NCBI GenBank assembly: GCA_022709425.1
Contig: JAKLIW010000003.1
Location: 102,293 to 166,292 of the forward strand
Length of the DNA stretch: 64,000 nt
Reading direction: 5' to 3'
Source of the DNA: a bacterium
Lineage (GTDB): Bacteria; UBP6; UBA1177; JAKLFG01
The notes below the pieces were generated by a model. The model was not told where the DNA came from, searched no databases, and saw only the letters and a list, made by a program, of their open reading frames with translations. Of this stretch, positions 1 through 64,000 are shown piece after piece. Numbering within the stretch: position 1 is the first letter of the stretch; each line of letters begins with the position of its first letter. The position numbers and the translations under genes were made by a program.

Positions 1-71
1 CATGATCGGGTGGACTACTACGCCAAGCCCTAAAAAAAAGAACTCAAGGTGTGGTTGCCGAGAGAGTCATT

Positions 72-117
72 GGAGGCGGGCTTCTTGCCCGCCTCCTGTG
101 ACGTCTTTCTTTTTTTC
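72..117 (+). terminator. Putative rho-independent terminator: GC stem ggaggcgggc/gcccgcctcc followed by a T-rich tract
   Basis: A perfect 10-bp inverted repeat with a 6-nt loop, followed about 9 nt later by tctttctttttttc. It sits between an upstream plus-strand gene fragment and the convergent minus-strand gene that ends at 245. Confidence 0.4.
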
Positions 118-244
118 ATCTCGGCTCAGCATAGGTTGAAGAACGGGAAACGGCGGCAATAGAACGAGTGGCCGGGACAGACATGGGCGGTGGCTGGGGC
201 CGGTAGAACAGACAGGACTGCTAGAGCAGGCGGGGAAATATATT

Positions 245-2281
245 CTATGGTAACCACTTGGTAAGAAAAATGTCGCTCCATCCCCCACCGGCGTTTGTAT
301 TACCGTCAAGAGATCCGTCAGTATATCCCGTCACGAAGATGTTTCCGTTACTCTCGACTGCCACGGAAAAACCAGAATCACCCAATAACACACCCCACAA
401 TTTGGTCCAGGCCTTTGTCCCGTCGGCGTTCCATTTGGTGAGGAAAACGTCACCTCCGCCCACACTTGTATTGCCATCAAGCGAACCACCAGTCATTCCC
501 GTCACAAGAATTCCTTCATTATTATCCACTGCCACGGAGTACCCTTGATCAGACTGGGTTGTACCCCACTGTTTGGTCCAGGCCTTCGTCCCGTTGGCGT
601 TCCATTTGGTGAGGAAGATGTCCTCCGCTCCTGCGTTTGTGTTGCCGTCAAGAGCGCCCTGAGTCATTCCCGTCACGAAGATGTTGCCGCTACTATCCAC
701 TGCTACGGAATAACCCCATTCAATACTTGTCGCGCCCCATTGTTTGCTCCAAGCCTTTGTCCCATTGGCATTCCATTTCGTCAAGAATACATCATCGCAG
801 GGCTGGACCCCGACCTGGAAAGGATCACAGTCTCCTCCAGCACTAATATTGCCGTCGAGATCTCCTCCGACATATCCTGTCACAAAAACATTCCCATTGC
901 TATCTACTACCAAGGAAGTACCATGGTCCGGTCCTGTTGTGCCCCACAGTTTGGTCCATGCCTTCGTTCCGTCGGCGTTCCATTTGGTAAGGAACATATC
1001 TCCCGCGCCTATACTTGTGTTGCCATCAAGCGAGCCGATAGTATCTCCCGTCACAAAAATGTTTCCGCTACTATCAACAGCAACAGATTTGCCCCAATCG
1101 GTATCTGTTGTTCCCCACTGTTTGGTCCAGGCCTTCGTTCCGTCGGCGTTCCATTTTGTTAGAAACGCATCATCATATCCGGCACTTGTGTTGCCATCAA
1201 GAGATCCGCCAGTATATCCCGTCACGAAGATGTTACCATTGTTATCTACGGCTACTTCGTTACCATGTTCGATATTTGCCGTGCCCCACTGTTTGGTCCA
1301 GGCCTTCGTCCCGTTGGCGTTCCATTTGGTGAGGAAGATGTCTTCCTCTCCGAGATTTGTGTTGCCGTCAAGAGATCCCTTCGTATATCCCGTCACGAAG
1401 ATGTTCCCGTTACTATCCATTGCTGTAGAGACACCTTTTTCCGTAACATTCGTGCCCCACTGTTTGGTGACTCTACGAAGGATCCAATTACCCACAGCGC
1501 ACTCATAAACATCGCCCGTCTGCGCTTGCCATGTCCCATCAACACATTCGTCGGGGTCAAGACAAAGACCACCGGTCGGAATCCACTGACCTTCATCGCA
1601 AAGAGCCGGCTCAAGACCACGGTCATTGAGGCCACACGGGACATCTCCTTCAATCCCATTCTCGCACTCATCGGGATCGTCACACTCGCCGTCATTCTGC
1701 CATTGCAGCGAAACACACTTCTGTTTCTGGAGCCCGTTGCCGTTGTAACCGCACGCCAAGTACCGTATCTCGTTTTCAGTTGTACACGGTTGGGGAGCAA
1801 CGACATCGGTATCAACGGGTTCATTGTCGAGAAGGTCGTCCAACTGTTCGTCGGTAAGGATCGCGTCTTCATCGCTTCCTGTTACGATCTCGTCGTCACT
1901 CAATATTCCGTCGTCAGCAAGCTCGTCACTCTGTTCGTCAACAAGCAGGGCATCGCCGTCATTGGCCGGGTCATCGCTTATCGAGTCGGTTCCATCGCCA
2001 TCACTCTTCGTGTCGGACTTTTCATCGACAAGCAGCTCATCTTCGTCGACAGAGATAGCATCGTCGCTTTTTTCGTCGTCGGTCAACGCATCAGGCATCT
2101 CCACGCAAAGGCCCGACAGGCATTGCAGGCCGTCATTGCAGGTGCCGTTCGGGTAGCATGGCCCGCCTTCGGTCCCGACAGCAGGTGTAGTATCGGCATC
2201 GTTCTGGTTGCTGGGATTACTCTCACATCCGGCAACGAGAAGAAGCATCAGTACTGCAAAGCCCAGAATGGTTTTGGTCAT
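245..2281 (-). CDS. Secreted lipoprotein with an acidic D/E-rich linker, a Cys-rich EGF-like module, and 7 tandem SBBP-type beta-propeller repeats (FLTKWNANGTKAWTKQWGT...GNIFVTGYT.GSLDGNT)
   Basis: The ORF track gives a 700-aa frame. A lipobox signal peptide (MTKTILGFAVLMLLLVAGC) starts at an internal Met, so I set the start near 2281. The ~58-aa repeat recurs seven times. The antisense ORFs on the plus strand are repeat echoes. Confidence 0.7.
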   Translation of the reverse strand: MTKTILGFAVLMLLLVAGCESNPSNQNDADTTPAVGTEGGPCYPNGTCNDGLQCLSGLCVEMPDALTDDEKSDDAISVDEDELLVDEKSDTKSDGDGTDSISDDPANDGDALLVDEQSDELADDGILSDDEIVTGSDEDAILTDEQLDDLLDNEPVDTDVVAPQPCTTENEIRYLACGYNGNGLQKQKCVSLQWQNDGECDDPDECENGIEGDVPCGLNDRGLEPALCDEGQWIPTGGLCLDPDECVDGTWQAQTGDVYECAVGNWILRRVTKQWGTNVTEKGVSTAMDSNGNIFVTGYTKGSLDGNTNLGEEDIFLTKWNANGTKAWTKQWGTANIEHGNEVAVDNNGNIFVTGYTGGSLDGNTSAGYDDAFLTKWNADGTKAWTKQWGTTDTDWGKSVAVDSSGNIFVTGDTIGSLDGNTSIGAGDMFLTKWNADGTKAWTKLWGTTGPDHGTSLVVDSNGNVFVTGYVGGDLDGNISAGGDCDPFQVGVQPCDDVFLTKWNANGTKAWSKQWGATSIEWGYSVAVDSSGNIFVTGMTQGALDGNTNAGAEDIFLTKWNANGTKAWTKQWGTTQSDQGYSVAVDNNEGILVTGMTGGSLDGNTSVGGGDVFLTKWNADGTKAWTKLWGVLLGDSGFSVAVESNGNIFVTGYTDGSLDGNTNAGGGWSDIFLTKWLP

Positions 2282-2431
2282 CTTCCTTCTCCTTTTTCCT
2301 ATTTTAATAAGACCGTCAAGTTGACCCCCGCTACGCAGGAGTGTCACTTATATCATGCAGGTCAAAAGAAATCAACAAATTGTCACTTATTCCCTGTAGA
2401 CCCATAGCCTGCAAAAACTACAATTGGGGCT

Positions 2432-2656
2432 ATGAAAGTGAAGGACATAAAGACGCGCTTCGGCGCTCGGCTTCGGCAACTCCGTAAGGAGAAAGAGCTC
2501 AGCCAAGAACAGCTCATGATGGCGACCGGCATCCACCGCACATATATCTCAGAGGTAGAGCGCGGGATACGAAACATCAGCCTTCTCAACATCGAGAAGA
2601 TCGCTAAAGCGCTCGAAGTGGACATCCGAGACCTGTTTGACTTCCGCTCTTCGTAG
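2432..2656 (+). CDS. XRE-family helix-turn-helix transcriptional regulator (Cro/C1-type)
   Basis: The 74-aa sequence RLRQLRKEKELSQEQLMMATGIHRTYISEVERGIRNISLLNIEKIAKALEV is a canonical HTH_3 signature. Confidence 0.85.
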   Translation: MKVKDIKTRFGARLRQLRKEKELSQEQLMMATGIHRTYISEVERGIRNISLLNIEKIAKALEVDIRDLFDFRSS

Positions 2657-2702
2657 AAAACACCCCCGATGAATGAAAGAGGGCCTGCTGTCTGGGGATG
2701 GG

Positions 2703-2735
2703 GGTGGGGGTGAGCAGCAGACCCACCTTTTCTTA
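2703..2735 (+). terminator. Possible intrinsic terminator after the XRE gene (ggtggg...cccacc stem plus ttttctt)
   Basis: A hairpin with a 6-bp GC stem is followed directly by a T-tract, about 50 nt after the stop codon. Confidence 0.35.
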
Positions 2736-2768
2736 TCCGTCGCGGTCGACGATGTCCAGTAAAATCGC

Positions 2769-3254
2769 CTACCCGTAACGTCTGACGAAGATATCCAGCG
2801 CCTTTCCATCGAGGAACTGCGAAGCGAACTGTTCGTCGCTGTGCTTCGGATACGCCTTCCACCAGAACGAAGTCTCATCCATTCCGACGAGAGAGCCCTC
2901 CATACGCTCTTCGTCGCCGTCGCGTAAGAACTCGCCCGATGCGATGCTCGTCTTCATCTCGTATGCGTCGATGATCCGGCACAGGTGGTTCTTCCGGGTG
3001 TTGTAGCGGAGCAGACCGTTCACTTCTTCTTCCGAGAAGACCGGGACCTTATCGACCCGGTAGTACCGCGCCGGGTAGTAGAAATGCATGTCACAGAACG
3101 GTTCGTCGCACGATTTCATGTCGCGGGCCACGGTCTGCCGGGCCAGAAGACGATGGCATTCTTCGACGGTCAGATCAACGAGGACCACATCGGGACCGTC
3201 GGAGTACTCGCCGGCATGGACCGGCAACATGATCAGGAGCGTCGGGTTCTTCAT
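2769..3254 (-). CDS. Hypothetical protein (162 aa). It is the last gene of the WYL-led operon.
   Basis: The internal Met (MKNPTLLIMLPVHAGEYSD...) overlaps the stop of the upstream 60-aa ORF in an ATGA-type overlap. The long-ORF N-terminal extension is low-complexity S/G/R sequence. No family was recognised. Confidence 0.5.
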   Translation of the reverse strand: MKNPTLLIMLPVHAGEYSDGPDVVLVDLTVEECHRLLARQTVARDMKSCDEPFCDMHFYYPARYYRVDKVPVFSEEEVNGLLRYNTRKNHLCRIIDAYEMKTSIASGEFLRDGDEERMEGSLVGMDETSFWWKAYPKHSDEQFASQFLDGKALDIFVRRYG

Positions 3255-3433
3255 GATGCCCTCCTTTTTGCGTCTCTCTTCAGAGCCGTTACTCGTGCCT
3301 TTGCTGCACTCGTCATAGCCCGGTCTGCTTTCCAAGGAGCCGTTCGCCGCTTGCTCGTCGCTGCTTCCCACTTCCTCGCCGGCCAAATTGCGATTGCCGC
3401 TCGAAGGTCGCGTACGGTGTACTTCATGGCCAC
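3251..3433 (-). CDS. Small basic K/R-rich protein (60 aa), hypothetical
   Basis: Its start lies 6 nt after the stop of the 3439..3813 gene, and its stop overlaps the start of the 2769..3254 gene. This is classic operon tiling. The composition is highly basic. Confidence 0.4.
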   Translation of the reverse strand: MAMKYTVRDLRAAIAIWPARKWEAATSKRRTAPWKADRAMTSAAKARVTALKRDAKRRAS

Positions 3434-3438
3434 CTCCG

Positions 3439-3813
3439 TCAGTCTTCATCGGGGAACATGACCGTGACGACGGCGCGTTCGTCGTCGCCGGGCCCGCACA
3501 GCGTCCAGAGATCGACCTTCTCGGGCTGATGCCCTCCACGGGGAATCCTGAGAATGGAGAAGTGCATCACCGGGAGGGGGCATTCCAACGCCGTGCGGTG
3601 CATGATCGTAAGCAGGTCCCAGAGACGCCCCGGTTCGTCCTGGTAGACCTGTTCGCTGGCGTTGTCCCACGCCACGCATTCCTCCCAGACTAGGCGGGTC
3701 AGAGCGACCGGGTAGATGAAGCCGGCCTGTTTGGCCATGTCGGATACATCGACGAGGACGCCGTCGGCGAGGGCCTGAGTGCGGGAATAGGCATGAATAA
3801 TGTCGTTGTTCAT
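3439..3813 (-). CDS. Hypothetical protein (124 aa)
   Basis: Clean ORF in the same operon (MNNDIIHAYSRTQALADGVLVDVSDMAKQAGFIYPVALTRLVWEE...). No motif was recognised. It resembles small proteins carried on plasmids and phages. Confidence 0.5.
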   Translation of the reverse strand: MNNDIIHAYSRTQALADGVLVDVSDMAKQAGFIYPVALTRLVWEECVAWDNASEQVYQDEPGRLWDLLTIMHRTALECPLPVMHFSILRIPRGGHQPEKVDLWTLCGPGDDERAVVTVMFPDED

Positions 3814-3952
3814 TTTCCCTCCAAGTTGGTTGTAACTAATGACAGACTAGAACTAGTCCTTACCTACATATAACGCATTTGAGCGACATTTTTTCGTTGA
3901 AGAATTCTGCCGACTTCTTTGGCGGGGTTTGAAGAGAAAATACCGGAGACGA

Positions 3953-4354
3953 TTACTTCAAAAGCTTCTGCTTGCCTTTGTACCAAGCATCGTATTCTTC
4001 CATCATCGCCTCGACCTTCCCCATTATATCTTTCTTGTCTTTGGCCGTAGCTTCCGGATGGTCCTTGAAGTACTGCTCCACTCTTTTACCCCACCTCGAC
4101 AGGATCATGTGAATGGTTTCGACGGAAGCGCCCGGTAATTTAAAAGTGCTTCCCGACTCCACATTAATCCCGCTCAGACTCTGGTACCGATGCGTCAATA
4201 CGATCTTCACCTTTCCCTCTGTGCCCTCCATGATCTTCTCCATCGTTAGTGGTTTGTCATCCTGCTTCTCCTTGCAGCAGGAAACTTTCTTGTGCGTGAG
4301 ACTGGGGATGCCCGTGGAATTCTTGCCTTGACGGCTGGTTTTCTGCGTGGTCAT
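3953..4354 (-). CDS. Hypothetical protein (134 aa, start at the internal Met MTTQKTSRQGK)
   Basis: ORF in the same operon. The N-terminal extension in the ORF track looks non-coding. Confidence 0.45.
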   Translation of the reverse strand: MTTQKTSRQGKNSTGIPSLTHKKVSCCKEKQDDKPLTMEKIMEGTEGKVKIVLTHRYQSLSGINVESGSTFKLPGASVETIHMILSRWGKRVEQYFKDHPEATAKDKKDIMGKVEAMMEEYDAWYKGKQKLLK

Positions 4355-4513
4355 TTTGACCCTCCTCGTGAAATTGATCCAACAACCAACTTGCTTATCG
4401 CAGCAGGTCGCACAGGTATATAATAGCAGCTTCCGGAGCAATATCACGAAAGAATTACTTTCGTTTTTGACAGTGAATTACTTTTGTGATTACAGGCGGA
4501 TATGACTTTTGCG

Positions 4514-5395
4514 CTAGGGAGTTTCTCCCTTTTTTATGCCTTCCATTCTCTTACGGACGAGCCCATTTATTTCGGATTTTTTAAGGTTTTTTATAAAAAA
4601 GAGCGATTTTTCCTTCCCGTCCTTCTTATGTTCCGAGTGCTCAGTATACCACAACTTGCTGTATCTATTTAATATTCTCCACAGATGTGTCTTGCTGATC
4701 TGACCAGTCGAAGTAGGGCTCGATATCAAAACCGACTCTAAAATGTCCGTACTGCTCCATTCCTTGCTGCGCAATTTCTCCATCTTTCTGTATTTGTCAA
4801 CTGTTTCGCGAAGGATCATTTTCTCAAGTGAAAAGTGGTTGATCGTAAGAATCTCAGACATCCGCCTCTTTTGTTTTGACAATTCCAAAGACAGTTCTCT
4901 TTTCTTTTTTTTCTCTTCCTTAATTGTATTTCTGTGCCGTGAAACTATTCTTTCTGTGGGAATGATTGATATGGCCTTTTTGATGTCTTTTATGGGTACG
5001 AGTCCTTTTTTGTGAAGGTATAGGATTGTATTGTAAAAAGTTGTCGTAATGTCATCGCACATTTTCTGACTGTTGTTACCGTCAAGAAGGGAATTGATCA
5101 TGCTTCTCGTTAATATATATTCGCTTGGGGTATTGTTTGATTTGCGTTCATTTATATCAAGGCATTTGAACATATCATGTAAGAAATTATAGGATATGTT
5201 CATTATGCTCTGATCCAACTTAGAAGTTCTAGAGTATAGTTGGAAATGTTCACTGTTAATAATGACCAAAGTAAGCTTTTCTCCGATGAACGGCGTAAAC
5301 GCAATGCCGGCACGAAACCCATCCGTTACAGTTCCCACAGAAGAAATTATTCCTTCCTTTTGATAACGACAGGGCTCCATCATGTTTCTCCTCAC
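4514..5395 (-). CDS. Hypothetical protein (293 aa) encoded in a strongly AT-rich, low-GC segment. It is translationally coupled to the upstream WYL regulator.
   Basis: There is a 4-nt overlap with the stop of the WYL gene. GC is far below the window average and the protein is K/E/S-rich. No family was recognised. Confidence 0.6.
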   Translation of the reverse strand: MRRNMMEPCRYQKEGIISSVGTVTDGFRAGIAFTPFIGEKLTLVIINSEHFQLYSRTSKLDQSIMNISYNFLHDMFKCLDINERKSNNTPSEYILTRSMINSLLDGNNSQKMCDDITTTFYNTILYLHKKGLVPIKDIKKAISIIPTERIVSRHRNTIKEEKKKKRELSLELSKQKRRMSEILTINHFSLEKMILRETVDKYRKMEKLRSKEWSSTDILESVLISSPTSTGQISKTHLWRILNRYSKLWYTEHSEHKKDGKEKSLFFIKNLKKSEINGLVRKRMEGIKKGETP

Positions 5396-6342
5396 TTTTG
5401 ATTGAAAAGGTTATACGCAGTCCTTAGTCTGTTCAACCAGTACTTCCTATATTCCTTCGGTGCCGTGATTTCGGCGTGCGGAGTGAAGCCGAGGACCATG
5501 TAGGTGATCTCGATGGGATCGGCGACGGGTAGAGTCAGTTCGATGCACGGCTTGCCGGCGCAGGTCGTCTCGATCATCCGCTGCTTCGGATGCCATTCGC
5601 GGTCGCGGACGATATGCAGGATCGGCTCATGGAACCGTATCGTCACCTCCTGCGCCTCGGGCAACTTGAAGATGCCGTAGCCCTCCTCAAGGTACTTCTT
5701 GAGCAGCCGCTCGTCGAGTTCATGCTCGAACGGCTCGCCGGTGGCCATGATCTCGATGACGCGCGACAGGAGGAAGGTCCGGACCTCTTTCGAGGCGCGG
5801 CACCACGCGAGGAGATACCACTTCCCGGAGTAGTTCAGCAGATGCCACGGTTCGACGAACCGTTTCGACTGTTCCCCGGCCGCGTTCTGGTAGATGAGGC
5901 CGAGCGCCGTCGAGGAGCGCATCGCGTCGAGCACCTGTTTGACGATGCCGGGACGGAACCGTTCGTGGTCGGCGAGCTCGTAACTGATCCGGTCGAGGAT
6001 TGGGAGGTAATCCTTCAGGTACTTATCCTCGATGGAGTTCAGGAGCTCCTGCGATACGATCGGCATGAGCGAAAGGTTCTTGGCGATCCGCTGGACGAGC
6101 ACATAGAACAGCAGCATTTTCTCGTCGGCGTAATCGAAGAGGTCGTACGGCTTGGTATAGTAGTAGCCGTTCTGCTCTCGCGAGTATTCGATGGGCGCCT
6201 GCATCTCGGCCCGCATGTGGGCGATATCGCGCTTCACCTGCCGTTCGCATACCTCCAGTTCGGTAACCAGTTGTGCGAGCGATACGGTCCTCGACCGCTT
6301 GAGCGCCTGATGGATCAGATAGATGCGATGCGTGTTCGACAT
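5392..6342 (-). CDS. WYL-domain transcriptional regulator (HTH-WYL-WCX architecture, BrxR/CapW/PafBC-like)
   Basis: N-terminal DeoR-like HTH (IYLIHQALKRSRTVSLAQLVTELEVCERQVKRDI). Central WYL signature (NYSGKWYLLAWCRASKEVRTFLLSRV). C-terminal WCX-like extension. Length 316 aa. Confidence 0.8.
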   Translation of the reverse strand: MSNTHRIYLIHQALKRSRTVSLAQLVTELEVCERQVKRDIAHMRAEMQAPIEYSREQNGYYYTKPYDLFDYADEKMLLFYVLVQRIAKNLSLMPIVSQELLNSIEDKYLKDYLPILDRISYELADHERFRPGIVKQVLDAMRSSTALGLIYQNAAGEQSKRFVEPWHLLNYSGKWYLLAWCRASKEVRTFLLSRVIEIMATGEPFEHELDERLLKKYLEEGYGIFKLPEAQEVTIRFHEPILHIVRDREWHPKQRMIETTCAGKPCIELTLPVADPIEITYMVLGFTPHAEITAPKEYRKYWLNRLRTAYNLFNQK

Positions 6343-6454
6343 GGGCCCCTCCCAGGGTACAGATAAAAAGGAGTATCGCGTTTCTCTCCGATTTTGTCAA
6401 GTTGCGGGACAGCCCTTGTCACACCGGGTGTGCTAGAGTGAAAAACGACGAATA

Positions 6455-8113
6455 ATGGCTACGGAGGATCCGATGCAGACCGTCTTCGATCCTATGAACC
6501 TGGTTGAGGAAACGACCGTCGGTAAACGACTGTTCGTAGGGCGCGCCGCTCCCGGCCCGCAACAGCGTCTCCTGATGGAGCATTACGATCTGACGCACAT
6601 CGGCGCGGCAGTTTTCATGGTCGTCTTTGCGGCGCAGTTGGAAGAACGGCAGGAGAGCCTCACCGACATCGCGCAGCGCCACAACATCTCGGGGCCCCGC
6701 TACCGGACGCTCCTCAACGAATACTTCATGCTCGTGAAGAAGAAGCTCATCGTTCCCACCCCGTACCTGAAAAACGCCTCGCCTCTCTGCTGCGGCGTTG
6801 AGGCATCGGTCATGAAGGGGCTGATGCAGGGGGAACTGGGCGGAGAACCGTTCGATCCGGCCGAACCCTTTTCGATCATACAGTCGTTTTCCGAACTGTG
6901 GCAGCAACTCGACGACAAGGAGCTAACGGCCCGCCAGTTTCACAACGAGGGGAAGGAGCTCATCAAGCGGATGACCCCCGATAACCGCCTGCGGGAACTC
7001 GTCGCACCCTATCGTTTCACCGAACAGGTCATGATCATTGTCGCGGCGATAGACCATATCAACGCCCAGCGCAGCGGCGTCGACCTGCGCGAGTTCGCCA
7101 AGAACTTCTTCGCGGTGCTCCGTGACCGTGCCGCCTTCCTGCGGGACATTTCGCAGGGAACGGTTGAGGTCGTCAAGTCGGGACTCATCGTCCTCAACGA
7201 CCGCGGCGACGATCCCTTCTCGCGGTCGCCTGAATTCACCCTCTCCCTGAAAATGCGCTCGCAGCTTTTCGGCGTACAGAAGACCGGCCGCAAGGAGAAA
7301 CTCAACATCCCCGGCATCTTTTCGCACCGCTCGTGGCGCGATAAACAGCCCGAACTCTACTTCGACGACCGGCTTGCCGCCGAACTCGGCACCGTCGCTC
7401 GTGCCCTTTCCCGTTCCACCGGCGGCCGGCGGCTGTTCTCCAAACGGCTCCGGGAACGCGGTATGCCGACCGGTTTCACCGCCCTGTTTCACGGCGCCCC
7501 CGGCACCGGCAAGACAGCGTCGGTCCACGAACTGGCCCGGATGGTCAAACGCGATATCCTGCAGGTCGAGATGTCGGCCGTCCGCGACAAGTGGGTTGGG
7601 GAATCGGAGAAACGGACCCGCGCGATCTTCACCGAATACCGCACCGTCGCCGGATCGCTACCGGCCTGTCCCATCCTTCTCCTCAACGAGGCCGACGCTC
7701 TTCTCACCCGTCGCATGGATGCGCGGACCTCGGTCGAAACGATGAACAACACTATGCAGAACATCCTCCTCGAAGAGCTGGAAAAGTTCGAGGGGATCCT
7801 CGTCGCGACCACCAACCTCACCGGGATGCTCGACGACGCTTTCAGCCGCCGCTTCCTTTATAAACTGGAATTTCCGAACCCGACCCCGTCGATCCGCGCC
7901 CGGATCTGGCGCTCGAAACTGCCGGAACTGACTGGCGATGAGGCCGACACGCTCGCGGTCCATTCGCTCTCAGGCGGCGAGATAGAGAATGTGGCGCGCC
8001 GTTACATCGTCGACAGCCTCTTCAGCGGCAAGCCCGACCTCGACCGGCTCGAAGCTCTCTGCAGGGAAGAGTCGTCGCTGAAGAAAGGTATTGGAAGAAA
8101 GGTGGGGTTCTAA
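6455..8113 (+). CDS. AAA+ ATPase (classical clade, FtsH/CbbX-like module) with a ~330-aa N-terminal domain of unknown function
   Basis: Walker A GAPGTGKT. The VGESEK motif. Sensor-1 VATTNL. An RRF arginine-finger region. Walker B reads LLLNEAD (Asn in place of Asp). Confidence 0.8.
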   Translation: MATEDPMQTVFDPMNLVEETTVGKRLFVGRAAPGPQQRLLMEHYDLTHIGAAVFMVVFAAQLEERQESLTDIAQRHNISGPRYRTLLNEYFMLVKKKLIVPTPYLKNASPLCCGVEASVMKGLMQGELGGEPFDPAEPFSIIQSFSELWQQLDDKELTARQFHNEGKELIKRMTPDNRLRELVAPYRFTEQVMIIVAAIDHINAQRSGVDLREFAKNFFAVLRDRAAFLRDISQGTVEVVKSGLIVLNDRGDDPFSRSPEFTLSLKMRSQLFGVQKTGRKEKLNIPGIFSHRSWRDKQPELYFDDRLAAELGTVARALSRSTGGRRLFSKRLRERGMPTGFTALFHGAPGTGKTASVHELARMVKRDILQVEMSAVRDKWVGESEKRTRAIFTEYRTVAGSLPACPILLLNEADALLTRRMDARTSVETMNNTMQNILLEELEKFEGILVATTNLTGMLDDAFSRRFLYKLEFPNPTPSIRARIWRSKLPELTGDEADTLAVHSLSGGEIENVARRYIVDSLFSGKPDLDRLEALCREESSLKKGIGRKVGF

Positions 8114-8503
8114 ATGAACCAAGAAACGGCAATAACTCTCCGTGTCGAACCCTCCTTTGACGATCATCTCGAGGTGTTCGTAGAAATCCAAGCCGCCGGT
8201 GGAGAAGGACGCCTGACGGTCATCCGTGAAGGTTTTCGCGACCCACGGAAAGTCAAATGTCGATTGTCAGGAAAGGATGCCGATCACATAAGACGATTGC
8301 TTGATGGCCTGTGCATCAGCGGGGTGTCGCCTGCAATGATGGGGCTCGATGGCACCACCTACTCCCTGCGGGTCAACTCCTATCCTGTTATGTTGGAACT
8401 TGCGTGGTGGGTCAGCCCACCGACTTCCTGGGTCGGGGTGACCGCTCTGGTGGATGCACTTCGCGCGTTGGCGGGAGAATGCACAGATATCACTGACCGT
8501 TAA
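8114..8503 (+). CDS. Hypothetical protein (129 aa), co-operonic with the AAA+ ATPase
   Basis: Its start abuts the AAA gene stop. No motif was recognised. Confidence 0.5.
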   Translation: MNQETAITLRVEPSFDDHLEVFVEIQAAGGEGRLTVIREGFRDPRKVKCRLSGKDADHIRRLLDGLCISGVSPAMMGLDGTTYSLRVNSYPVMLELAWWVSPPTSWVGVTALVDALRALAGECTDITDR

Positions 8504-8515
8504 AAAGAGGTATTC

Positions 8516-9103
8516 ATGCCCGTTCCCATCACGATAACGAAGATACCGTTCTTCGCCGCAGCGGACATCCCCGGGTTTGTGCTGAAGGGTTTCGTTTCGC
8601 TTCTCATCGGACCGCTGGGCGAGGAGCGTTCATCGCTTGCCCGCACCATCGCGGCGGATTGGATAGAGGCGGGCATTCCGACGCTCTATCTGCAGGCCGG
8701 CGCCGAATCGAGGTTCTCATTCAGCGATATCGCGATGCAATGCGCGATGTACGAACGGAAATGCGGTTCGCCGCTCGGCGGACTGGTCATCGACTGCTGG
8801 GAGGAGGCCGCCTCGGAGCGTTACTTCAATTCACACTTCCTCGACATGCGGCTGGCGTTCCTAAAACTCAAGGTGTTCGCCTTCGAGCGGCAGATGCGGG
8901 TGCTCCTCGTGGGGCTCGACCGGTCCAAGCCGGGCGATCCGCCACGGCCGCGCCCGTTCCTTCCTTTCATGGCGTACGAGGCAAAGACGGTGATGGCGAT
9001 GGGAAAGGATGCCGCCGGAAAACCGCAGGCTACCGTCTGGCAGGGACAGATGAGGAGGTGGGAGAAGGGGCTAACCGTATGCTTATCTTTGGCGCAAGGC
9101 TAA
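8516..9103 (+). CDS. Hypothetical protein with a degenerate RecA/KaiC-like P-loop (GPLGEERSS)
   Basis: 195 aa. The segment VSLLIGPLGEERSSLARTIAADWIEAGIPTLYLQAG resembles an inactivated Walker A context. Confidence 0.45.
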   Translation: MPVPITITKIPFFAAADIPGFVLKGFVSLLIGPLGEERSSLARTIAADWIEAGIPTLYLQAGAESRFSFSDIAMQCAMYERKCGSPLGGLVIDCWEEAASERYFNSHFLDMRLAFLKLKVFAFERQMRVLLVGLDRSKPGDPPRPRPFLPFMAYEAKTVMAMGKDAAGKPQATVWQGQMRRWEKGLTVCLSLAQG

Positions 9104-9487
9104 TCAGTTCCCGCATATCACCAGCACGCGAAACTCGCGCCGGTCGTTTTTCCCGTATCCCCAGATCAGCGCTACCCGCTCCGACATTCCCTCGGTGAAC
9201 AGTTTCATCGCCGCCTCTATCTGCGTCAGCGGGACGGAAGGGCCGAGAAAGTAGAAGAGCGCATCATTGACCCATGCCGGGTCCATTTCATCTTCCCGCC
9301 GCATGTTCTTCAGAGCGTCCTCCATTGCGTCGTGGGGCGTGGCACCTTTGCCGACGACCGCGATCCCTTCTTCGCGGATGTCGAGAAGAACCTGCCCGAG
9401 GTCCTCATTGTCCACACAGATGATCTGGTCCTCGCGTTGCAGCATCCGCTGGATGAGTACCGCTACATCAAAGGCTCCTGACGACAT
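9104..9487 (-). CDS. Hypothetical protein, paralog A (~127 aa), ending in an ALIWGYGKND motif
   Basis: It shares the block (V/I)CVDN..LG..L..I.E....V.G.G.....A...A + LLWGYSD with the neighbouring gene. The start was set at the internal Met. Confidence 0.5.
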   Translation of the reverse strand: MSSGAFDVAVLIQRMLQREDQIICVDNEDLGQVLLDIREEGIAVVGKGATPHDAMEDALKNMRREDEMDPAWVNDALFYFLGPSVPLTQIEAAMKLFTEGMSERVALIWGYGKNDRREFRVLVICGN

Positions 9488-9515
9488 AGGTCTTCTCCTC
9501 ATGCAATTATTATCT

Positions 9516-10028
9516 TCACCTTCCGCACACAAGAAACACCACCACCCCATCCTCCTCGCCCGTTGCCCACTTTTTCCTCGGCTCAGCGGGAGGCGCCGGC
9601 GGGATAAGCATTTCTGAGAAATACCCCTTCCGATAACGCGCATGCTGCGTCATCCGGTCATACAGGTCCACTTTGTTATTCTCCTCGCTGAGTTTCCGGG
9701 AGTAGTAAGGAAGGAGGAGGGAGATGGGAACCGTGGTATCCGAATACCCCCACAGGAGATTATGTTTTTCCGGCACCAGATTCGAGTATAGCCTCAAAGC
9801 AACTTCGATATCATTGTCCGTCAGCGCGCCCCCGAAAATATAAAGCAGACTTGCCTCGGGGGGCATGTTGGCTAGATCGCATCGTGCATAGATTGCCGCC
9901 TCATCTACCGCTTCCAACGCAGTCTTGCCCAGACCGACGGAAACCACGCACTCATCCTCGATGAGCGACAGGAACATCCCCAGAGCGGCATTGTCCACGC
10001 AGACCCTCTGTTTTTCGGGTTCGAGCAT
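9516..10028 (-). CDS. Hypothetical protein, paralog B (~171 aa), with an LLWGYSD motif
   Basis: Internal Met start (MLEPEKQRVCVDNAALG...). The N-terminal part of the long ORF-track frame looks like spurious read-through. Confidence 0.5.
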   Translation of the reverse strand: MLEPEKQRVCVDNAALGMFLSLIEDECVVSVGLGKTALEAVDEAAIYARCDLANMPPEASLLYIFGGALTDNDIEVALRLYSNLVPEKHNLLWGYSDTTVPISLLLPYYSRKLSEENNKVDLYDRMTQHARYRKGYFSEMLIPPAPPAEPRKKWATGEEDGVVVFLVCGR

Positions 10029-10223
10029 CCACTGGACCAAGCGCAAGACCACGATGTTGCCGGTAAAGAGCACGGCATCCCCCAAGGATAGGTTGACGGT
10101 TATATATATTACAAGCAGAGGGACTCCCGGTGTCCCTGTGGCGGTGGTATGATACAAGTATGAGCGTGCCGATTTGGACCGGATTGCGGGGCACGAAAAA
10201 CGAACCGCTAAAAGGAGACTGTC

Positions 10224-10493
10224 ATGAGTGAGCACAAAGAGTTCAGACCGTTCGTTACGCGTCGTTATCTTGCCGCCGTCTATGAGCGCATCCCCGTTCC
10301 GGCGGAACTGACCACCGAGGAAGAGATGGCCGCCTTTGCGCGAGGGGCGACCCTCGGCCGCTTCAAATGTGTTCTGGCGCCGGGTCCCGGGCGGGCGATT
10401 TGGTTCAATGAAAAGGGCGAGATCACCGGGCGCGACGAACATGACGCCCAACTGCCGCGTGCAAAGCCCGATGTGGGGAGACTGATATTTTAG
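10224..10493 (+). CDS. Hypothetical protein (89 aa)
   Basis: Clean ORF that follows a promoter-like AT-rich stretch. No motif was recognised. Confidence 0.4.
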   Translation: MSEHKEFRPFVTRRYLAAVYERIPVPAELTTEEEMAAFARGATLGRFKCVLAPGPGRAIWFNEKGEITGRDEHDAQLPRAKPDVGRLIF

Positions 10494-10572
10494 CAGTCCA
10501 TATAAGGAAAATGGATTTCGCCGGCGGGCTTAGTTATACTGACCGGTCTCGAACACCGGGGGAGGAAAACAC

Positions 10573-11607
10573 ATGGCCAGATCGATCAGCCTTGACAACC
10601 AGCTTAAGCGGGTAGAGATCAACTCATTCGTCGTCGAGAACGAACTAATCCACGGTTACTTCAGCGGCGTGCCGGAGGCTGATCGGGAGGAACGACTTTT
10701 CAAGGCGCTTTATATTGGTGTCCTCGCCCTCATGGAGGAGCGCCTCGGAGCCTTTCTCGCCAAGACGAAGAACGAACTAGGCACCGAACTCGAATACCTG
10801 AAGATCCTCTTTGACATGAAGAAGTTCACTTACGACAAAACGACCGGAAAGGGCAAACTCGCGGAGCGCGACATCTTTGACTTCCTTACCGGCTACCTGA
10901 AAAAAAAGAATATCGCCGATACCGTCACCCTGACCGGCGACAAGGCGGGTGACCTGCCGAGGAATAAGACGGGCGATATCGTCTGCGACATTGCCGACAA
11001 CGGCGGGAAGCGGATCGCCATCGAGTGCAAATTTGACAAGGGGGTTGCGCTGGGCGACAGCACCGCGGTCAACATCACCCAGAAACGCGCCGATACTGCG
11101 TGGAGCCAATTGCTTGAAGCGCAGGTGAACCGCGGCGCCGACATTTCCCTCATCGTGTTCGACAAGGGAACCGCCAGTGCTTCAATAGTGAAGGCCTGCG
11201 ACGGCGTCATATTCCTTCCCGAAGTCGGGTTCGTCGTTGTGATAGATTCCCAGAAGGATGACTACACCAACCTCGCTATCGCCTATCTGCTGGCGCGCGA
11301 CATCGCCATTCATGCAAAGCCGGTCGAGCTGGACAAGGACACCCTCGCCGCACTCGTCAACCGTATTGTGACCGAGATGCGAGATTTCTTATCGATACGG
11401 GCATTGGTTGAGGCGAACATCGAGAACAACCGCGAGATCCTCAAGAAGATGCAGAAGGGGCTCCTGACCGTAGAGTTCACGGCCGAGTACCTGAGCCAGT
11501 TTCTTCAAAGCGGCATCATGACCAGAAAGGATTTCCTTGATTTCACCCGGGCCGAAGATATCCGGACGAAGTACAAAGCGATCGAACAGGGACTGGAAAA
11601 GATTTGA
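10573..11607 (+). CDS. PD-(D/E)xK-fold nuclease-like protein (restriction-endonuclease-like), 344 aa
   Basis: Motif GDIVCDIADNGGKRIAIECKFDKG gives D...(n)...E-C-K, the spacing of a PD-(D/E)xK catalytic core. It stands alone with no adjacent methyltransferase. Confidence 0.6.
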   Translation: MARSISLDNQLKRVEINSFVVENELIHGYFSGVPEADREERLFKALYIGVLALMEERLGAFLAKTKNELGTELEYLKILFDMKKFTYDKTTGKGKLAERDIFDFLTGYLKKKNIADTVTLTGDKAGDLPRNKTGDIVCDIADNGGKRIAIECKFDKGVALGDSTAVNITQKRADTAWSQLLEAQVNRGADISLIVFDKGTASASIVKACDGVIFLPEVGFVVVIDSQKDDYTNLAIAYLLARDIAIHAKPVELDKDTLAALVNRIVTEMRDFLSIRALVEANIENNREILKKMQKGLLTVEFTAEYLSQFLQSGIMTRKDFLDFTRAEDIRTKYKAIEQGLEKI

Positions 11608-11706
11608 GCATGAGGTGCTTGCAAAGCCTGTCCGGACGCCGTCCGGCACGACCAGAAACTCTTCTTAGCGGAAGTTTGCTCGTTCACAGAAGGGATTGCT
11701 TTTAAT

Positions 11707-11865
11707 ATGACTACAAAAAACTATACCGCCACCATCCGGACAAAAGCCGATGGCCACCCCGTTAAGATAACGGTGCAGGCCAACGATGTCCATCAGGCCC
11801 GCTCCATCATCGAGATGCGGCCCGAGTTTAAACAGTTTGTCTCCATGCCCAAAGAGTTGAAATAG
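11707..11865 (+). CDS. Small hypothetical protein (52 aa, MTTKNYTATIRTKADGHPVKITVQANDVHQARSIIEMRPEFKQFVSMPKELK)
   Basis: An ATG-to-TAG frame that is not in the ORF track because it is under 60 aa. It lies between two defence-like genes. Confidence 0.3.
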   Translation: MTTKNYTATIRTKADGHPVKITVQANDVHQARSIIEMRPEFKQFVSMPKELK

Positions 11866-11900
11866 AAATAGCCGCGAGGTTATGACATGACACTCATCAA

Positions 11901-12482
11901 ATGTCCCGATTGATGAAGGTAAAGGGTATGAAAAAAGGTGACAACAGCTGGATGTATGCCAACACACCATCGAATGATGCTCGCTTTCTCTTGGGGCAAC
12001 AGCTTAAAAAAACAGGACCAACCCTCATTTGTATAGGGGTAAATCCCAGCACTGCCGAACCAGATGATTTGGATCCTACTCTAGCGCGGGTTCGTAATAG
12101 GGCGGATGACCGAGATTATGCACGATGGGTCATGTTGAATTTATATCCGCAGCGCGCCACCGATCCGAATGATATGGATGAGGTCTGCAATATAGGTTGG
12201 CGCAGGGAAAACCTGCAGAAGATCGCGGCTCTGATAGACAGCCTTCTGCTCAAAGGGCCAATAGATATTTGGTGTGCATGGGGGAACCTCATCGACAAGA
12301 GGCCCTACTTGAGATCCTGCTTGAGAGAGATAGTTGAACTCCTGTTACATCGACCCGGACTTCATTTTCTCACTTTTGGTAAAGAGACAAAAAAAGGCAA
12401 TCCGCACCACCCACTTTTTCTAAAGAGAAAACTGAAGGCCAAAAAACTATCAAGGGAAGATATCAATCGTTTTTTGATATAA
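11901..12482 (+). CDS. DUF1643-family protein
   Basis: ICIGVNPSTAEPDDLDPTLARVRN...WVMLNLYPQRATDPNDM matches the NPSTA / DPT / NL..R.TdP hallmark blocks of DUF1643 as I remember them. Confidence 0.6.
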   Translation: MSRLMKVKGMKKGDNSWMYANTPSNDARFLLGQQLKKTGPTLICIGVNPSTAEPDDLDPTLARVRNRADDRDYARWVMLNLYPQRATDPNDMDEVCNIGWRRENLQKIAALIDSLLLKGPIDIWCAWGNLIDKRPYLRSCLREIVELLLHRPGLHFLTFGKETKKGNPHHPLFLKRKLKAKKLSREDINRFLI

Positions 12483-12503
12483 ACAACAGGTCGGGAGAAC
12501 AGG

Positions 12504-13583
12504 ATGGGTTTGCCGGCAATCAGAGGAGCGATTCTTGAAGAAATAGTTTTATACCTGCTCGCAAGAGTCGGGTATCGAGAAATTATTGCTGGTGAAGAGG
12601 GAACGCGGAGGGGACATTCCGGTCTTGAGGTGGAGGGGCGTGGGGAATGGCATCAAATTGATGCTTTTGCCGCCTTCGATCATTCCCCAGCTTTTATGTA
12701 TCCACTGCGGCTTATGGTGGAAGCGAAGTGTTATGTTGCTTCCCGTCCAGTTGGAATAGAAACTGTGCGAAATGCAGTCGGTGTATTGAAAGATATTTCA
12801 GAAAACTACTTTACACCTCGACTATATTCCAATCACCGGGATTCAATAAAGTTTCAACAATACAACTATCATGCAGCTATTTTCTCTACCAGCGGATTCA
12901 CGCGAGGCGCAGAACGTTATGCTATAGCACACCAAATATTTCTCATACAATATAAGGATGTTCATCTTTTTCACCCCATTTCGCAGGCATTGTTGGGCAT
13001 TGGCAACAAACATTTCAAGAAAACAATGCTTTCCAGAAATAACATTACAAATGTCTCGCGAGAGGCGGTTCGCCGATTACTTCGGGGAGATCCCTTAACG
13101 GATGTTATGCCTTTTACGCGATCTGGACTCAAATATCTCAGAGAGCAAATATTGAATCCATTGCACGCTATTGGTGGGTCATACTTCGGAATGTTGCAAG
13201 GCAAGTGGCCAATCCATCTGCTTTCAGAAACTCCCTTGCCCTTAGCTCTTTTTAGAGAGCAGGATGTGGTCAAGTGCAAGATATACGGACGCGAAAGCAA
13301 GCATTGGTCCTTTGTGCCTGTTGATCAAAGAGAGGGGAGCGAGAACTGGTTTCGTCTAGAATTTGATTTGCCTGAAGAAGTCTTAGAGCTTGTCTGGTCG
13401 GCTCAAGGCGATAGAATTGCAATTGCACAACTAAAAATAGAGCATTTCTCTTTTATATGTGTTTCAGGAATTATCGGTAATGTGCGCCGGCAGGTTATCC
13501 TGGAACTAGATGAAGGCTGGATAAATGATTACATAAACAAAATGCGCGAAGCTGCCAACAAGCAAAAGACAAGGCACCCATGA
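12504..13583 (+). CDS. Mrr-like restriction endonuclease-fold protein (PD-(D/E)xK)
   Basis: N-terminal GAILEEIVLYLLARVGYREI resembles Mrr_cat. HQIDAF...LMVEAKCY gives a D / E-A-K core. The start is 22 nt after the DUF1643 stop. Confidence 0.6.
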   Translation: MGLPAIRGAILEEIVLYLLARVGYREIIAGEEGTRRGHSGLEVEGRGEWHQIDAFAAFDHSPAFMYPLRLMVEAKCYVASRPVGIETVRNAVGVLKDISENYFTPRLYSNHRDSIKFQQYNYHAAIFSTSGFTRGAERYAIAHQIFLIQYKDVHLFHPISQALLGIGNKHFKKTMLSRNNITNVSREAVRRLLRGDPLTDVMPFTRSGLKYLREQILNPLHAIGGSYFGMLQGKWPIHLLSETPLPLALFREQDVVKCKIYGRESKHWSFVPVDQREGSENWFRLEFDLPEEVLELVWSAQGDRIAIAQLKIEHFSFICVSGIIGNVRRQVILELDEGWINDYINKMREAANKQKTRHP

Positions 13584-13647
13584 ACGAAACCGAAACCAGA
13601 ACCAAGCATATTGATCCTAAACAAATCCATGAGAGAATTATTGTTTA

Positions 13648-14574
13648 ATGTGGTGTTCAGAGGAGGGCTCTGAAATGTCAAGAAACTTAAGAAAAGAGCG
13701 GGCATGGTTGTTAACGGTGGCTCGGACTGTTGCCGTCAGACTCAAACAGTATAGCGATGGAACAAAAATACGTATAAGAAAGCCCACCCGTGTAACAGAA
13801 TCAAACACCGATGGTTGGTACGCTATCATTGGCGATATGGGGAAGAATCAACCGCGGCTTGAAATATGGCTCGATAGGTTTTCAGGGTATCCTGAGCGTA
13901 AACTATATGCTTGCTTTCGATCAGCAGAGAAAGAGCCGTTGATGAACCTCACCAAGCATGTCTCGCGGAACCTATGGCCGGTCCGTGTAATTACCATGAA
14001 AGATACCAACGGTGAAGAAAATGATTGTATTCTTACCGACCGTCTCAAGCGCGCTGAATTCAATGTCCCCATCCTCGAAAAATATGAAGAAGAGTGCGTA
14101 TACTACTTTGGCTTCTATGATCCAACTCGAAAATCTGAGGACAAAATAAACTCATATTTCTGTGATCGAGCCGTGGCTTTTTTCGAGGATGTGGCTCGTG
14201 CTCAGCCTAAGGCAACAGAGCAGGACGAGCAGCGAGAGGTTTATCCTCAACTGGAAAATCGACAACAAGTGGCATCGCATATCAGGCGCGAAAGAAGTCG
14301 CTACCTGTCCACAGAAAGGAAAATCCTTGACGATTACCAATGCCAGGTATGCGGTATGCGATTCGAGGAAGTTTACGGTGAGGCACTGGGGGCAAGATAT
14401 GCCGAAGCGCATCATTTGGTGCCACTGGGCAAATTGGAGGGTGCCGTCAAAACAAAAATCGAAGACCTGCGCACTGTTTGTGCTAACTGTCATCGAATGC
14501 TACACCGCATGGATGGTAAGCGAGATGACATTGCAAAGCTTAAAGCAACCCTTGATAAACATCGGAAGAAATAG
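13648..14574 (+). CDS. HNH endonuclease-domain protein with an unknown N-terminal domain
   Basis: C-terminal CQVCGMRFEE...AEAHHLVPLGKLEGAVKTKIEDLRTVCANCHRMLH is a canonical HNH (C-x2-C ... HH ... C-x2-C-H). Confidence 0.8.
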   Translation: MWCSEEGSEMSRNLRKERAWLLTVARTVAVRLKQYSDGTKIRIRKPTRVTESNTDGWYAIIGDMGKNQPRLEIWLDRFSGYPERKLYACFRSAEKEPLMNLTKHVSRNLWPVRVITMKDTNGEENDCILTDRLKRAEFNVPILEKYEEECVYYFGFYDPTRKSEDKINSYFCDRAVAFFEDVARAQPKATEQDEQREVYPQLENRQQVASHIRRERSRYLSTERKILDDYQCQVCGMRFEEVYGEALGARYAEAHHLVPLGKLEGAVKTKIEDLRTVCANCHRMLHRMDGKRDDIAKLKATLDKHRKK

Positions 14575-14609
14575 GGATGCTTTACAAGAATGCGGGAAAT
14601 GATGTCTGC

Positions 14610-14641
14610 GTAATAGGAGAAAAATGGATTTTGTTATAATG
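14610..14641 (+). promoter_or_regulatory. Candidate sigma-70 extended -10 promoter (tgtTATAAT) upstream of the methyltransferase operon
   Basis: TGnTATAAT lies at about 14632-14640, followed by a GAGGG RBS 7 nt before the ATG at 14686. Confidence 0.3.
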
Positions 14642-14685
14642 ATAAACTACAGTTACTGAGCCTTTAGCATCATGAGGGAAAAGCC

Positions 14686-16752
14686 ATGGTAAAAGAGCAG
14701 CATCAACCAGAGACCAGAGAAAAAAGCACGAATAGGAAAAAGAGTCTATCCGCTCTTAATACTATTCCAGCAGGGTACACCCTGGATTATATTTCCAGTA
14801 AACCAATCAAAGAGACTGCCAAGGAACAAGTTCGTCAGCGGGTGGTGCGTGCCCTGATTCACGAATATGGTTTTTCTCCAGAAGATATGGAGTTGGGTTT
14901 TTCCATTGGCGGTCGCAAGAAAGTTGATGTGGCCATTTTTCACCATGGCAAAGAACACACACTCGAAAATCTCGGCCGTGCCGTGATTTGCCGCCAGGAG
15001 CCAAATATTGGCAAGAACGCTGCCCGGATCCGGGACTTTGAACAGGCCGCAAATGACCTCGAAGAGATCGAGACTATTATGAGAGAGGTCGATGCGGTTC
15101 AGTATGGCCTGTGGACCAACGGTCTGGAATTCTTTTTTATCGAGAAAGAGCGGCAGCGCTTCGAAACCAAGTGCAACCCCATCGGTGACTGGCCGATGGC
15201 CGAAGAGTCAGTCGGTACCAAGGAGGTTATCTCCGATGCCCATACTCGCGTCGCCGACACAGAAATGCTCAAGATCACCTTCCGGCGTTGCCACAACTTC
15301 ATCCACGGCAACGAAGGCATGCCCAAGGACGCCGCATTCTGGCAGTTCCTTTATCTGATCTTCTGCAAAATGCATGACGAAAACCTGCGCGCCAAGCAGC
15401 GTCAGGCTTGGCAGTGCCGCTTCTGGGCTGGTCCCAAGGAGCAGTTCGAGGCCCAAGGCCGCAAGGCAATCCGCGTACGCATCGAGGATCTCTTCACCGA
15501 GGTCAAGAAGCAGTACAAGAACATTTTCCGAGGCAATGAGGAGATAGCCCTCTCCGACCGGGCACTGGCCTTTATCGTCTCTGAACTAGCCAAATACGAT
15601 TTCACCCGCACAGATGTCGATGCCAAGGGCGTGGCCTATCAGGAATTGGTGGGCGTCAACTTGCGCGGCGACCGTGGTCAGTATTTCACCCCCCGGGGCG
15701 TCGTGAAACTGGTAATTGAAATGCTCGATCCCCAGGAAAACGAAACTTTGCTGGACCCTGCCTGTGGCACCGGCGGTTTCCTGGTAGCCACATTGGGCCA
15801 TATGCTGAAGAAATTCCGCATAGAACAAAACACTCAGGTTGGGAAGGAGAGCACGACCGATTTTTTGAACGTTCACGAGCGGTTGAAAGAGTTTGCCGCT
15901 ACCAATGTGTTCGGGGCCGACTTTGACCCGTTTCTGATCCGAGCCGCGCAGATGAACATGGTTCTGGCAGGTGATGGTCGTGGGCATCTTTACAACATCA
16001 ATTCTCTAGAATTTCCACTAGGGCACCTAGCTGATTTGCCCTCTGCCAAGAAGGACCTCCCCTTTGGCTCTGTTGATCTCATTGCTACTAATCCACCGTT
16101 CGGTTCAGATATTCCAATTACCGATAGACACATCTTGGAGCAATATGAATTAGCTCACGAATGGAAGTCTGATGGAGAGGGTGGTTTTCGCAACACAGGC
16201 AGATTGCAGAGTAGCATGGCCCCTGAGATACTTTTTATTGAACGCTGCATTAAATGGATCAAGCCCGGTAAGGGTCGGATGGGCATTGTCCTGCCTGACG
16301 GGGTTCTCGGCAACCCAGCAGCGGAATACATCCGTTGGTGGATTATGCGCGAAACCCAAGTACTTGCCTCCGTTGATTTGCCGGTAGAATCCTTTATCGC
16401 CGAGGCCAATGTTAACATCCTCACCAGCCTGTTGTTCCTGCGCCGCAAGAGTGAAGAAGAAAAACGTACCGAGGCCATGGGCGCCATTGAAGAATATCCA
16501 GTCTTCATGGCCGTGGCCGACAAGGTTGGCTTCGACCGTCGCGGCAACAAACTCTACAAGCGCACTCCTGACGGCGAAGAAATCGTCGAAGCCAAGCAGC
16601 ATGTTGAGCGTATCCGCATCGGCGGACGCTTTGTGGAACGTACCCTGACTCGCAGTGAAAAGATTGAGGATAACGATCTGCCGGTTATCGCTGAAAAATA
16701 CCGAGAATTTATTAGGGAGCAAAAAGATGGGCGAAGAAAACGACATCATTGA
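14686..16752 (+). CDS. N6-adenine DNA methyltransferase (gamma-class, HsdM-like) fused to an N-terminal HSDR_N-type PD-(D/E)xK-like domain whose catalytic motif is degenerate
   Basis: Motif I LDPACGTGGFLV. Motif IV NPPFG. The N-terminus shows the HSDR_N pattern (RALIHEYGF...VDVAIF...AVICRQEP...GLWTNGLEFFF), but the canonical IE.K is replaced by ICRQ. Confidence 0.85.
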   Translation: MVKEQHQPETREKSTNRKKSLSALNTIPAGYTLDYISSKPIKETAKEQVRQRVVRALIHEYGFSPEDMELGFSIGGRKKVDVAIFHHGKEHTLENLGRAVICRQEPNIGKNAARIRDFEQAANDLEEIETIMREVDAVQYGLWTNGLEFFFIEKERQRFETKCNPIGDWPMAEESVGTKEVISDAHTRVADTEMLKITFRRCHNFIHGNEGMPKDAAFWQFLYLIFCKMHDENLRAKQRQAWQCRFWAGPKEQFEAQGRKAIRVRIEDLFTEVKKQYKNIFRGNEEIALSDRALAFIVSELAKYDFTRTDVDAKGVAYQELVGVNLRGDRGQYFTPRGVVKLVIEMLDPQENETLLDPACGTGGFLVATLGHMLKKFRIEQNTQVGKESTTDFLNVHERLKEFAATNVFGADFDPFLIRAAQMNMVLAGDGRGHLYNINSLEFPLGHLADLPSAKKDLPFGSVDLIATNPPFGSDIPITDRHILEQYELAHEWKSDGEGGFRNTGRLQSSMAPEILFIERCIKWIKPGKGRMGIVLPDGVLGNPAAEYIRWWIMRETQVLASVDLPVESFIAEANVNILTSLLFLRRKSEEEKRTEAMGAIEEYPVFMAVADKVGFDRRGNKLYKRTPDGEEIVEAKQHVERIRIGGRFVERTLTRSEKIEDNDLPVIAEKYREFIREQKDGRRKRHH

Positions 16753-18772
16753 AACCCTAGAGGAAGAACTCCTCGAAAAAGAGGATGTTGACGATGAAAG
16801 CGGTCCGGAGAAGTTCTTTATTGACATTCTGACCGGCAACAAAGAAAGCTCCTCGGCCAAGAAACTGCTAGTGCAGAAGGTCCTGCGCCAGCTCATCGAG
16901 AGTTACGGATTTGACCGAAATGATATTGAGGTTGATTACAAACATCGCATCAGGGGCGGCAAGCCGGCGAAAATTGATATTGTTATTTTTCGCCCCGATG
17001 CCGAACACACCAACGACAACCTGCAGCGAATCATCATCTGTAAGAATCAGAAGAAGCACGATAAGCTCCGCTCCGTTACCGAGGCCGACGCCGACCTGCG
17101 TCAGCTCAAGGAGCTGCTCGAGCTGATCCCCGGCACGACCCTGGGTATGTGGACCAATGGACACGAGGAATTCCTGTTCCAGGTCGAGCGCACCCGTTTC
17201 GAGGTCCGAACCAAACCTCTAGGCGTTTGGCCCATACCCGGAGAGGCAACAGTCGACCTTGAGCGCACAGGAGGAGTCATTCAGGTAAGCGCTGATGCGG
17301 AAGGCCTCGAAGATGCTCTTTCCCGTTGCTTCCTCTACCTTTCCAGCAATCAAAACATTGGCTTGGGTGACAGGGCTGGTTTTCAGCAGCTTGCTTTAAT
17401 TCTATTTTCGAAGATCTATGACGAAACGAAGCCTGCTGGTGAGAGACTGTTTTGGATCAAAGGGGAAGAGCCTTTTACACCAGAAGGTCAAGCGGCCATT
17501 CAACAGAGGATCGTTTCTTGTATAGAGGGGGCAATTGCATGGAAACCCAACCTCCTTGAACAAGGCTGGACTCTGAACCTAAGACCAAGCCAAACGGCTC
17601 GCGTGGTCATGGAGCTGGCTCGTTACTCTTTGAGCGAAACACTTCCTCGTTACCGAACCGGAGCTTTCAGATCAGTTGCTCGGTATGTAATGGACGGCAA
17701 AGATGGCCGCTATCCTACGCCACTCAATGTGGCCGAAATGGCGGTGGAGATGCTCGACCCGCAACCCGGTGAACGCATCATGGACTGCTCCAGCGGTACC
17801 GGCACTTTCTTGGCCATGGCCGCTGCGCACATCTTCAAGAAGAAACTGGCCGCCAGTGGCGCCACGCCTGAAGAGGCCACCAACAAACAGATCCGTCAGG
17901 CGCAAAACGAAACCGCCACCTGGGCGGCAAGCAATGCCCTGGGCTGTGACATTGATCCCTTTCTGGCCGTCGCCAGCCGCATGAATCTGCTGTTTACCAC
18001 CGGCAATCCCGGCCGAGTGTTCCGCATAGATGCCCGGACCTTCCCTGATGGAGATCAAGAGGGCATTGAAGTAGCTCGGCAATGCATGCCCCTCGGTAGC
18101 ATGGATGTGGTTTTGCTTAATCCATGGTTCTCCACCAAAAACACGGTGACCGATTCATTCATCCTAGAACGCTATGGCCTGGGCAATAACTGGGAGCGCG
18201 ATGAGGAAGGTGGATTCCGCAATACGGGCAATCTGAACACCGGTGGCGTACCACCCGAGGTTCTTTTTATCGAACGTGCCCTGCAGTGGGTGAAACCGGG
18301 CACCGGTCGTATCGCTATTTTATTGCCGGACGGGATCTTGGGTAACCCCGGAGATGAATACGTACGCTGGTGGATTCTGCGTCACTGCGAGGTGTTGGCC
18401 AGCGTCGACTTGCCCGTTGAACCCTTCAAGGTCACCGTCAAGGAGTATGGCCTGACGCCAGCTTTGCCTAGCCTACTGGTGCTGCGCCGTCGCAGCCAGG
18501 AAGAGCTGATCAACACAGAGTACCCGGAATACAAGGTCTTCATGGCCGTGGTGGATCGGGCCGGTGTGGATGCCCGAGGTAATCTGCTTTTCCAGCGAGC
18601 CCCCGATGGTGAAGAACTGGTTTTCGATGAGGAAGTGATCGAGCGGGTTCGTGAAGGTGGCGAAGTGAAAATCCGCCGCACCACGCGCCGCAACCGTCGC
18701 ATTCATGACGAACTGCCGCTGGTGGCAGAGAAATACAAGGAATTCCGCGCAACCGGCGAGGTGATGTTATGA
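16727..18772 (+). CDS. Paralogous HSDR_N-fused N6A-methyltransferase-like protein with an atypical motif IV (NPWF) and a degenerate nuclease motif (ICKN)
   Basis: Motif I MDCSSGTGTFLA. Motif IV reads NPWFSTKN instead of NPPF/Y. HSDR_N-like N-terminus (LRQLIESYGF...IDIVIF...RIIICKNQ...GMWTNGHEEFLF). Start set at the Met with an AGGGAG RBS; it overlaps the upstream gene. Confidence 0.8.
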   Translation: MGEENDIIETLEEELLEKEDVDDESGPEKFFIDILTGNKESSSAKKLLVQKVLRQLIESYGFDRNDIEVDYKHRIRGGKPAKIDIVIFRPDAEHTNDNLQRIIICKNQKKHDKLRSVTEADADLRQLKELLELIPGTTLGMWTNGHEEFLFQVERTRFEVRTKPLGVWPIPGEATVDLERTGGVIQVSADAEGLEDALSRCFLYLSSNQNIGLGDRAGFQQLALILFSKIYDETKPAGERLFWIKGEEPFTPEGQAAIQQRIVSCIEGAIAWKPNLLEQGWTLNLRPSQTARVVMELARYSLSETLPRYRTGAFRSVARYVMDGKDGRYPTPLNVAEMAVEMLDPQPGERIMDCSSGTGTFLAMAAAHIFKKKLAASGATPEEATNKQIRQAQNETATWAASNALGCDIDPFLAVASRMNLLFTTGNPGRVFRIDARTFPDGDQEGIEVARQCMPLGSMDVVLLNPWFSTKNTVTDSFILERYGLGNNWERDEEGGFRNTGNLNTGGVPPEVLFIERALQWVKPGTGRIAILLPDGILGNPGDEYVRWWILRHCEVLASVDLPVEPFKVTVKEYGLTPALPSLLVLRRRSQEELINTEYPEYKVFMAVVDRAGVDARGNLLFQRAPDGEELVFDEEVIERVREGGEVKIRRTTRRNRRIHDELPLVAEKYKEFRATGEVML

Positions 18773-20181
18773 GTAGAAAATTTCAATGCAAAGCGATACC
18801 AAGCACTTGGCTTGAGCACAATGGTCGCCGCCTTGATTGTGGTCCCTATATGTCCGGGGCTATAGAAGCCCGCGAACTTCTAAAAAGGCACGAAACAGAG
18901 GCTCTCCAATCTCTAACGGCGGGGTATAACGGAGGAATTTATAACGGGCCACAATTCGTTAGGAACTACGTTGAAGATCCAGCTTTCGGAGTCCCTTTTT
19001 TAACGACTTCAACAATGCAGCAAAGCGATACGAGTGGCCTTCCTATGATTAGTCGAAAAGACGCACATTCATCCAAGTTGCGCTACTTAAAAGTTAATGA
19101 GGGAATGACGCTGATCACATGCTCAGGAAGCATAGGGAAAATGGCCTATGCAAGAAAGGACATGGAAAAAGCGTGGTCAAACCAAGACATCATGAAGGTT
19201 GTTGCAGATCGAGCCAAAATCCTCCCTGGATATCTCTATGCCTACCTTTCTAGTCGTTTTGGTGTTCCGATGGTAGTCTCAGGCACTTACGGGGCAATCA
19301 TCCAGCATATTGAGCCGCATCACATTTCAGACCTTCCTGTTCCACGTCTCAGCGAAATTGAGAATCAAGCACATGACCTGATTCAAGGAGCAGCGAACCT
19401 GAGGGTTGAGGCTGCCGAAATAATTGCGCAGATCAGCGCAGAGGTCGAGAGAAGATTCGATTTGTGGGATGAGTCATTATCTGACAAGGCGAGAATAGCA
19501 AGAAACGGTTTTTTAACAACGTCTACTGCTCTTGCAGAGTCGGGCCGCTTTGAAGCCACTTACCATGACGCGATCGCTGCAGCAATCGCTGACAGGGTTC
19601 AATCTCAACCAAATACCCGAATAGACATTGTATGTAAAGTTAAGAAGCCAGGTATGTTCAAAAGGATCATGGTTGATGGCCCCGAACACGGCTATGGCTT
19701 TGTCCCTGGTTCTGAGTTATTTACATTGGCACCAAAGCCCGTGTACTGGGTCTCGCCGAGAACTCCGAATATCGAAGATTGTGTGATGTCTCCGTATTGG
19801 ATTCTCATCCAAGCGTTTGGGCAGCTTGGCGGATTGATTGGCCGATGTATTATGACTACTCCAATGCTGGAGGGTTGTGCCGCCACTGATCTTCAGATTC
19901 AACTCAGATTCGACAATAAGTTAGACGCTGGTTATGTGTTCGCGATTCTTTACAGTCGACCTGGTTATAAACTAATTACTAGAACTCCCATCGGTGGATC
20001 AATTCCGCACATTCATCCGAAAGACATTGAGTCACTTTGTATCCCTTGGCCAGAAGCAGATGTAAGACATGCTATTGGTGAAAGGATTATTGAGGCTTGG
20101 GATAAGCGTGAAGAAGCTGTTCGATTAGAGGATGAAGCCCGCTCCCTAGTCGAACGCACCATCGAGGAGGGAGGTCACTAA
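18769..20181 (+). CDS. HsdS-like specificity subunit with two target-recognition domains
   Basis: 470 aa. Two repeats of the TRD-end conserved block (GAIIQHIEPHHISDLPVPRLSEIENQAHDLIQ and GGSIPHIHPKDIESLCIPWPEADVRHAIGERIIEAW), the latter coiled-coil-like. Lower GC than the flanks. ATGA overlap with the upstream MTase. Confidence 0.7.
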   Translation: MSRKFQCKAIPSTWLEHNGRRLDCGPYMSGAIEARELLKRHETEALQSLTAGYNGGIYNGPQFVRNYVEDPAFGVPFLTTSTMQQSDTSGLPMISRKDAHSSKLRYLKVNEGMTLITCSGSIGKMAYARKDMEKAWSNQDIMKVVADRAKILPGYLYAYLSSRFGVPMVVSGTYGAIIQHIEPHHISDLPVPRLSEIENQAHDLIQGAANLRVEAAEIIAQISAEVERRFDLWDESLSDKARIARNGFLTTSTALAESGRFEATYHDAIAAAIADRVQSQPNTRIDIVCKVKKPGMFKRIMVDGPEHGYGFVPGSELFTLAPKPVYWVSPRTPNIEDCVMSPYWILIQAFGQLGGLIGRCIMTTPMLEGCAATDLQIQLRFDNKLDAGYVFAILYSRPGYKLITRTPIGGSIPHIHPKDIESLCIPWPEADVRHAIGERIIEAWDKREEAVRLEDEARSLVERTIEEGGH

Positions 20182-23100
20182 TGGCGAAGGTCATACCCAT
20201 CGGGCAACCCGCGAACGAATCTGAACGCCAGGCCATTGGTTTCCTTCGGGACCATTTGCCCGATGGATGGCTGATCTTCCACAACTTCGAGATGCGCCAG
20301 GGAGAGGAAGTGTTCGAAATTGACATTGCCATCCTCGCGCCTCACGCGGTGTACCTAGTGGATGTCAAGGGGACGCGGGGCAACATCGATGTGTATGGCT
20401 CCAAGTGGTACCCCGAAGGGCGGCAGCCTTTTCATTCGCCACTCGCTAAGTTGCGCAGCCACGCCAAGACCATGGCCACCATCATCCGCGAGAGCAATAC
20501 CGGCTTGATTGAGTTGCGCAAGGCCCATGTGCATGCTGCCGTGCTGCTCACCGCCGATGACGCTGTCGTGTTCGACCAGGCAGGCATAGACAGCCCAGAT
20601 GTGACCGACTTCAAACATTGCCTGAAATACTTCCGTGACCAAAGCCGCATCCCCGACAACCGTCTGGATAACATCACCCGCTTCCACTCCCAGATTGCCA
20701 AAGCGATTACCGGCAAAGCAAAGCCCAAGAGCGCTGCCCTGGTGTTCCGCGACTGGCAGGTTGAAGAGAAGCTCGGCGGCACCGACCGTTACACCGAATA
20801 TCGTGCCAAGCACAACCTGCTGGGCAAGAGCGGCGGCATGGCCCGCCTGCGCGTCTACCAAGCCGACCCCTATCAGGATGAGACCGCTCGCAAGGAAGAG
20901 TTCAAGAAAATCAGTAACGCATATCGTGCTGTCGCACATATGCCGACCCACGCCAACGTGCTGGCGGTGAAAGATCTCTTCAAGAATGAGGACGAGGATA
21001 AGATCGTACTGGTAACCGAGGACTTGCCCGGACAAGCTCTGCGCCTGCATATCAACAAGGCCTCCCTAGCGCTGACCTTCGATCAAAAACTACAAGTGAT
21101 GCGCGATGTATTGTCGGCGCTGGACCACGCGCATCGGCATGAGGTGATACACCGCAATCTCACCCCGGACGCCATTCTGGTTACCAAGGGTGGGCAAACA
21201 AGAGTTGTCGATTTTGATTATGCTCGTATTGGAAACAATCAAACACTTACTATTGCGCCCCTTATTATTGAGGATTTGGCAAAAAAAGAGTTTGAGAAAT
21301 ACCAAGCTCCAGAATGCGTGAGGTCTCCTGAGAAGGCTAGTATTGCATCAGATATCTATTCTTCAGGAGTTGTTTTTTATGAGCTACTAACTGGCGAACT
21401 ACCTTTTGAAAGTGTCGACCAGATGATAGAGGCCGCCGGCAAGTTCCCGGTGAACCCTTCAGAGCATAAGCCGGACCTGCCCAAAGGGATTGACGAGTGG
21501 ATACAGAAGTTCTGCGAGTTCGACCCCGAGGAACGGCACACCAACGCGGCCATTGCCCGCAAGGCCCTGGATGATCTGATTCTGCCCGAGGCCAAGAACG
21601 ACTCTGCTCCGGATGTTGGCGGCCCGGCCGCGGTTGTGCCTCAGCTCCCGGATGACTTGATGAACCTGCCGCAGAATTTCATACTGGCAGATCGCTTCCG
21701 CATTCAGAAAAAGCTGGGCAGTGGCGGCTTTGGGGTTGTCTACAAGGTATTTGATTCGCTAGGCGATGTGGTGCGGGTCATCAAACTGGTAACCAAAGAC
21801 CGCAACAGCGTATACGAACGACTACGCCGCGAATATAAAACCTTGATTAATCTGCCAGACCATCCGCGCGTAGCAAAGGTGATCTGGGCTGATCGCATGA
21901 ACGATACCCCTCAAACGCCCTACATAGTCTTTGAGTATCGGGAAGGTTTAGATGTTTCCGATCTGATCGATGCTAAAGCACTATCGGCGGAGGATGCCGC
22001 AAATATCGTTCGCGAGGCTGCTGAAGGATTGGCTCATCTCCACAAGCATGGTGTTTATCACCAGGATATCAAGCCGTCTAATCTGTTGTGGACTGACAAT
22101 GGTGTTTGCATCATCGATTTTAATATCGCAGTTTCCGAGAATGAAGAGCATCAAGGAGGCGGTGGTACGCGCCGCTATCTGCCGCCAGATTACGATTACT
22201 CCTCCAGGCCGGACACTTCTGATTGGATAGATCGCGACCTCTATGCCTTAGGTATTTCATTCTACGAGTGTCTGACCGGAACATATCCTTTCGACAGCCA
22301 CACACCACCGATCAAGGTGCAACCTAAGGACCCCAAGCAGTTCAAGGGTTGTGCCGACCTCAGTTCAACGCTTATAAATGTGTTGGTGAAGATGATTGCG
22401 CCGGAACGCAAGAATCGATTCGCCTCGGCGGAAGAGTTTTTGACCGCCCTGGCCGAGGTCAAGCGTCTGCGCTCGGTACTGACCACCGGAGAGGTTGGCG
22501 CCGGACACAAGGTCTTGTCCAAGCTAGGTTTCGAGCCGATTAAGCCCAACACCAATCCCTTTGTCACTCACCTGCTGACTCTCTACAGCCAGAGCCAGGT
22601 GTCTAACGCGGGCACCCGCGGTCTCGACGAAGTTGGCAAGGCCACCTACGTGCCGACCTATCTGGACGAAAAACTCAAGCCCGCGCTGCTCAAGGGAGAG
22701 TTCCGCCTGGTCATCATCAGCGGTAACGCCGGTGACGGTAAGACGGCTTTTATTCAGCAGTTCGAGGCTTTTGCCGAGAGCAAAGGCGCACAGATGCAGC
22801 GTGGCGCGAATGGGGCTGTTTTTCAGCTTAAGGGGTATACCTACCAGAGCAACTACGACGGTAGCCAGGATGAAGGCGACGAGCGCAACGACGCCGTGTT
22901 GCAGAAGTTCTTTGCCCCCTTCGCGGGCAAGGACGATTTCGGATGGCCCCAGAATCAGACCCGCCTGATCGCCATCAATGAAGGACGATTGGTCGATTTC
23001 TTTCTGGAACATGAAGAGGAGTTCCCTCTGCTCACCAAGCAGCTCCAGCAGGGGTTGGCCGGAGCCGCTCCGGAAGGGGGTATCGCAGTCATCAACCTCA

Positions 23101-24335
23101 ACCTGCGCTCGGTGGTTGCCGAACCCGAGGGAGGTCCGCCTTCGATTCTGGAGCGCCTGATCGCCCGCATGTCACAACAGGAATACTGGCAGGCCTGCGA
23201 GAAGTGTGATCTCAAGGGCAAGTGCTACGCCTATCACAACGCCCGGACCTTCCAGGATCCAGTTGCCGGTCCCAGGGTGATCGAGCGCCTAAAGATTCTT
23301 TATACCATTACCCACCTGCGCGGCCGCTTGCACATCACCATGCGCGATCTGCGTTCGGCGCTGGCATTCATGTTGGTGGGCACGCATGATTGCGACGCTA
23401 TTCACCAGCTCTATCAGAACGGCGGCGAGGAGACCCAGAATCGCATCCTTAACGGTTTCTATTTCAACTCATGGCTTGGCGGGGTAGAAGGCTCCTGTGA
23501 TCGGCTGATTGCCTTGCTGCGCGAGATCGATGTTGCCGAAGTCAGCAACCCCGAGCTTGATAGAAAATTGGGATTCCTAGCCCCCATACACCACAAATCG
23601 TCAAGGTATAATTTCGATGAACGAGCAAATTATGACGAGGATATTCTTAATACCTTGTTCCGCAATCTGCCTCGCGATTACTCGTCGAAGAACCGTGGTC
23701 GACTGATCGCCAAACACCGGATTTACCTATCTCACATGCGTCGTCGCCATTTCTTTGAACGACGCGACATTGGTTGGAAGAAGATGCTGCCTTACGGGAG
23801 TATTGATCCCTTCTTGGATGCTATTAAACAGCCTGGAGTGAAAAGTACCGATGAGGTTACCGCCATTCTACGAGCTATCAACCGCGGCGAAAGTCTGAGC
23901 GATCCGGCGCGATTGGGTAACCAGTTGGCGCTGCGTGTTCGCCAGGTGGACAAGGGCACAATCCGCAGTTACCGCCTCTTTGACGGCGACCATTTCACGC
24001 TCCGCACCGAGCAGAAAATGGCGACACATCCTTTCCTCGAGTGCCTGTCTCAGGTGTTGACGCTGCTTTATGATTCCGGCGACGGGCATAAGGCCAGCCT
24101 GCGCATCAATCTCGATATCTATGAAATGCTGATGCGGCTCAACAACGGTTACCGCCCCAGCATTGAGGAGCAGGAAGGCTTTTACCTGAGCCTAGCGGTA
24201 TTCAAGAATGTTCTATCCGCCGCTCCCTATCAGGAGGTCCTTCTCACCGAAAGCGGCTTTGAATTTTATCAGATCCGGCGTGACGAAAAGGGGATCTTAC
24301 ATTTTGGAAAAGTAAGCACGAGGACTGGAACATGA
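20181..24335 (+). CDS. Multidomain NERD nuclease + pseudokinase + Ser/Thr protein kinase + P-loop NTPase protein (1384 aa), PglW-like
   Basis: N-terminal NERD (GEEVFEIDIAILAPHAVYLVDVKGTRGNI). Kinase-like domain 1 has a degenerate catalytic loop HRNLTPDA and DFD. Kinase domain 2 has GSGGFGVVYKV, HQDIKPSNLLW and DFN. Downstream Walker A VIISGNAGDGKT. Confidence 0.85.
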   Translation: MAKVIPIGQPANESERQAIGFLRDHLPDGWLIFHNFEMRQGEEVFEIDIAILAPHAVYLVDVKGTRGNIDVYGSKWYPEGRQPFHSPLAKLRSHAKTMATIIRESNTGLIELRKAHVHAAVLLTADDAVVFDQAGIDSPDVTDFKHCLKYFRDQSRIPDNRLDNITRFHSQIAKAITGKAKPKSAALVFRDWQVEEKLGGTDRYTEYRAKHNLLGKSGGMARLRVYQADPYQDETARKEEFKKISNAYRAVAHMPTHANVLAVKDLFKNEDEDKIVLVTEDLPGQALRLHINKASLALTFDQKLQVMRDVLSALDHAHRHEVIHRNLTPDAILVTKGGQTRVVDFDYARIGNNQTLTIAPLIIEDLAKKEFEKYQAPECVRSPEKASIASDIYSSGVVFYELLTGELPFESVDQMIEAAGKFPVNPSEHKPDLPKGIDEWIQKFCEFDPEERHTNAAIARKALDDLILPEAKNDSAPDVGGPAAVVPQLPDDLMNLPQNFILADRFRIQKKLGSGGFGVVYKVFDSLGDVVRVIKLVTKDRNSVYERLRREYKTLINLPDHPRVAKVIWADRMNDTPQTPYIVFEYREGLDVSDLIDAKALSAEDAANIVREAAEGLAHLHKHGVYHQDIKPSNLLWTDNGVCIIDFNIAVSENEEHQGGGGTRRYLPPDYDYSSRPDTSDWIDRDLYALGISFYECLTGTYPFDSHTPPIKVQPKDPKQFKGCADLSSTLINVLVKMIAPERKNRFASAEEFLTALAEVKRLRSVLTTGEVGAGHKVLSKLGFEPIKPNTNPFVTHLLTLYSQSQVSNAGTRGLDEVGKATYVPTYLDEKLKPALLKGEFRLVIISGNAGDGKTAFIQQFEAFAESKGAQMQRGANGAVFQLKGYTYQSNYDGSQDEGDERNDAVLQKFFAPFAGKDDFGWPQNQTRLIAINEGRLVDFFLEHEEEFPLLTKQLQQGLAGAAPEGGIAVINLNLRSVVAEPEGGPPSILERLIARMSQQEYWQACEKCDLKGKCYAYHNARTFQDPVAGPRVIERLKILYTITHLRGRLHITMRDLRSALAFMLVGTHDCDAIHQLYQNGGEETQNRILNGFYFNSWLGGVEGSCDRLIALLREIDVAEVSNPELDRKLGFLAPIHHKSSRYNFDERANYDEDILNTLFRNLPRDYSSKNRGRLIAKHRIYLSHMRRRHFFERRDIGWKKMLPYGSIDPFLDAIKQPGVKSTDEVTAILRAINRGESLSDPARLGNQLALRVRQVDKGTIRSYRLFDGDHFTLRTEQKMATHPFLECLSQVLTLLYDSGDGHKASLRINLDIYEMLMRLNNGYRPSIEEQEGFYLSLAVFKNVLSAAPYQEVLLTESGFEFYQIRRDEKGILHFGKVSTRTGT

Positions 24336-26008
24336 GCATTAGGGGCAAAGATAAGGAGTTCCGAACTCCCAAAATTACCTATATCGACTTCAAGCACATC
24401 GAGATGGATCGAGTGCTGACCCTGCTCTTCCCCCGACTGAAATATGACGGGTATACGAGCAGGTTCAGCAGAGCGAGAAAACTGGAAGTCGAGGACTTCC
24501 TGACCGAGTTCATGGAGCATGATGAGTGGTTTGACGGATTTGATAAACATAAGGAAATAATAAAGAAATGGCTTGAGACAGATCTGCTTGATCTTGTGAA
24601 TAGGGGAAGGGCAAATCAAGCAGTGGCGGCTCCTCGACCGCTTCATGGGAATACCTATAAGTTTCGCAATGTAAAACACACGAGGGATTATGGGGCGGCA
24701 GAACACCTATATTGGATGCTTTATTATGCCCGTAGAGGTAGATGTGAGGCGGCTAGAAGCTCCTTAAAAAAATTCTTCTTTACAGGATACGATTTTCACA
24801 CTGACAAATATGATGCTGGTCTCAATGTAGATGTCGAAACACAAGCGATTTTGAGACTCGACCTCCAAGTAACTCAGGATACAAAAAGCAACGATGAGCC
24901 GGAGAGATATCAGCCTCTATGTGTTGGCCAAGCCGACATAATGGCCGACGACATTCTACGACTTCTGGCCTATGAGTCTTATGTCCCACGTTCGGTGTTA
25001 GTGGATTACCTCAAAACTCTAATGGCATTCCATCTGGCACTTTACCATCTCAAGTTGTTACAGATGCTACCAAGGCTGGTGAAACAGCGATCCGAAAACG
25101 ATCTTTGCACCACCAAGGAATGCCCGATCAATCCGAGCCTCGACAATGTGTTGGAATGCTGTCCTTACCGCTTAGCGCTGGTCGTAGACATGGGCAACAT
25201 CAACAATCCTCATATTGCCGAGCTGGCCCGCAAGTCAACGGAGCGGTTCTATCGCCAGATCCCGGCATTCGTGCAATCTAATTTTATCGTTAAAAAGCTT
25301 GATGAGATGGCGGAGAATATGCGTCTTCAAGGGAAACTGGCATTGCCTTCGAGTGGTCACTTTTCAGCTGGTGATTTAATTGGTCTGCTTAAGTCTGAAC
25401 ATGATTCAAATCGGGAGGCCTATTTTACGGCTCGCCTTTCAAAATTGATCGAAGAGGCAGGAACAAGCGGGGAGGAAATTGACCCGGAGATCCGAGATGT
25501 TACTTCGATGAACCTGAATGCGTTTGAGAAATTCATCGAAATTCTGATGGCGTATCGAGGCAAGTATCACCGCCAGTACATCACCGAGTGTCTAGATTCC
25601 CTTCTGCTGAAGAACAAAGAGAACGGTCTGCTGGCCCAACCCCGGACCAAGGGAAGTCCTCGGCGGTTTGTGTTGGGGAGCAAGTTACTTGAAGTGCTGC
25701 TTCAGGTGGCCGTGCTCACCCAAGACGGCGGTCGCTTCGTGACCCGCGAGGTTCGCATTGAGGAGTTGCTGGCTTTTTTGAGAAATCGTTACGGCCTTTA
25801 CATTGACCGACTGCCAGAAGGAGCCCATGCCAACAGCAGCATCCTCGACAGGCGCGCTTTGCGCCTCAACCTTGAAGCCTTTAAGCGTCGACTTCGTGAA
25901 ATCGGATTTTACGAGGATCTGTCGGATGCCTATGTGACCCAGAAGGTATCGCCCCGCTATGCGATTGAGAGAAATGACGGAACAGATAAAAACGGGAGGC
26001 ACGCATGA
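24332..26008 (+). CDS. Hypothetical protein (558 aa), translationally coupled within the defence-like operon
   Basis: 4-nt overlaps at both ends. No motif was recognised. The 5' half has lower GC. Confidence 0.6.
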   Translation: MSIRGKDKEFRTPKITYIDFKHIEMDRVLTLLFPRLKYDGYTSRFSRARKLEVEDFLTEFMEHDEWFDGFDKHKEIIKKWLETDLLDLVNRGRANQAVAAPRPLHGNTYKFRNVKHTRDYGAAEHLYWMLYYARRGRCEAARSSLKKFFFTGYDFHTDKYDAGLNVDVETQAILRLDLQVTQDTKSNDEPERYQPLCVGQADIMADDILRLLAYESYVPRSVLVDYLKTLMAFHLALYHLKLLQMLPRLVKQRSENDLCTTKECPINPSLDNVLECCPYRLALVVDMGNINNPHIAELARKSTERFYRQIPAFVQSNFIVKKLDEMAENMRLQGKLALPSSGHFSAGDLIGLLKSEHDSNREAYFTARLSKLIEEAGTSGEEIDPEIRDVTSMNLNAFEKFIEILMAYRGKYHRQYITECLDSLLLKNKENGLLAQPRTKGSPRRFVLGSKLLEVLLQVAVLTQDGGRFVTREVRIEELLAFLRNRYGLYIDRLPEGAHANSSILDRRALRLNLEAFKRRLREIGFYEDLSDAYVTQKVSPRYAIERNDGTDKNGRHA

Positions 26009-29000
26009 GCAATGCGTTCATCAAGCTTTCCTATGATAAATTGAACGCAGCGGTCGCTTGTCTGCTGTGCCCGCGTATCGAAACAATCCTGGGTGACCGT
26101 GGCCCAGGCCACTGCATGCGGATCACCGATCTCGATGACGATGTAATGGAGTCTGTCTGCAAGGAACTGCGCCGAACCCGACCCGACGGAAACATCTTTA
26201 TCCTTGGTAGCCATGATCAGGAAAGTCTGCCTTTCCGAGTCACTTCCACCAAACTGGTGGAATTGCGCAACCCGGACTCGAACGGCGAGTTGCGTCAGCC
26301 TTTGATGGTCTTTATACCCACCTCGCTTCGCACCAGCGCCGAGGATTCTTTCGGCGTGGCGACCTTCGAGGAGCTGGCCTTCACCGGTATCTATGAGAAC
26401 CTTATCGACTCACTACTAGATCGGATCCCGACAACACTGGTCGGCCCTGTTCGCGACCTTTTTGGTTTCCTCACAGAGGAGGAATGGCTGTTTGCCGATG
26501 ATGTTTCTCGTGTGCGGTACCTGCTCACTGCGCTCGAAAACGGGATTGATGGAGAAACCCTCGGGGCCAGCCTGTATGAATTGACTTTGATCCCGGACTT
26601 CAAGCTTTTTGCCGATCCTGGCATGCTCAGGGGCAAGATTCGCCGTAACCTCGACAGCGTCCGTAGTTTGATGATTTCTCACAAGTCGGTTCGTGGACGC
26701 ATTGCCGGTTTGGGCCTCAGCGACAAGACCTTGGAATCGCGCCTATTCGCCTACTTTGAAAAACACGATGTCCATGAGCCGGAATCCTGGACCTTGCCCA
26801 TCGCGACTGATAAGAGCTGGTGGAGCATTTCTTTCGACAAATGGACATTCCGGGGAGAGCTTTACCTAGACAAGGTTCTGCTGACGGTGCTGGGAACCGA
26901 CTTGCCGGTTGTTCAGAAGGAAGAGACCGATGACCAGCTTTCCGGCCTGATTGGACAACAGGTTCTGATCCCGAATGATCGCCGCAAAATGAATGTGGAG
27001 TTCGAGGTCAATCCTCACCCGGGCAAGGTCAGCGGTCTTGACCATTTTACGGTTCAGATCGTTTCGCAGAATGATGGCCCGGTAGGAAAATCAAAAAAGG
27101 TTAAAGCGTGGACGCCGAATCGCCTTCAATGTACGACTAATCTTGCAAAGCTCAATAAGGTTGAATTCGAGGAAGGATGGCATTTCATTCGTATCTTGCC
27201 TTGGTCGGCAGACGGCGATCAAATTCCGCTGGAAGCGGGTTCTTCCTCCGAAGGTGCTAAACACTCCTATGAAAGCGAACCATTCTATGTCCTGCCCGGT
27301 GGCAACATTGAGGAGGAACCGCCGCAAAGAGCCATACCCATTGAACAGAGCCTAGAGCATGCACGTTTCCGGTTGCAACTGACGGCATTGGGCGATGAGC
27401 GCGATCCGGAAGACATCGCTATCAGTAGTGTCGTTTGGGCCGAAGGCAACAGTTCGAAGAAGGTCTCCCGACATGAAACCTTGCTTGCGAAATTTGGTCG
27501 CGAGGGCGCTTTTCAGATACCGCTTTCGCGCATGCTCAAAACCATTGAGCAACGCATCTTGGCTGAGCCCAAGCATCCATCAGGCTGGCGAATGCAGATC
27601 AATCTGGATACCCCTGAGTTGCCATCTGAGGTTGGTCTCACGCTGCCTTCTTCTGCCGCAATGGCCTCTTTTTTGGCCGCTCGCGAAGAGTTTTTTGCAG
27701 CGGTACGCAAAGACACTGCCGAGTTGATTATGCAAGGGCTTTCGTTCCGAGACTCGGAAAAGGAATGCCTTGCCTATGCGGAAGGGTACCTTGATCTAGT
27801 AAGAAATCTTATCCGCCAAGCCGAGACGACTTCTGGTGCCGACCGCCAACAACACCTACAATCGCTCAGGAATGTGTTGGCCGTTGATTCCATTCATGTC
27901 GTCTTAACTGATTTCCGCGGAAGACACCGGGAGGCTGTTTTGGTCTCTCCAACCCATCCGCTCCGTGCTTTGTGGCTAAGCAGCTGGGTCACCCTGGGTA
28001 AGGATTGGATCGAGAAGATCAAATCAGGCGGAAAGGATTACATTCCTCATGTTCGTTCTGCGCTCCTAGAACGCCTTGCGCCATCTGCCTATCCGGTCGG
28101 TATTCCAGTCGAGGATGGCCGAATCTTCACTCCGGTCGACAACCTGAATGCGTTCTGGGCACTTTACGCCCCAACAACCGAGGAAAATTCCAGAGGCCTG
28201 ATGGCGGAAATCTGTTCAGCGCTTGGCTTGGCCGAGCCCTCTGCGGCGGGAACAGATGTTTGCGGAAAGGTCATTGCGGACAAGATCGAGCGCTATCTCT
28301 CCCAGCATCCGTATGTGCGAGAGTTATCACTAAACATCTTCAACCCGGGCGCCGCATCAGTAATTGCGGATGCCCTGCTCTCGCTCCAGCAAAAGCGTGA
28401 GCATGCCGATTTGCGCTATGACATCCGGCTCTTCACATCGGACCCCGATTCGCCAGTTTTAGGTGAGGCACTTGAATCGATGGTCCGTCCCGGGGCAACA
28501 GTAAACGAGGCCGCTGACGCGTTTGCGATTTCGACGGGCAGCCATCTGTTCTCCAAGCTGAACTTGGCTAAGCACGCGCTGAATGAGTTTCGTTCAAATT
28601 CCAAGGAATTCCCGGCACACATCAGCGTTCTTCTGGATGTGTTTCCCGCCGAGGAGATATCCATTACAGAGAAGCCGATGGGCGTGACCCCATTGCATGG
28701 GCTGATACAGGACTTTGACACTGACTTCGTTGATGACGATACGGGTACCTTCTGGAACAAGCGGCCGATTGTCGGACGATCCCTCGCTGCGGATAGCCAC
28801 GCGACATGCTTTGATTTGTTGTCGTCCCTGAGCCGAAACCTCAGTTTCGCTACCTCAGCGATTGCTGCTTCTGGTGCCAGTTTTAAATCTGTGCCCGTCA
28901 TAACCCTTGGCCTCGATGCCGTTCAACGAGAACTAATCTACGAAGTGCACCAGATTAGCGATTGGGTGTTCACCATCGACCGAAATATGGGGATTGAATT

Positions 29001-31467
29001 TTTCGATCATGGTGGCCGGAAGAATAGACCAGACTATCTGATTGACTATGTGCCTGGAGCCAGTTCTCAGGCGACACACAACCTAATCATCTCTTCGCGA
29101 TCGAACGATGAGCTGGAGGCAATGCTGAAGCCGGTGCTGCTCGAGCACGGATTGTCCGCCGACGGTGAGCAGTCGGTTCAGATATTGGCAAATCTGCGGT
29201 CGCTTTCCGGCCAGCTTGCCCTGAAGCTGATTTCTGCTCGTACGCAACAGGCGGAAGCACTTGGTTTGGCTTTGGCACGGCTCTATCTCGAATATCAGGG
29301 CGCATTGAGCAACCAAGTAATTGTGCCGTTGGACGCGCATACGGACCTTTACCGCTCAAGCGATGAGTCAAACGACGTCAACGACGCTATAAGCCTTCAA
29401 CGCACTGACTTGGGACTGTTTGACTTAGATTTGAACACTAGGACGATCACTTGCAACCTGATCGAAGTGAAATGCTATTCGCAGGTGGGCAATTTCGCAG
29501 CCTTTAACCAACTGAAGGAACGAATTTCCGCCCAAATCAATCAGAGCGAGCGAATTCTCCAGCGCCACTTCGACCCGGCCCTAAAAAAACCGGACCGGCC
29601 GGATAGGCTGCTCAAGAGCCGAGAGTTTGCGCAGATCCTTCGTTTCTATCTAGAACGCTCTTTGCGCTACGGGATCTTTGATGCGACCGCTGCGCAAGAG
29701 TCGCGAGGATTACTTGAGTCCATCGAGCAAGGCTACTCGCTTCAGTTCAAACGCTGCGCTCTGATCTTTGATTTTGAAAAGGCGGGCACCGATGCTCCGG
29801 ACAACGAAGTGGGCATTGAATTCCACCGCATCGGCAAAGATCTCATTCATGCCTTGCTGGAGAGTTGCCGCAAGTCTGTTTCTGTCGAGACGGAGAAAGA
29901 GCCGACTACACATCTTCTAAGCGAGCAGTTTATCCACAATGTGCCGAAGCTCGAGACAGCGGTCTTTATTGCACCCAAGAGAACCCGGTCAACATCTTGG
30001 ACTTTGGATGAACTCTGGGACGATGAGCCGGAGGTGCCAATCACTCCGCCAGCATCCTCGGCCGCACGGGAAACACCCAAGGTAGCCAAGGAGAAAACAG
30101 AAAAACAGTCGAAACCTTTTGAGCAAGCACCTCGACCTCCCGCAATCGCTTCTGAAGAAGATGGCGAACAACTCGCCTCCGTGGATGCCTTATCAGAAGC
30201 CCCTGCTAAATCCGAACCCGAAATGCAAGAGACTCAGACGTCTAAACCTGTCTCACAAGCAGAGGTCAGCTATGACATTATGCTCGGCGTCAATGGCGGC
30301 TCGCCTCAATACGGATTACTCGGAGAGATTTCCGGCAGAAAAGTCGCGCTGGATCTCAATCACACCCACACGATCAGTTTATTCGGGGTTCAAGGTGGCG
30401 GTAAGAGCTACACCCTTGGAACGGTGATTGAGATGGCATCCATGCCGCTTCAGCACATCAATGTGCTGCCAAGCCCCCTCGCTACGGTCATTTTCCATTA
30501 CAGCCCGACGCAGGATTATGCGCCGGAGTTTACCTCGATGATCCATGCCAACTCAGTGGAAGAGGAAATTCGCATTCTGCGAGAGCATTACAAGGCTATG
30601 CCGAAGGCTCTGAAGGATGTGTTGGTCCTTACCCCGGCGAATAAGGTGAGTGATCGCCGGGCCGAGTACCCAGATATCGAGATTAAGCCGATAGCTTTTT
30701 CTGCCTCCGAGCTTAAAGCGGCTCACTGGAAATTCCTGATGGGTGCGATTGGTAGTCAAAGCATGTATATGCGGCAAATCAATCTCATCATGAGAGGCCT
30801 GAGGGATAACCTAACATTGGATGCTCTGCGAGCAGGTATTGACAACTCAGGTCTGTCCGATCATCTCAAAGAGCTAGCCCAGACGCGCCTTCTTTTCGCC
30901 AGCGAATACATCGACGATAACCAGCGACTTCAAGATCTGATTCGTCCAGGCCGTTTGATCATCGTTGATCTGCGCGATGAATACATTGAGAAAGACGAGG
31001 CCCTGGGTCTGTTTGTGGTGATGTTGCAGATTTTCTCGGAAGCAACCTACCAGGGGAGCGCCTTTAACAAGCTGGTGGTTTTCGATGAAGCCCACAAATA
31101 CATCGAAAACGATGACTTGGTTTCTGGCCTTGTTGAGGTTGTCCGTGAGATGCGACATAAAGGGACCAGTATCATGGTGGCATCTCAGGATCCGCCATCG
31201 GTCCCTGTCTCCCTTATTGAGCTGTCATCGCAAATCATCATGCACAAGTTTAACTCACCTGCCTGGTTAAAACATATTCAGAAGGCAAATGCTGCCCTGG
31301 GAAGACTGTCTTCTGACAAGATGAGCCGCTTGAGCACAGGCGAAGCTTATGTTTGGTCATCAAAATCTTCAGATGAAGCATTCACAAAGGAAGCGATAAG
31401 AATAAAGCTGCGTCCCAGAGTCACTCAGCATGGAGGCGCCACAAAGACTGCCGTAGCCGACAAATGA
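26005..31467 (+). CDS. Giant protein (1820 aa) with an internal PD-(D/E)xK-like motif and a C-terminal HerA/FtsK-like (DUF87-type) P-loop ATPase
   Basis: The C-terminal region has ALDLNHTHTISLFGVQGGGKSYTLG (Walker A in HerA-like context) and LVVFDEAHKYI (Walker B DEAH). Around aa ~1135, LFDLDLNTRTITCNLIEVKCY gives a D...E-V-K core. The N-terminal ~1100 aa is unassigned. Confidence 0.75.
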   Translation: MSNAFIKLSYDKLNAAVACLLCPRIETILGDRGPGHCMRITDLDDDVMESVCKELRRTRPDGNIFILGSHDQESLPFRVTSTKLVELRNPDSNGELRQPLMVFIPTSLRTSAEDSFGVATFEELAFTGIYENLIDSLLDRIPTTLVGPVRDLFGFLTEEEWLFADDVSRVRYLLTALENGIDGETLGASLYELTLIPDFKLFADPGMLRGKIRRNLDSVRSLMISHKSVRGRIAGLGLSDKTLESRLFAYFEKHDVHEPESWTLPIATDKSWWSISFDKWTFRGELYLDKVLLTVLGTDLPVVQKEETDDQLSGLIGQQVLIPNDRRKMNVEFEVNPHPGKVSGLDHFTVQIVSQNDGPVGKSKKVKAWTPNRLQCTTNLAKLNKVEFEEGWHFIRILPWSADGDQIPLEAGSSSEGAKHSYESEPFYVLPGGNIEEEPPQRAIPIEQSLEHARFRLQLTALGDERDPEDIAISSVVWAEGNSSKKVSRHETLLAKFGREGAFQIPLSRMLKTIEQRILAEPKHPSGWRMQINLDTPELPSEVGLTLPSSAAMASFLAAREEFFAAVRKDTAELIMQGLSFRDSEKECLAYAEGYLDLVRNLIRQAETTSGADRQQHLQSLRNVLAVDSIHVVLTDFRGRHREAVLVSPTHPLRALWLSSWVTLGKDWIEKIKSGGKDYIPHVRSALLERLAPSAYPVGIPVEDGRIFTPVDNLNAFWALYAPTTEENSRGLMAEICSALGLAEPSAAGTDVCGKVIADKIERYLSQHPYVRELSLNIFNPGAASVIADALLSLQQKREHADLRYDIRLFTSDPDSPVLGEALESMVRPGATVNEAADAFAISTGSHLFSKLNLAKHALNEFRSNSKEFPAHISVLLDVFPAEEISITEKPMGVTPLHGLIQDFDTDFVDDDTGTFWNKRPIVGRSLAADSHATCFDLLSSLSRNLSFATSAIAASGASFKSVPVITLGLDAVQRELIYEVHQISDWVFTIDRNMGIEFFDHGGRKNRPDYLIDYVPGASSQATHNLIISSRSNDELEAMLKPVLLEHGLSADGEQSVQILANLRSLSGQLALKLISARTQQAEALGLALARLYLEYQGALSNQVIVPLDAHTDLYRSSDESNDVNDAISLQRTDLGLFDLDLNTRTITCNLIEVKCYSQVGNFAAFNQLKERISAQINQSERILQRHFDPALKKPDRPDRLLKSREFAQILRFYLERSLRYGIFDATAAQESRGLLESIEQGYSLQFKRCALIFDFEKAGTDAPDNEVGIEFHRIGKDLIHALLESCRKSVSVETEKEPTTHLLSEQFIHNVPKLETAVFIAPKRTRSTSWTLDELWDDEPEVPITPPASSAARETPKVAKEKTEKQSKPFEQAPRPPAIASEEDGEQLASVDALSEAPAKSEPEMQETQTSKPVSQAEVSYDIMLGVNGGSPQYGLLGEISGRKVALDLNHTHTISLFGVQGGGKSYTLGTVIEMASMPLQHINVLPSPLATVIFHYSPTQDYAPEFTSMIHANSVEEEIRILREHYKAMPKALKDVLVLTPANKVSDRRAEYPDIEIKPIAFSASELKAAHWKFLMGAIGSQSMYMRQINLIMRGLRDNLTLDALRAGIDNSGLSDHLKELAQTRLLFASEYIDDNQRLQDLIRPGRLIIVDLRDEYIEKDEALGLFVVMLQIFSEATYQGSAFNKLVVFDEAHKYIENDDLVSGLVEVVREMRHKGTSIMVASQDPPSVPVSLIELSSQIIMHKFNSPAWLKHIQKANAALGRLSSDKMSRLSTGEAYVWSSKSSDEAFTKEAIRIKLRPRVTQHGGATKTAVADK

Positions 31468-31496
31468 AAACATCGCCATAAAAGAATTCTGAGAAG

Positions 31497-31787
31497 ATGG
31501 ACAAACTGACGACGACGATACAGCGAGATCCGCTCCGAGAAATAGTCGCCGGTCGGAAGCCTGTCGAGTATCGCGACATCAAGCCTTATTGGGACAAACG
31601 CCTTGCCGGCCGGAAGTGTCCCTTCCTGTTGCGGCTCATTAACGGCATGTCGGCGACGGCGCCGGAGGCAACGGTGCGGATAGATCGTATTCGCAAGAAC
31701 ATCCGAACCAACAAGTACGAACTCCATATCGGCAAGGTGGTACAGGTCCTCAACTGGGACCGACGCCGCGAAGAGCCGACGGCCTGA
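31497..31787 (+). CDS. ASCH-domain (PUA-like fold) protein
   Basis: 96 aa. LREIVAGRKPVEYRDIKPYW matches the ASCH GxKxxExR signature. It lies 30 nt downstream of the giant gene. Confidence 0.6.
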   Translation: MDKLTTTIQRDPLREIVAGRKPVEYRDIKPYWDKRLAGRKCPFLLRLINGMSATAPEATVRIDRIRKNIRTNKYELHIGKVVQVLNWDRRREEPTA

Positions 31788-31797
31788 CGGCAGGTCT

Positions 31798-31998
31798 ATG
31801 AAAAAGAAAGTCGTGGAGAATCATCCGGTTCCGGCGCCGCGTTATAACCTTACTGAGTGCGCCGAACTCCTTGACCGCCCCGAGAATCCGTTCTTCATGT
31901 TCGGCATCGACGCCTGCCGTTTCCAGACATGGGAGAACTACCGCGACGGGCTCCTGACCCGCGAAAATGCTATTGAGCGCCTTTTCCAAGATCAATGA
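31798..31998 (+). CDS. Hypothetical small protein (66 aa)
   Basis: ORF 10 nt after the ASCH gene stop. No motif was recognised. Confidence 0.35.
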   Translation: MKKKVVENHPVPAPRYNLTECAELLDRPENPFFMFGIDACRFQTWENYRDGLLTRENAIERLFQDQ

Positions 31999-32044
31999 CA
32001 AATCTCAACCAGACCAATGACAATTTACCCCTTATTCATAACAG

Positions 32045-32110
32045 TCACCCTTGGATAATTCGGTGAAACTGGCCACCTGTTTCGGGCAAACTGGCCACCC
32101 CTTGGAAGAG
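32045..32110 (+). repeat. Solo IS21-family terminal-repeat-like end (tggataattcggtgaaactggccacc...gggcaaactggccacccc)
   Basis: Read on the plus strand, it closely matches the reverse complement of the multi-repeat terminus of the IS21 element at 41636-41705 (tggaaaattcggtccaaactgaccggcc...). No transposase gene is adjacent. Confidence 0.55.
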
Positions 32111-32185
32111 GTCAGCTGGACAGCAAATCCAGTATGTCTTTCAATTCATCAGAGTCAACATTTTTGATTTCGGGCACCAATCTTC

Positions 32186-33829
32186 TTACCGTTTCTCCCC
32201 GTTAGGGCGGGTTCCGGCCTTCACATCCTTTGGATTGTCTGGTTGAGGTGTGTAATCGTCGAATGGACAAAGTTCCGGGTGCCGGTCGCAGTAACATTCC
32301 ATGTCGCGGGCTTTCATATAGGGAGCACTACTATCCTGCCAAACAACCCAATGGTTCTCAAATTCGGTATAGGATTGACGATATTCCAGTACCCCATCTT
32401 TATGCGGTGTCGGTAAAGAGCAGTAGCTTTTCTTTAGATCGAGTCTAAAAAAACATGCTCGGATATCCCAGTCATCTTTCTCGGTATTGGTGTAGAAATT
32501 GTTGTTATAAATTAAAAGAACACCCTTGGCGCTGACGGGGTACACACTCATTAAGGGATCTATCAGTTCCTCCATTTTCAAGTATTCATACTGTATCGGT
32601 GTTTTGCTTAGATCGACGCGAAGAAGAGAATCTCTCGTCTTATAAGCATCGGCGTAATAAAGGATATCTTCATTCGTTGAGTCGAGTACAAGATTAAGGG
32701 CGCCTTCTCCTTCGCGATTAACTACCCGACATTCGTCAAGAGAAAGCGGCTTCTTGTCGAGGTCGCAAATATAACCTTTAAAGTTATTGGCATGAAATAC
32801 CAACCGATTGTTCACAATGCTGGGCTCATTTGCTACGCCGTCTCCCAAACCGATCCATTTCCATTCGCCGATCTTGGCGTACATCATCTTTGTGGAGAGC
32901 GCATCCGATTCTTTTATATTGGCAAAAGCCCACGTCTCATTGATCACCGGATTATACACTGTTTGTCGGATCTTTTTGGGATAAGCGACTTGCCATGAAG
33001 AATTGTTCGAGTAGAGCAGATATTCCATTTTATCGTCACGGCCCGATTTTACATTGCTGAGCTTTGCGCCTTTGTAATAGGTCAGTACATCGATACCGGG
33101 ATCCATTGCAGAATACTTCCGTGTATTCAAGTCGAATTCAAAGTTTTTGGTCCATACCTGAGGATAGTTTTGCCAAGCCGAATCGACGTGTGACATCACG
33201 AACCCAACTTTACCTAGGCTCAGGTTGAAGTGTTTGAAGGTTCGAATGGCCATTTGCCATCCTTTGGGGTTGTTGGGGTTCAACATCATGTCGCATTCGT
33301 CGAGATAATACCCCTCCCTCTCATCTTTGTAAAAAGGCGTCAGTTTTCCCATCGTGCAGGGATAGCCGCAACAATCGTAATCGGGCATCGCAGTACAGAG
33401 CGCGCAGTTTTGTTCCTTCCACAAATTGCGAACGCACTGAGGGTCGCTCTTCCATACCTTGTCGCACTTCCGGCAGAAGTGTATCTTGCTGTCGGTGTCA
33501 TAGTAAGGAAACGCTACTTGGGAGAGGTCTGGGCACTCTTCGTTCCCGGTGTGGGTGTTGGTTATGTACTCGATCCCTTCGGGATCGGCAAGGCACGAGC
33601 CTCCTATTACATCTTTATCTGACTGTGCATTGTCCATTTCAACAAATTCCTCGTCGTCGGACAAGGTATCGTCTGTTTGGTCAGCTTGAACTATAATATC
33701 AACATCAGTAACGGTGTCTATCTCTTTGATTTGTTTATTTTTTTCACAGGCACAAGCAGAGAATAAGAAGAATGCTGAAATGCTTAGGATGCGGCAATAA
33801 ACCAGCTTCTTGGTTGTCTGCTGTTTCAT
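32186..33829 (-). CDS. Secreted lipoprotein (547 aa) with an acidic linker and a Cys-rich domain, lower GC
   Basis: Lipobox signal MKQQTTKKLVYCRILSISAFFLFSAC. The D/E-rich stretch DDTLSDDEEFVEMDNAQSDKD. Many conserved Cys. Its start is 2 nt after the stop of the upstream giant gene. Confidence 0.6.
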   Translation of the reverse strand: MKQQTTKKLVYCRILSISAFFLFSACACEKNKQIKEIDTVTDVDIIVQADQTDDTLSDDEEFVEMDNAQSDKDVIGGSCLADPEGIEYITNTHTGNEECPDLSQVAFPYYDTDSKIHFCRKCDKVWKSDPQCVRNLWKEQNCALCTAMPDYDCCGYPCTMGKLTPFYKDEREGYYLDECDMMLNPNNPKGWQMAIRTFKHFNLSLGKVGFVMSHVDSAWQNYPQVWTKNFEFDLNTRKYSAMDPGIDVLTYYKGAKLSNVKSGRDDKMEYLLYSNNSSWQVAYPKKIRQTVYNPVINETWAFANIKESDALSTKMMYAKIGEWKWIGLGDGVANEPSIVNNRLVFHANNFKGYICDLDKKPLSLDECRVVNREGEGALNLVLDSTNEDILYYADAYKTRDSLLRVDLSKTPIQYEYLKMEELIDPLMSVYPVSAKGVLLIYNNNFYTNTEKDDWDIRACFFRLDLKKSYCSLPTPHKDGVLEYRQSYTEFENHWVVWQDSSAPYMKARDMECYCDRHPELCPFDDYTPQPDNPKDVKAGTRPNGEKR

Positions 33830-33830
33830 T

Positions 33831-36800
33831 TTAACACCCGCTGTCGTAGCAGTCGCCGTTATCCCAAGCGGTACAGGTGCTATTACAGATTGCCGAACCG
33901 CTGTCCCATTGTGTCGGATCGACCATCGCGCAATCTTCGCTGTTCCCGTCGCAGAACTCGCCCGGTTCGATGATGCCGTTGCCGCAGATAGCGGGAACGG
34001 TGTTATTCGTCGAAAGCTTTACCTTGTTCCCGTCAGGGATGTAGACCCAACCGTTGTACAGGTAGTTCTCCTGCATTTCGCGCATGTCGCCATCCAACTC
34101 AGTGTAGTCGATGTAGGTATTCGGCAGACCGGCGAAGCGATACTCATACCCGTCACAGGAGAGGTAGAACGCGCCGTGGTCGGTCGTCAGCTCTCCGGTC
34201 GAGCAGTACGGATAGTCCCACGCCTTCCGTGTTGCAAGGTTATCGACATCGCGGATATCGATGCCCGATGACCAGAAGTCGTCCCAGTACATCGCGATCT
34301 CGCCGTTCGTAATGGCGAAGTCCATGGTACTGCCGATGTTGACATAGGCTACGCGGGCAAAGTTTTCGGGGTTGCGGATGTTAATGCCGTTGTCGTCGCC
34401 GACATAGAGATTGCCGTTATAGAGTTGGATGCGGTACTGGTAGTTGTACGGCGTGCTGTAGAAGGAACCGATGATCGAAAGGGTGTCGGGATTGACGGTA
34501 TTGAGTTTGTAGATGCCGCCGCTGGTCGCCGCGTACATGATATCGCCGTCGGCCACTTCGAGGTCGTAGACGGTCTTGTTGGTGGTAAAGGTGCTCTTGA
34601 GAACCATCGCGTTCGGGTCGCTGATGTCGTAAACCTTGATTGCACTGCCGGTACCGACATAGAGGCGATCCCCCTTGCCTGCTACGCTGTAAACGGTCGA
34701 GCCGATCGAGTACTGCTTGTACCACGGGTGGGTGAATGGGGTGCAGATATTTCCGATAAAGGTACCCCCTTCAAGAATATCATCATTGTCATTCAAGCAA
34801 TAACTTGGTGGCGCGGTAATCTTTTGCTTAATGGTTATAGTTCTCTCAGCAAGAACGTCGCTTGCTCTATCAATCGTCAGCATGGATGTCGTTGTTTCCT
34901 CAGATTGTGGTTGGGTAATGAATTTAATCGTTTCGTCATCAATGATGGTAAATGTTTTATAAAGATCTATTTGCAGATTCTCTGCCAGCTGCTCAAGCCC
35001 ACCACTGGGAGAATAACGCCAGACATCGTTGATTGGCGTCGGGATTCCATTGTACAGATTGAAGCCTCCTAGCAGATAGATAACCCCATCGGGAGTTGTT
35101 GATATGTTGACAAAATTGCGAGGCAATGGCTTGGCGACCATGGGAATAACGTCAAATGTTGTAGTGGCAGAGTTGAATCTATGAAGTGTCAGCCCATCAA
35201 GCTCATGAGTCAAGGTATATAGTTTCGTGCCAGCTGCTATCAAATGGATAGCTCCGCTTACCTCTGGTAAAGTTCCAACATGGGTTAAAACATGGGTATA
35301 AGTTGTGGGCATTGTGAATTGCAGAGCCGATGAATCGCGTTGCTGTACGGAATAAAGGCTAGCGCCAATAGACACATAGAGCCTATCGTTTAATATCGCT
35401 CCACTCATTAGGTGTGCGCTTGCTGGGAGTGCAAAGGATCCGGCATATGCGGTGTCGCTGGGGCGAGCATCATTCTGGTACCGCAGTTCGACATATCTTT
35501 CATCTTCATGTTCGTAAAAAAGAATTGTCTCTCCAGCATATTGCAGGCCAAACTTTAGATTGGTTTGAGGAATGATTCTCTGGTTTTTTTCCAATTCTTG
35601 CGTGATACTGTTATACCGCCATAGGTCGAAACGGTCATCAGCATAAGGATATCCAGGTGTTGCCTCAGGCATAGTGTAGGTGATTTCAAAAGGAAGGCGA
35701 GGGGGAACGATAAAAACCTGATCGGGCGCGTAACTCATTCCTATCGCATAGGAAAGGGGCGTGCCGGAGAAGCTGTCTCGTGTTGAACGGGCAAAGATTC
35801 TGTCGTTCTTGAAGCAGGCGCTATTTTGTGTTTTGCCACCTTCGCCATCATCTACGAGGTCGTTGGCTTCTGTGCATTTCACGGTACCTTGAGGACCACC
35901 CGAAACGGCATAAGTGATAAAGGGATCGAGCGAAGGGTTATAAGTTGGCTCCTCATTAGCGACATGTTCTTCATATAAATCCAAGTATTCTCCTTCTAAG
36001 TCTGGTTTCCAGTCCCAAAGATGCGTTTGGTCCGGAGATTCTTCGTAGATTCCCTTTTGGCTTACGATATTATTTCCGGTAGGTACTTGCCATGATGGAT
36101 CAGTCCCCTGTCTGAGTGGCATAGGGTCGCTTCCGTGACTGTACGCGAAATCGCTAGAAAAGAGGAAGTGAATTGAAGATTCGTTGCTCGTTGTGCAGTA
36201 ACCGCCAGTACCCCAACGATTGCTATAATCACTTTGAGGCACCCAACAATAGCGAAGAATACTGGGATGCGCTATACTGTTGTAGACTGGCGCTCCTTGA
36301 GATATGACTCCTGAGTCATGATCTATTGCGACAAGACTGTTTATTTCACGAGATTGTACCTGACCACCATAAACGATTTCGTTCTTTGGAGAGCCATTAA
36401 CAAAACGAGAAGAAATAACAGTATGATGCCATCCGTCTCCCACAAGATTGTCAGGGCCTATCCCTTTGGGAGTATCACAGGCATCTCCGGTACCGTCCAA
36501 ATCATGATCGGGCTGCCATGTCCATTTTGAGAAAGATAAAAAAAGGTTAGGAGATGTTTTCAGATAACCGTATTTGAAAGTCTTTTTGTTGTATCGTGCT
36601 CCGCCCTCGTTTTCATTGGTACAGTGGGGCAGGGAAAGATCTCCATTTTGAAAGTAAGAAACTCCTGTTCTACATTCCCCCTGAATAAGTTCACTGTTCC
36701 AATCTTCAGCTTCCACAAAGGGGTTCCCCTTTTGTGGACAATTATCGCAGATGTCAGCGATACCATCGGTATCCGAGTCGGCAATGGGAGTTCCAAACTG

Positions 36801-38900
36801 ATCTATCCAATTACTGATGGCATACAGAGTAGGGCAAGGATCGACACAGTTCGGAACACCGTCGTTGTCGGCATCTCCAGAACTACCGCCCATCGGACAT
36901 GGATCACATTCATCAAGTATTCCGTCATTATCAAGGTCGCTGTATTCATAATAAGGAATGTTCTCTTCCACGTCATATCTATGTGGGCATAGGTCGCAGA
37001 CATTGCCCGCACCATCAAGATCATAGTCTTCCTGTGTAGAATTGTAGGTAGAGGGACAATTATCTATTAGGTCGGGCACTCCATCGTAGTCAGTGTCAAT
37101 GCTAACCGCCACCTCGGTATTCCAATCGAAGGTAAGCCTTCCCGTAGCAAGGTCGGCCGAACTTATCAGCCCTATATGCACCTTCTCCATCATCCAATAC
37201 TCCGATAACCTTTGACCCCGTGGCGCATTAATGCATCCGTTGACAGGATTATCTTTATCGCAATTACCGTAGGGACGGAATGAGAAAATGTATCGCGTAG
37301 TTGGATCCAATGTCGGAGACGGAAGCAACAGATATGTATCCTTGCCTTGATCTCTATCGCCATGACTATTGCGAATGATGTAGTAAATATCTTGGAAACC
37401 GTCACCGTTGGTGTCGCCTCCGCGTAGATAACCAACGATGTCAACGATGTGTCCTCTTATTCCAAAGTTATAGATTTGTGGTTGCCCCTGATTGTCGAAA
37501 TCCAAAGCCTCTGGATCAAGATTCCACGAACAGTCTTCCATTTTGTCGATGTTAGGCTTATCAAGACATGCCCCAATGTTTTGACCCGTTTCAGGCACAA
37601 TTTTGTAGTGTGCTTTATCTTGTGCGTGAATAAGCCTAAAATGAATATTGAGATCTTCTATTGATTGCGGCACCGTATTGTCGTGACGCAAATGCTCATT
37701 CCATGGCATCGGAATAATTACAACTCGGCCTCGGTTTATGGTCGTCATTATCTTTCTGTCCACCTCATACCAGTTTACCTGAAGCCTATCGAGAACCCAC
37801 TCGCCATTCGCATCTTTGTGATAGCCGCCGAAGGCTTCGCCTTGATCACCCATAGGATTTCCTCCCCACGGGCAAGCGGCCACACATAATGGGTGTTCGA
37901 GATCAAGATCACATGTAAACCCTTGCGGACAACTTCCGTTGTTGACGCACAATTTTCTCGGATTGTTTTTATCAACACAGTTCGGCCAAATATGGGCCAT
38001 GTACTGTTCGCTGATTTGCATTTCAGCCTTGTAGGCAGGGTAGAATCCCACTATGGGGTATGGAGCTTCCCATGCCGTTTTCACCATACAGGAGGAAGCT
38101 AAATCGTAATATAAGTTGAAATAACAATTCTCATTTGCACAATCGGAAAGATTGCCCGTACATGCAAAATACAGTTCGCTTTCGAAGGCTCCAAGCGATT
38201 GACACTCAGGGATACTTTGATATTTTTCAGCATAATGAGTAGCAGCAAACCCCAGTCGATTCCGCAACTCTTCCAAATAGGCCGTGGGACTATCTTCGCA
38301 TTCTGAAATTTCTGAGAATCCGGATTCTTTCTTCTTTCCTGGAAAGAAAGCATATGGAAATATTCTTTCCGGCAGAGACTTGTGCATTTCTCCTCCGCCC
38401 AAATAATCTTGAGTGTAATAACTTGCTTCTGAAAGATTGGTCGTGATGGGGCGACTCTGATCTTGTCCAATGTGCCGGAAAAGATTGTCGGGGAAACGTT
38501 GATACAACTCAATAGCCAGTAGCGATTCGAGGGAAGCATTTTCGCCGAAATCCCAGCATAGGCCAAAATCTTGTTGATTCCTCACCGGACCAAGAAAATT
38601 TTCGGGGCAGTGAAGAAGCGAGACCATCGCGTACTCACTCCCATTGAGCGACACCTGTAGGGGGAAAAGATCACATTGCTCTGTCACTGTGAGATCGTAG
38701 GGTGTTCGCTGTGGCACGGCGATATCGAACGAGTGTTGTAGGAGGTAAAGATTTTGCAATTCGGGAGACAGAAGAGGAATGGTCTCTTCCCCGTACACAT
38801 GAGTCACGAAGAAGAATATTATCAAGAAAAATCCCTTGGGTATTTTCCTTCCCAAAAGCAAATTGCCAATTCGACCCATGATACGATTAGAACTCTTCAT
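33831..38900 (-). CDS. Giant secreted protein (1689 aa) with thrombospondin type-3-like Ca-binding repeats and beta-propeller (LVIVD-like) repeats
   Basis: Signal peptide. Repeated DxDxDGxxDxxDNCP blocks (DTDYDGVPDLIDNCP, DLDNDGILDECDPCP, DADNDGVPNCVDPCP, DSDTDGIADICDNCP). Propeller-like repeats toward the C-terminus. GC is about 45%, against more than 60% for the flanks. Confidence 0.7.
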   Translation of the reverse strand: MKSSNRIMGRIGNLLLGRKIPKGFFLIIFFFVTHVYGEETIPLLSPELQNLYLLQHSFDIAVPQRTPYDLTVTEQCDLFPLQVSLNGSEYAMVSLLHCPENFLGPVRNQQDFGLCWDFGENASLESLLAIELYQRFPDNLFRHIGQDQSRPITTNLSEASYYTQDYLGGGEMHKSLPERIFPYAFFPGKKKESGFSEISECEDSPTAYLEELRNRLGFAATHYAEKYQSIPECQSLGAFESELYFACTGNLSDCANENCYFNLYYDLASSCMVKTAWEAPYPIVGFYPAYKAEMQISEQYMAHIWPNCVDKNNPRKLCVNNGSCPQGFTCDLDLEHPLCVAACPWGGNPMGDQGEAFGGYHKDANGEWVLDRLQVNWYEVDRKIMTTINRGRVVIIPMPWNEHLRHDNTVPQSIEDLNIHFRLIHAQDKAHYKIVPETGQNIGACLDKPNIDKMEDCSWNLDPEALDFDNQGQPQIYNFGIRGHIVDIVGYLRGGDTNGDGFQDIYYIIRNSHGDRDQGKDTYLLLPSPTLDPTTRYIFSFRPYGNCDKDNPVNGCINAPRGQRLSEYWMMEKVHIGLISSADLATGRLTFDWNTEVAVSIDTDYDGVPDLIDNCPSTYNSTQEDYDLDGAGNVCDLCPHRYDVEENIPYYEYSDLDNDGILDECDPCPMGGSSGDADNDGVPNCVDPCPTLYAISNWIDQFGTPIADSDTDGIADICDNCPQKGNPFVEAEDWNSELIQGECRTGVSYFQNGDLSLPHCTNENEGGARYNKKTFKYGYLKTSPNLFLSFSKWTWQPDHDLDGTGDACDTPKGIGPDNLVGDGWHHTVISSRFVNGSPKNEIVYGGQVQSREINSLVAIDHDSGVISQGAPVYNSIAHPSILRYCWVPQSDYSNRWGTGGYCTTSNESSIHFLFSSDFAYSHGSDPMPLRQGTDPSWQVPTGNNIVSQKGIYEESPDQTHLWDWKPDLEGEYLDLYEEHVANEEPTYNPSLDPFITYAVSGGPQGTVKCTEANDLVDDGEGGKTQNSACFKNDRIFARSTRDSFSGTPLSYAIGMSYAPDQVFIVPPRLPFEITYTMPEATPGYPYADDRFDLWRYNSITQELEKNQRIIPQTNLKFGLQYAGETILFYEHEDERYVELRYQNDARPSDTAYAGSFALPASAHLMSGAILNDRLYVSIGASLYSVQQRDSSALQFTMPTTYTHVLTHVGTLPEVSGAIHLIAAGTKLYTLTHELDGLTLHRFNSATTTFDVIPMVAKPLPRNFVNISTTPDGVIYLLGGFNLYNGIPTPINDVWRYSPSGGLEQLAENLQIDLYKTFTIIDDETIKFITQPQSEETTTSMLTIDRASDVLAERTITIKQKITAPPSYCLNDNDDILEGGTFIGNICTPFTHPWYKQYSIGSTVYSVAGKGDRLYVGTGSAIKVYDISDPNAMVLKSTFTTNKTVYDLEVADGDIMYAATSGGIYKLNTVNPDTLSIIGSFYSTPYNYQYRIQLYNGNLYVGDDNGINIRNPENFARVAYVNIGSTMDFAITNGEIAMYWDDFWSSGIDIRDVDNLATRKAWDYPYCSTGELTTDHGAFYLSCDGYEYRFAGLPNTYIDYTELDGDMREMQENYLYNGWVYIPDGNKVKLSTNNTVPAICGNGIIEPGEFCDGNSEDCAMVDPTQWDSGSAICNSTCTAWDNGDCYDSGC

Positions 38901-39266
38901 GAAGGCTCCCTCTTATTTGGGTAAGAAATACATCGCAAATTACTTTTTTCATCTATTGGGTAAGACCCCTCGCTTGGCGATTGAAGAAACAAAGCCGCAA
39001 TCAAAAACTCCCGTTCCTTGCCCTTTGAGATACCAAAAAACCCATGAAGGATTCAGGGTTTTCCAATATATTTTGTATCCTTCCGTTTTTATTTGGCTAT
39101 ATCTTTCTCTGACTGAGAGTCTGATCTCGCCTTGCTTCGGCAAGAAGACTTGCCCCCGCATCAACCCCATGCAGATACCTTCCGGCTTTTGACTAATTAC
39201 TCCCATATTAGGGATGGTTCCGCAGAAGAAATCAAGTTTTCCGTGAGAGAGGATATTACCGGTTCC

Positions 39267-40028
39267 TCACTTCTTCCCGATGGCCTTCTTCTTGCGCATA
39301 GACTCGCCCTTGATCTCGATGCGGTGAGCCGAATGGACCAGACGGTCGAGGATGGCGTCGGCGATGGTGTGGTCGCCGATCACATCGTGCCACTCCTTGA
39401 CCGGCAGTTGCGAGGTGATGATGGTGGCTTGTTTGCCGTGGCGGTCCTCGAGAAGATCAAGAAGGATCAGGCGTGCCTCACCATCGAGCGGTTGAAGACC
39501 AAAGTCATCGAGAATGAGGAGCTGCTGCTTGGCGATACGGGCGATGGCGCGGGGATAGGAGTTGTCGGCTTTCGACATCTTGAGATCGGCAAGGAGCCGG
39601 TTGGTGTTGGCGTAGAGTACCCGGTACTGCTTGAGGCAGGCATGGTGACCGATCGCCGAGGCGACATAGCTCTTGCCGGCGCCGGTCGCCCCGGTGACGA
39701 TGATGTTCTCGGCCTGATCGATGAATGTGCAGGCGGCCAGACGGGCCAATTGGGTCTTGTCGATGTTGCGGGCGGCCGAGAAGTCGAGTTCGGCCACCAA
39801 TGCCTGATACCGGAACTTCGCCTGCTTGATACGGCGGGCCTGTGTCTTCTGCTGCCGGTACAGCCACTCGGCCTCCACCAACATGTTCACGATCTCGTCG
39901 TTGGTGTAGCGGGCCCGGGTCTCCTGCGCGGTGTTCCATGCGTCGCGCATGCCGAACAGCTTGAGTTCGTTCATCTTAGCGATGGTGGTGCTCATCTGGT
40001 GCCTCCTAGCGGTAATCGTTTCGTACAT
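39267..40028 (-). CDS. istB: IS21-family helper ATPase IstB
   Basis: 253 aa. Walker A NIIVTGATGAGKSY. DnaA/IstB-like AAA. Overlaps the istA stop. Confidence 0.9.
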   Translation of the reverse strand: MYETITARRHQMSTTIAKMNELKLFGMRDAWNTAQETRARYTNDEIVNMLVEAEWLYRQQKTQARRIKQAKFRYQALVAELDFSAARNIDKTQLARLAACTFIDQAENIIVTGATGAGKSYVASAIGHHACLKQYRVLYANTNRLLADLKMSKADNSYPRAIARIAKQQLLILDDFGLQPLDGEARLILLDLLEDRHGKQATIITSQLPVKEWHDVIGDHTIADAILDRLVHSAHRIEIKGESMRKKKAIGKK

Positions 40029-41541
40029 TATGGTGCAACGGCAAGGCGTACTGTGTCGGGGCGGGCGTCAGGCGGTCGAGGTCTTTTTTCAGGATTGACT
40101 CGATGCTGTGGTAGCTGTAGTTGTCGAAGAGGGCGGCCCGCTTGCAGGCATTGTTGAGTCGGTACGGGCCGTACCGGTTCTCCTTGGCCAGAGCGAGAAT
40201 GCCCAAACAGGCGCGAAACGCGATGTGGGGATGCGGTCTGCTCGCTATCAGCGCCTTGAGGTATGCCGCCGTTTCGGGACCGATGGTCGCACCCTTGGCG
40301 ACGATGCGTTCCTCGCTCCATTCGGTGAGTTCGGGTTGGTGTTTCGGCGGGAGGTGGGCCGGGATCAGTTGGTACCGTTCCCCGGTGCGGACATGGTAGG
40401 CGATGCGACGATTGTTGTGGATGACCTCAAGGTGTCGGGCGCTGTAGACGACCTCCACGGTCTTGCCGATATAGGGATAGGGAACGCTGTAAAAGTTCAG
40501 GTCTTCGCTTGCCTGTATGAAACAGAACTTGCTCACCTTCTTCGTCTCGTAGCGCTTCGGTTCATAGCGGTCTATCGGGAGCGGCCTCAGAGTTTCCTTC
40601 TCTCCCGTCTCGAAGAGGTCGCGTCTACTCTCGCTCCTGTTGGTCAGCGGCGCGTCGTTCAGGGCGTCAACGAGTTCTCTGATGCGCCGGTTAAGGGTCT
40701 CAAGGTCGAAGAAGGTCTCATTCCTGAGTAGAGCGTAGACATTCCGGTAGACGATCTTCACCATGTTCTCGACATGGGCTTTGTCCTTGGGAGCGGCGGT
40801 TCTCGTCGGATGCGCCGAGGTGCCGTAGTGGGTACAGAAGTCCTCGAAGGTGCGGTTCAATTCTGGTTCGTACCGGTGCGCCTTGGTGACGGCGCTTTTC
40901 ATGTTGTCGGGTACGATGAGGGAGGGGACCCCGCCCAGGTACTCGAGGGCGTTCTCCAAGCCGTAAAGAAAATGGGCCGTCTTCTGGCTCTGGACCGCCT
41001 CCGCGTAGCCGAGGCCGCTGTAGGGAAGAACGGCGACCAGTACCTCGGCTTCCCATATCTCGCCCGTGTCGCGGTCGACCAGCGGCAGTTTGCCGCCCGC
41101 GAAGTCCACGAACAGCTTGTCGCCCGCCTTGTGCCGGAGGTAAACCGAGCTTTCCATCTGCCGCAGGGCGCGTTTCAGGTGGGCACAGAACTGGGTGTAG
41201 GCGTACCCATCGGCATGGCGTTCCCGGTACTCCACCCACAGGCGTTTCTTGTCCACGCCACGCTTGCCGAGTTCCTTTTCCATGTAGGGGATCTCTTCCA
41301 TGAGCGTCTTGAAGCGTTCCGGTTCCGCCGGACCTTTATAGAAAAGCTCCTCGAGGTCCTCATCGCTGAGTTCGAGCACCTCGGCAAGGGGGAGTTCGCT
41401 CCTGAGGAAGGCTTGGTAGTAGTTGCCGACCGTCGTCTTGCTGACATCAAGTATCCTCGCCACGCTTCGGTCGCTCCGGCCTTCCTCCAATCTCAGTTTC
41501 AGCAGTTTGCGTACTTTCATGCGGTCCTTCCTCCGGTTCAT
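40006..41541 (-). CDS. istA: IS21-family transposase IstA (HTH + DDE)
   Basis: 511 aa. N-terminal HTH (RSVARILDVSKTTVGNYY). Integrase-core region. Typical IstA length and organisation. Confidence 0.9.
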   Translation of the reverse strand: MNRRKDRMKVRKLLKLRLEEGRSDRSVARILDVSKTTVGNYYQAFLRSELPLAEVLELSDEDLEELFYKGPAEPERFKTLMEEIPYMEKELGKRGVDKKRLWVEYRERHADGYAYTQFCAHLKRALRQMESSVYLRHKAGDKLFVDFAGGKLPLVDRDTGEIWEAEVLVAVLPYSGLGYAEAVQSQKTAHFLYGLENALEYLGGVPSLIVPDNMKSAVTKAHRYEPELNRTFEDFCTHYGTSAHPTRTAAPKDKAHVENMVKIVYRNVYALLRNETFFDLETLNRRIRELVDALNDAPLTNRSESRRDLFETGEKETLRPLPIDRYEPKRYETKKVSKFCFIQASEDLNFYSVPYPYIGKTVEVVYSARHLEVIHNNRRIAYHVRTGERYQLIPAHLPPKHQPELTEWSEERIVAKGATIGPETAAYLKALIASRPHPHIAFRACLGILALAKENRYGPYRLNNACKRAALFDNYSYHSIESILKKDLDRLTPAPTQYALPLHHNVRNDYR

Positions 41542-41704
41542 GCATTCCTCCGCCGTTGTTAAAAAGGCGGCGGAAGTCTAGTCCGTTTTTCTTCCTGCGC
41601 TATTTATGCTGTCTGGCTGACCCCTCAGAAGAGGGTGGCCACTTTGACCGAATTACCCGGCCAGTTTGCTCCGAATTGGCCGGTCAGTTTGGACCGAATT
41701 TTCC

Positions 41705-41788
41705 ATGGGGCCTCGGTTCGGGGATGGGGATCTCTTTCAGTTGCAGGACCTCGGGCGGTCCGTATTCGGTGTAGACGACGGCTTTCAT
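41705..41788 (-). pseudogene. 5' fragment (28 codons) of a zinc-type quinone oxidoreductase/MDR-family gene truncated by the IS21 insertion
   Basis: The reverse complement reads RBS GGAG, then ATG AAA GCC GTC GTC TAC ACC GAA TAC GGA CCG CCC GAG GTC CTG CAA CTG AAA GAG... (MKAVVYTEYGPPEVLQLKE), running straight into the IS terminus. Confidence 0.6.
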
Positions 41789-41799
41789 GCGCTCACTCC
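41744..41799 (+). repeat. Repeat A copy 1 (~55 bp: RBS plus the first ~15 codons of the oxidoreductase-like gene)
   Basis: aggacctcgggcggtccgtattcggtgtagacgacggctttcatgcgctcactcc recurs almost identically at 42986-43041. Confidence 0.7.
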
Positions 41800-41869
41800 T
41801 TTGCGGCATAGTTCACACTCGGTCTACCATGGCGGTCGCGCCGGGTGAAGTCAAGAGAAATCGGGCTGG

Positions 41870-41967
41870 CGCATCACCGCGTCTTTCTCACCAAAGGCCA
41901 GTACCGCAAGTTGGAGAAGAAGGGAAATGAAAAGTTGTGTTAATATAGATGTGACCCCGTTTGGCCC
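41870..41967 (+). repeat. Repeat B copy 1 (~95 bp: gcgcatcaccgcgtcttTctcaccaaaggccagtaccgcaagttggagaagaag...tagatgtgaccccgtttggccc)
   Basis: Three copies in the window (41870, 42887, 44153). All have an identical ~50-bp core and a conserved 3' tagatgtgacccc box. Each lies downstream of a minus-strand accessory gene. Confidence 0.75.
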
Positions 41968-41997
41968 TCTACATCCCCAAAGGGCTGACCAGCGTAT

Positions 41998-42759
41998 TCA
42001 TATGTGTTTTCTAGCCCTTACCCAAAGGAATCCTTCTTGGCCGAGCGTATAAGACAAGTTTCCGGTGAGGAAAGGTAGGTATATGTTTTCCGGAGGCCCC
42101 TTCACGGCTACCCGATACGACACTATATCCAGCATATTCAGCAAATTGTTTTTGATGATTTCCTCATTCAATTGCTGAGGTTCACAAGATGTGGCCGGTT
42201 CTTCCAAATTAAAACTACCGATAAACTCTCCCCCCGGTTTCAGAACTCGAACGATTTCATGGCACATGGCGGCGAAATTATCGACATGGTCTATCGCATT
42301 CAAGGTGAACATCACATCAACAGAGTCCGATGGCAGAGGAATAACTTTCTCTGTGGATTTCAAGTAGATCATGCCGTGAGAAATGATGTTGTCCGTGAAC
42401 TCATCGGCATATCTGTCCGCAAGCACATCAATCCCGATCCGCAGAGATGCCTGCTCCGCCCAAACAAGGCTTCCGCGTGGGCCGCAACCGAAATCAGCAA
42501 CGATCTTTCCTTTGAGAAAATCGTCCGTGGATTCCCCTGCTATCGCAAGCATCAATTCCTTATAGTGGGCGTTACGAAACTTGCCTTTGTCGATTTCCAA
42601 TCTGCTTCTCCAAAAGGACAATTCGGCCGCATCCTTTGTAATAAACAACAATTCGACACCATGTCTTCTGGCCATGGCGACGAGGCTCCTTCGTGCCGGG
42701 TGATAGAGCCGTTTCAAGAATTTCGGAGAGATGCGCTTCAGAATATCTCGTAGCGACAT
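41998..42759 (-). CDS. Class I SAM-dependent methyltransferase (Methyltransf_11-like)
   Basis: 253 aa. Motif I IVADFGCGPRGSLV. Post-I acidic residue. LKPGGEFIGSFN. Confidence 0.7.
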   Translation of the reverse strand: MSLRDILKRISPKFLKRLYHPARRSLVAMARRHGVELLFITKDAAELSFWRSRLEIDKGKFRNAHYKELMLAIAGESTDDFLKGKIVADFGCGPRGSLVWAEQASLRIGIDVLADRYADEFTDNIISHGMIYLKSTEKVIPLPSDSVDVMFTLNAIDHVDNFAAMCHEIVRVLKPGGEFIGSFNLEEPATSCEPQQLNEEIIKNNLLNMLDIVSYRVAVKGPPENIYLPFLTGNLSYTLGQEGFLWVRARKHI

Positions 42760-42886
42760 GGGAACTTCCTCTTAAGCGGTGGTATTTCATCCGTCGGCGG
42801 AACGGCCTATGCTAACCGATAGCTCTCCATTAGTCAAGGTCGATCCGGCAACTCTTCTGTCGTCCGGCATCTTGCGTCCCATAATC

Positions 42887-42982
42887 GCATCATCGCGTCT
42901 TCCTCACCAAAGGCCAGTACCGCAAGTTGGAGAAGAAAGGGGAAAAAAGTTGCGTTAATATAGATGTGACCCCGTTTGGCCC
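42887..42982 (+). repeat. Repeat B copy 2
   Basis: cgcatcatcgcgtcttcctcaccaaaggccagtaccgcaagttggagaagaaagg...tagatgtgaccccgtttggcccc. Repeat A copy 2 follows it directly. Confidence 0.75.
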
Positions 42983-42985
42983 CCC

Positions 42986-43041
42986 AGGACATCGGGCGGT
43001 CCGTATTCGGTGTAGACGACGGCTTTCATGCGCTCACTCCT
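42986..43041 (+). repeat. Repeat A copy 2 (a partial duplicate of the oxidoreductase 5' end, fused to the NTase gene stop)
   Basis: caggacatcgggcggtccgtattcggtgtagacgacggctttcatgcgctcactcc. The reverse complement gives MKAVVYTEYGPPDVL and then diverges into repeat B. Confidence 0.7.
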
Positions 43042-43564
43042 TCATTTTACTGAATTCATTGAACTTCGCGGTCATTCCTTCGGCCTTCGACCAGCGTTCT
43101 ATCTCCTTCATATCGACCGGATGGGTCCGCGCCACCATCAGTGCCTGTTCCAGCGACTGCCGGTCGTTCCAGAAATAGAATGCCGCCAGCCGGTCCATCA
43201 CGCAGTAGGTCGGCGTCAGCAGTTTCAGATAGCCGCTCCGCGTCGTTATCTCGTTGAATTCCCGCACCGGTTTGTCTCCCACCGAGAGCGGTGGAGAGGG
43301 AAACTCGACGAACAGTTCGGTGTCGGGGTGGGTGAAGTAGCGCCCTTTGTTCTTCGCGAATCCGATGGCGGCGATTGCCTCTTCGATCTCCTTCATCGAT
43401 GCCGACGAGATGAAATCGAGATCGTTGGAGCGGTAGCGGTTCTCGGTGTAGATGGATACCACCGCGCCGCCGGTCAGCACCGCGTCGATCCCGTTCTTTT
43501 TCAGCGCCCCGCAAACGATGAGCGCCAGATCCTTGATGGTCGTCTTTGCCGTTATCTTTTTCAT
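43034..43564 (-). CDS. Nucleotidyltransferase-fold protein (MNT-like), likely one half of an NTase/HTH pair
   Basis: 176 aa. GGAVVSIYTENRYRSNDLDFI resembles the G[GS]...D.D motif of the minimal NTase fold. 4-nt overlap with the upstream HTH gene. Confidence 0.5.
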   Translation of the reverse strand: MKKITAKTTIKDLALIVCGALKKNGIDAVLTGGAVVSIYTENRYRSNDLDFISSASMKEIEEAIAAIGFAKNKGRYFTHPDTELFVEFPSPPLSVGDKPVREFNEITTRSGYLKLLTPTYCVMDRLAAFYFWNDRQSLEQALMVARTHPVDMKEIERWSKAEGMTAKFNEFSKMKE

Positions 43565-43887
43565 GCCGGTTTTCCTCTGCGGCGCGGCCGCGTCCGGACG
43601 GTGTAGCGTTCCTGTTCCTCCGGCGTCAGGTAGTCGTACGCCTTGGCGAGGAGCGCCTTCAATTCGTTGAGGAACGGATAGCGCGGATTCCAGAGATACA
43701 GGAGCGTCCGTCCTTTTTCGGCGCTGACGAGTATCCCGGCCGTCTCGAACTTCGCCAACTGTTTCTGCACCGGAGCGAGCGCCGTCCCGAAATGCTGGGC
43801 GATGCCCCGCGCATAGCCTTCATCGAAGCGGGAGAGGTACAACAGCACCCGTTCCGCCGTTACGCTGCCGAAGAGAGGAGCCAGCAT
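43561..43887 (-). CDS. Winged-helix (ArsR/MarR-like) DNA-binding protein
   Basis: 108 aa. ERVLLYLSRFDEGYARGIAQHFGTALAPVQKQLAKFETAGILVS is a typical wHTH recognition region. Confidence 0.5.
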   Translation of the reverse strand: MLAPLFGSVTAERVLLYLSRFDEGYARGIAQHFGTALAPVQKQLAKFETAGILVSAEKGRTLLYLWNPRYPFLNELKALLAKAYDYLTPEEQERYTVRTRPRRRGKPA

Positions 43888-44152
43888 TGATGACCTCCGA
43901 AGTAGTTCACATGACCCACAATAACGGTCGTTTGGAAAGAAGTCAAGAGAAAGTTTCTGAGCGGCACTTACTTGATATTCGGCGGCGGTTGTTTTATCAT
44001 GCGCAGGTCATGGCAGGGAGATTCTCATGGTAACGAAAAGAGTAGAGGATGCGAACACGCGGTATTATATCGATCTGGACTTGAGAAAGGGGGTGATCAT
44101 CGGGTGGGATTTCGGTCAGCGGGAGCAGTTGTCTCAGGAACTGCCCGACCCG

Positions 44153-44240
44153 GCGCATCACCGCGTCTTCCTCACCAAAGGTCAGTACCGCAAGTTGGAG
44201 AAGAAGAAATCTATAAAAAATTAGATGTGACCCCAATGGT
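44153..44240 (+). repeat. Repeat B copy 3 (core conserved, with a divergent AT-rich 3' variant)
   Basis: cgcatcaccgcgtcttcctcaccaaaggtcagtaccgcaagttggagaagaag...ttagatgtgaccccaatggtcc. It lies inside the 3' end of a 65-aa ORF (44027..44224). Confidence 0.7.
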
Positions 44241-44332
44241 CCTTCCAATGGTCCATTCGAGGCGGAAAACATAACGACATGGTTTGCGGAATAGAATGTT
44301 CCTCGGTGTTAAACTGATGGAGAGAAAACACT

Positions 44333-45340
44333 ATGAAACACTTTTTATGGATGCTTGTCTTTGTAAGTGCTGTGTTCCTGCTTACCCCTGCCGTCGGCGG
44401 AGAAACAAAAAAACCAGATACTGTTAAATGGACAGAACACGCCGGGTTGCAATGGTCTGACAAATCAACCGATGCAATGCAATGGCAGGCCGGAGAGGAT
44501 TACTGTACCGCGATGGGCGGTAGACTCCCAACCATATCAGAACTGCGTAAGCTCATTATCAATTGCCCCGAATTGGAATCGGGCGGATCCTGCAAGGTAT
44601 CATCAGAAGCGCCGGTATGTCTCGAGTATGTTTGTCAGGTTCCTTCCAAAACATGCATGTGTGCATCCCGCAATGCTAGTGCCGCCACCTATTCAGCGTT
44701 AGGTGATGCTACTAACACTGCGCTCTGGTCGTCATCGTCCGATCCTTATGGCTCTAACAATGCATGGCATGTGTATTTCCCGGGCCTTTTGGCCAGCGCT
44801 AATAATAATAAGTACGACAAACACAATGTCAGGTGTGTGAAGAATATCACATCGAAAACAGGGGAGGCTGTTGTTGTCCCGGCCACTGCAAAAAAGGACA
44901 ATAATAACCCCCAACCTGAAGAAACAGCAGCTGTTAAATGGACAACTCACGCAGGGCTTGAATGGTCGCCACGGTCAGAAGAGATGATGAATTGGCAGGC
45001 CGCAAATCATTATTGTAGCTCTATTGGCGGCAGACTTCCCACCATATCAGAATTGCGTAAAATCATCATAAACTGCCCCGGTAGCACCTACGGCGGAGCC
45101 TGTAAAGTAATTTCGGAAGAACCGGTATGTCTGGATGTTAGTTGTTATGAAGATAGCAAATGCCAATGTGACGGCTCTGCCGATTCATATTCAGCGTTGA
45201 ATGATGACAAGAATGGCCATCTATGGTCATCTACGTCCCTTGTCAAATACTCCGACGCCGTATTTGTTGTCCACTTCGTCAGCGGCAGTATCTACACCCC
45301 CAATAAGTACCACAACTTCCAAGCCCGCTGTGTGAGATGA
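44333..45340 (+). CDS. Secreted protein with two DUF1566 (Lcl C-terminal-like) domains, low GC
   Basis: Signal peptide. Two repeats of VKWTEHAGLQWS...MQWQAGEDYCTAMGGRLPTISELRKLIINCP, matching the DUF1566 pattern. An AT-rich segment. Confidence 0.65.
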   Translation: MKHFLWMLVFVSAVFLLTPAVGGETKKPDTVKWTEHAGLQWSDKSTDAMQWQAGEDYCTAMGGRLPTISELRKLIINCPELESGGSCKVSSEAPVCLEYVCQVPSKTCMCASRNASAATYSALGDATNTALWSSSSDPYGSNNAWHVYFPGLLASANNNKYDKHNVRCVKNITSKTGEAVVVPATAKKDNNNPQPEETAAVKWTTHAGLEWSPRSEEMMNWQAANHYCSSIGGRLPTISELRKIIINCPGSTYGGACKVISEEPVCLDVSCYEDSKCQCDGSADSYSALNDDKNGHLWSSTSLVKYSDAVFVVHFVSGSIYTPNKYHNFQARCVR

Positions 45341-45364
45341 TCGCAGTTTGAATTTCAGATAAGT

Positions 45365-46771
45365 TTACACATACACATCGACCGCGCCGTCCTCTATCTT
45401 CTTGAGCGACGCGGCGGTCTTCTGGCGCAGTTCCTCCTGCGGGATATCGGCGAGCATCTTCCCGATGAGCGCGTCGCCCACCTTCCGGGTCTCGGGCGTC
45501 GCGTAGTTGACCAGATATTCCTTGAAACTCGTGATCGCGTTGGGCAGACAGAAATGCTTGATGAGCCCCGGCTTGGCGAGATCCATGAAATCCTGACCGG
45601 TGCGCCCGAGCCGGTAACAGCCGGTGCAGAACGACGGGATATAGCCCATCGTCGCGATATCGCGGATCACCTCTTCCAGAGAACGGTGGTCGCCCAGCGA
45701 GAACTGTTCGCCGCCCGAATCCTCGGAATAGCCGCCGGGGTTGGTGCGCGACCCGGCCGATATCTGCGAGATGCCCAGCGACAGGGCGTCGCGGCGCGTC
45801 TGGGCGTTCTCGCGCGTCGAGAGTATCATCCCGGTGTAGGGGACGGTGATGCGGAGGATGGAGATTATCTTGCGGAAATCGCGGTCGCTCACGGCGTGGG
45901 GCGGATTGAGCGATACCTCCGACCCGGTCGCCGGCTCCAAGCGCGGCACCGATATGGTGTGGACGCCGGTGCCGAACCGTTCCTCAAGGTGGTGGATGTG
46001 CTGGAGCAGCGCCATCACCTCGAACCGGTAATCCTCAAGCCCGAAGAGGATGCCGACGCCGACATCGTCGATGCCCGCTTCCATCGCGCGGTCCATCGCG
46101 GTGAGGTGGTAGAGGTAATCGGACTTGGGCCCCGACGGGTGCATCGTCTTGTAGGTATCGGCCTGATAGGTCTCCTGAAAGAGTTGGTAGGTGCCGATGC
46201 GCGCCGCTTTGAGCGTCTTGTAGCCCTCGACCGGCAGCGCGGCGATGTTGATGTTGATGCGCCGTATCTCGCCTTTCCCCATCTTGACGCTGTAGACCGT
46301 CTCTATCGCCTTGACGGTGTAGTCGAGCGCCTGCATCCCGAGCCCTTCTCCCGTGAGGAGGAGCACCCGCTTGTGTCCCTGCTGGATGAGCGACTGCGTC
46401 TCGCGGCGTATCTCGTCGAAGGTGAGCGTCCGGCGCGGTATCATCTTGTTGGTGCGGCGGAAGGCGCAGTAGAGGCAGTCGTTGTTGCAGAGGTTCGACG
46501 CGTAGAGCGGCGCGAAGAGGACCAGCCGCTTGCCGTAGATCTCTTCTTTAATGAAGCGCGCGGTGTCGGAAATGCGGGCGAGGTGGGCGTCGTCCTCGAC
46601 CATCAGCAGTCGTTCCGCCTCGGCGTAGGAGATGCCCTTCAGTTCCTTGGCGTGGGCGAGTATCTCGTCCAGTTCCTTCGCGTCGGGCGGCGTGGTGTTC
46701 TTGAGGTAATCGTAGATCCTGCCGTGGTCGATAAAACCGGTATCCATGGAAGCCTCCGTAAGAATGATCAA
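45365..46771 (-). CDS. hydG: [FeFe]-hydrogenase H-cluster maturase HydG (radical SAM, 2-iminoacetate synthase family)
   Basis: 468 aa. Radical-SAM CNNDCLYC. C-terminal CTGC-x22-C auxiliary cluster motif, which is HydG-specific and absent from ThiH. Confidence 0.85.
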   Translation of the reverse strand: MIILTEASMDTGFIDHGRIYDYLKNTTPPDAKELDEILAHAKELKGISYAEAERLLMVEDDAHLARISDTARFIKEEIYGKRLVLFAPLYASNLCNNDCLYCAFRRTNKMIPRRTLTFDEIRRETQSLIQQGHKRVLLLTGEGLGMQALDYTVKAIETVYSVKMGKGEIRRININIAALPVEGYKTLKAARIGTYQLFQETYQADTYKTMHPSGPKSDYLYHLTAMDRAMEAGIDDVGVGILFGLEDYRFEVMALLQHIHHLEERFGTGVHTISVPRLEPATGSEVSLNPPHAVSDRDFRKIISILRITVPYTGMILSTRENAQTRRDALSLGISQISAGSRTNPGGYSEDSGGEQFSLGDHRSLEEVIRDIATMGYIPSFCTGCYRLGRTGQDFMDLAKPGLIKHFCLPNAITSFKEYLVNYATPETRKVGDALIGKMLADIPQEELRQKTAASLKKIEDGAVDVYV

Positions 46772-46912
46772 GCGCTCTGTTAGGCTATACTAACCACAAA
46801 AAAGTAGAAATCAACCTTTGAAGTCCAAATATTAGGTAAATTTCGCGCAACGCCCCTTGATACTTTGTTTTTTCGCTCTATACTGATACCCAACACCGGT
46901 GGAGGAGGCATC

Positions 46913-48004
46913 ATGCGGCTAGGGATAGAGAAGATACTGCAAAAAGATGATCTGGGCCGCGACGACCTTATCGCGCTGCTCGACATCGACGACCCGGCAG
47001 AGGAGGCGGCGCTCTTCAAGCGCGCCTACGAGGTGAAGCAGAGATATGTCGGGACGAAGGTCTATTTCCGCGGGCTCATAGAACTGTCCAACCTCTGCGT
47101 CAAGAACTGTTTCTACTGCGGCATCCGGCGCGGCAACGGGGCGGTGAAACGCTACACCCTTTCCGAAGAGGAGGTGCTCGACGCGGTGAAGTTCGCCCAT
47201 GCGGCGCGCTACGGATCGGTCGTCATCCAGAGCGGCGAGCGGCAGGACGAGGAGTTCGTCTCCTTCATCGAACGGCTGGTTACGCGGGTGAAAGAGGTGT
47301 CGCATAACGAACTCGGCATCACCCTGTCGCTGGGCGAACAGTCGGAAGCGACCTACCGGCGCTGGTACGCGGCGGGGGCGCACCGCTACCTCCTGCGCAT
47401 CGAGACCAGTAACGCACTGCTTTATAAGACGCTCCACCCCGACGACCACGATTTCGAGGCGCGGCTGGAATCGCTCCGGACGCTGTACAAACTCGGTTAT
47501 CAGGTGGGGACCGGCGTCATGATAGGACTCCCGGGGCAGACGACCGCCGACCTCGCCGACGATATCGCCTTTTTCAAGAAGATGGATGTGGCGATGATCG
47601 GGATGGGCCCCTTCATCCCGCACCATGAGACGCCGCTTGCCGCCTCGATCCCTGACTGGCAGGAGCAGAAGGAGCGGCAGTTGCGCCGCGCTCTGCGGAT
47701 GATCGCGGCGGTCCGCATACAGTTGAAGGATGTCAACATCGCCTCGACCACCGCCCTGCAGGCGATAGACCATGTCGGCCGCGAGATGGGGCTCCTCGCC
47801 GGGGCCAACATCATCATGCCCAATCTCACCGACACCGAATACCGCACCGGCTACCAACTCTACGACGGCAAGCCCTGCATGGACGAGAACGCGACGATGT
47901 GCGCCGGGTGTCTGGAGCGGCGCATCACCTCCATCGGCGAGACCATCGGCTACGGCGAGTGGGGCGATTCGCCGCATTTCAAGAACGCGAAAAAAGAACA
48001 CTGA
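46913..48004 (+). CDS. hydE: [FeFe]-hydrogenase H-cluster radical SAM maturase HydE
   Basis: BioB-like radical SAM CVKNCFYCGIRR. Start at a Met preceded by a GGAGGAGG RBS. Adjacent to hydG and hydF. Confidence 0.8.
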   Translation: MRLGIEKILQKDDLGRDDLIALLDIDDPAEEAALFKRAYEVKQRYVGTKVYFRGLIELSNLCVKNCFYCGIRRGNGAVKRYTLSEEEVLDAVKFAHAARYGSVVIQSGERQDEEFVSFIERLVTRVKEVSHNELGITLSLGEQSEATYRRWYAAGAHRYLLRIETSNALLYKTLHPDDHDFEARLESLRTLYKLGYQVGTGVMIGLPGQTTADLADDIAFFKKMDVAMIGMGPFIPHHETPLAASIPDWQEQKERQLRRALRMIAAVRIQLKDVNIASTTALQAIDHVGREMGLLAGANIIMPNLTDTEYRTGYQLYDGKPCMDENATMCAGCLERRITSIGETIGYGEWGDSPHFKNAKKEH

Positions 48005-48017
48005 CGGAGCATACCCC

Positions 48018-49226
48018 ATGAAAGTACAGCGCGGCGACAGCCTCTTCATCGGCATCTTCGGGCGGCGCAATTCGGGCAAATCGTCGCTCATCAACGCCGT
48101 CACCAAACAGGAGATCGCCATCGTTTCCGCCGTGCCGGGAACGACCACCGATCCGGTCTTCAAGGCGATGGAACTCCTGCCGGTCGGCCCGGTCACCTTC
48201 ATCGACACCGCCGGTATCGACGACACCGACGGAACTCTCGGCGAAGAGCGGGTGAAGCGGACCGAACGGATTCTGGCCAAGACCGATCTCGCACTGCTCG
48301 TCATCCCGGCCGAGGCGACCTCGTTCGCCTTCGAGGATCAGCTCATCGCGAGTTTCGACAAATACCGCATCGAGTTCGTGACGATCATCAACAAGGCCGA
48401 TACGGCGGTGGCGCCCGAACTCCTGAAATGGCTCGGCGACCGCCCCGCGACGCGGATATCGGCGCTCAAGAAAGAGGGGATAGAGGAACTGAAAAAGGCG
48501 ATCATCGCCGCCGCCCCGAAGGAATGGGAACCGCCGCTCCTGCGCGATCTGTTCGAGCCGGGTGACGCGGTGCTCCTCATCACCCCGATAGACCGCGGCG
48601 CGCCCAAAGGCCGCATGATCATGCCGCAGGCAAAGGCGATCCGCGAGGTGCTCGACGGCCACGGCATCGTCATCGACATCACCGAATACGAGATCGAGGC
48701 GGCGCTGAAGGCGCTCAAGGTGAAGCCGGTCCTCGCCGTCACCGATTCGCAGGCTTTCGAAAAGGTCGCCCCGGCGGTCCCCGAGGATATCCCGCTCACC
48801 GGCTTTTCGGTCCTCTCGATACGGCAGAAAGGGGAGTTGCGCCCGATGGTCGAGGGGGTCATGGCGGTCAAGAGTTTGAAACCGGGCGACAAGGTGCTCA
48901 TCGCCGAGAGTTGTACCCACCACCCGATGGAGGACGATATCGGCCGCCTCAAGATACCGCGCTGGCTGTCGGAGTATGTCGGCGGCCCGCTCGATGTCCA
49001 TGTCGTCCCCGGCTACGACTACCCCGACGACCTGTCGACCTACAAACTGGTCGTCCACTGCGGCGGCTGTACCCTCAACCGGCGCGAGGTCCTGCGCCGT
49101 CAGGCGGTCCCGGCGAAGTTTCATGTGCCGATGACCAACTATGGTATCCTCATCGCTTTCCTTCGCGGGGCCTTCCCGCGCGCTCTCAAACCCTTTCCTG
49201 AGGTCGCTGATCTCATAATTATTTAA
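48018..49226 (+). CDS. hydF: [FeFe]-hydrogenase maturation GTPase HydF
   Basis: G1 GRRNSGKSSLINA. G2 GTTTDP. G3 DTAGID. About 400 aa with a C-terminal cluster-binding region (CGGC). Confidence 0.8.
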   Translation: MKVQRGDSLFIGIFGRRNSGKSSLINAVTKQEIAIVSAVPGTTTDPVFKAMELLPVGPVTFIDTAGIDDTDGTLGEERVKRTERILAKTDLALLVIPAEATSFAFEDQLIASFDKYRIEFVTIINKADTAVAPELLKWLGDRPATRISALKKEGIEELKKAIIAAAPKEWEPPLLRDLFEPGDAVLLITPIDRGAPKGRMIMPQAKAIREVLDGHGIVIDITEYEIEAALKALKVKPVLAVTDSQAFEKVAPAVPEDIPLTGFSVLSIRQKGELRPMVEGVMAVKSLKPGDKVLIAESCTHHPMEDDIGRLKIPRWLSEYVGGPLDVHVVPGYDYPDDLSTYKLVVHCGGCTLNRREVLRRQAVPAKFHVPMTNYGILIAFLRGAFPRALKPFPEVADLIII

Positions 49227-49408
49227 ATCTAATTAGGATTCTATTTGCGGACTACTCTGTCCGTTAATCCATAAATGATACAAAAAAAATTGACTTTGAA
49301 TGGTCCCCCATACTAGGGTGGGCCGATATTTGTTCCCGCACTGACAATCGAGTCTAGTTAGCGATACGGTAGTTTACCGCAACGAACAACACGAAGAGGA
49401 GGTCTTCA

Positions 49409-50683
49409 ATGTCTCAGCAGAATCCCGGGAATCGGTGGCTTATCGCCATCATGGGCACCACGCTCCAGTTGGTGCTCGGCACCGTCTATGCGTGGAGTTT
49501 CTTCCAGAAACCGATCATGGCCGCCTACGGCTGGAACAATGTGCAGGTCATGTGGATCTTCAGCATCGCCATCTGTTTCCTCGGTATCGGCGCCACCATC
49601 GGCGGTCTGAACCTTGCCAAGTTCGGCCCGCGTAAGCTGGCGACCACCGGCGCCGTCATGTGGGGTGTCGGCTGGCTTATCGGTTCTTTCGCGATGTCGA
49701 TCCAGAATCTTCCGTTGTTCTATCTCGGCTATGGGGTGATCGGCGGTCTCGGCCTCGGCCTCGGCTATGTTACTCCGGTCGCCACGGCGGCGAAGTGGTT
49801 CCCCGACCGCAAGGGATTCATCACCGGTATGGTCGTCATGGGATTCGGTCTCGGCGCCCTTCTTATGTCGAAGGTCGTTGCGCCGCTCATCATGAACGCG
49901 GTCGCCAATGATCTTCCCACTGCGTTCCTCTACATCGGCATCGTCCTGCTTGCGATGGGTATACCCGCCGGCCTGATCATGAAGAACCCGCCCGCCGGCT
50001 TCGTTCCGGCCGGCTGGACGCCGCCCGCCACCACCGCCGCCGCGCAGGGTCATCAGGACGATCTTACCGTCAAGACCTGCATCACCTCCAGCAAATTCAT
50101 CCGCATGTGGATAATCTTCTTCCTCAACATCAGCGCCGGTATCATGTTCATCGGTCTTCAGTCGCCGATGCTGCAGGATCTTCTGAAAATAGGCGATCCG
50201 ACCATGGATACCGCCGCTCTGGCCGCTGCGGGCGCGACCCTCATCGGCATCAGCTCGCTCTTTAACGGCATCGGCCGCTTCTTCTGGGGCGGTCTTTCCG
50301 ATAAGATCGGTCGCGTGCAGGCATTCCGTCTTATTCTCGGCACCCAGATGGTGGTCTTCCTGCTGCTTACCATCGTCGGGAATCCGTGGATATTCGGCGC
50401 GGCTGTTTGCTATGTCCTTCTCTGCTACGGCGGCGGCTTCGGCACGATGCCTTCCTTCGTGCTCGACGTGTTCCACGCCCGCCTGATGCCCATCGTCTAC
50501 GGTATCATCCTGACCGCGTGGTCGACCGCCGGTATCGTCGGTCCTCAGATCGCCGCGTATCTCAAGGACAATTTCGCCGGTCAGGCGGCCACCTACACCT
50601 TCATCGCGGGCGCGATCATGCTGGGTATCGGCCTGCTGATCGCTTTTACCCTGAACAACAAGTCCATCACCGACAAGAGCTAG
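49409..50683 (+). CDS. MFS transporter, oxalate/formate antiporter (OFA) family
   Basis: 424 aa with 12 predicted TMs. N-terminal WLIAIMGTTLQLVLGTVYAWSFF is characteristic of the OFA family. Strong AGGAGG RBS. Confidence 0.75.
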   Translation: MSQQNPGNRWLIAIMGTTLQLVLGTVYAWSFFQKPIMAAYGWNNVQVMWIFSIAICFLGIGATIGGLNLAKFGPRKLATTGAVMWGVGWLIGSFAMSIQNLPLFYLGYGVIGGLGLGLGYVTPVATAAKWFPDRKGFITGMVVMGFGLGALLMSKVVAPLIMNAVANDLPTAFLYIGIVLLAMGIPAGLIMKNPPAGFVPAGWTPPATTAAAQGHQDDLTVKTCITSSKFIRMWIIFFLNISAGIMFIGLQSPMLQDLLKIGDPTMDTAALAAAGATLIGISSLFNGIGRFFWGGLSDKIGRVQAFRLILGTQMVVFLLLTIVGNPWIFGAAVCYVLLCYGGGFGTMPSFVLDVFHARLMPIVYGIILTAWSTAGIVGPQIAAYLKDNFAGQAATYTFIAGAIMLGIGLLIAFTLNNKSITDKS

Positions 50684-50719
50684 AGTCTTTTTGTTCTATT
50701 CTTCCATAAGGACAGCCCC

Positions 50720-52123
50720 ATGAAGGATTTCGGGACCGCCGCGATACTCGCCGGGGGAAAAAGCATCCGCATGGGGTTCGACAAGCAGTTGCTGGAGGTC
50801 GGTGAGAAGCGGATCATCGAGACCCTTATCGCCGCGCTCAAAGAGGATTTCGACGACATACTGGTCGTTTCCTACCGTCCCGAATTCTACGAAGGACTCG
50901 GCGTGCGGGTGGTTCCCGACATCCTGCCCGACAACGGACTCCTCGGCGGCATCCATGCAGCGCTTACCCATGCGGCGAGCCGCTACGCCTACATCGTTGC
51001 CTGCGATATGCCGCACCTCAATCCGTTCTACATCGAGTTCATGAGAAGGGAGATGGAGAAAGAGGGGGGGGAGGCCTGCGTCACCCGCAACGGTGAGTGG
51101 ATAGAGTCGATGAACGCTTTCTACGCAAAGGACCTTGTCCCCGCCCTCGAGCGTTATCTCGCCGGGGGCGGCCGGTCGGTCTATCCATTCCTCAGGGAGC
51201 GGACGGTCCGCTATATCGACGAGACGGTCGCCCGCAAATTCTGTCCCGATTACCGGATGTTCCTCAATCTTAACACCGAAGAAGACCTGCGAAAGTACCG
51301 GGACCGCGTCGCCGCGGGGTCGGCGCCCGCCGTGACGATGGGGCGTCGGGTGAAAAAGTACCGCAACGGCGCGATGCAGTGGGTCGATGATCCGGTGGTG
51401 ACCGAATACGGGCTGACCATCCGCATCAACGGCCGTGAGTTCGCGACCCTGCTGTGCACCCCCGCCGCGCTGAAGGAACTGGCGGTCGGCTATCTGTTCT
51501 CGGAGGAGGTGATCGACGCGGCGGCCGATCTTGCCGGGCTCATGCTCGACACCGCGACCGGCATCGTCGAGGTGTCGGTGAGTGACGATCGCGCCGGCCG
51601 GGCGTTCGCACGGGACCGAAAGCGGACGGTCACCAGCGGTTGTGGCGGCGGCGTCACAACGCTCGATCCGCTCGATCGGGGCAAAGATCCCTCCCCGATC
51701 ACCGGCGCTCCCGTCGATCTGGACCGCATCGCCGCACTGATGGACGCATTCAACAACCGGTCGAAGATATTCATCGAAACGGGCGGCGTCCACAGTTGCG
51801 CGATCGCCGACGGGGAGGGGATACTCCTCTTTCAGGAGGATATCGGGCGGCACAATGCGTTGGACAAGATAACGGGCGAAGCTCTCCTGCGCGGCATCAC
51901 CCCGGACGGGAAACTGGTGCTGACCAGCGGCCGCATATCGTCCGAGATCGTTGCCAAGAGCGTCAGGCTCCGGCCGGCCGCGATCGTATCTCGTTCGGCG
52001 CCCACCGCCACGGCGATAACGCGGGCCGCGGAATTGGGTATTGGGCTCGCCGGTTTTGCGCGGGGGAGGAACATCAACATGTATACCTGTTTCGAACGCT
52101 TCACCGTTGGAGAGAAGCAATGA
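50720..52123 (+). CDS. Fusion of molybdenum cofactor guanylyltransferase MobA (N-terminal) with formate dehydrogenase accessory sulfurtransferase FdhD (C-terminal)
   Basis: MobA block AAILAGGKSIRMGFDKQLLEVGEKRIIE. FdhD blocks TSGCGGG and GRHNALDKITGEAL. 467 aa. Confidence 0.75.
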   Translation: MKDFGTAAILAGGKSIRMGFDKQLLEVGEKRIIETLIAALKEDFDDILVVSYRPEFYEGLGVRVVPDILPDNGLLGGIHAALTHAASRYAYIVACDMPHLNPFYIEFMRREMEKEGGEACVTRNGEWIESMNAFYAKDLVPALERYLAGGGRSVYPFLRERTVRYIDETVARKFCPDYRMFLNLNTEEDLRKYRDRVAAGSAPAVTMGRRVKKYRNGAMQWVDDPVVTEYGLTIRINGREFATLLCTPAALKELAVGYLFSEEVIDAAADLAGLMLDTATGIVEVSVSDDRAGRAFARDRKRTVTSGCGGGVTTLDPLDRGKDPSPITGAPVDLDRIAALMDAFNNRSKIFIETGGVHSCAIADGEGILLFQEDIGRHNALDKITGEALLRGITPDGKLVLTSGRISSEIVAKSVRLRPAAIVSRSAPTATAITRAAELGIGLAGFARGRNINMYTCFERFTVGEKQ

Positions 52124-52170
52124 CCCATAACGAACCGTTCAACCTTAACATCATGTAACGGAGGAGATCC

Positions 52171-53598
52171 ATGAGAAAGATCCTGTTCCTGTTCATTCTG
52201 TGCTTCATGGCGGTAGCCGTGGCGCAGGAAGAGGCCGCTCCGGTCCCGGCTCCGGCCGAAGAAAAGGCCGCTCCCGCGACTGGCGACGCCGTCGAGGCGC
52301 GCATCAAGGCGATCGAAGAGAATCAGGCGAAACTCGAGGAGGAGAACAAAAAGCTCCGCGAAGAACTCGCCGCCAAGAAAGAGGTCGCCGAAGCGCCGAA
52401 AGCGGAATCGGCGAAAGAGGAAAAGAAGGAAGAGAAAAAAGCGGTCGAGTTCGCCCCCTACGGGTTCATCGAACTCTACGGCTGGGCTCATGATGCGGCG
52501 TTCAATGCCGGCGACTTCCCGATAAAAGTGGTGGACGAAGGCAAGAGCACCACCGGCATGACCGCCAAGAATTCACGGTTTGGGACGAAGATCATGTTCC
52601 CTCGTATCGAAGAGGTCAAACTCGGGGCGACCCTTGAGATCGACTTTTTCACCAATATGGCCGACACCGGCTATGCCGAGTCTTACCCGATGATCCGCAT
52701 GCGCCACGCCTTCTTCGAACTCAGCAAGACGTGGGATAATTCGACGCTCGGCTTTAAGGCCGGTCAGACCTGGTCGACCGCGACCCCGATACTGTTCCCG
52801 GCTCAGATCAACCCGTCGCTCGGCTGGGGTCTGGGCAACCTGTGGCAGCGGATGCCGCTGGTCGAAATATACTTCACTCAGAAATTCGCCGAGACCTTCG
52901 CCTTCACGACCCAGTTGGCCGCTGTGCGCGCCATGAGCGGCGCTTCGGCCAACAAGAACGGTTTCCTCGAGGTCAATATCGATGCGGGCGACGCGTCGCA
53001 CATCCCGCAGATACAGGGCCAGCTTTCGCTCAAAGGCGCTTTTGCGGGTCTCGATCTGCTCGTCGCCGTCGGCGGCGCGTGGGGCCGTGAGAGCTACAAG
53101 GGCGGCGTGATCCCGAACAAGGACACCAAGAAAAAACTGATCGGTGATACGGCCGATGTGGTCTTGGTCAATCCGGCGCTCAAGCTGTCGCATGAATACT
53201 TCGAAGTGGCCGGCAAGTTCTTCTGGGGTCAGAATGTCGATGTGTTCGGCGCGTTCGGCGGCGCTCTCATAACCGAACTGGTCGCTGCAGAGACCCCGAC
53301 CACCCCGAAGACCAGCCGTGTCACCGGCAGTCAGACGACTCTGGGTTACTGGGCGCAGGCCACCGGCAAACCGCTTAAAGGGTGGAACCTCAATGTCGGC
53401 TACGGCGCTGAAGATCCCGAAAAGGAGGCCGGGGCCGACCTAACATTCCTGAGCAATTCTTCAGTTTGGGTCTCCTCTTTTTATACCTTCTTCGAGCGGG
53501 TGACCATCGGTGTGCAGTGGTCGCATGTCTGGACCGAACTGTTGACGAAGGATATCTCCGGCAACACCATCATGGGTAGCGCGAAGGTCAGCTTCTAA
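52171..53598 (+). CDS. Outer-membrane porin-like beta-barrel protein with an N-terminal coiled-coil/low-complexity region
   Basis: Signal peptide. KEE-rich coiled coil. Alternating amphipathic strands. C-terminal aromatic residue (…AKVSF). Confidence 0.5.
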   Translation: MRKILFLFILCFMAVAVAQEEAAPVPAPAEEKAAPATGDAVEARIKAIEENQAKLEEENKKLREELAAKKEVAEAPKAESAKEEKKEEKKAVEFAPYGFIELYGWAHDAAFNAGDFPIKVVDEGKSTTGMTAKNSRFGTKIMFPRIEEVKLGATLEIDFFTNMADTGYAESYPMIRMRHAFFELSKTWDNSTLGFKAGQTWSTATPILFPAQINPSLGWGLGNLWQRMPLVEIYFTQKFAETFAFTTQLAAVRAMSGASANKNGFLEVNIDAGDASHIPQIQGQLSLKGAFAGLDLLVAVGGAWGRESYKGGVIPNKDTKKKLIGDTADVVLVNPALKLSHEYFEVAGKFFWGQNVDVFGAFGGALITELVAAETPTTPKTSRVTGSQTTLGYWAQATGKPLKGWNLNVGYGAEDPEKEAGADLTFLSNSSVWVSSFYTFFERVTIGVQWSHVWTELLTKDISGNTIMGSAKVSF

Positions 53599-53622
53599 GA
53601 CCCATTCCCGTATCGTCATTCA

Positions 53623-53652
53623 GAGGCGCTCCTCCGGGGGCGCCTTTTTTTG
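53623..53652 (+). terminator. Rho-independent terminator after the porin gene (aggcgctcctccgggggcgcct + ttttttt)
   Basis: A GC-rich hairpin is followed directly by a 7-T tract. Confidence 0.7.
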
Positions 53653-53734
53653 TTTGCCGATTATATTGACTCGCTCGTCGCCGTTCGCTAGTATTGGACG
53701 CTATGGTCCGAATAACAACCGAAGGGAGCGAATC

Positions 53735-54235
53735 ATGACCGATGCGAAGACGATCGATATCCTGAAACAGGCCATTCTCGGCGAGCGGCGCGGCGCGGCG
53801 CTCTACGATCAGGTGGCGAAGCAGACCAAGAATCCCAAGATGGCCGAGTTCTTCAAAGGGATGGCCGAAGAGGAGAAGGGACACGAGGCGCTGCTGGCGG
53901 CCCAGCTCAAAAGCGCGATGAACGGCAAGCCCTTCACCGCGGCGCAGATGAACGATTTCGGCAAGAAGGTGACCACCGCTTTCATTTCCCGCGAGACCAT
54001 CGCCGGTATCAACGCGGCGGGGTTCGAGGCGGCCGCCATCGCGTCGGCGATAAACCTTGAGAAGAACGCGGTCGAATTCTACGGCAAACGCGCCGATGCG
54101 GCGACCGACGACAACGAGAAGAAACTCTACCGCTGGCTCTCCGACTGGGAGAAGGGGCATCTCGACATGCTCAACAAGATGGATCAGGACCTCACCGAGT
54201 CGGTGTGGGACTCCAACCAGTTCTTCCCGTACTAA
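53735..54235 (+). CDS. Ferritin-like/rubrerythrin-family diiron protein
   Basis: 166 aa. Two E-x-x-H motifs (EEEKGHEALL, WEKGHLDML). Start at a Met after a GAAGGGAG RBS. Confidence 0.55.
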   Translation: MTDAKTIDILKQAILGERRGAALYDQVAKQTKNPKMAEFFKGMAEEEKGHEALLAAQLKSAMNGKPFTAAQMNDFGKKVTTAFISRETIAGINAAGFEAAAIASAINLEKNAVEFYGKRADAATDDNEKKLYRWLSDWEKGHLDMLNKMDQDLTESVWDSNQFFPY

Positions 54236-54314
54236 GCATTTTTTCTTTTTGACAATCCTTTTATTCTCTGATTAGATAGCGCAGAATATCTTTCATTGAA
54301 CCGGGGGTAGACCC

Positions 54315-56525
54315 ATGCGGAAATTCATGTTAGCGATCATTCTGTTTCTGTTCGCCTCTTACGCCGGTGTCGCCTTTGCCGCGCCCGGAGACGAGCGGTG
54401 GATCAGCATGAACCCCGAATTGGCGGGGACCAACGGACCGGTCACCGTCATGAAACGCGCCGGGGGGTATCTCTATGTCGCCGGGAGTTTCACGGTGGTC
54501 AGAGATGTCTTGGCGCGGAATATCGCGCGGCTGCATCTGCCGACCGATGTGTGGGAACCGCTGGGCACCGGCTTCTCCGCGGTCCGCGATATTGCTGTCG
54601 CAGATGATGGCACGATCTATCTGTATGCCGTCTCCGATGAGGGGATGACGGGTATTTTCCACGGGAAGGATGGCCTCTACGAACTCATCGGGACGGTGAC
54701 GGAGGAGGCGGTGGTCAATTCGATGGGAACCGACGGCACCGGGAATCTGTATGTTTCGGGCGATCTCAGTGCGGTGAACGATACCCCGGTCAGGGGGATG
54801 GCCCGGTGGGACGGTGTTTCATGGGAGGATATCGGCGATGCCAGAGCCATGCCCGAAAATGGGTTTTGGCTTGTTGTCGATGTCGCGGGGGGGCTGTACC
54901 GCTATGATCGCTGGGCCCTTTGCGAACGCCGGGCCGGCGCCGTATGGGAGGATATCGCCCCGGCGGACGTCGGCAACTATCCTGCTGTGCTGGCGCTCGA
55001 CGCCACGGGGGATCTGTATGCGCAAGTGTTGCATCTGCCCGGCGACGGCACACCCGGATATGTTCAGGTGTATCGCTGGGAAGGGGGCAATCAATGGACT
55101 TCTTTCTGCGATGGTCTTTCGGGGCTCTATGACGATATGTTGTTCGACCCGGACGGACGGCTCTTTCTCCGATCGGCCGAGGAACAGCAGATAAGCGTCT
55201 GCGGAGAGGGCTCGCTGACCCTGCTCCGGAATTTTGGAGCCGCTGTCCATGCCATGGCGGTCGGTGATGACGGCGATTTCTATGCGGCGGGAGCATTCCC
55301 CGGCTACCTGTTGCGCCGCGAAGGCGGTTCGTGGGGACCGGTCGGCGATGGTATGTTGAGCGCCCTTTCCGGCATGATAACGGATGCACAGGGGACGCTT
55401 CACCTCAGCGGCTCGTTCTCCGCGACTGATGCCTGTCTGGCGCGGTACGACGACGGGTTAGCCGCCCCGTTCGGTAACGATACCGCCGGCTGTGGGCTGT
55501 TGGGCTTCGACACGCAGGATCGCCTGATCGTCAGCGGCTGGTGGGAAATGCCGCGGAGAAGCGTCAGTTGGGTCACGCATGTTCGGCGATGGGATGGCGC
55601 GTGGACGACACTTGGGGAGAACGGTTTTGGAGATGGCGCATACGGATTTGCGAATGTCGCTGTTTGGGATGCGACGGGCGATCTCTATGTCGCCGGAACT
55701 TTCGAGTTCTTCGGCGACGCGGTGAATAACATCGCTCGTCTGGACGGCACGACATGGGCTCCTTTGGGTGCGGGGACCAATGAGGAGGTGCTGGCACTGG
55801 CGGCTGGTATCGATGGCGGTATCTACGCGGGCGGCCTGTTCACCACGGCGGGAGATATGAATGCGGCGCATGTGGCCCATTGGGACGGCACGTCGTGGCA
55901 TTCGCTCGGTGCCGGAACCGACGGAACGGTCAACTCCCTCGCGGTCGGCCCGACCGGCATGCTCTATGCGGGCGGCGATTTCACCGTGGCGGGCGATAAG
56001 GCCGCGTCGCACATCGCACGGTGGGACGGAACGGCGTGGCACCGGCTCGGTAGCGGCATGAACGGGACGGTCTCTAAGATAGTGGTCGATGGGGCCGGGC
56101 GGCTGTATGCGGCGGGCGATTTCACCGAAGCGGGCGGGGTGGCGGTCAACCATCTGGCGCGCTGGGACGGGACGGTGTGGCACCCGCTCGGAAGCGGCGC
56201 GGACGACACCGTGAAGTATCTGGCGGCGGGGAAAAGCGATACGCTCTATGCCGGCGGTGAATTCACCAGTGTCGGCGGCAAGTCCAGTTTCTATCTTGCC
56301 GCTTACTCTACGGAGAACGAAGAGTCGGTTTCCGGGGAGGAGGTGTTGGACGACGAGTTCATCCCTGACGATGATGCATTGATAGGGGACGAAAGTGACG
56401 AAAATGATCTGGTGGATGAGGAAGAAATAGGGGACTCGCCGTTCACAGCTCACGACTCACTTGTCGCGGATGCCGACACCGCCACGCCCAACGACCACGG
56501 CTGCGGCTGTTCGATGGTGTTCTAA
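54315..56525 (+). CDS. Secreted protein with ~10 delta-60-like beta-propeller repeats (ARWDGT.WH.LG.G.NG.V..L.V...G.LYAGG.FT.AG) and an acidic C-terminal tail ending GCGCSMVF
   Basis: Signal peptide MRKFMLAIILFLFASYAGVAFA. Tandem ~55-aa repeats. A D/E-rich tail. Confidence 0.6.
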   Translation: MRKFMLAIILFLFASYAGVAFAAPGDERWISMNPELAGTNGPVTVMKRAGGYLYVAGSFTVVRDVLARNIARLHLPTDVWEPLGTGFSAVRDIAVADDGTIYLYAVSDEGMTGIFHGKDGLYELIGTVTEEAVVNSMGTDGTGNLYVSGDLSAVNDTPVRGMARWDGVSWEDIGDARAMPENGFWLVVDVAGGLYRYDRWALCERRAGAVWEDIAPADVGNYPAVLALDATGDLYAQVLHLPGDGTPGYVQVYRWEGGNQWTSFCDGLSGLYDDMLFDPDGRLFLRSAEEQQISVCGEGSLTLLRNFGAAVHAMAVGDDGDFYAAGAFPGYLLRREGGSWGPVGDGMLSALSGMITDAQGTLHLSGSFSATDACLARYDDGLAAPFGNDTAGCGLLGFDTQDRLIVSGWWEMPRRSVSWVTHVRRWDGAWTTLGENGFGDGAYGFANVAVWDATGDLYVAGTFEFFGDAVNNIARLDGTTWAPLGAGTNEEVLALAAGIDGGIYAGGLFTTAGDMNAAHVAHWDGTSWHSLGAGTDGTVNSLAVGPTGMLYAGGDFTVAGDKAASHIARWDGTAWHRLGSGMNGTVSKIVVDGAGRLYAAGDFTEAGGVAVNHLARWDGTVWHPLGSGADDTVKYLAAGKSDTLYAGGEFTSVGGKSSFYLAAYSTENEESVSGEEVLDDEFIPDDDALIGDESDENDLVDEEEIGDSPFTAHDSLVADADTATPNDHGCGCSMVF

Positions 56526-56614
56526 CGCGGTGCGGCCTCTTTTTTATTGACATCGATATACCTTTTCCGTACCTTGTGACACAGCATATTTTCTTTTTCC
56601 AATAGGAGGATGCG

Positions 56615-57373
56615 ATGAACATCGAGAGAAAAGAACGCGTTCAGATGACCGGATTCCTCGCCAATGTGAAGGTCGACGGCATCTACAACACCTTCCCGCT
56701 GGTCGACATTAATGAAGAAGGGATCGCCATTCATGTACCGGTCCAGCTCCAGATGAAAGAGGGCGATCAGTTCGAGATCCGCTACGATATCATCGACGAG
56801 AAGTACGGTGGGTTCGACACCAAGGTCAACTATCTGGTTAAGAAGGACGGCATCGCCGGCACCGGAATCGTCATGCGCGTCATCCCGATCAACAGCAAGA
56901 CCAAACTCATCGGCCTCAAGATGGACTATATATCCGACGAGGCGAAAGAGGCCAAGGAGAAGGTCAAAAAGGCCCGCGACATCATAAAGAAGCTTGCCGA
57001 TTCGCCCAAATCGTATGTCGAGTTCGGCTTTCAGGTCGAAGAGCAGGCGCGCGATCCGCGGCTTCGCGGCTATCCCACCTTCGAGGGGGTGGTCACCACC
57101 GACGACAATATGCTCAAGTTCCTCGTCGATGCCGAGTACGAATACCTCTTCCTCGAGAACGACTACGTCTCCATCAAGTTCCCCATCAAGGCCAACGAGA
57201 AGGATTTCTTCACCGTGCAGGGCCACCTCAAGCAGAACCAGATATTCAACATGTACAAGAACCTCATCACCGTCGAACTCGACCTGTGGGACAAGAACGA
57301 TCAGGAACTCCTGAAGCGGGAACTTGCCCGCCACAACATCGAGAATGAAGACATCCTCCGTTTCCCCCGGTAA
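56615..57373 (+). CDS. Hypothetical protein, possibly PilZ-like
   Basis: An N-terminal ERKER..(n)..DINEEG pattern loosely fits the PilZ RxxxR / DxSxxG motif. This is weak. Confidence 0.3.
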   Translation: MNIERKERVQMTGFLANVKVDGIYNTFPLVDINEEGIAIHVPVQLQMKEGDQFEIRYDIIDEKYGGFDTKVNYLVKKDGIAGTGIVMRVIPINSKTKLIGLKMDYISDEAKEAKEKVKKARDIIKKLADSPKSYVEFGFQVEEQARDPRLRGYPTFEGVVTTDDNMLKFLVDAEYEYLFLENDYVSIKFPIKANEKDFFTVQGHLKQNQIFNMYKNLITVELDLWDKNDQELLKRELARHNIENEDILRFPR

Positions 57374-57436
57374 TCGATCTTTTCGATACGTTCTCTTTTT
57401 TTACCGCCATACATCGGATATGACCGAGGAGACTCT

Positions 57437-58684
57437 ATGATGAAACCGACGGGCATGCTGATCGGTTGCCTTTTGTTCATCGCACTTTCCTGTTCGACGG
57501 CCGAGGAGTCTCCGGTGGATGAAAGCGGTGTGATCGACAACGCGGTGCCCGCCGATGCCGATGCTGTTGTCAGCGATGCAAGCGATCCGACGCCGGATGG
57601 TGGCGACGAAGCGGTCGACGAAACGCCCGATGAGAGCTCCGATGAGGTCGTCGATGAACCGGTGACCGACGAAACGCCGGATGAGGTCGAAATCGATCCG
57701 GATGACGACGGCGTCATCGATCCGGGCGACGGCTGGCTCCACACCGATGGGAACCGCATTCGTGACCATGCCGGCGCAGTGTGGCAGGGGCACGGCGCCA
57801 ATATCCACGATACCCGTTCCTGCTGGTCCTGCGCGTGGAACGAACCCGACCCCGGCGAGGTGATGCGCCGCATCGACACGCTGGTCGATGATTGGGGCGC
57901 CGATTTCCTGCGGCTCGATCTGGAAAGCTACGCCGAACCCTCCGACGAATACATGATCCAGTGGCAAGGGGTGCTGGACGACGAAGAATATCTGGCCGAT
58001 ATCGTGGAGATCGTCGATCATATCGGCACCAAGCCGGGGGTCTATGTGCTCGTTTCCCTGTGGGTCGAACCGACGGTGACCGATCTGGGCTGGCCCACGG
58101 CCGCCACCAACGAGGTCTGGAAGAAACTCGCCGAAACCTTCGCCTTTGCTCCGCACGTCCTCTACGGCATCATCAATGAGCCGGAGAGCAACTACGATGG
58201 ATCACGCGATGCGGAGGTCTGGCAGGCGATGAACGATGCCGTGGGGGCGATCCGCGCGGTGGAGGAGGAGCTCGGCGCGCCGCATCATATCGTCGCCGTT
58301 CAGGGGACGGGCGGCTGGTCGCGGTTCCTGCAGTATTATATCGATCATCCGATAACGGCGGGCAATAGCGAGAACATCGCCTACGAAGTGCATGTCTACG
58401 ATCCGCAGTCGACCTTCGGCGACCGTTTCGTGACGCCGTCGGCGACCCTGCCGGTCATCATCGGCGAATTCGGTCCGGTGGCCGAGGCGGACATGACCGA
58501 GGCCGACTGTTCGGCGCTCATCGCGCAGGCCGCCGCGCACGAGGTGCCGTGGCTCGCGTGGACCTTCCACAGCAACTGTCCGCCCAATCTGCTCGAAGCG
58601 ACCGAAAGCGGTTGCGGGGTAGGGATGGAGTTGCGGCCGACCTCATGGGGCGAATTGATCAAGACTGCCTTGGCGTCGGATTAG
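57437..58684 (+). CDS. Secreted glycoside hydrolase family 5 (cellulase-like) enzyme with an acidic N-terminal linker
   Basis: Signal/lipobox. GH5 acid/base block IINEPES (NEP). Nucleophile block IIGEFG. Conserved aromatic clusters. Confidence 0.7.
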   Translation: MMKPTGMLIGCLLFIALSCSTAEESPVDESGVIDNAVPADADAVVSDASDPTPDGGDEAVDETPDESSDEVVDEPVTDETPDEVEIDPDDDGVIDPGDGWLHTDGNRIRDHAGAVWQGHGANIHDTRSCWSCAWNEPDPGEVMRRIDTLVDDWGADFLRLDLESYAEPSDEYMIQWQGVLDDEEYLADIVEIVDHIGTKPGVYVLVSLWVEPTVTDLGWPTAATNEVWKKLAETFAFAPHVLYGIINEPESNYDGSRDAEVWQAMNDAVGAIRAVEEELGAPHHIVAVQGTGGWSRFLQYYIDHPITAGNSENIAYEVHVYDPQSTFGDRFVTPSATLPVIIGEFGPVAEADMTEADCSALIAQAAAHEVPWLAWTFHSNCPPNLLEATESGCGVGMELRPTSWGELIKTALASD

Positions 58685-58705
58685 AACGGGAAGGACTTCG
58701 CGTTA

Positions 58706-60208
58706 TCACTCCACGAAGAATACGCCGCGCAGGTCCTCGGTGGTGGAGATCGGGCCGCCCTTGCGATAGGAGACCGCTTTCCACTGATAGTACATCCCCG
58801 TTTCGAGCGCCGGCCCTTCGTAGGGTACCTCGACATTCTCCGCGCCGCTCACCCCGCCGTCCATCTGTTTTTCCCAGACCAGATCGCCGTAGATATTGTA
58901 GACCTTGAGGTTGTAGGCATCCTCGCTCGAATCGTCGGCCCATTTGAAGGTCGGGGTGCCGGTGACCGCTTCGGGTGCCTCCGCGCCGGGCGAGACCATG
59001 GCAAGCGCCTCGGTTATCTTGAAGCTCTCAAGTTCAACGGTAAGGGTCGCCGCCGCTATCTCAAAGTGGACGATCTGCGTTCCGGCGATGTTCGGGTCGG
59101 GGTCGCGCACGAGGCCGTCGTTCTCGTAGGCGGCCAGCACCACATACTTTCCTTCCGGTATCCCCGTTATCTCGAAGGCGCCGTTGATGTTGGGTACGGT
59201 GGGCGGTTCGGGGGCGCGCAGACCGGGGCCGACCACGCCGGTCACCAGCGTTTCGTGAAAGGTCGATTCGGGGATGAGTACCACCGATGTCGCCGAGCCG
59301 CCGGGGGCGTTGACGATATTGACCGAACCGCTCACGGTGCCGCCGGCGAACTCCTTGATCGTCAGGGTGATGTGGTCTATGGCGACCGCTCCCATTTCAA
59401 TAGCCTTTTTCTCGACATAAAGCCCTTTTTTATAGGCTGCCAGCGTATAGTTCCCCGGCGCGACATTGAAGATGACGAAGTTGCCGCGCTTATCGGTATA
59501 GTTGTAGGGACAAGGAGGCGTGGCGCATTCGGCGACGATAAGAGCACCGCCGATATCGCTGGAGAGCGATCCGGCGAGCGCGGCGCGGCCCTTTTCATCA
59601 TCCTTGACCGGCAGGAGGCCGATATCGGTCAGTTTCGAAGAGAATTCCCACGCGCTGGAGGGGAGGTCGGCCGTTTCGGGGTCGAACTGGGTGAGTGTCA
59701 CCGGCAGGGCGGGACGCATGAGCGAGGGATAGGGGATATGGTCGTAGGCCGATGCATAGAGGGTATAGATGTCGCCGGTCGCCGGGTCGCCGTGGCTGTT
59801 GCGGGTGACCCGTATCTCAAGTGACCATGAACCGTCGGCCGCCGTCGTCACCACATCGGTCGCGATGCCGTCCTTGGTGTTCTGCGCCATGACCAGCGCG
59901 TTCTCCAGTGCCGCGTCGGAGGCGAGGTCGAAGACTTTGCCTTTCAGATAGACCTTGGTCACGCAGGCGGTGCGATTCCCCTGATCGGTTATCTGTTCGC
60001 AGACGTAGCCCTCTTCACAGGCGTCGGCGGCAAGCGGATCGCAGGCGTCGGTGCAGTAGTAGTCGCCCTTCACGCGGTCGAAGAGGCAGACGCCGTCGTC
60101 TGCGCATTTGAGTTCGGCCGGGTCGCAGGTCCCCGCGGTGTCCTTTTTCTCCTCGGCGCAGGCAAGACAGAGCAGAACCGCGAACACGGAAAACATACTG
60201 TTTCTCAT
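58706..60208 (-). CDS. Secreted Cys-rich protein with carboxypeptidase-regulatory-like/Ig-like beta-sandwich domains, hypothetical
   Basis: Signal peptide MRNSMFSVFAVLLCLACA. The N-terminus contains many Cys. Confidence 0.5.
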   Translation of the reverse strand: MRNSMFSVFAVLLCLACAEEKKDTAGTCDPAELKCADDGVCLFDRVKGDYYCTDACDPLAADACEEGYVCEQITDQGNRTACVTKVYLKGKVFDLASDAALENALVMAQNTKDGIATDVVTTAADGSWSLEIRVTRNSHGDPATGDIYTLYASAYDHIPYPSLMRPALPVTLTQFDPETADLPSSAWEFSSKLTDIGLLPVKDDEKGRAALAGSLSSDIGGALIVAECATPPCPYNYTDKRGNFVIFNVAPGNYTLAAYKKGLYVEKKAIEMGAVAIDHITLTIKEFAGGTVSGSVNIVNAPGGSATSVVLIPESTFHETLVTGVVGPGLRAPEPPTVPNINGAFEITGIPEGKYVVLAAYENDGLVRDPDPNIAGTQIVHFEIAAATLTVELESFKITEALAMVSPGAEAPEAVTGTPTFKWADDSSEDAYNLKVYNIYGDLVWEKQMDGGVSGAENVEVPYEGPALETGMYYQWKAVSYRKGGPISTTEDLRGVFFVE

Positions 60209-60294
60209 CTATTTCCTCCCACAGTATAGAATACACCTACAAAGCGCTCCCATTATAGCGCTTCCTCCTGCAATGTCACGGAATAGTTTGAGTT

Positions 60295-61365
60295 TCAGGC
60301 GTGCGGTTCGCGGCGTTCGGCGACCCATTCTTTGAGGGGGTTTCTGATGAAGCGCGGCGCCGTGGCCAGTTCGCGGGATGCGCGGCAGCCGGTCAGGAGC
60401 GTCGCGGCGCGCAGACCGTGCAGGAGCGAGCCGATATAGTTGCGCGCCCCTTCGAGTCCGCCGGCATAGTAGGCGCGCAGGACCGGACTGGCCGCTCCGA
60501 CGAGCGTTGCCCCCAGCGCCAGCGCCCGTGCCGCGTCGATGCCGGTGCGGATGCCGCCCGATGCGATGACCTCAAGGCCGAGTCCGCCGGTTTCGCAGAC
60601 GGCGGCGGCGGTGGGTATGCCCCAATCCCAGAAGGCGGTCGCCTGCGGGTCCTTGTCACGGTGAGAGCGCAGTATCTCGACGCCGATCCAGCTCGTGCCG
60701 CCGGCGCCGGCGATATCGAGATGCCGCACCCCGGCGTCGCGGAGGCGCAGCGCCGTTTCGCGGCTTATCCCCGCGCCGGTCTCCTTAACGATGAGCGGTA
60801 TGTCGAGTTCATGGGTCAGTTGTTCTATGGCCGTGAGGATCCCCTTAAAACTGCGGTCGCCTTCCGGTTGTAGTATCTCCTGCGCCGGATTGAGGTGGAT
60901 GCATAGAGCGCTCGCCCCGATGCGGTCGGCGAGCCGGCATATCTCCGAGACCGGATAGCGGGTCGCCTGTACGCCGCCGATGTTCCCGGCGATAAAGGCG
61001 GTCGGCGCTACTTCACGCACTGCGTAGGTCGTGGTCAGATCGTCGTCCTGCAGCATCGCCCGCTGGGAGCCGAGCCCGAACCCGATGCCGAACTCTTCGG
61101 CGATGCGCGCGAGCGTCCGGTTTATCGTCGCCGCTTCGGGTGTGCCGCCGGTGATGCCGGTGATGAAGAAAGGGGCGCGGAAATGGTGTCCCGCGAAGGA
61201 GGTGGAGAGATCTATTTCGTCGAGCGCCGTTTCGGGAAGCGCGCAGTGGATGAATTGTACGCATTCCAGCAGAGTCGTGGTCCAGCGCGAATCGATCGGT
61301 GCCGCGCGGAAAAGTTCCAGATGGTCCTTCTTGCGTTTGACCGTCACGCTCTTGTTGTCGTACAT
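60295..61365 (-). CDS. fni: Type 2 isopentenyl-diphosphate delta-isomerase (FMN-dependent, IDI-2)
   Basis: 356 aa. N-terminal KKDHLELF....FIHCALPE..LDEIDLSTSF.G..F.APFFITGITGG. TIM-barrel FMN sites (ASGGIRTG). Confidence 0.85.
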   Translation of the reverse strand: MYDNKSVTVKRKKDHLELFRAAPIDSRWTTTLLECVQFIHCALPETALDEIDLSTSFAGHHFRAPFFITGITGGTPEAATINRTLARIAEEFGIGFGLGSQRAMLQDDDLTTTYAVREVAPTAFIAGNIGGVQATRYPVSEICRLADRIGASALCIHLNPAQEILQPEGDRSFKGILTAIEQLTHELDIPLIVKETGAGISRETALRLRDAGVRHLDIAGAGGTSWIGVEILRSHRDKDPQATAFWDWGIPTAAAVCETGGLGLEVIASGGIRTGIDAARALALGATLVGAASPVLRAYYAGGLEGARNYIGSLLHGLRAATLLTGCRASRELATAPRFIRNPLKEWVAERREPHA

Positions 61366-61530
61366 GCCGGTGTCTCCTCCGTATGGTCGTCAATCCGCCG
61401 TCGTGCGATTACGGCGCACACCGCGTGCGCCGCCGCACCGCCGAGAGCCCGAAAAGGGCGTCGGGAGGCTGCGGCCGGGGACGTTAAGAGCAACAAGCGT
61501 GCCGGAGGATCGAGTGGACGAAAAGAGGCG

Positions 61531-62955
61531 TTATTGTTCTTCGGAAGGTTCGTTGAGACCGTATTTTTCGATGCGGCGCAGGAGTTGGAAACGGCTGATG
61601 CCGAGGATGTCGGCCGCCGCCGATTTCACCCCCTTGGTCCGTCGCAGGGCGCTCACGATCATCTTCTTCTCGAGCGATTCGAGCGTGTCGACCCCCGGGA
61701 TGAAGTCGACCGGGACGCCGATGGTCTCGGCGCCAGCCACATTCGGGACCGCCGGGACGCGCATCATCCGTTCGGGGAGGTGTTGAGGGCCGATGGGTTC
61801 GTTCCCCGCCAGCACCAGCGCCCGCTCGAGGATGTTCTTGAGCTCGCGCACATTGCCGGGGTAACTGTAATTCTGCAGTATCTCTTCGACCTCGCGGGCG
61901 GGCGGCGCGACGGGTCGCTGGAGCTTCTGCGAGATGAATTCGATGAAATGGCGGGCGAGCGGCAGGATGTCCTCGCGTCGTTCGCGCAGCGGCGGTATCG
62001 CGATGGGGAATACCGAAAGGCGTTGATAGAGATCGAAACGGAATTTTCCTTCTTTGACCAGTTCGCCCAGATCGCGGTGGGTGGCCGCGACGATGCGCGC
62101 CTTGAGGGGGTACTGCTGTACCGAACCGACCCGCTGGAACTTGCGGCTTTCAAGTAGACGCAACAACTTCCCCTGTAGATCGAGGTTCATGTCGCCGATC
62201 TCGTCGAGGAATACCGTGCCATTTCCCGCCTTGGAGAAAGCGCCGTCGGTCGCTTTGTCGGCGCCGGTGAAGGCGCCCTTTTCATGACCGAACAGGATGC
62301 TTTCCACCAGCGTCGCGGGGAGCGCCACGCAGTCGACCGGGATGAAGGGGCTTCCCTCGGGGGCCGCCATGCGGTGCAGATGGAGCGCCGCCACCTCCTT
62401 GCCGACGCCCGATTCACCGGTGATGAGGACCGTGGTGTCGGGGCTTTTGGCGACCTTCTCGATGGCCGCCACGGCCCGTTGTATCGCCGCTGAGCGGCCG
62501 ATGAGCCCGCTGCGGTTATGTTCTTCCCAGCCGCCGTCCGCGCCGTGGGCCGAAAGACGATCACGCACCTCTTTGACCTTCTCGAGGAGCGGCTTCATGG
62601 AGGTCTGCTTGACCAGATAGTCCTCGGCCCCCTGCCGTATGGCCGCCACGGCGTTGGGTATCGTTTCGAACGCGGTCATCATCACCAGCGTCGCACCGAC
62701 CTGCCGCGACAGGAGCATCGGGATGATCCGGATGCCGTCATCGTCGGGCAGTTTGTGATCGAGCAGGAACAGGTGGTAGGTGTTGGTCGCGGCGAGCCGC
62801 AGGGCATCGGCGGCGGTGTAGGCCAGATCGCACAGGATGCCGAGCCGTTCTATCTCGCGGCCGACCGCCTGACAGAAAAGTTGTTCGTCGTCGACCACCA
62901 GCACGCGGAATTCGACGCCGTTCTCTTTCGGGGTGCCTTTGCCTTTTTCGTTCAT
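61531..62955 (-). CDS. Sigma-54-dependent response regulator (NtrC family: REC + AAA+ + HTH)
   Basis: REC VLVVDDE...D. AAA+ GESGVGKEVAA, GAFTGA and ESELFGHEKGAFTGA. C-terminal Fis-type HTH. 4-nt overlap with the upstream kinase gene. Confidence 0.9.
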   Translation of the reverse strand: MNEKGKGTPKENGVEFRVLVVDDEQLFCQAVGREIERLGILCDLAYTAADALRLAATNTYHLFLLDHKLPDDDGIRIIPMLLSRQVGATLVMMTAFETIPNAVAAIRQGAEDYLVKQTSMKPLLEKVKEVRDRLSAHGADGGWEEHNRSGLIGRSAAIQRAVAAIEKVAKSPDTTVLITGESGVGKEVAALHLHRMAAPEGSPFIPVDCVALPATLVESILFGHEKGAFTGADKATDGAFSKAGNGTVFLDEIGDMNLDLQGKLLRLLESRKFQRVGSVQQYPLKARIVAATHRDLGELVKEGKFRFDLYQRLSVFPIAIPPLRERREDILPLARHFIEFISQKLQRPVAPPAREVEEILQNYSYPGNVRELKNILERALVLAGNEPIGPQHLPERMMRVPAVPNVAGAETIGVPVDFIPGVDTLESLEKKMIVSALRRTKGVKSAAADILGISRFQLLRRIEKYGLNEPSEEQ

Positions 62956-63965
62956 GGGGAAGACCTCCGTGGCAGGGAAACGGTGGCGCGGCAGCCCCCT
63001 TCGGGCCTGTTCTCGAGCGCGATGGTGCCGCCGTGAGCCTCTATTATCTTCTTACAGACGGTCAGGCCAAGCCCGGTCCCGTTCTTTTTGGTGGTGAAGA
63101 AGGGGGCGAAGATGTCGCCGGCGTCGGCGGGAAGACCCGGCCCCTCGTCGTCGACCGTGACCACGATGCGGTCCTCCTCCTGCGCGGCGCGACAGACGAC
63201 CGCCGCCTGCGGAGGACTGATCTCGATGGCGTTGAGGATGAGGTTGAAGAAGACGTGTTTCATACCCTCGTAATCGGTCACCGCCCACAGTTCCGGAGGC
63301 AATTCGGCCTCGATGCGCTTGCCGCCGATCTTCTGCATCCCCGACAGGAGTTCGCGCACCTCGGCGATCGCTTCGCTGAGATTGATCCGTGTGACGGTGG
63401 CGTTCTGGCGCACCGCGAGCGAGAGATAGTCCTTGAGTATCATGTCGAGCCGCACGATCTCCTTGGCGAGCATCGTGAAGAGCGCTTCGTCCCTCTGGCC
63501 GATGCGGTCCTTGGCGAGCGATTCGAGCGTCGCGCCGATGGCGAGGATGGGGTTGCGTATCTCGTGGGCCAGTTGCGCCGCCATCTCGCCCATGCTGGCG
63601 AGTCGTTCCTGTCGGTGAGTCTCGTCGCGTCCGATGGGCCGTTTCTCTGAACCGCGCCGCAGGAGCATCATGAACCCGACCACGTGCGATTTTTCGTCGG
63701 CGAGCAGGAGCGCCTCTATCGTGCAGGGGATCTGTTCGCCGCTTTTGGTCAGGACCGCCGCCGCCTCTTCGTAACGGCCGTCGGAGAAGAAAAGGAACTG
63801 GTGGTTGAGTATCGTGTGGATGTTCTGGGTCGGCGGGAAGAGGATGCCGATATCGCGTCCGATCAGTTCCTTGTCGGCATACCCGAGCAGACTCGATGTC
63901 GTTTCGTTGCAGGAGGTGATGCGGAAGTCGGGATCGAGCAGGAGGGTCGGGGCCGATTCGCCCAT
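62952..63965 (-). CDS. PAS-domain sensor histidine kinase (HisKA + HATPase_c). The N-terminus may extend beyond the window edge.
   Basis: H-box LAHEIRNPI. N/G boxes. GTGLGLTVCKKIIEAHGG. An upstream PAS-like segment. Confidence 0.8.
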   Translation of the reverse strand: MGESAPTLLLDPDFRITSCNETTSSLLGYADKELIGRDIGILFPPTQNIHTILNHQFLFFSDGRYEEAAAVLTKSGEQIPCTIEALLLADEKSHVVGFMMLLRRGSEKRPIGRDETHRQERLASMGEMAAQLAHEIRNPILAIGATLESLAKDRIGQRDEALFTMLAKEIVRLDMILKDYLSLAVRQNATVTRINLSEAIAEVRELLSGMQKIGGKRIEAELPPELWAVTDYEGMKHVFFNLILNAIEISPPQAAVVCRAAQEEDRIVVTVDDEGPGLPADAGDIFAPFFTTKKNGTGLGLTVCKKIIEAHGGTIALENRPEGGCRATVSLPRRSSP

Positions 63966-64000
63966 CGCGATCTGGAGCAGTTGGTTCTGGACGGCGTTCT

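Follow-up and report, generated by a model that had tools for sequence, protein, structure and literature searches.

In polymorphic toxin loci, such as CDI (cdiA-CT/cdiI) and Rhs, fragments of a conserved gene are found beside alternative modules, and these are thought to be reshuffled by homologous recombination. There, a long alternative toxin domain continues the conserved fragment in frame, and a cognate immunity gene accompanies it. Chromosomal integrons, in turn, are found in some spirochaetes, for example in Treponema. The locus described here invites comparison with both. Within the window (the whole stretch of DNA analysed, 64 kb), three copies of a short repeat lie among small accessory genes, an arrangement that a first-pass annotation had likened to an integron-like cassette array or, alternatively, to a recombination hotspot or a MITE-like element. 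We consider it probable (about 60%) that two of the copies are pseudogene scars, left by repeated recombination in which one side was anchored on homology to a small gene, ORF65, and the other was joined illegitimately. On this reading, the islet is a clear but fairly ordinary case of gene-end fragments, and not an integron.

The repeat occurs as three direct copies on the plus strand, R1 (41868–41967), R2 (42884(6)–42982) and R3 (44152–44243). The 55-nt core is 91–96% identical among them; R1 and R2 share 93% identity over 99 nt, and R3 matches either one at 77–78% across ~102 nt. At ≤3 mismatches a 35-nt core has exactly three occurrences in the 64 kb, against 0.00 predicted by shuffles, and at ≤1 mismatch a 13-nt box likewise has exactly three, against 0.05 predicted, so the three-copy repeat originally claimed is real and far above the shuffle expectation. 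The same R1-R2-R3 arrangement is present in three independent assemblies (ENA ERZ27257456, JGI 3300010429 and Logan SRR4244739), and an assembly duplication, which would have undone the claim, is thereby ruled out.

What is repeated is the end of a gene. ORF65 (44027–44224, plus strand) is a small conserved gene of 65 amino acids, and the repeat corresponds to its last ~23 codons, the stop codon and 10–20 nt beyond. R3 (plus strand) lies inside the intact gene and extends through its stop to ~20 nt downstream, coding for the C-terminus ...HHRVFLTKGQYRKLEKK with a tail of type B (KKKSIKN-stop), just as had been noticed for the core of the third copy. The first-pass division of the repeat into a core, an A-rich spacer and a 3' box named pieces that do exist, but they are not separate parts: the spacer is the last five codons of ORF65, and the box TAGATGTGACCCC is its stop codon TAG followed by 10 nt. 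The C-terminus is conserved at the protein level in distant family members, and is therefore native to the gene. The core differences among the three copies are C/T transitions. A diversity-generating retroelement was considered and rejected, since these differences are not confined to adenines and no reverse transcriptase family was found in Pfam scans of ~40 ORFs spread over the window.

R1 and R2, judged from their sequence, are truncated and non-translatable, pseudogene pieces that come from a second allele of ORF65, one with a type A tail; each retains the last ~23 codons, the stop region and about 20 nt beyond. Both match ORF65 codons ~42–60 (tblastn). R1 (plus strand) starts at about codon 42, has no in-frame ATG and ends in the type A tail ...EKKGNEKLC-stop; R2 (42884–42982, plus strand) ends in the same type of tail, with a 1-nt indel, and is directly preceded by an in-frame TAA. 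The R1 core is identical to that of the intact ORF65 alleles in two related genomes (L003 and L011), and the divergence between R1 and R2 is about that of ORF65 orthologues between genomes, the two being no closer to each other. Taken together, the repeats display coding homology, loss of start or frame, varied truncation and, in some copies, decay, as pseudogene fragments do. R1 adjoins the native upstream (promoter) region of a qor-like dehydrogenase gene, and this left junction is also present in a related genome (L007), from which the R1 remnant appears to be older than the divergence of the two genomes.

The left edge of the islet is formed by an IS21-family element (39210–41705, minus strand; IstB_IS21 E 1.8e-67, with rve and Mu-transpos_C_2) carrying IstB (39267–40028) and IstA (40006–41541); its end was placed where the qor homology stops, and its left end is approximate. 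This element cuts the gene for a zinc-dependent dehydrogenase (qor-like), of which the first 28 codons are left as qor' (41705–41791, minus strand; tblastn with the L013 qor), and for which the intact L007 orthologue has Pfam matches to ADH_N/ADH_zinc_N. The repeat D4a (41744–41801) falls at the start of qor'. Between R1 and R2 there is a gene for a SAM-dependent methyltransferase (41998–42759, minus strand; Pfam Methyltransf_11 E 5.5e-10) that is low in GC (48.5% for the cassette) and has its own promoter-like site at 42837–42809. Beyond R2, the qor start recurs as a 58-nt duplicate (D4b, 42985–43042, minus strand; ribosome-binding site plus 15 codons, 98% identical to 41744–41801), which supplies the last two codons and the stop of an NTase-like gene, whose L008 orthologue can be aligned just to residue 174 of 176. 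Such filler at this junction shows illegitimate joining.

The NTase-like protein (43034–43564, minus strand; 176 aa) is followed in the islet by a putative winged-helix protein (43561–43887, minus strand; 108 aa), and the two genes are predicted to be co-transcribed; an orthologous pair occurs in L008 in another context. A divergent promoter region (43888–44026), the first 80 nt of which are homologous to the region upstream of the L008 winged-helix gene, has promoter-like sites both ways: TTGACT-17-TATTGT (43946–43918) leftward for the winged-helix gene, and TTGATA-17-TATCAT (43972–44000) rightward for ORF65. Downstream of ORF65, the variable gene in this genome encodes a two-domain DUF1566/Lcl_C secreted protein (44333–45340, plus strand; Pfam E 1.5e-23) with an internal duplication and low GC; in the other genomes this place is taken by different genes. 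The conserved right-hand boundary, by synteny, is hydG (45365–46771, minus strand). The enclosed cassettes have 48–49% GC, compared to ~62% in the flanking hyd genes. Pfam thus confirms the methyltransferase and DUF1566 gene calls made at first sight, whereas the calls of a nucleotidyltransferase and a winged-helix protein found compatible but weak, sub-threshold matches (DUF2204 at E 1.3e-3 for the former; DUF7342, DUF2250 and ArsR-like HTH for the latter). Each copy of the repeat had also been placed immediately downstream of a minus-strand accessory gene. This is true of R1, which directly follows the methyltransferase gene, but not of R2, which is parted from the NTase-like gene by the qor duplicate, or of R3, which lies within plus-strand ORF65 and upstream of the plus-strand DUF1566 gene.

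The ORF65 islet, located between the qor-like gene and hydG, is a hypervariable accessory-gene region. In a comparison of the window with five other genome contexts (one of the related genomes being labelled a Spirochaetales MAG), the islet content was different in all six, while hydG, hydE and hydF remained syntenic. ORF65 is the only constant within it. Four of the related genomes have partial 3' copies of the gene (L003 6417–6478, L007 5637–5589, L011 8826–8878 and L013 4794–4759), and the genes beside these copies differ: a 128-aa secreted protein, KilA-N, DUF1566 and DUF1847. Left truncation points fall at five places across the genomes, at about codons 40, 42, 43, 47 and 53, and right ends between 7 and ~25 nt beyond the stop; two partial copies retain only the 5' part, and identity has fallen to ~80% in the decayed L011 remnant. 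In scans of sequence collections, every match to the repeat either lay at an orthologous islet or was the ORF65-type gene itself. This comparison of cassette content supports two of the initial ideas, that the locus is a recombination hotspot and that the first two copies are left over from the 3' end of ORF65. Look-ups of strain variants of this species by exact protein returned only the same arrangement, or contigs ending at the IS21 or D4 repeats; all contigs of the species were alike, with no intermediates or within-population polymorphism of the islet, which weighs against the recombination mechanism proposed below.

ORF65 belongs to a family of 129 clusters at 50% identity, with lengths of 56–100 aa. 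A profile search gave no Pfam, NCBIfam or PDB-sequence family match, and no relative was found in the viral contigs searched. The AF2 model (pLDDT 82.6) has no match in the PDB with E<1 by Foldseek. Several family members have a stop codon that overlaps, or closely precedes, an unrelated downstream gene. At the loci of four distant homologues (L006, L010, L017 and L018), self-duplicates of the gene end were not found. Silent-cassette antigenic variation was rejected as a reading, since ORF65 has no signal peptide and the alternative tails are just 5–13 residues long.

How did fragments of ORF65 come to lie between these genes? The anatomy of the junctions suggests a mechanism. Being the lone shared sequence within the islet, ORF65 would act as a homology anchor for general (RecA-type) recombination, the partner being incoming or neighbouring DNA that contains ORF65. 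Candidate events are the integration of circularised fragments by a single crossover, unequal crossing-over between ORF65 copies, and a homologous join on one side combined with an illegitimate one on the other. Each event would leave a partial ORF65 copy beside the new module, such as the methyltransferase module or the qor'-NTase-wHTH module. Neither a dedicated site nor a dedicated recombinase would take part, and the repeats would be by-products that, once in place, could promote further deletion or duplication. In L003 the order is an intact gene (ORF68), the 128-aa cargo gene and then a 3' fragment, exactly that expected from a single crossover of a circle, and a direct duplicate of the gene's 3' end likewise bounds an insert in the window, as R1-MTase-R2. 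However, the left limits of R1 and R2 are only 2 nt apart and their right limits are identical, which independent illegitimate events do not predict; the two would need a shared origin, for example in an older R-X-R array. Against the scar reading, too, an 11-nt box, GATGTGACCC, is retained in three tail variants in which the preceding 14–25 nt differ, and this could hint at a constrained site. Synonymous change affects 7–14% of codons in ORF65 versus 15–22% in hydG, about half, which would fit gene flow but also constraint at the nucleotide level.

Could the remnants be older than the cassettes and irrelevant to them? An ancestor may have had a tandem array of several full ORF65 paralogues, each with a divergent neighbour, in which unrelated deletions and insertions truncated all copies but one, and ORF65 homology would then have had no causal part in cassette gain. 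The apparently old R1 junction with the qor promoter, common to the window and L007, is consistent with such passive decay, as are the 7% difference between R1 and R2, the occurrence of type A tail remnants in two genomes (the window and L011; the L007 remnant, which shares the R1 left junction, is tailless) and the leftward promoters with a TTGACT -35 that adjoin ORF65 or its remnants in three cases. Decay alone, however, does not account for an islet that varies from genome to genome yet always breaks within or just after ORF65, it leaves the structure in L003 unexplained, and the low synonymous divergence of ORF65 relative to hydG suggests that exchange is continuing. We regard it as rather unlikely. 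A true site-specific cassette system, integron-like or resembling Xer/dif modules, with the core or the GATGTGACCC box (or both) as its site and a recombinase outside the window, is a good deal more doubtful. Single-gene modules do lie between direct repeats in two genomes (R1-MTase-R2 here and Ra-128aa-Rb in L003), the near-identical limits of R1 and R2 and the conserved box beside a variable spacer are what such a system might produce, and the integrons of Treponema count in its favor. But the integron-like array failed every test applied. Folded as single-stranded DNA on both strands, the three copies reach -8 to -14.5 kcal/mol (z -1.7 to +1.6 relative to shuffles); R1 and R2 do not improve on shuffled sequence (z +0.5 to +1.6), and R3 does so only weakly (z -1.2 and -1.7). 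A regular-expression search for R''/R' pairs (RYYYAAC-N35-140-GTTRRRY) found none on either strand of 41500–45500, in agreement with the early remark that no attC-like palindrome was visible. The absence of an integrase also held among ~40 ORFs, spread over the window, that were scanned with Pfam: none is a tyrosine or serine recombinase (Phage_integrase, resolvase), the sole transposase-type matches being IS21 IstA/IstB. A dif-like core (CATAA-N6-TTATG, from a 28-bp site with two 11-bp arms and a 6-bp spacer; ≤2 mismatches), which may not be that of the host, occurs eight times in the window (15 expected) and not once at the repeats. The enclosed genes are in mixed orientation with promoter-like sites of their own (methyltransferase and wHTH-NTase on the minus strand, ORF65 and DUF1566 on the plus), and the repeat boundaries vary from copy to copy and from genome to genome.

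Two further proposals treat the repeat as an element in its own right. It might be a functional cis element that is put to use repeatedly after minus-strand accessory genes, for example as a terminator, insulator or small RNA, as the position of R1 and R2 3' of such genes and the identity of the R1 core to the intact L003 and L011 alleles would allow; yet no Rfam match was obtained in 38500–46000 at E≤1, there is no stable fold or terminator-like site at the repeats, R3 and the remnants in other genomes are differently positioned, and that of L011 has decayed, making this proposal very improbable. The MITE-like element (or assembly artefact), to which a short, multi-copy repeat in an accessory region lends itself, is effectively refuted: the repeat ends have no terminal inverted repeats or target duplications, the copies are restricted to this islet in this and related genomes, they differ by 7–22% with unique DNA in between and the same layout in independent assemblies, and they correspond to the C-terminal end that is conserved in a protein family. 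Also improbable is the suggestion that ORF65 and its 3' end move together with small modules as a portable "landing pad", allowing their capture, excision as circles and re-insertion. This could be done by host recombination alone, or by an unrecognised recombinase reading the core plus the GATGTGACCC box; signs of it could be how closely the R1 and R2 limits agree, how the box is conserved beside a variable spacer and how little ORF65 has diverged at synonymous sites.

If the scar reading is true, one small conserved gene in a variable islet is a recurrent breakpoint of gene gain and loss, and its fragments can mimic a cassette array, which calls for caution in assigning integrons or MITEs by eye. 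The islet marks a hotspot beside hydGEF in digester-type spirochaete-like genomes, and a by-product of the analysis is the small uncharacterised ORF65 protein family, possibly worth separate attention. A landing pad, if real, would give uncultured spirochaete-like anaerobes an integron-like cassette economy that needs neither attC nor IntI.

How, then, does the islet compare to known systems? As in integron cassette arrays, short direct repeats separate single accessory-gene modules, the content varies between strains, and the cassette genes are of TA-like and methyltransferase types. Unlike an integron (attC plus IntI, with attI and Pc adjacent and cassettes that are mostly promoterless and co-oriented), the islet has no attC palindrome, R''/R' cores, integrase, attI or fixed crossover point, its modules are mixed in orientation with their own promoter-like sites, and its repeat is the coding sequence of a gene. 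It also resembles the integrative islands that accrete in tandem where a tRNA or protein gene ends, between attL and attR duplicates of its 3' end, in that partial 3'-end duplicates bracket foreign DNA (as in L003). Here, however, no integrase is found within or at the edges of any module, the modules measure 0.4–1.3 kb, the boundaries are not constant as those of att sites are, and the fragments in the window lie upstream, not downstream, of the intact gene; nor is the islet a tRNA-linked island, since a scan of the 64-kb window gave no tRNA or tmRNA. With the orphan modules of CDI and Rhs loci it shares conserved gene fragments that adjoin alternative downstream modules, but in ORF65 only 5–13 tail codons differ, and the neighbours are unrelated genes, transcribed on their own and often from the opposite strand. 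Homology-facilitated illegitimate recombination, or Campbell-type single-crossover integration, is a general mechanism and not a family of elements, and is one that we only infer here; the islet is like its products in having one junction in shared sequence and the other at non-homologous points with little or no homology, the 58-nt qor piece as filler DNA, and an anchor that is present in duplicate.

The repeat is present in the window as three direct copies on the forward strand, R1 (41868-41967), R2 (42884-42982) and R3 (44152-44243). This number is confirmed by a 35-nt core (<=3 mismatches) and by the box TAGATGTGACCCC (<=1 mismatch), each of which occurs exactly three times in 64 kb, with ~0 occurrences predicted from shuffled sequence. 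Identity among the copies is 91-96% over a 55-nt core and 93% between R1 and R2 over 99 nt; either of these matches R3 at only 77-78% over ~102 nt, the drop being due to a different tail beyond ...GAGAAGAA. An assembly duplication, which the first-pass annotation had entertained, is ruled out by this 7-22% divergence and by the identical layout of contigs from other assemblies (ENA ERZ27257456, JGI 3300010429). One Logan contig ends within the repeat adjoining the copies. Directly after the R3 box lies a 12-nt tandem duplication, CCAATGGTCCTT / CCAATGGTCCAT (44233-44256).

What, then, is the repeat? R3 is the end of ORF65, a 65-aa gene at 44027-44224. Orthologues in related genomes end in ...KLEKKK(S/T/A)(I/A)K(N/I)*, followed by TAGATGTGACC(CC), and the "3' box" of the original description is therefore the stop codon plus ~10 nt, while its "A-rich spacer" corresponds to the five final codons. 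Even distant family members retain the C-terminal motif HRVFLTKGQYxKL in their proteins, and this portion is native to ORF65 rather than an inserted element. R1 and R2 carry an alternative tail, type A (GGGAAATGAAAAGTTGTGTTAATATAGATGTGACCCCGTTTGGCCC), which differs from the type B tail of R3. They are untranslatable ORF65 fragments beginning at about codons 42-43: R1 has no in-frame ATG, and R2 is immediately preceded by a TAA in the frame of ORF65 and carries a 1-nt indel in its tail.

ORF65 belongs to a family of unannotated small proteins (129 clusters at 50% identity), all stand-alone and 56-100 aa long. The family has no match among Pfam, NCBIfam or PDB sequences, and no relatives were found in viral contigs. 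In the AF2 model (pLDDT 82.6), which matches no PDB fold, a beta-hairpin is accompanied by a third strand, formed by residues 44-49 within the repeat, and by a helix at the C-terminus. For several members, the stop of the ORF65 homologue lies within or shortly before an unrelated gene, encoding for example an HD-domain protein (locus L006), a GNAT protein (L018) or secreted proteins (L003, L008), which suggests that a small partner gene upstream is combined with cargo that can be exchanged. This layout is a TA-like or leader-gene arrangement.

In the window, the islet between the qor-like zinc dehydrogenase gene and hydG begins at an IS21-family element (IstB 39267-40028, IstA 40006-41541, by Pfam), which cuts the minus-strand qor-like gene after its first 28 codons; element and gene start together span 39210-41791. 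The rest of that gene is absent from the window, and the insertion therefore went together with a deletion or rearrangement by which the islet and the left-hand island became adjacent. The native qor upstream region follows, and then R1, a low-GC SAM methyltransferase gene with its own promoter-like site (41998-42759, minus strand), R2, and a 58-nt duplicate of the qor RBS and first 15 codons (42985-43042, 98% identical to 41744-41801), which looks like filler DNA. Next come minus-strand NTase-like and putative wHTH genes (sub-threshold Pfam support only), a divergent promoter region, ORF65 with R3, a two-domain DUF1566/Lcl_C gene (Pfam), and hydG, hydE and hydF. The last two codons and stop of the NTase-like gene are supplied by the qor fragment, and alignment with the L008 orthologue stops at residue 174/176; this junction is therefore illegitimate.

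The DUF1566/Lcl_C gene has an internal tandem duplication (44409-44740 versus 44919-45238, 67% nucleotide identity) giving two lectin-like domains; its versions in related genomes are single-domain and lie upstream of ORF65 instead of downstream. A motif, GAAGTCAAGAGAAA, recurs beside ORF65 or its remnants (window 41847-41860 and 43939-43952; L013 ~4800-4830), upstream of qor, wHTH and DUF1847 genes; its reverse complement includes TTGACT, a hexamer resembling the -35 element of promoters that point leftward. Immediately left of the IS21 element, a 1689-aa, low-GC (~45-47%) ORF with thrombospondin type-3 repeats (33831-38900, minus strand) probably encodes a giant secreted or surface protein of foreign origin. 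Positions 1-33000 hold a defence-island-like run that includes a WYL/WCX regulator (5392-6342), an AAA ATPase (6455-8113), DUF1643 (11901-12482), an HNH nuclease (13648-14574), an N6_Mtase+HSDR_N protein (16655-18772), a 1384-aa NERD and double protein-kinase protein (20181-24335), and 470-, 558- and 1820-aa ORFs without a Pfam match (within 18769-31467).

Related loci were recovered from genomes and metagenome contigs with a degenerate-codon pattern for FLTKGQYxKLEKK and exact-protein look-ups. Their HydG proteins are 85-95% identical in amino acids, and one contig is labelled uncultured Spirochaetales MAG. Wherever the right flank was recovered (L003, L007/L012, L008, L013), hydG is kept, as are hydE and hydF where the contig reaches; ORF65 is present in all of these, and every other islet gene varies. 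L003 reads serpin, ORF68 (its ORF65 counterpart), a 128-aa secreted protein, a 3' ORF65 fragment, a HATPase_c gene and hydG; L007 has qor with its promoter region, a 5' part of the repeat, KilA-N, ORF65 and hydG. In L008, qor is followed by GNAT, OMP, MTase, NTase, wHTH, DUF1566, ORF65, a 193-aa secreted protein and hydG, and in L013 by MTase, YhcG/DUF1016, DUF1566, ORF65, DUF1847, a 5' part of the repeat, a 258-aa ORF and hydG. L011 carries MTase, a decayed 3' fragment (with a type A tail more decayed than in R1 and R2), DUF1566, ORF65 and a 213-aa ORF, and L019 has YhcG and ORF65 before a set of other genes. The islet thus repeatedly contains partial ORF65 ends, which supports the initial suggestions of gene-end remnants and, with the differing islet content, of a recombination hotspot. 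The R1/qor-promoter junction is common to the window and L007, and the R1 fragment thus seems to have arisen before these two genomes diverged. In L007, at 4651-4700 (minus strand), the KilA-N gene just upstream of ORF65 ends in ...VKKLEKKEKV*, and its DNA there (AAGTTGGAGAAAAAAGA) is similar to the end of the ORF65 core, a similarity that may reflect one more recombination scar or be due to chance.

The integron-like cassette array and MITE-like element raised at first, as well as Xer-module and DGR identities, failed on their defining features. Tested for attC-like folding as single-stranded DNA, R1 and R2 gave z of +0.5 to +1.6 and R3 of -1.2 and -1.7, none notably better than shuffles (energies reproduced in a second computation). 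No RYYYAAC...GTTRRRY pair occurs on either strand of 41500-45500, no dif-like core at any copy, no Rfam match in 38500-46000 and no tRNA in the window. Among ~40 ORFs spread across the window, Pfam detected neither a tyrosine or serine recombinase nor a reverse transcriptase, the sole transposase being that of IS21. The enclosed genes do not all face the same way, and MTase, wHTH and ORF65 each come with a promoter-like site. The repeat lacks terminal inverted repeats and has no further copies in the window.

The nearly equal limits of R1 and R2 and the 11-nt GATGTGACCC kept beside three different spacers leave a small probability for site-specific recombination. Across the loci, the limits are not constant: fragments begin at about codons 40, 42, 43, 47 and 53, two remnants hold only the 5' part, stopping at ...CAGTACCGC or ...CCAGTA, and the block conserved past the stop ends 7 to ~25 nt downstream. 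The near-equal limits of R1 and R2 call for a common origin, such as an older R-X-R array, and not for two separate breaks. A purely passive array of decayed paralogues is also unlikely, if less so than site-specific recombination.

Recombination within ORF65 is the favored explanation. As the only sequence common to the islet versions, ORF65 would be where recombination between versions or tandem copies resolves. If the chromosome recombined by one crossover with a circularised piece of DNA (the 3' part of ORF65 plus cargo), the product would be an intact gene, cargo and a 3' fragment, which is exactly the structure of L003; the same crossover within an existing fragment would leave cargo between two fragments, as in R1-MTase-R2. 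The remaining junctions would be illegitimate (qor-promoter/R1, with possible GGCG microhomology; R2/qor-codon-16; qor-RBS/NTase). The 7% by which R1 and R2 differ equals the divergence of ORF65 orthologues between genomes. Low GC suggests that the MTase and DUF1566 modules came from elsewhere. Synonymous changes between genomes affect 7-14% of ORF65 codons versus 15-22% in hydG (small counts), which fits a more recent exchange of the islet. The evidence supports R1 and R2 as scars made of gene fragments within an accessory islet that is hypervariable, a feature of a known kind of which this is a new example.

Follow-up and report, generated by a model that had tools for sequence, protein, structure and literature searches.

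We analysed a 64-kb stretch of DNA (the window) from an uncultured, diderm, anaerobic bacterium, and the likely reading of its hydrogenase-maturation locus is that two ordinary accessory units lie side by side. The first, hydG/hydE–hydF, encodes the maturases of an [FeFe]-hydrogenase, and the second consists of a major facilitator superfamily (MFS) transporter gene, a mobA::fdhD fusion gene and a porin gene; hydA and the formate dehydrogenase (FDH) gene would lie elsewhere in the genome. By profile and motif searches of the translations, the five genes first named at the locus are all present and look intact. The exact proteins are present in GenBank as HOW51624–HOW51629, where HydG, HydE, HydF and FdhD are already named. 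The locus is therefore real yet ordinary, being made up of members of known families that NCBI had named beforehand, and we count it as ordinary because hydA very probably belongs to a conventional operon at another site in the genome. Because hydG is read from the minus strand and points away from hydE–hydF, the three maturase genes do not form a single operon. The genes for HydE, HydF, the transporter, the fusion and the porin all run in the same direction with short gaps.

The H-cluster maturases

The preliminary description of this DNA had listed three H-cluster maturases, and we found all three to be complete, each above its equivalog cut-off and with its defining motifs. HydG (460 aa; 45365–46747, minus strand; HOW51624.1) matches TIGR03955 at 545 bits (cut-off 312), has the radical-SAM Cx3Cx2C motif at residue 87 (C87NNDCLYC) and carries the C-terminal Cx2Cx22C motif that had been ascribed to it, at residue 374 (C374TGC, 22 residues, C400). 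HydE (363 aa; 46913–48004, plus strand; HOW51625.1) matches TIGR03956 at 347 bits (cut-off 255) and has its radical-SAM Cx3Cx2C motif at residue 62 (C62VKNCFYC). HydF (402 aa; 48018–49226, plus strand; HOW51626.1) matches TIGR03918 at 493 bits (cut-off 326) and contains the GTPase motifs GRRNSGKS (P-loop), DTAG and NKAD, the dimer and tetramer domains (PF18128 and PF18133), and a cluster site, sought as CxHx(44–53)HCxxC, that begins at C299THH, ends in HCGGC and reads CxHx46HCxxC. By analogy with the known system, HydG would use tyrosine to make the Fe(CO)2CN synthon, providing the CO and CN ligands of the H-cluster, HydE would help build the dithiomethylamine-bridged 2Fe precursor, and HydF would be the GTPase scaffold that holds this precursor and delivers it to the apo-[FeFe]-hydrogenase.

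The set resembles the HydE/HydF/HydG systems of Chlamydomonas, Clostridium, Thermotoga and Shewanella in matching the same equivalog models, in its Cys and GTPase motifs, and in the grouping of the maturases away from hydA, but differs in the divergent orientation of hydG. It is common for maturase genes to be unlinked to hydA. In Clostridium genomes, the locus tags of hydE, hydF and hydG are themselves far apart (PMC9431212, Table 3). The region between the divergent hydG and hydE genes (46748–46912) holds a sigma-70-like element on the plus strand, TTGATA-16-TATACT (46857–46884; 10 of 12 matches in a promoter scan), which we regard as a putative promoter; the block is kept in a relative at 82% (L005) and not in another (L002).

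The hydrogenase operon

The maturases had been described as lacking a hydA gene, which is correct for the 64-kb window and very probably incorrect for the organism. In the window, no large ORF matches Fe_hyd_lg_C in Pfam and a six-frame scan of the 64 kb detects no H-cluster motif. A position of hydA just outside the window had been considered; there is none within 10 kb past the 3′ end. A search of other contigs located HOW52917.1, which passes the HydA model NF040763 (809 bits; cut-off 765) and is a group-A6 HydA with NuoE- and NuoF-like partners, i.e., of the HydABC type. It is encoded in a conventional hydC–hydB–hydA operon next to selA–selB–yedF–selD.

The window and HOW52917.1 very probably come from one genome bin, a strong but indirect link drawn from accession proximity, sample co-occurrence, a shared insertion sequence and composition. 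Its accession is 1,293 numbers away from those of the window (HOW51624–36), and JGI sample 3300025706 holds both the HydA contig and a contig identical to the window. On its contig (L175), the hydCBA locus is flanked by a copy of IS21 that shares 96.8% identity with the one in the window, and the tetranucleotide correlation between this contig and the hyd region of the window is 0.968. Furthermore, the ADH neighbour on the HydA contig is 87% identical to the ADH adjoining hydG in relative L002. The alternative, in which the maturases are true orphans serving some other client in an organism that has no [FeFe]-hydrogenase, draws on the emptiness of the window and its 3′ flank and on the indirect nature of the tie between HOW52917.1 and this genome. 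We consider it very improbable, given the HydABC locus with the same accession series, sample, IS21 and matching composition, an orthologous HydA in a sister MAG (HSA34409.1), and the position of hydA beside hydG in close relatives; in L097, whose HydF is 81% identical, hydB–hydA directly adjoin hydG. The client of HydEFG would thus be an NADH-dependent hydrogenase of the HydABC type, group A6, encoded elsewhere in the genome.

Compared with these relatives, the operon of the client hydA seems to have become separated from the maturases here in connection with IS21. The IS21-family element of the window (39154–41600, right end approximate, minus strand; istA 40006–41541, istB 39267–40028) matches NF033546 at 254.7 bits and lies about 4 kb from hydG. 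At this element a lower-GC defence island meets the hyd region, the GC content being 51% on the left side and 59% on the right, and the JGI contig breaks within the element. The separation of the hydA and maturase loci in this genome would most likely have come about by an IS21-associated insertion or rearrangement of the foreign, lower-GC island.

The MobA–FdhD fusion

The fusion gene (50720–52123, plus strand; HOW51628.1) is a single uninterrupted ORF of 467 codons that encodes a predicted MobA guanylyltransferase domain (approximately residues 1–197) and an FdhD sulfurtransferase/chaperone domain (approximately residues 205–461), with Pfam matches to PF12804 over residues 7–155 and to PF02634 over residues 227–461. 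FdhD was assessed by TIGR00129, the loop cysteine, GGxHS and GRHNxxDK, and MobA by LAGGxxxRMG and (A/P)CD(M/T)P; the FdhD part scores 175.9 bits against TIGR00129 (cut-off 140.9), and the motifs found are LAGG, CDMP, SGCG (Cys306), GGVHS and GRHN. The GGxHS and GRHNxxDK motifs of FdhD are invariant in two alignments (A1 and A2). The MobA domain scores 119.9 bits against PF12804 (cut-off 27), but it falls under the cut-offs of the NCBI equivalogs for stand-alone MobA (107 of 164 and 94.9 of 151.85 bits). The PDB matches are 2pw9 and 4pde for FdhD and 3ngw and 1e5k for MobA, the MobA domain aligning end to end with the latter two.

In Escherichia coli, MobA and FdhD carry out consecutive activities, first the synthesis of bis-MGD and then its sulfuration and insertion into formate dehydrogenases, as separate, interacting proteins, their interaction having been detected in two-hybrid assays (PMC13197769); here they are one polypeptide in which roughly 10 residues link the two parts. 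Each domain can be aligned from end to end with solved structures and keeps its share of the LAGG, CDMP, Cys-loop, GGxHS and GRHN elements of the E. coli pair. In the alignment with E. coli TGCGVCG, Cys306 falls on the first Cys. The loop contains a single Cys (SGCGG) and in this resembles the Desulfotalea protein 2pw9, in contrast to CGVCG of E. coli. A further difference is that the window has no client FDH gene adjacent to the fusion.

In other phyla, mobA and fdhD often lie next to each other as two genes, as was seen at about 10 of 80 sampled genome loci, an arrangement from which an assembly error or frameshift could have produced an apparent fusion, and the preliminary description had allowed for two genes split by a frameshift. 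We attach almost no probability to such an artefact. The frame is open throughout in the window, orthologues of 467–468 aa with 72–100% identity occur in four independent assemblies (JGI, Logan, ENA and NCBI), the linker region is free of gaps in the alignment of close relatives, and at least 120 further sequence clusters share the architecture. The protein is a true fusion, as first proposed. To call it uncommon, however, was an overstatement, since the best 120 of 961 matches are all fusions, in both domain orders and from several phyla. In distant relatives the fusion lies directly upstream of nuoE-like, nuoF-like and fdhA genes, and an FdhA-like gene occurs within 10 kb of FdhD at 37 of 82 FdhD loci.

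The MFS transporter

The transporter (424 aa; 49409–50683, plus strand; PF07690) had been taken for a member of the oxalate/formate (OFA) family and for a route of formate uptake. Its best curated match is instead the L-lactate model NF049980 (SfMCT; 350.7 bits, cut-off 320), and it does not reach the thresholds set for the oxalate/formate models TIGR04259 (166.8 of 335 bits) and TIGR00890 (197.3 of 374.85 bits). The best PDB match is likewise SfMCT (6g9x, E=1e-45, against E=4e-24 for OxlT). By sequence, the protein is a predicted monocarboxylate/H+ symporter of the SfMCT type, bacterial SLC16-like and OFA-related.

The L-lactate/H+ symporter SfMCT of Syntrophobacter fumaroxidans (6g9x and 6hcl) is the best match in both structure and sequence. 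Residues Y120, N286, R290, Y340 and F344 of the transporter match the Tyr, Asn, Arg, Tyr and Phe of the SfMCT carboxylate site in the alignment, and the Asp/Lys/Asp proton site is also conserved. The lactate pocket of SfMCT was taken as L28, Y119, L145, N276, R280, Y331, F335, F359 and C362 (PMC6573034 and our alignment), and four of these nine positions differ (L28V, L145F, F359L and C362W), so that lactate is a candidate substrate only. H250 is also replaced, by Leu, and with the pocket changes this means that the specificity may differ from that of SfMCT. A further contrast with SfMCT is the tight pairing of the transporter gene with an FDH-maturation gene. The oxalate:formate antiporter OxlT (8hpj) falls within the same broad branch of the MFS and shares the TM8 motif LFNGxxRxFWGxxSDKIGR, but the window protein lies under both the OxlT and the OFA cut-offs, and the position of OxlT Lys355 is occupied by Trp371, so that the second positive charge needed for a dicarboxylate is missing. 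Lactate is thus the substrate suggested by the curated model, and formate may be one.

The porin and the terminator

The preliminary description ended the unit at position 52123, which is too early: a porin gene and a strong terminator lie beyond. The porin gene (52171–53598, plus strand) encodes a 475-aa protein whose translation reads as a signal peptide followed by a coiled coil in the N-terminal part and a predicted β-barrel that ends in Phe, features shared with the trimeric DcaP porins of Acinetobacter. The protein itself has no direct match in Pfam; the DcaP model PF19577 (cut-off 27 bits) is missed by the window protein and passed by its homologue P0155 (31 bits; 41% identical, E=1e-96), and a second homologue, P0150, scores 24.2 bits, under the cut-off. 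We therefore describe it as a predicted outer-membrane porin that is distantly DcaP-like. About 27 clusters, all of them from uncultured bacteria, make up the family, and orthologues lie within the corresponding operon in L005, L095 and L002. The terminator (53622 to 53647–53657, plus strand) is an intrinsic one, a hairpin with an 11-bp stem containing 7 G–C pairs followed by TTTTTGTTT, and it would close the transporter–fusion–porin unit.

Two units or one module

The spacer between hydF and the transporter gene (49227–49408, plus strand) contains the blocks TTGACT (49290–49295), ATACTAGGGTGG (49310–49321) and GAGTCTAGTT (49350–49359) and a small hairpin, CGGTA-N3-TACCG (49367–49379). The blocks do not vary among relatives with fusion proteins of just 72–82% identity, and relatives also retain the hairpin and an ACTAG/CTAGT pairing. 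The spacer matches no Rfam family. It probably serves as a promoter or operator of its own together with a 5′ leader, and the transporter, fusion and porin genes would form a second transcription unit, probably with its own promoter.

The order hydGEF–transporter–fusion is kept in four of five informative close relatives, and the loci that show it include the window, L005, L095 and L002. In L096, hydF is followed directly by membrane-complex genes and the transporter and fusion are both absent; in L097 and L099, hydGEF is grouped with hydAB instead. Among relatives the transporter gene and the fusion are always both present or both absent, and in close relatives this cassette comes and goes independently of hydGEF. 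In L002 and L095 the operon also carries a Hyf/HycE-like membrane complex of six subunits. Like the formate hydrogenlyase and hydrogenase-4 complexes (Hyc/Hyf), the six genes of L002, L095 and L096 are Hyf-like and their large subunit is nearest HycE, its best PDB match being E. coli formate hydrogenlyase subunit 5. All four NiFe-ligand cysteines are replaced, however, so this subunit is not a hydrogenase, and the complex is better compared with the Ehr-like (hydrogenase-related) group than with a true hydrogenase.

The locus had been suggested to form one coordinated formate–hydrogen module, in which the MFS protein takes up formate and MobA–FdhD and HydEFG together serve a metabolism of the formate-hydrogenlyase type. 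The direction and spacing of the genes fit this proposal, as does the terminator scan, which finds only a weak hairpin 3′ of hydF; with hydE through the porin gene co-directional, co-transcription by read-through is possible. The preserved adjacency, the joint presence or absence of transporter and fusion, which would suit a formate transporter, and the formate-hydrogenlyase-like complex in the operon of L002 and L095 point the same way, and this last observation counts in favour of the suggestion. We nevertheless consider such a module unlikely. The window contains neither a molybdopterin nor a hydrogenase large-subunit gene, our searches located no gene for an FDH catalytic subunit in this genome, and the membrane complex is absent from the window and has lost its NiFe ligands where it does occur. 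The transporter fits the L-lactate model and fails the formate and oxalate ones. The independence of the cassette from hydGEF in L096, L097 and L099, together with its own conserved promoter-like element, leaves the module weakly supported, and two neighbouring accessory units remain the likely arrangement.

In the second of these units, a small monocarboxylate would be brought across the two membranes by the porin together with the SfMCT-like H+ symporter. The MobA domain of the fusion would add GMP to Mo- or W-molybdopterin to give bis-MGD, and the FdhD domain would take over the bis-MGD, sulfurate the metal through the Cys306 loop and load the sulfurated cofactor into a formate dehydrogenase encoded elsewhere, its predicted client. 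Joining MobA to FdhD would hard-wire these two consecutive steps, and the kept adjacency of hydGEF to the transporter and fusion genes may reflect some functional coupling between the two units.

Maturase genes and the location of hydA

The three maturase genes are hydG (45365–46747, minus strand), hydE (46913–48004, plus strand) and hydF (48018–49226, plus strand). They score 545, 347 and 493 bits against their equivalog models, whose cut-offs are 312, 255 and 326 bits, respectively. hydG and hydE are divergent, with a good match to a sigma-70-like promoter in the 165 bp between them, and hydF follows hydE on the same strand after a gap of 13 bp. HydG contains the motifs Cx3Cx2C and Cx2Cx22C, HydE contains Cx3Cx2C, and HydF contains a P-loop, DTAG, NKAD and CxHx46HCxxC. 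ORF listing and profile searches recovered every gene named in the preliminary description. The proteins of this locus correspond exactly to HOW51624–HOW51629, already deposited in GenBank from a metagenome-assembled "bacterium", and NCBI names HydG, HydE, HydF and FdhD among them.

The window does lack hydA: none of its large ORFs matched the hydrogenase large-subunit family, and all six reading frames are free of the three H-cluster signature motifs. Nor does the gene lie just outside, as had been considered, on the 3′ side, where the next 10 kb hold neither hydA nor fdhA but genes of the hopanoid, isoprenoid and aromatic-amino-acid pathways, together with DAHP synthase, histidine kinase and peptidase genes. 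Maturase genes unlinked to hydA are commonplace. The locus tags of hydE, hydF and hydG listed for Clostridium genomes in Table 3 of one paper are far apart (PMC9431212).

Loci of close relatives were obtained from a metagenome scan with HydF followed by gene-by-gene comparison. In the locus L097 (HydF 81% identical, HydG 85%), hydG is abutted by a NuoF-like gene together with the gene for a HydA of 598 aa that carries the full set of three motifs; in the locus L099 (58% identical), hydB-hydA lies 4 kb from hydF-hydG-hydE. The clusters matched by the L097 HydA include HOW52917.1, "NADH-dependent [FeFe] hydrogenase, group A6 [bacterium]", whose accession is 1,293 numbers away from those of the window's genes and which scores 809 bits against the NCBI A6 model (cut-off 765). 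Its locus reads selA-selB-yedF-selD-hydC(NuoE-like)-hydB(NuoF-like)-hydA; after hydA come an alcohol dehydrogenase gene, a pair of large genes and an IS21 element. We tie this hydCBA locus to the window's genome on four grounds: JGI digester sample 3300025706 yielded both one copy of the locus and a contig identical to the window; the IS21 of the locus shows 96.8% identity to that at window 39154–41003; its alcohol dehydrogenase shares 87% identity with the one beside hydG in L002, the locus of a sister genome; and its tetranucleotide correlation with the window's hyd region is 0.968, near the 0.98 of L002, unrelated loci being far lower. We conclude that the organism very probably has hydA, in a standard operon elsewhere in its genome. 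The proposed search for the gene elsewhere thus led to a group A6 HydA, and "without hydA" very probably does not hold as a trait of the organism. A 64-kb stretch lacking hydA is no evidence that the maturases are orphans.

IS21 and the neighboring island

In the simplest history, hydCBA would once have stood beside hydG, as it does in L097, and would later have been split off by an IS21-associated insertion or rearrangement. We infer this history, since a search for the terminal inverted repeats, ends and target duplications of IS21 found none clearly defined.

IS21 copies are located at window 39154–41600, beside hydG, and at L175:18475–20327, beside hydA in one copy of the hydCBA locus. Each adjoins a pair of large paralogous genes (window 32052–33595 and 35744–35930; L175 11317–12867 and 14852–15038) that are ~70% identical at the DNA level. 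IS21 is also the break point of short-read assemblies.

To the left of IS21 the window is compositionally foreign (GC 51% vs 59%; tetranucleotide correlation 0.685). This part is a defence island that encodes a NERD-kinase, two N6 methylases, a WYL regulator and nucleases of the Mrr and HNH types. Within window 1–39000 we found the WYL/WCX regulator, an AAA ATPase, DUF1643, two HSDR_N–N6_Mtase proteins, a 1384-aa protein with NERD and double protein-kinase domains, a 1689-aa TSP_3-repeat protein, and ORFs without annotation (558 and 1820 aa). A match to the SAM_alpha (SAM-II) riboswitch at 10156–10231 on the plus strand (38.2 bits; gathering score 36) falls within the island and overlaps an ORF on the minus strand, and no gene for methionine or SAM follows it; we take it for a probable false positive.

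The MFS transporter

The transporter gene (49409–50683, plus strand) was previously read as a formate/oxalate-family transporter that hints at formate uptake. The protein falls under both OFA cut-offs and passes the cut-off of the NCBI L-lactate transporter model, which is based on SfMCT. Among solved structures SfMCT is the best match (E = 1e-45) and OxlT the next (E = 4e-24). We mapped the lactate-binding residues of SfMCT (Bosshart et al., PMC6573034) onto the window protein. The carboxylate-site residues Y119, N276, R280, Y331 and F335 correspond to Y120, N286, R290, Y340 and F344, and the proton-site D257, K377 and D378 are conserved, whereas four pocket-lining residues differ (L28V, L145F, F359L and C362W). 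Unlike OxlT, the protein has Trp371 at the position of Lys355 and is left without a second positive charge; a dicarboxylate substrate is therefore unlikely.

We conclude that the protein is a predicted monocarboxylate/H+ symporter within the MFS branch to which the oxalate/formate antiporters also belong, lactate being the substrate predicted by the curated model. Formate is a possible substrate too, mainly because the MFS and fusion genes co-occur or are co-absent in all relatives compared. An OFA-like MFS protein beside fdhD is not, however, evidence for formate transport.

The FMN_dh gene at 60295–61365 was considered as a lactate dehydrogenase partner and rejected: under the NCBI annotation it is a type-2 IPP isomerase, and its neighbors are isoprenoid genes. 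Among relatives the MFS protein is 95–99% identical, compared with 70–89% for the adjoining fusion and 67–84% for the porin downstream, which suggests that the transporter gene is under unusually strong constraint or was recently exchanged.

The MobA–FdhD fusion

The fusion is a single ORF of 467 codons (50720–52123, plus strand) that begins 36 bp after the MFS gene and contains a MobA-like domain at residues 7–155 (Pfam) and an FdhD domain at residues 227–461. Both halves align over their full length with solved MobA and FdhD structures. The MobA half has the motifs LAGGKSxRMG and ACDMP; the FdhD half has the TSGCGG loop cysteine, GGVHS and GRHNALDK, and the first cysteine of the E. coli FdhD loop corresponds to Cys306. 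No stop codon interrupts the frame, and JGI, Logan, ENA and NCBI assemblies contain orthologues of 467–468 aa at 72–100% identity. This rules out two genes affected by a sequencing frameshift, and the fusion is one true polypeptide.

The fusion had been called uncommon, a description that its distribution contradicts. It matches 961 clusters at E ≤ 1e-10, both domains are present in all of the best 120 of these 961, and the at least 120 two-domain clusters span several phyla and both domain orders. Named hosts include Andreesenia angusta and an Oscillospiraceae bacterium, and the reverse order FdhD–MobA is found in Geomonas and others. A scan of species-representative genomes with the fusion alignment returned at least 600 rows, the closest match listed being 44% identical. 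Among the matches listed are single-ORF fusions in Coriobacteriales, Verrucomicrobiota and Gemmatimonadales; single ORFs account for 3 of the 80 sampled genome loci, many "full-length" matches are adjacent separate mobA and fdhD genes, and at about ten further loci mobA is immediately upstream of a separate fdhD. The fusion is a recurrent architecture that is already annotated. A narrow full-text search of the literature found no description of natural MobA–FdhD fusions.

MobA makes bis-MGD; FdhD binds, sulfurates and inserts it; and the two proteins interact in a two-hybrid assay (PMC13197769). The fusion would hard-wire this known hand-over from MobA to FdhD, and a role in formate dehydrogenase (FDH) maturation is supported both by these activities and by gene neighborhoods. 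No FDH gene lies within the window. An FdhA-like gene is located within 10 kb at 37 of 82 FdhD loci, and in distant relatives the fusion is followed at once by genes resembling nuoE and nuoF and by fdhA, which is split there at a probable selenocysteine codon.

The selA, selB, yedF and selD genes directly upstream of hydC-hydB-hydA in L174, L175 and L176, copies of one locus that are probably from the same genome, imply that the organism makes selenoproteins. They suggest that a Sec-containing FDH is encoded elsewhere, plausibly served by the fusion.

In our alignments A1 and A2, the fusions P0038, P0055, P0070, P0078, P0099 and P0103, a large Oscillospiraceae-like subgroup, are missing the whole FdhD loop with its sulfur-relay cysteine, and P0084 has a shorter deletion. 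The loop-less Oscillospiraceae-like fusions also have SRHN instead of GRHN. They may no longer be active as sulfurtransferases, or may rely on a different route.

Probably two neighboring units

The preliminary description proposed a coordinated formate–hydrogen module. The genes from hydE onward are indeed co-directional, with only a weak hairpin after hydF, and the adjacency of hydGEF to the MFS–fusion pair is common to the window and the related loci L005, L095 and L002. Against a single co-regulated module stands the 182-bp spacer between hydF and the MFS gene (49227–49408), in which the blocks TTGACTTTG, ATACTAGGGTGG and GAGTCTAGTT and a small hairpin are unchanged even where the relative's fusion is 72% identical. 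These blocks look like a separate promoter or operator plus leader. Gene order in relatives points the same way: in L096 other genes start 74 bp after hydF, with neither MFS nor fusion, and in L097 and L099 hydGEF is accompanied by hydAB instead. Because of the conserved blocks and these gene orders, we consider one co-regulated module unlikely and read the locus as two neighboring units, not one regulon; of the earlier proposal, the adjacency stands and the coordination probably does not.

The leader at 49290–49379 contains an inverted pair ACTAG...CTAGT ~35 nt apart and a CGGTA-N3-TACCG hairpin; it is a candidate operator or small cis-regulatory RNA. An Rfam search of the 182-nt spacer for a Moco-type or other riboswitch gave noise only, and the three spacers compared are too few to judge covariation.

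The predicted porin and a Hyf-like complex in relatives

A 475-aa ORF (52171–53598, plus strand), absent from the preliminary description, starts 47 bp after the fusion. Its product combines a signal peptide with a heptad-rich coiled coil and a barrel-like remainder that ends in Phe. Homologues of this predicted porin match the DcaP model of Pfam. The ORF is followed by an intrinsic terminator at 53622–53647, the only strong one in the region. We rejected a longer-range bond between the porin and this operon, as farther homologues (61% and 42% identical) are in unrelated gene contexts.

In L002, L095 and L096 a six-gene cluster of hydrogenase-4-like composition neighbors hydGEF and the fusion operon. 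It encodes a NuoC/D-fused large subunit, a NuoB-like small subunit and HyfB-, HyfC-, HyfE- and HyfF-like membrane subunits, and lies between fusion and porin in L002 (11457–18676), after the porin in L095 (7562–9931) and directly after hydF in L096 (4314–7372); neither the window nor L005 has it. The best solved relative of the HycE-like large subunit is E. coli formate hydrogenlyase subunit 5, from which it differs in having SVSGDAAVAHA for RVCGICGFAHS and NLSYCG for DPCYSC; all four NiFe ligands are therefore gone. We take this complex to be of Ehr type, resembling the complexes reportedly described as "hydrogenase-related" by Marreiros et al. in 2013, the partners of which are, to our knowledge, not established. 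One could imagine that hydGEF, the transporter, the fusion, the porin and the Hyf-like genes form a new formate- or lactate-linked ion-translocating complex, with FDH and/or the [FeFe] HydABC replacing the NiFe site as redox module and the window as a reduced version that lacks the membrane arm; we regard this as highly improbable.

Implications

The original observation is correct, but its surprise dissolves: the hydrogenase is very probably elsewhere, the transporter is of lactate type by the curated model, and the fusion is recurrent and already annotated. The practical value is mostly as a correction of the earlier reading. The only lead with real discovery potential is the Ehr-like complex of variable presence in relatives, which lies outside the window. 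The fusion itself is a natural "Rosetta stone" supporting direct bis-MGD transfer from MobA to FdhD, and could offer a convenient way to mature recombinant formate dehydrogenases that reduce CO2 with a single chain.
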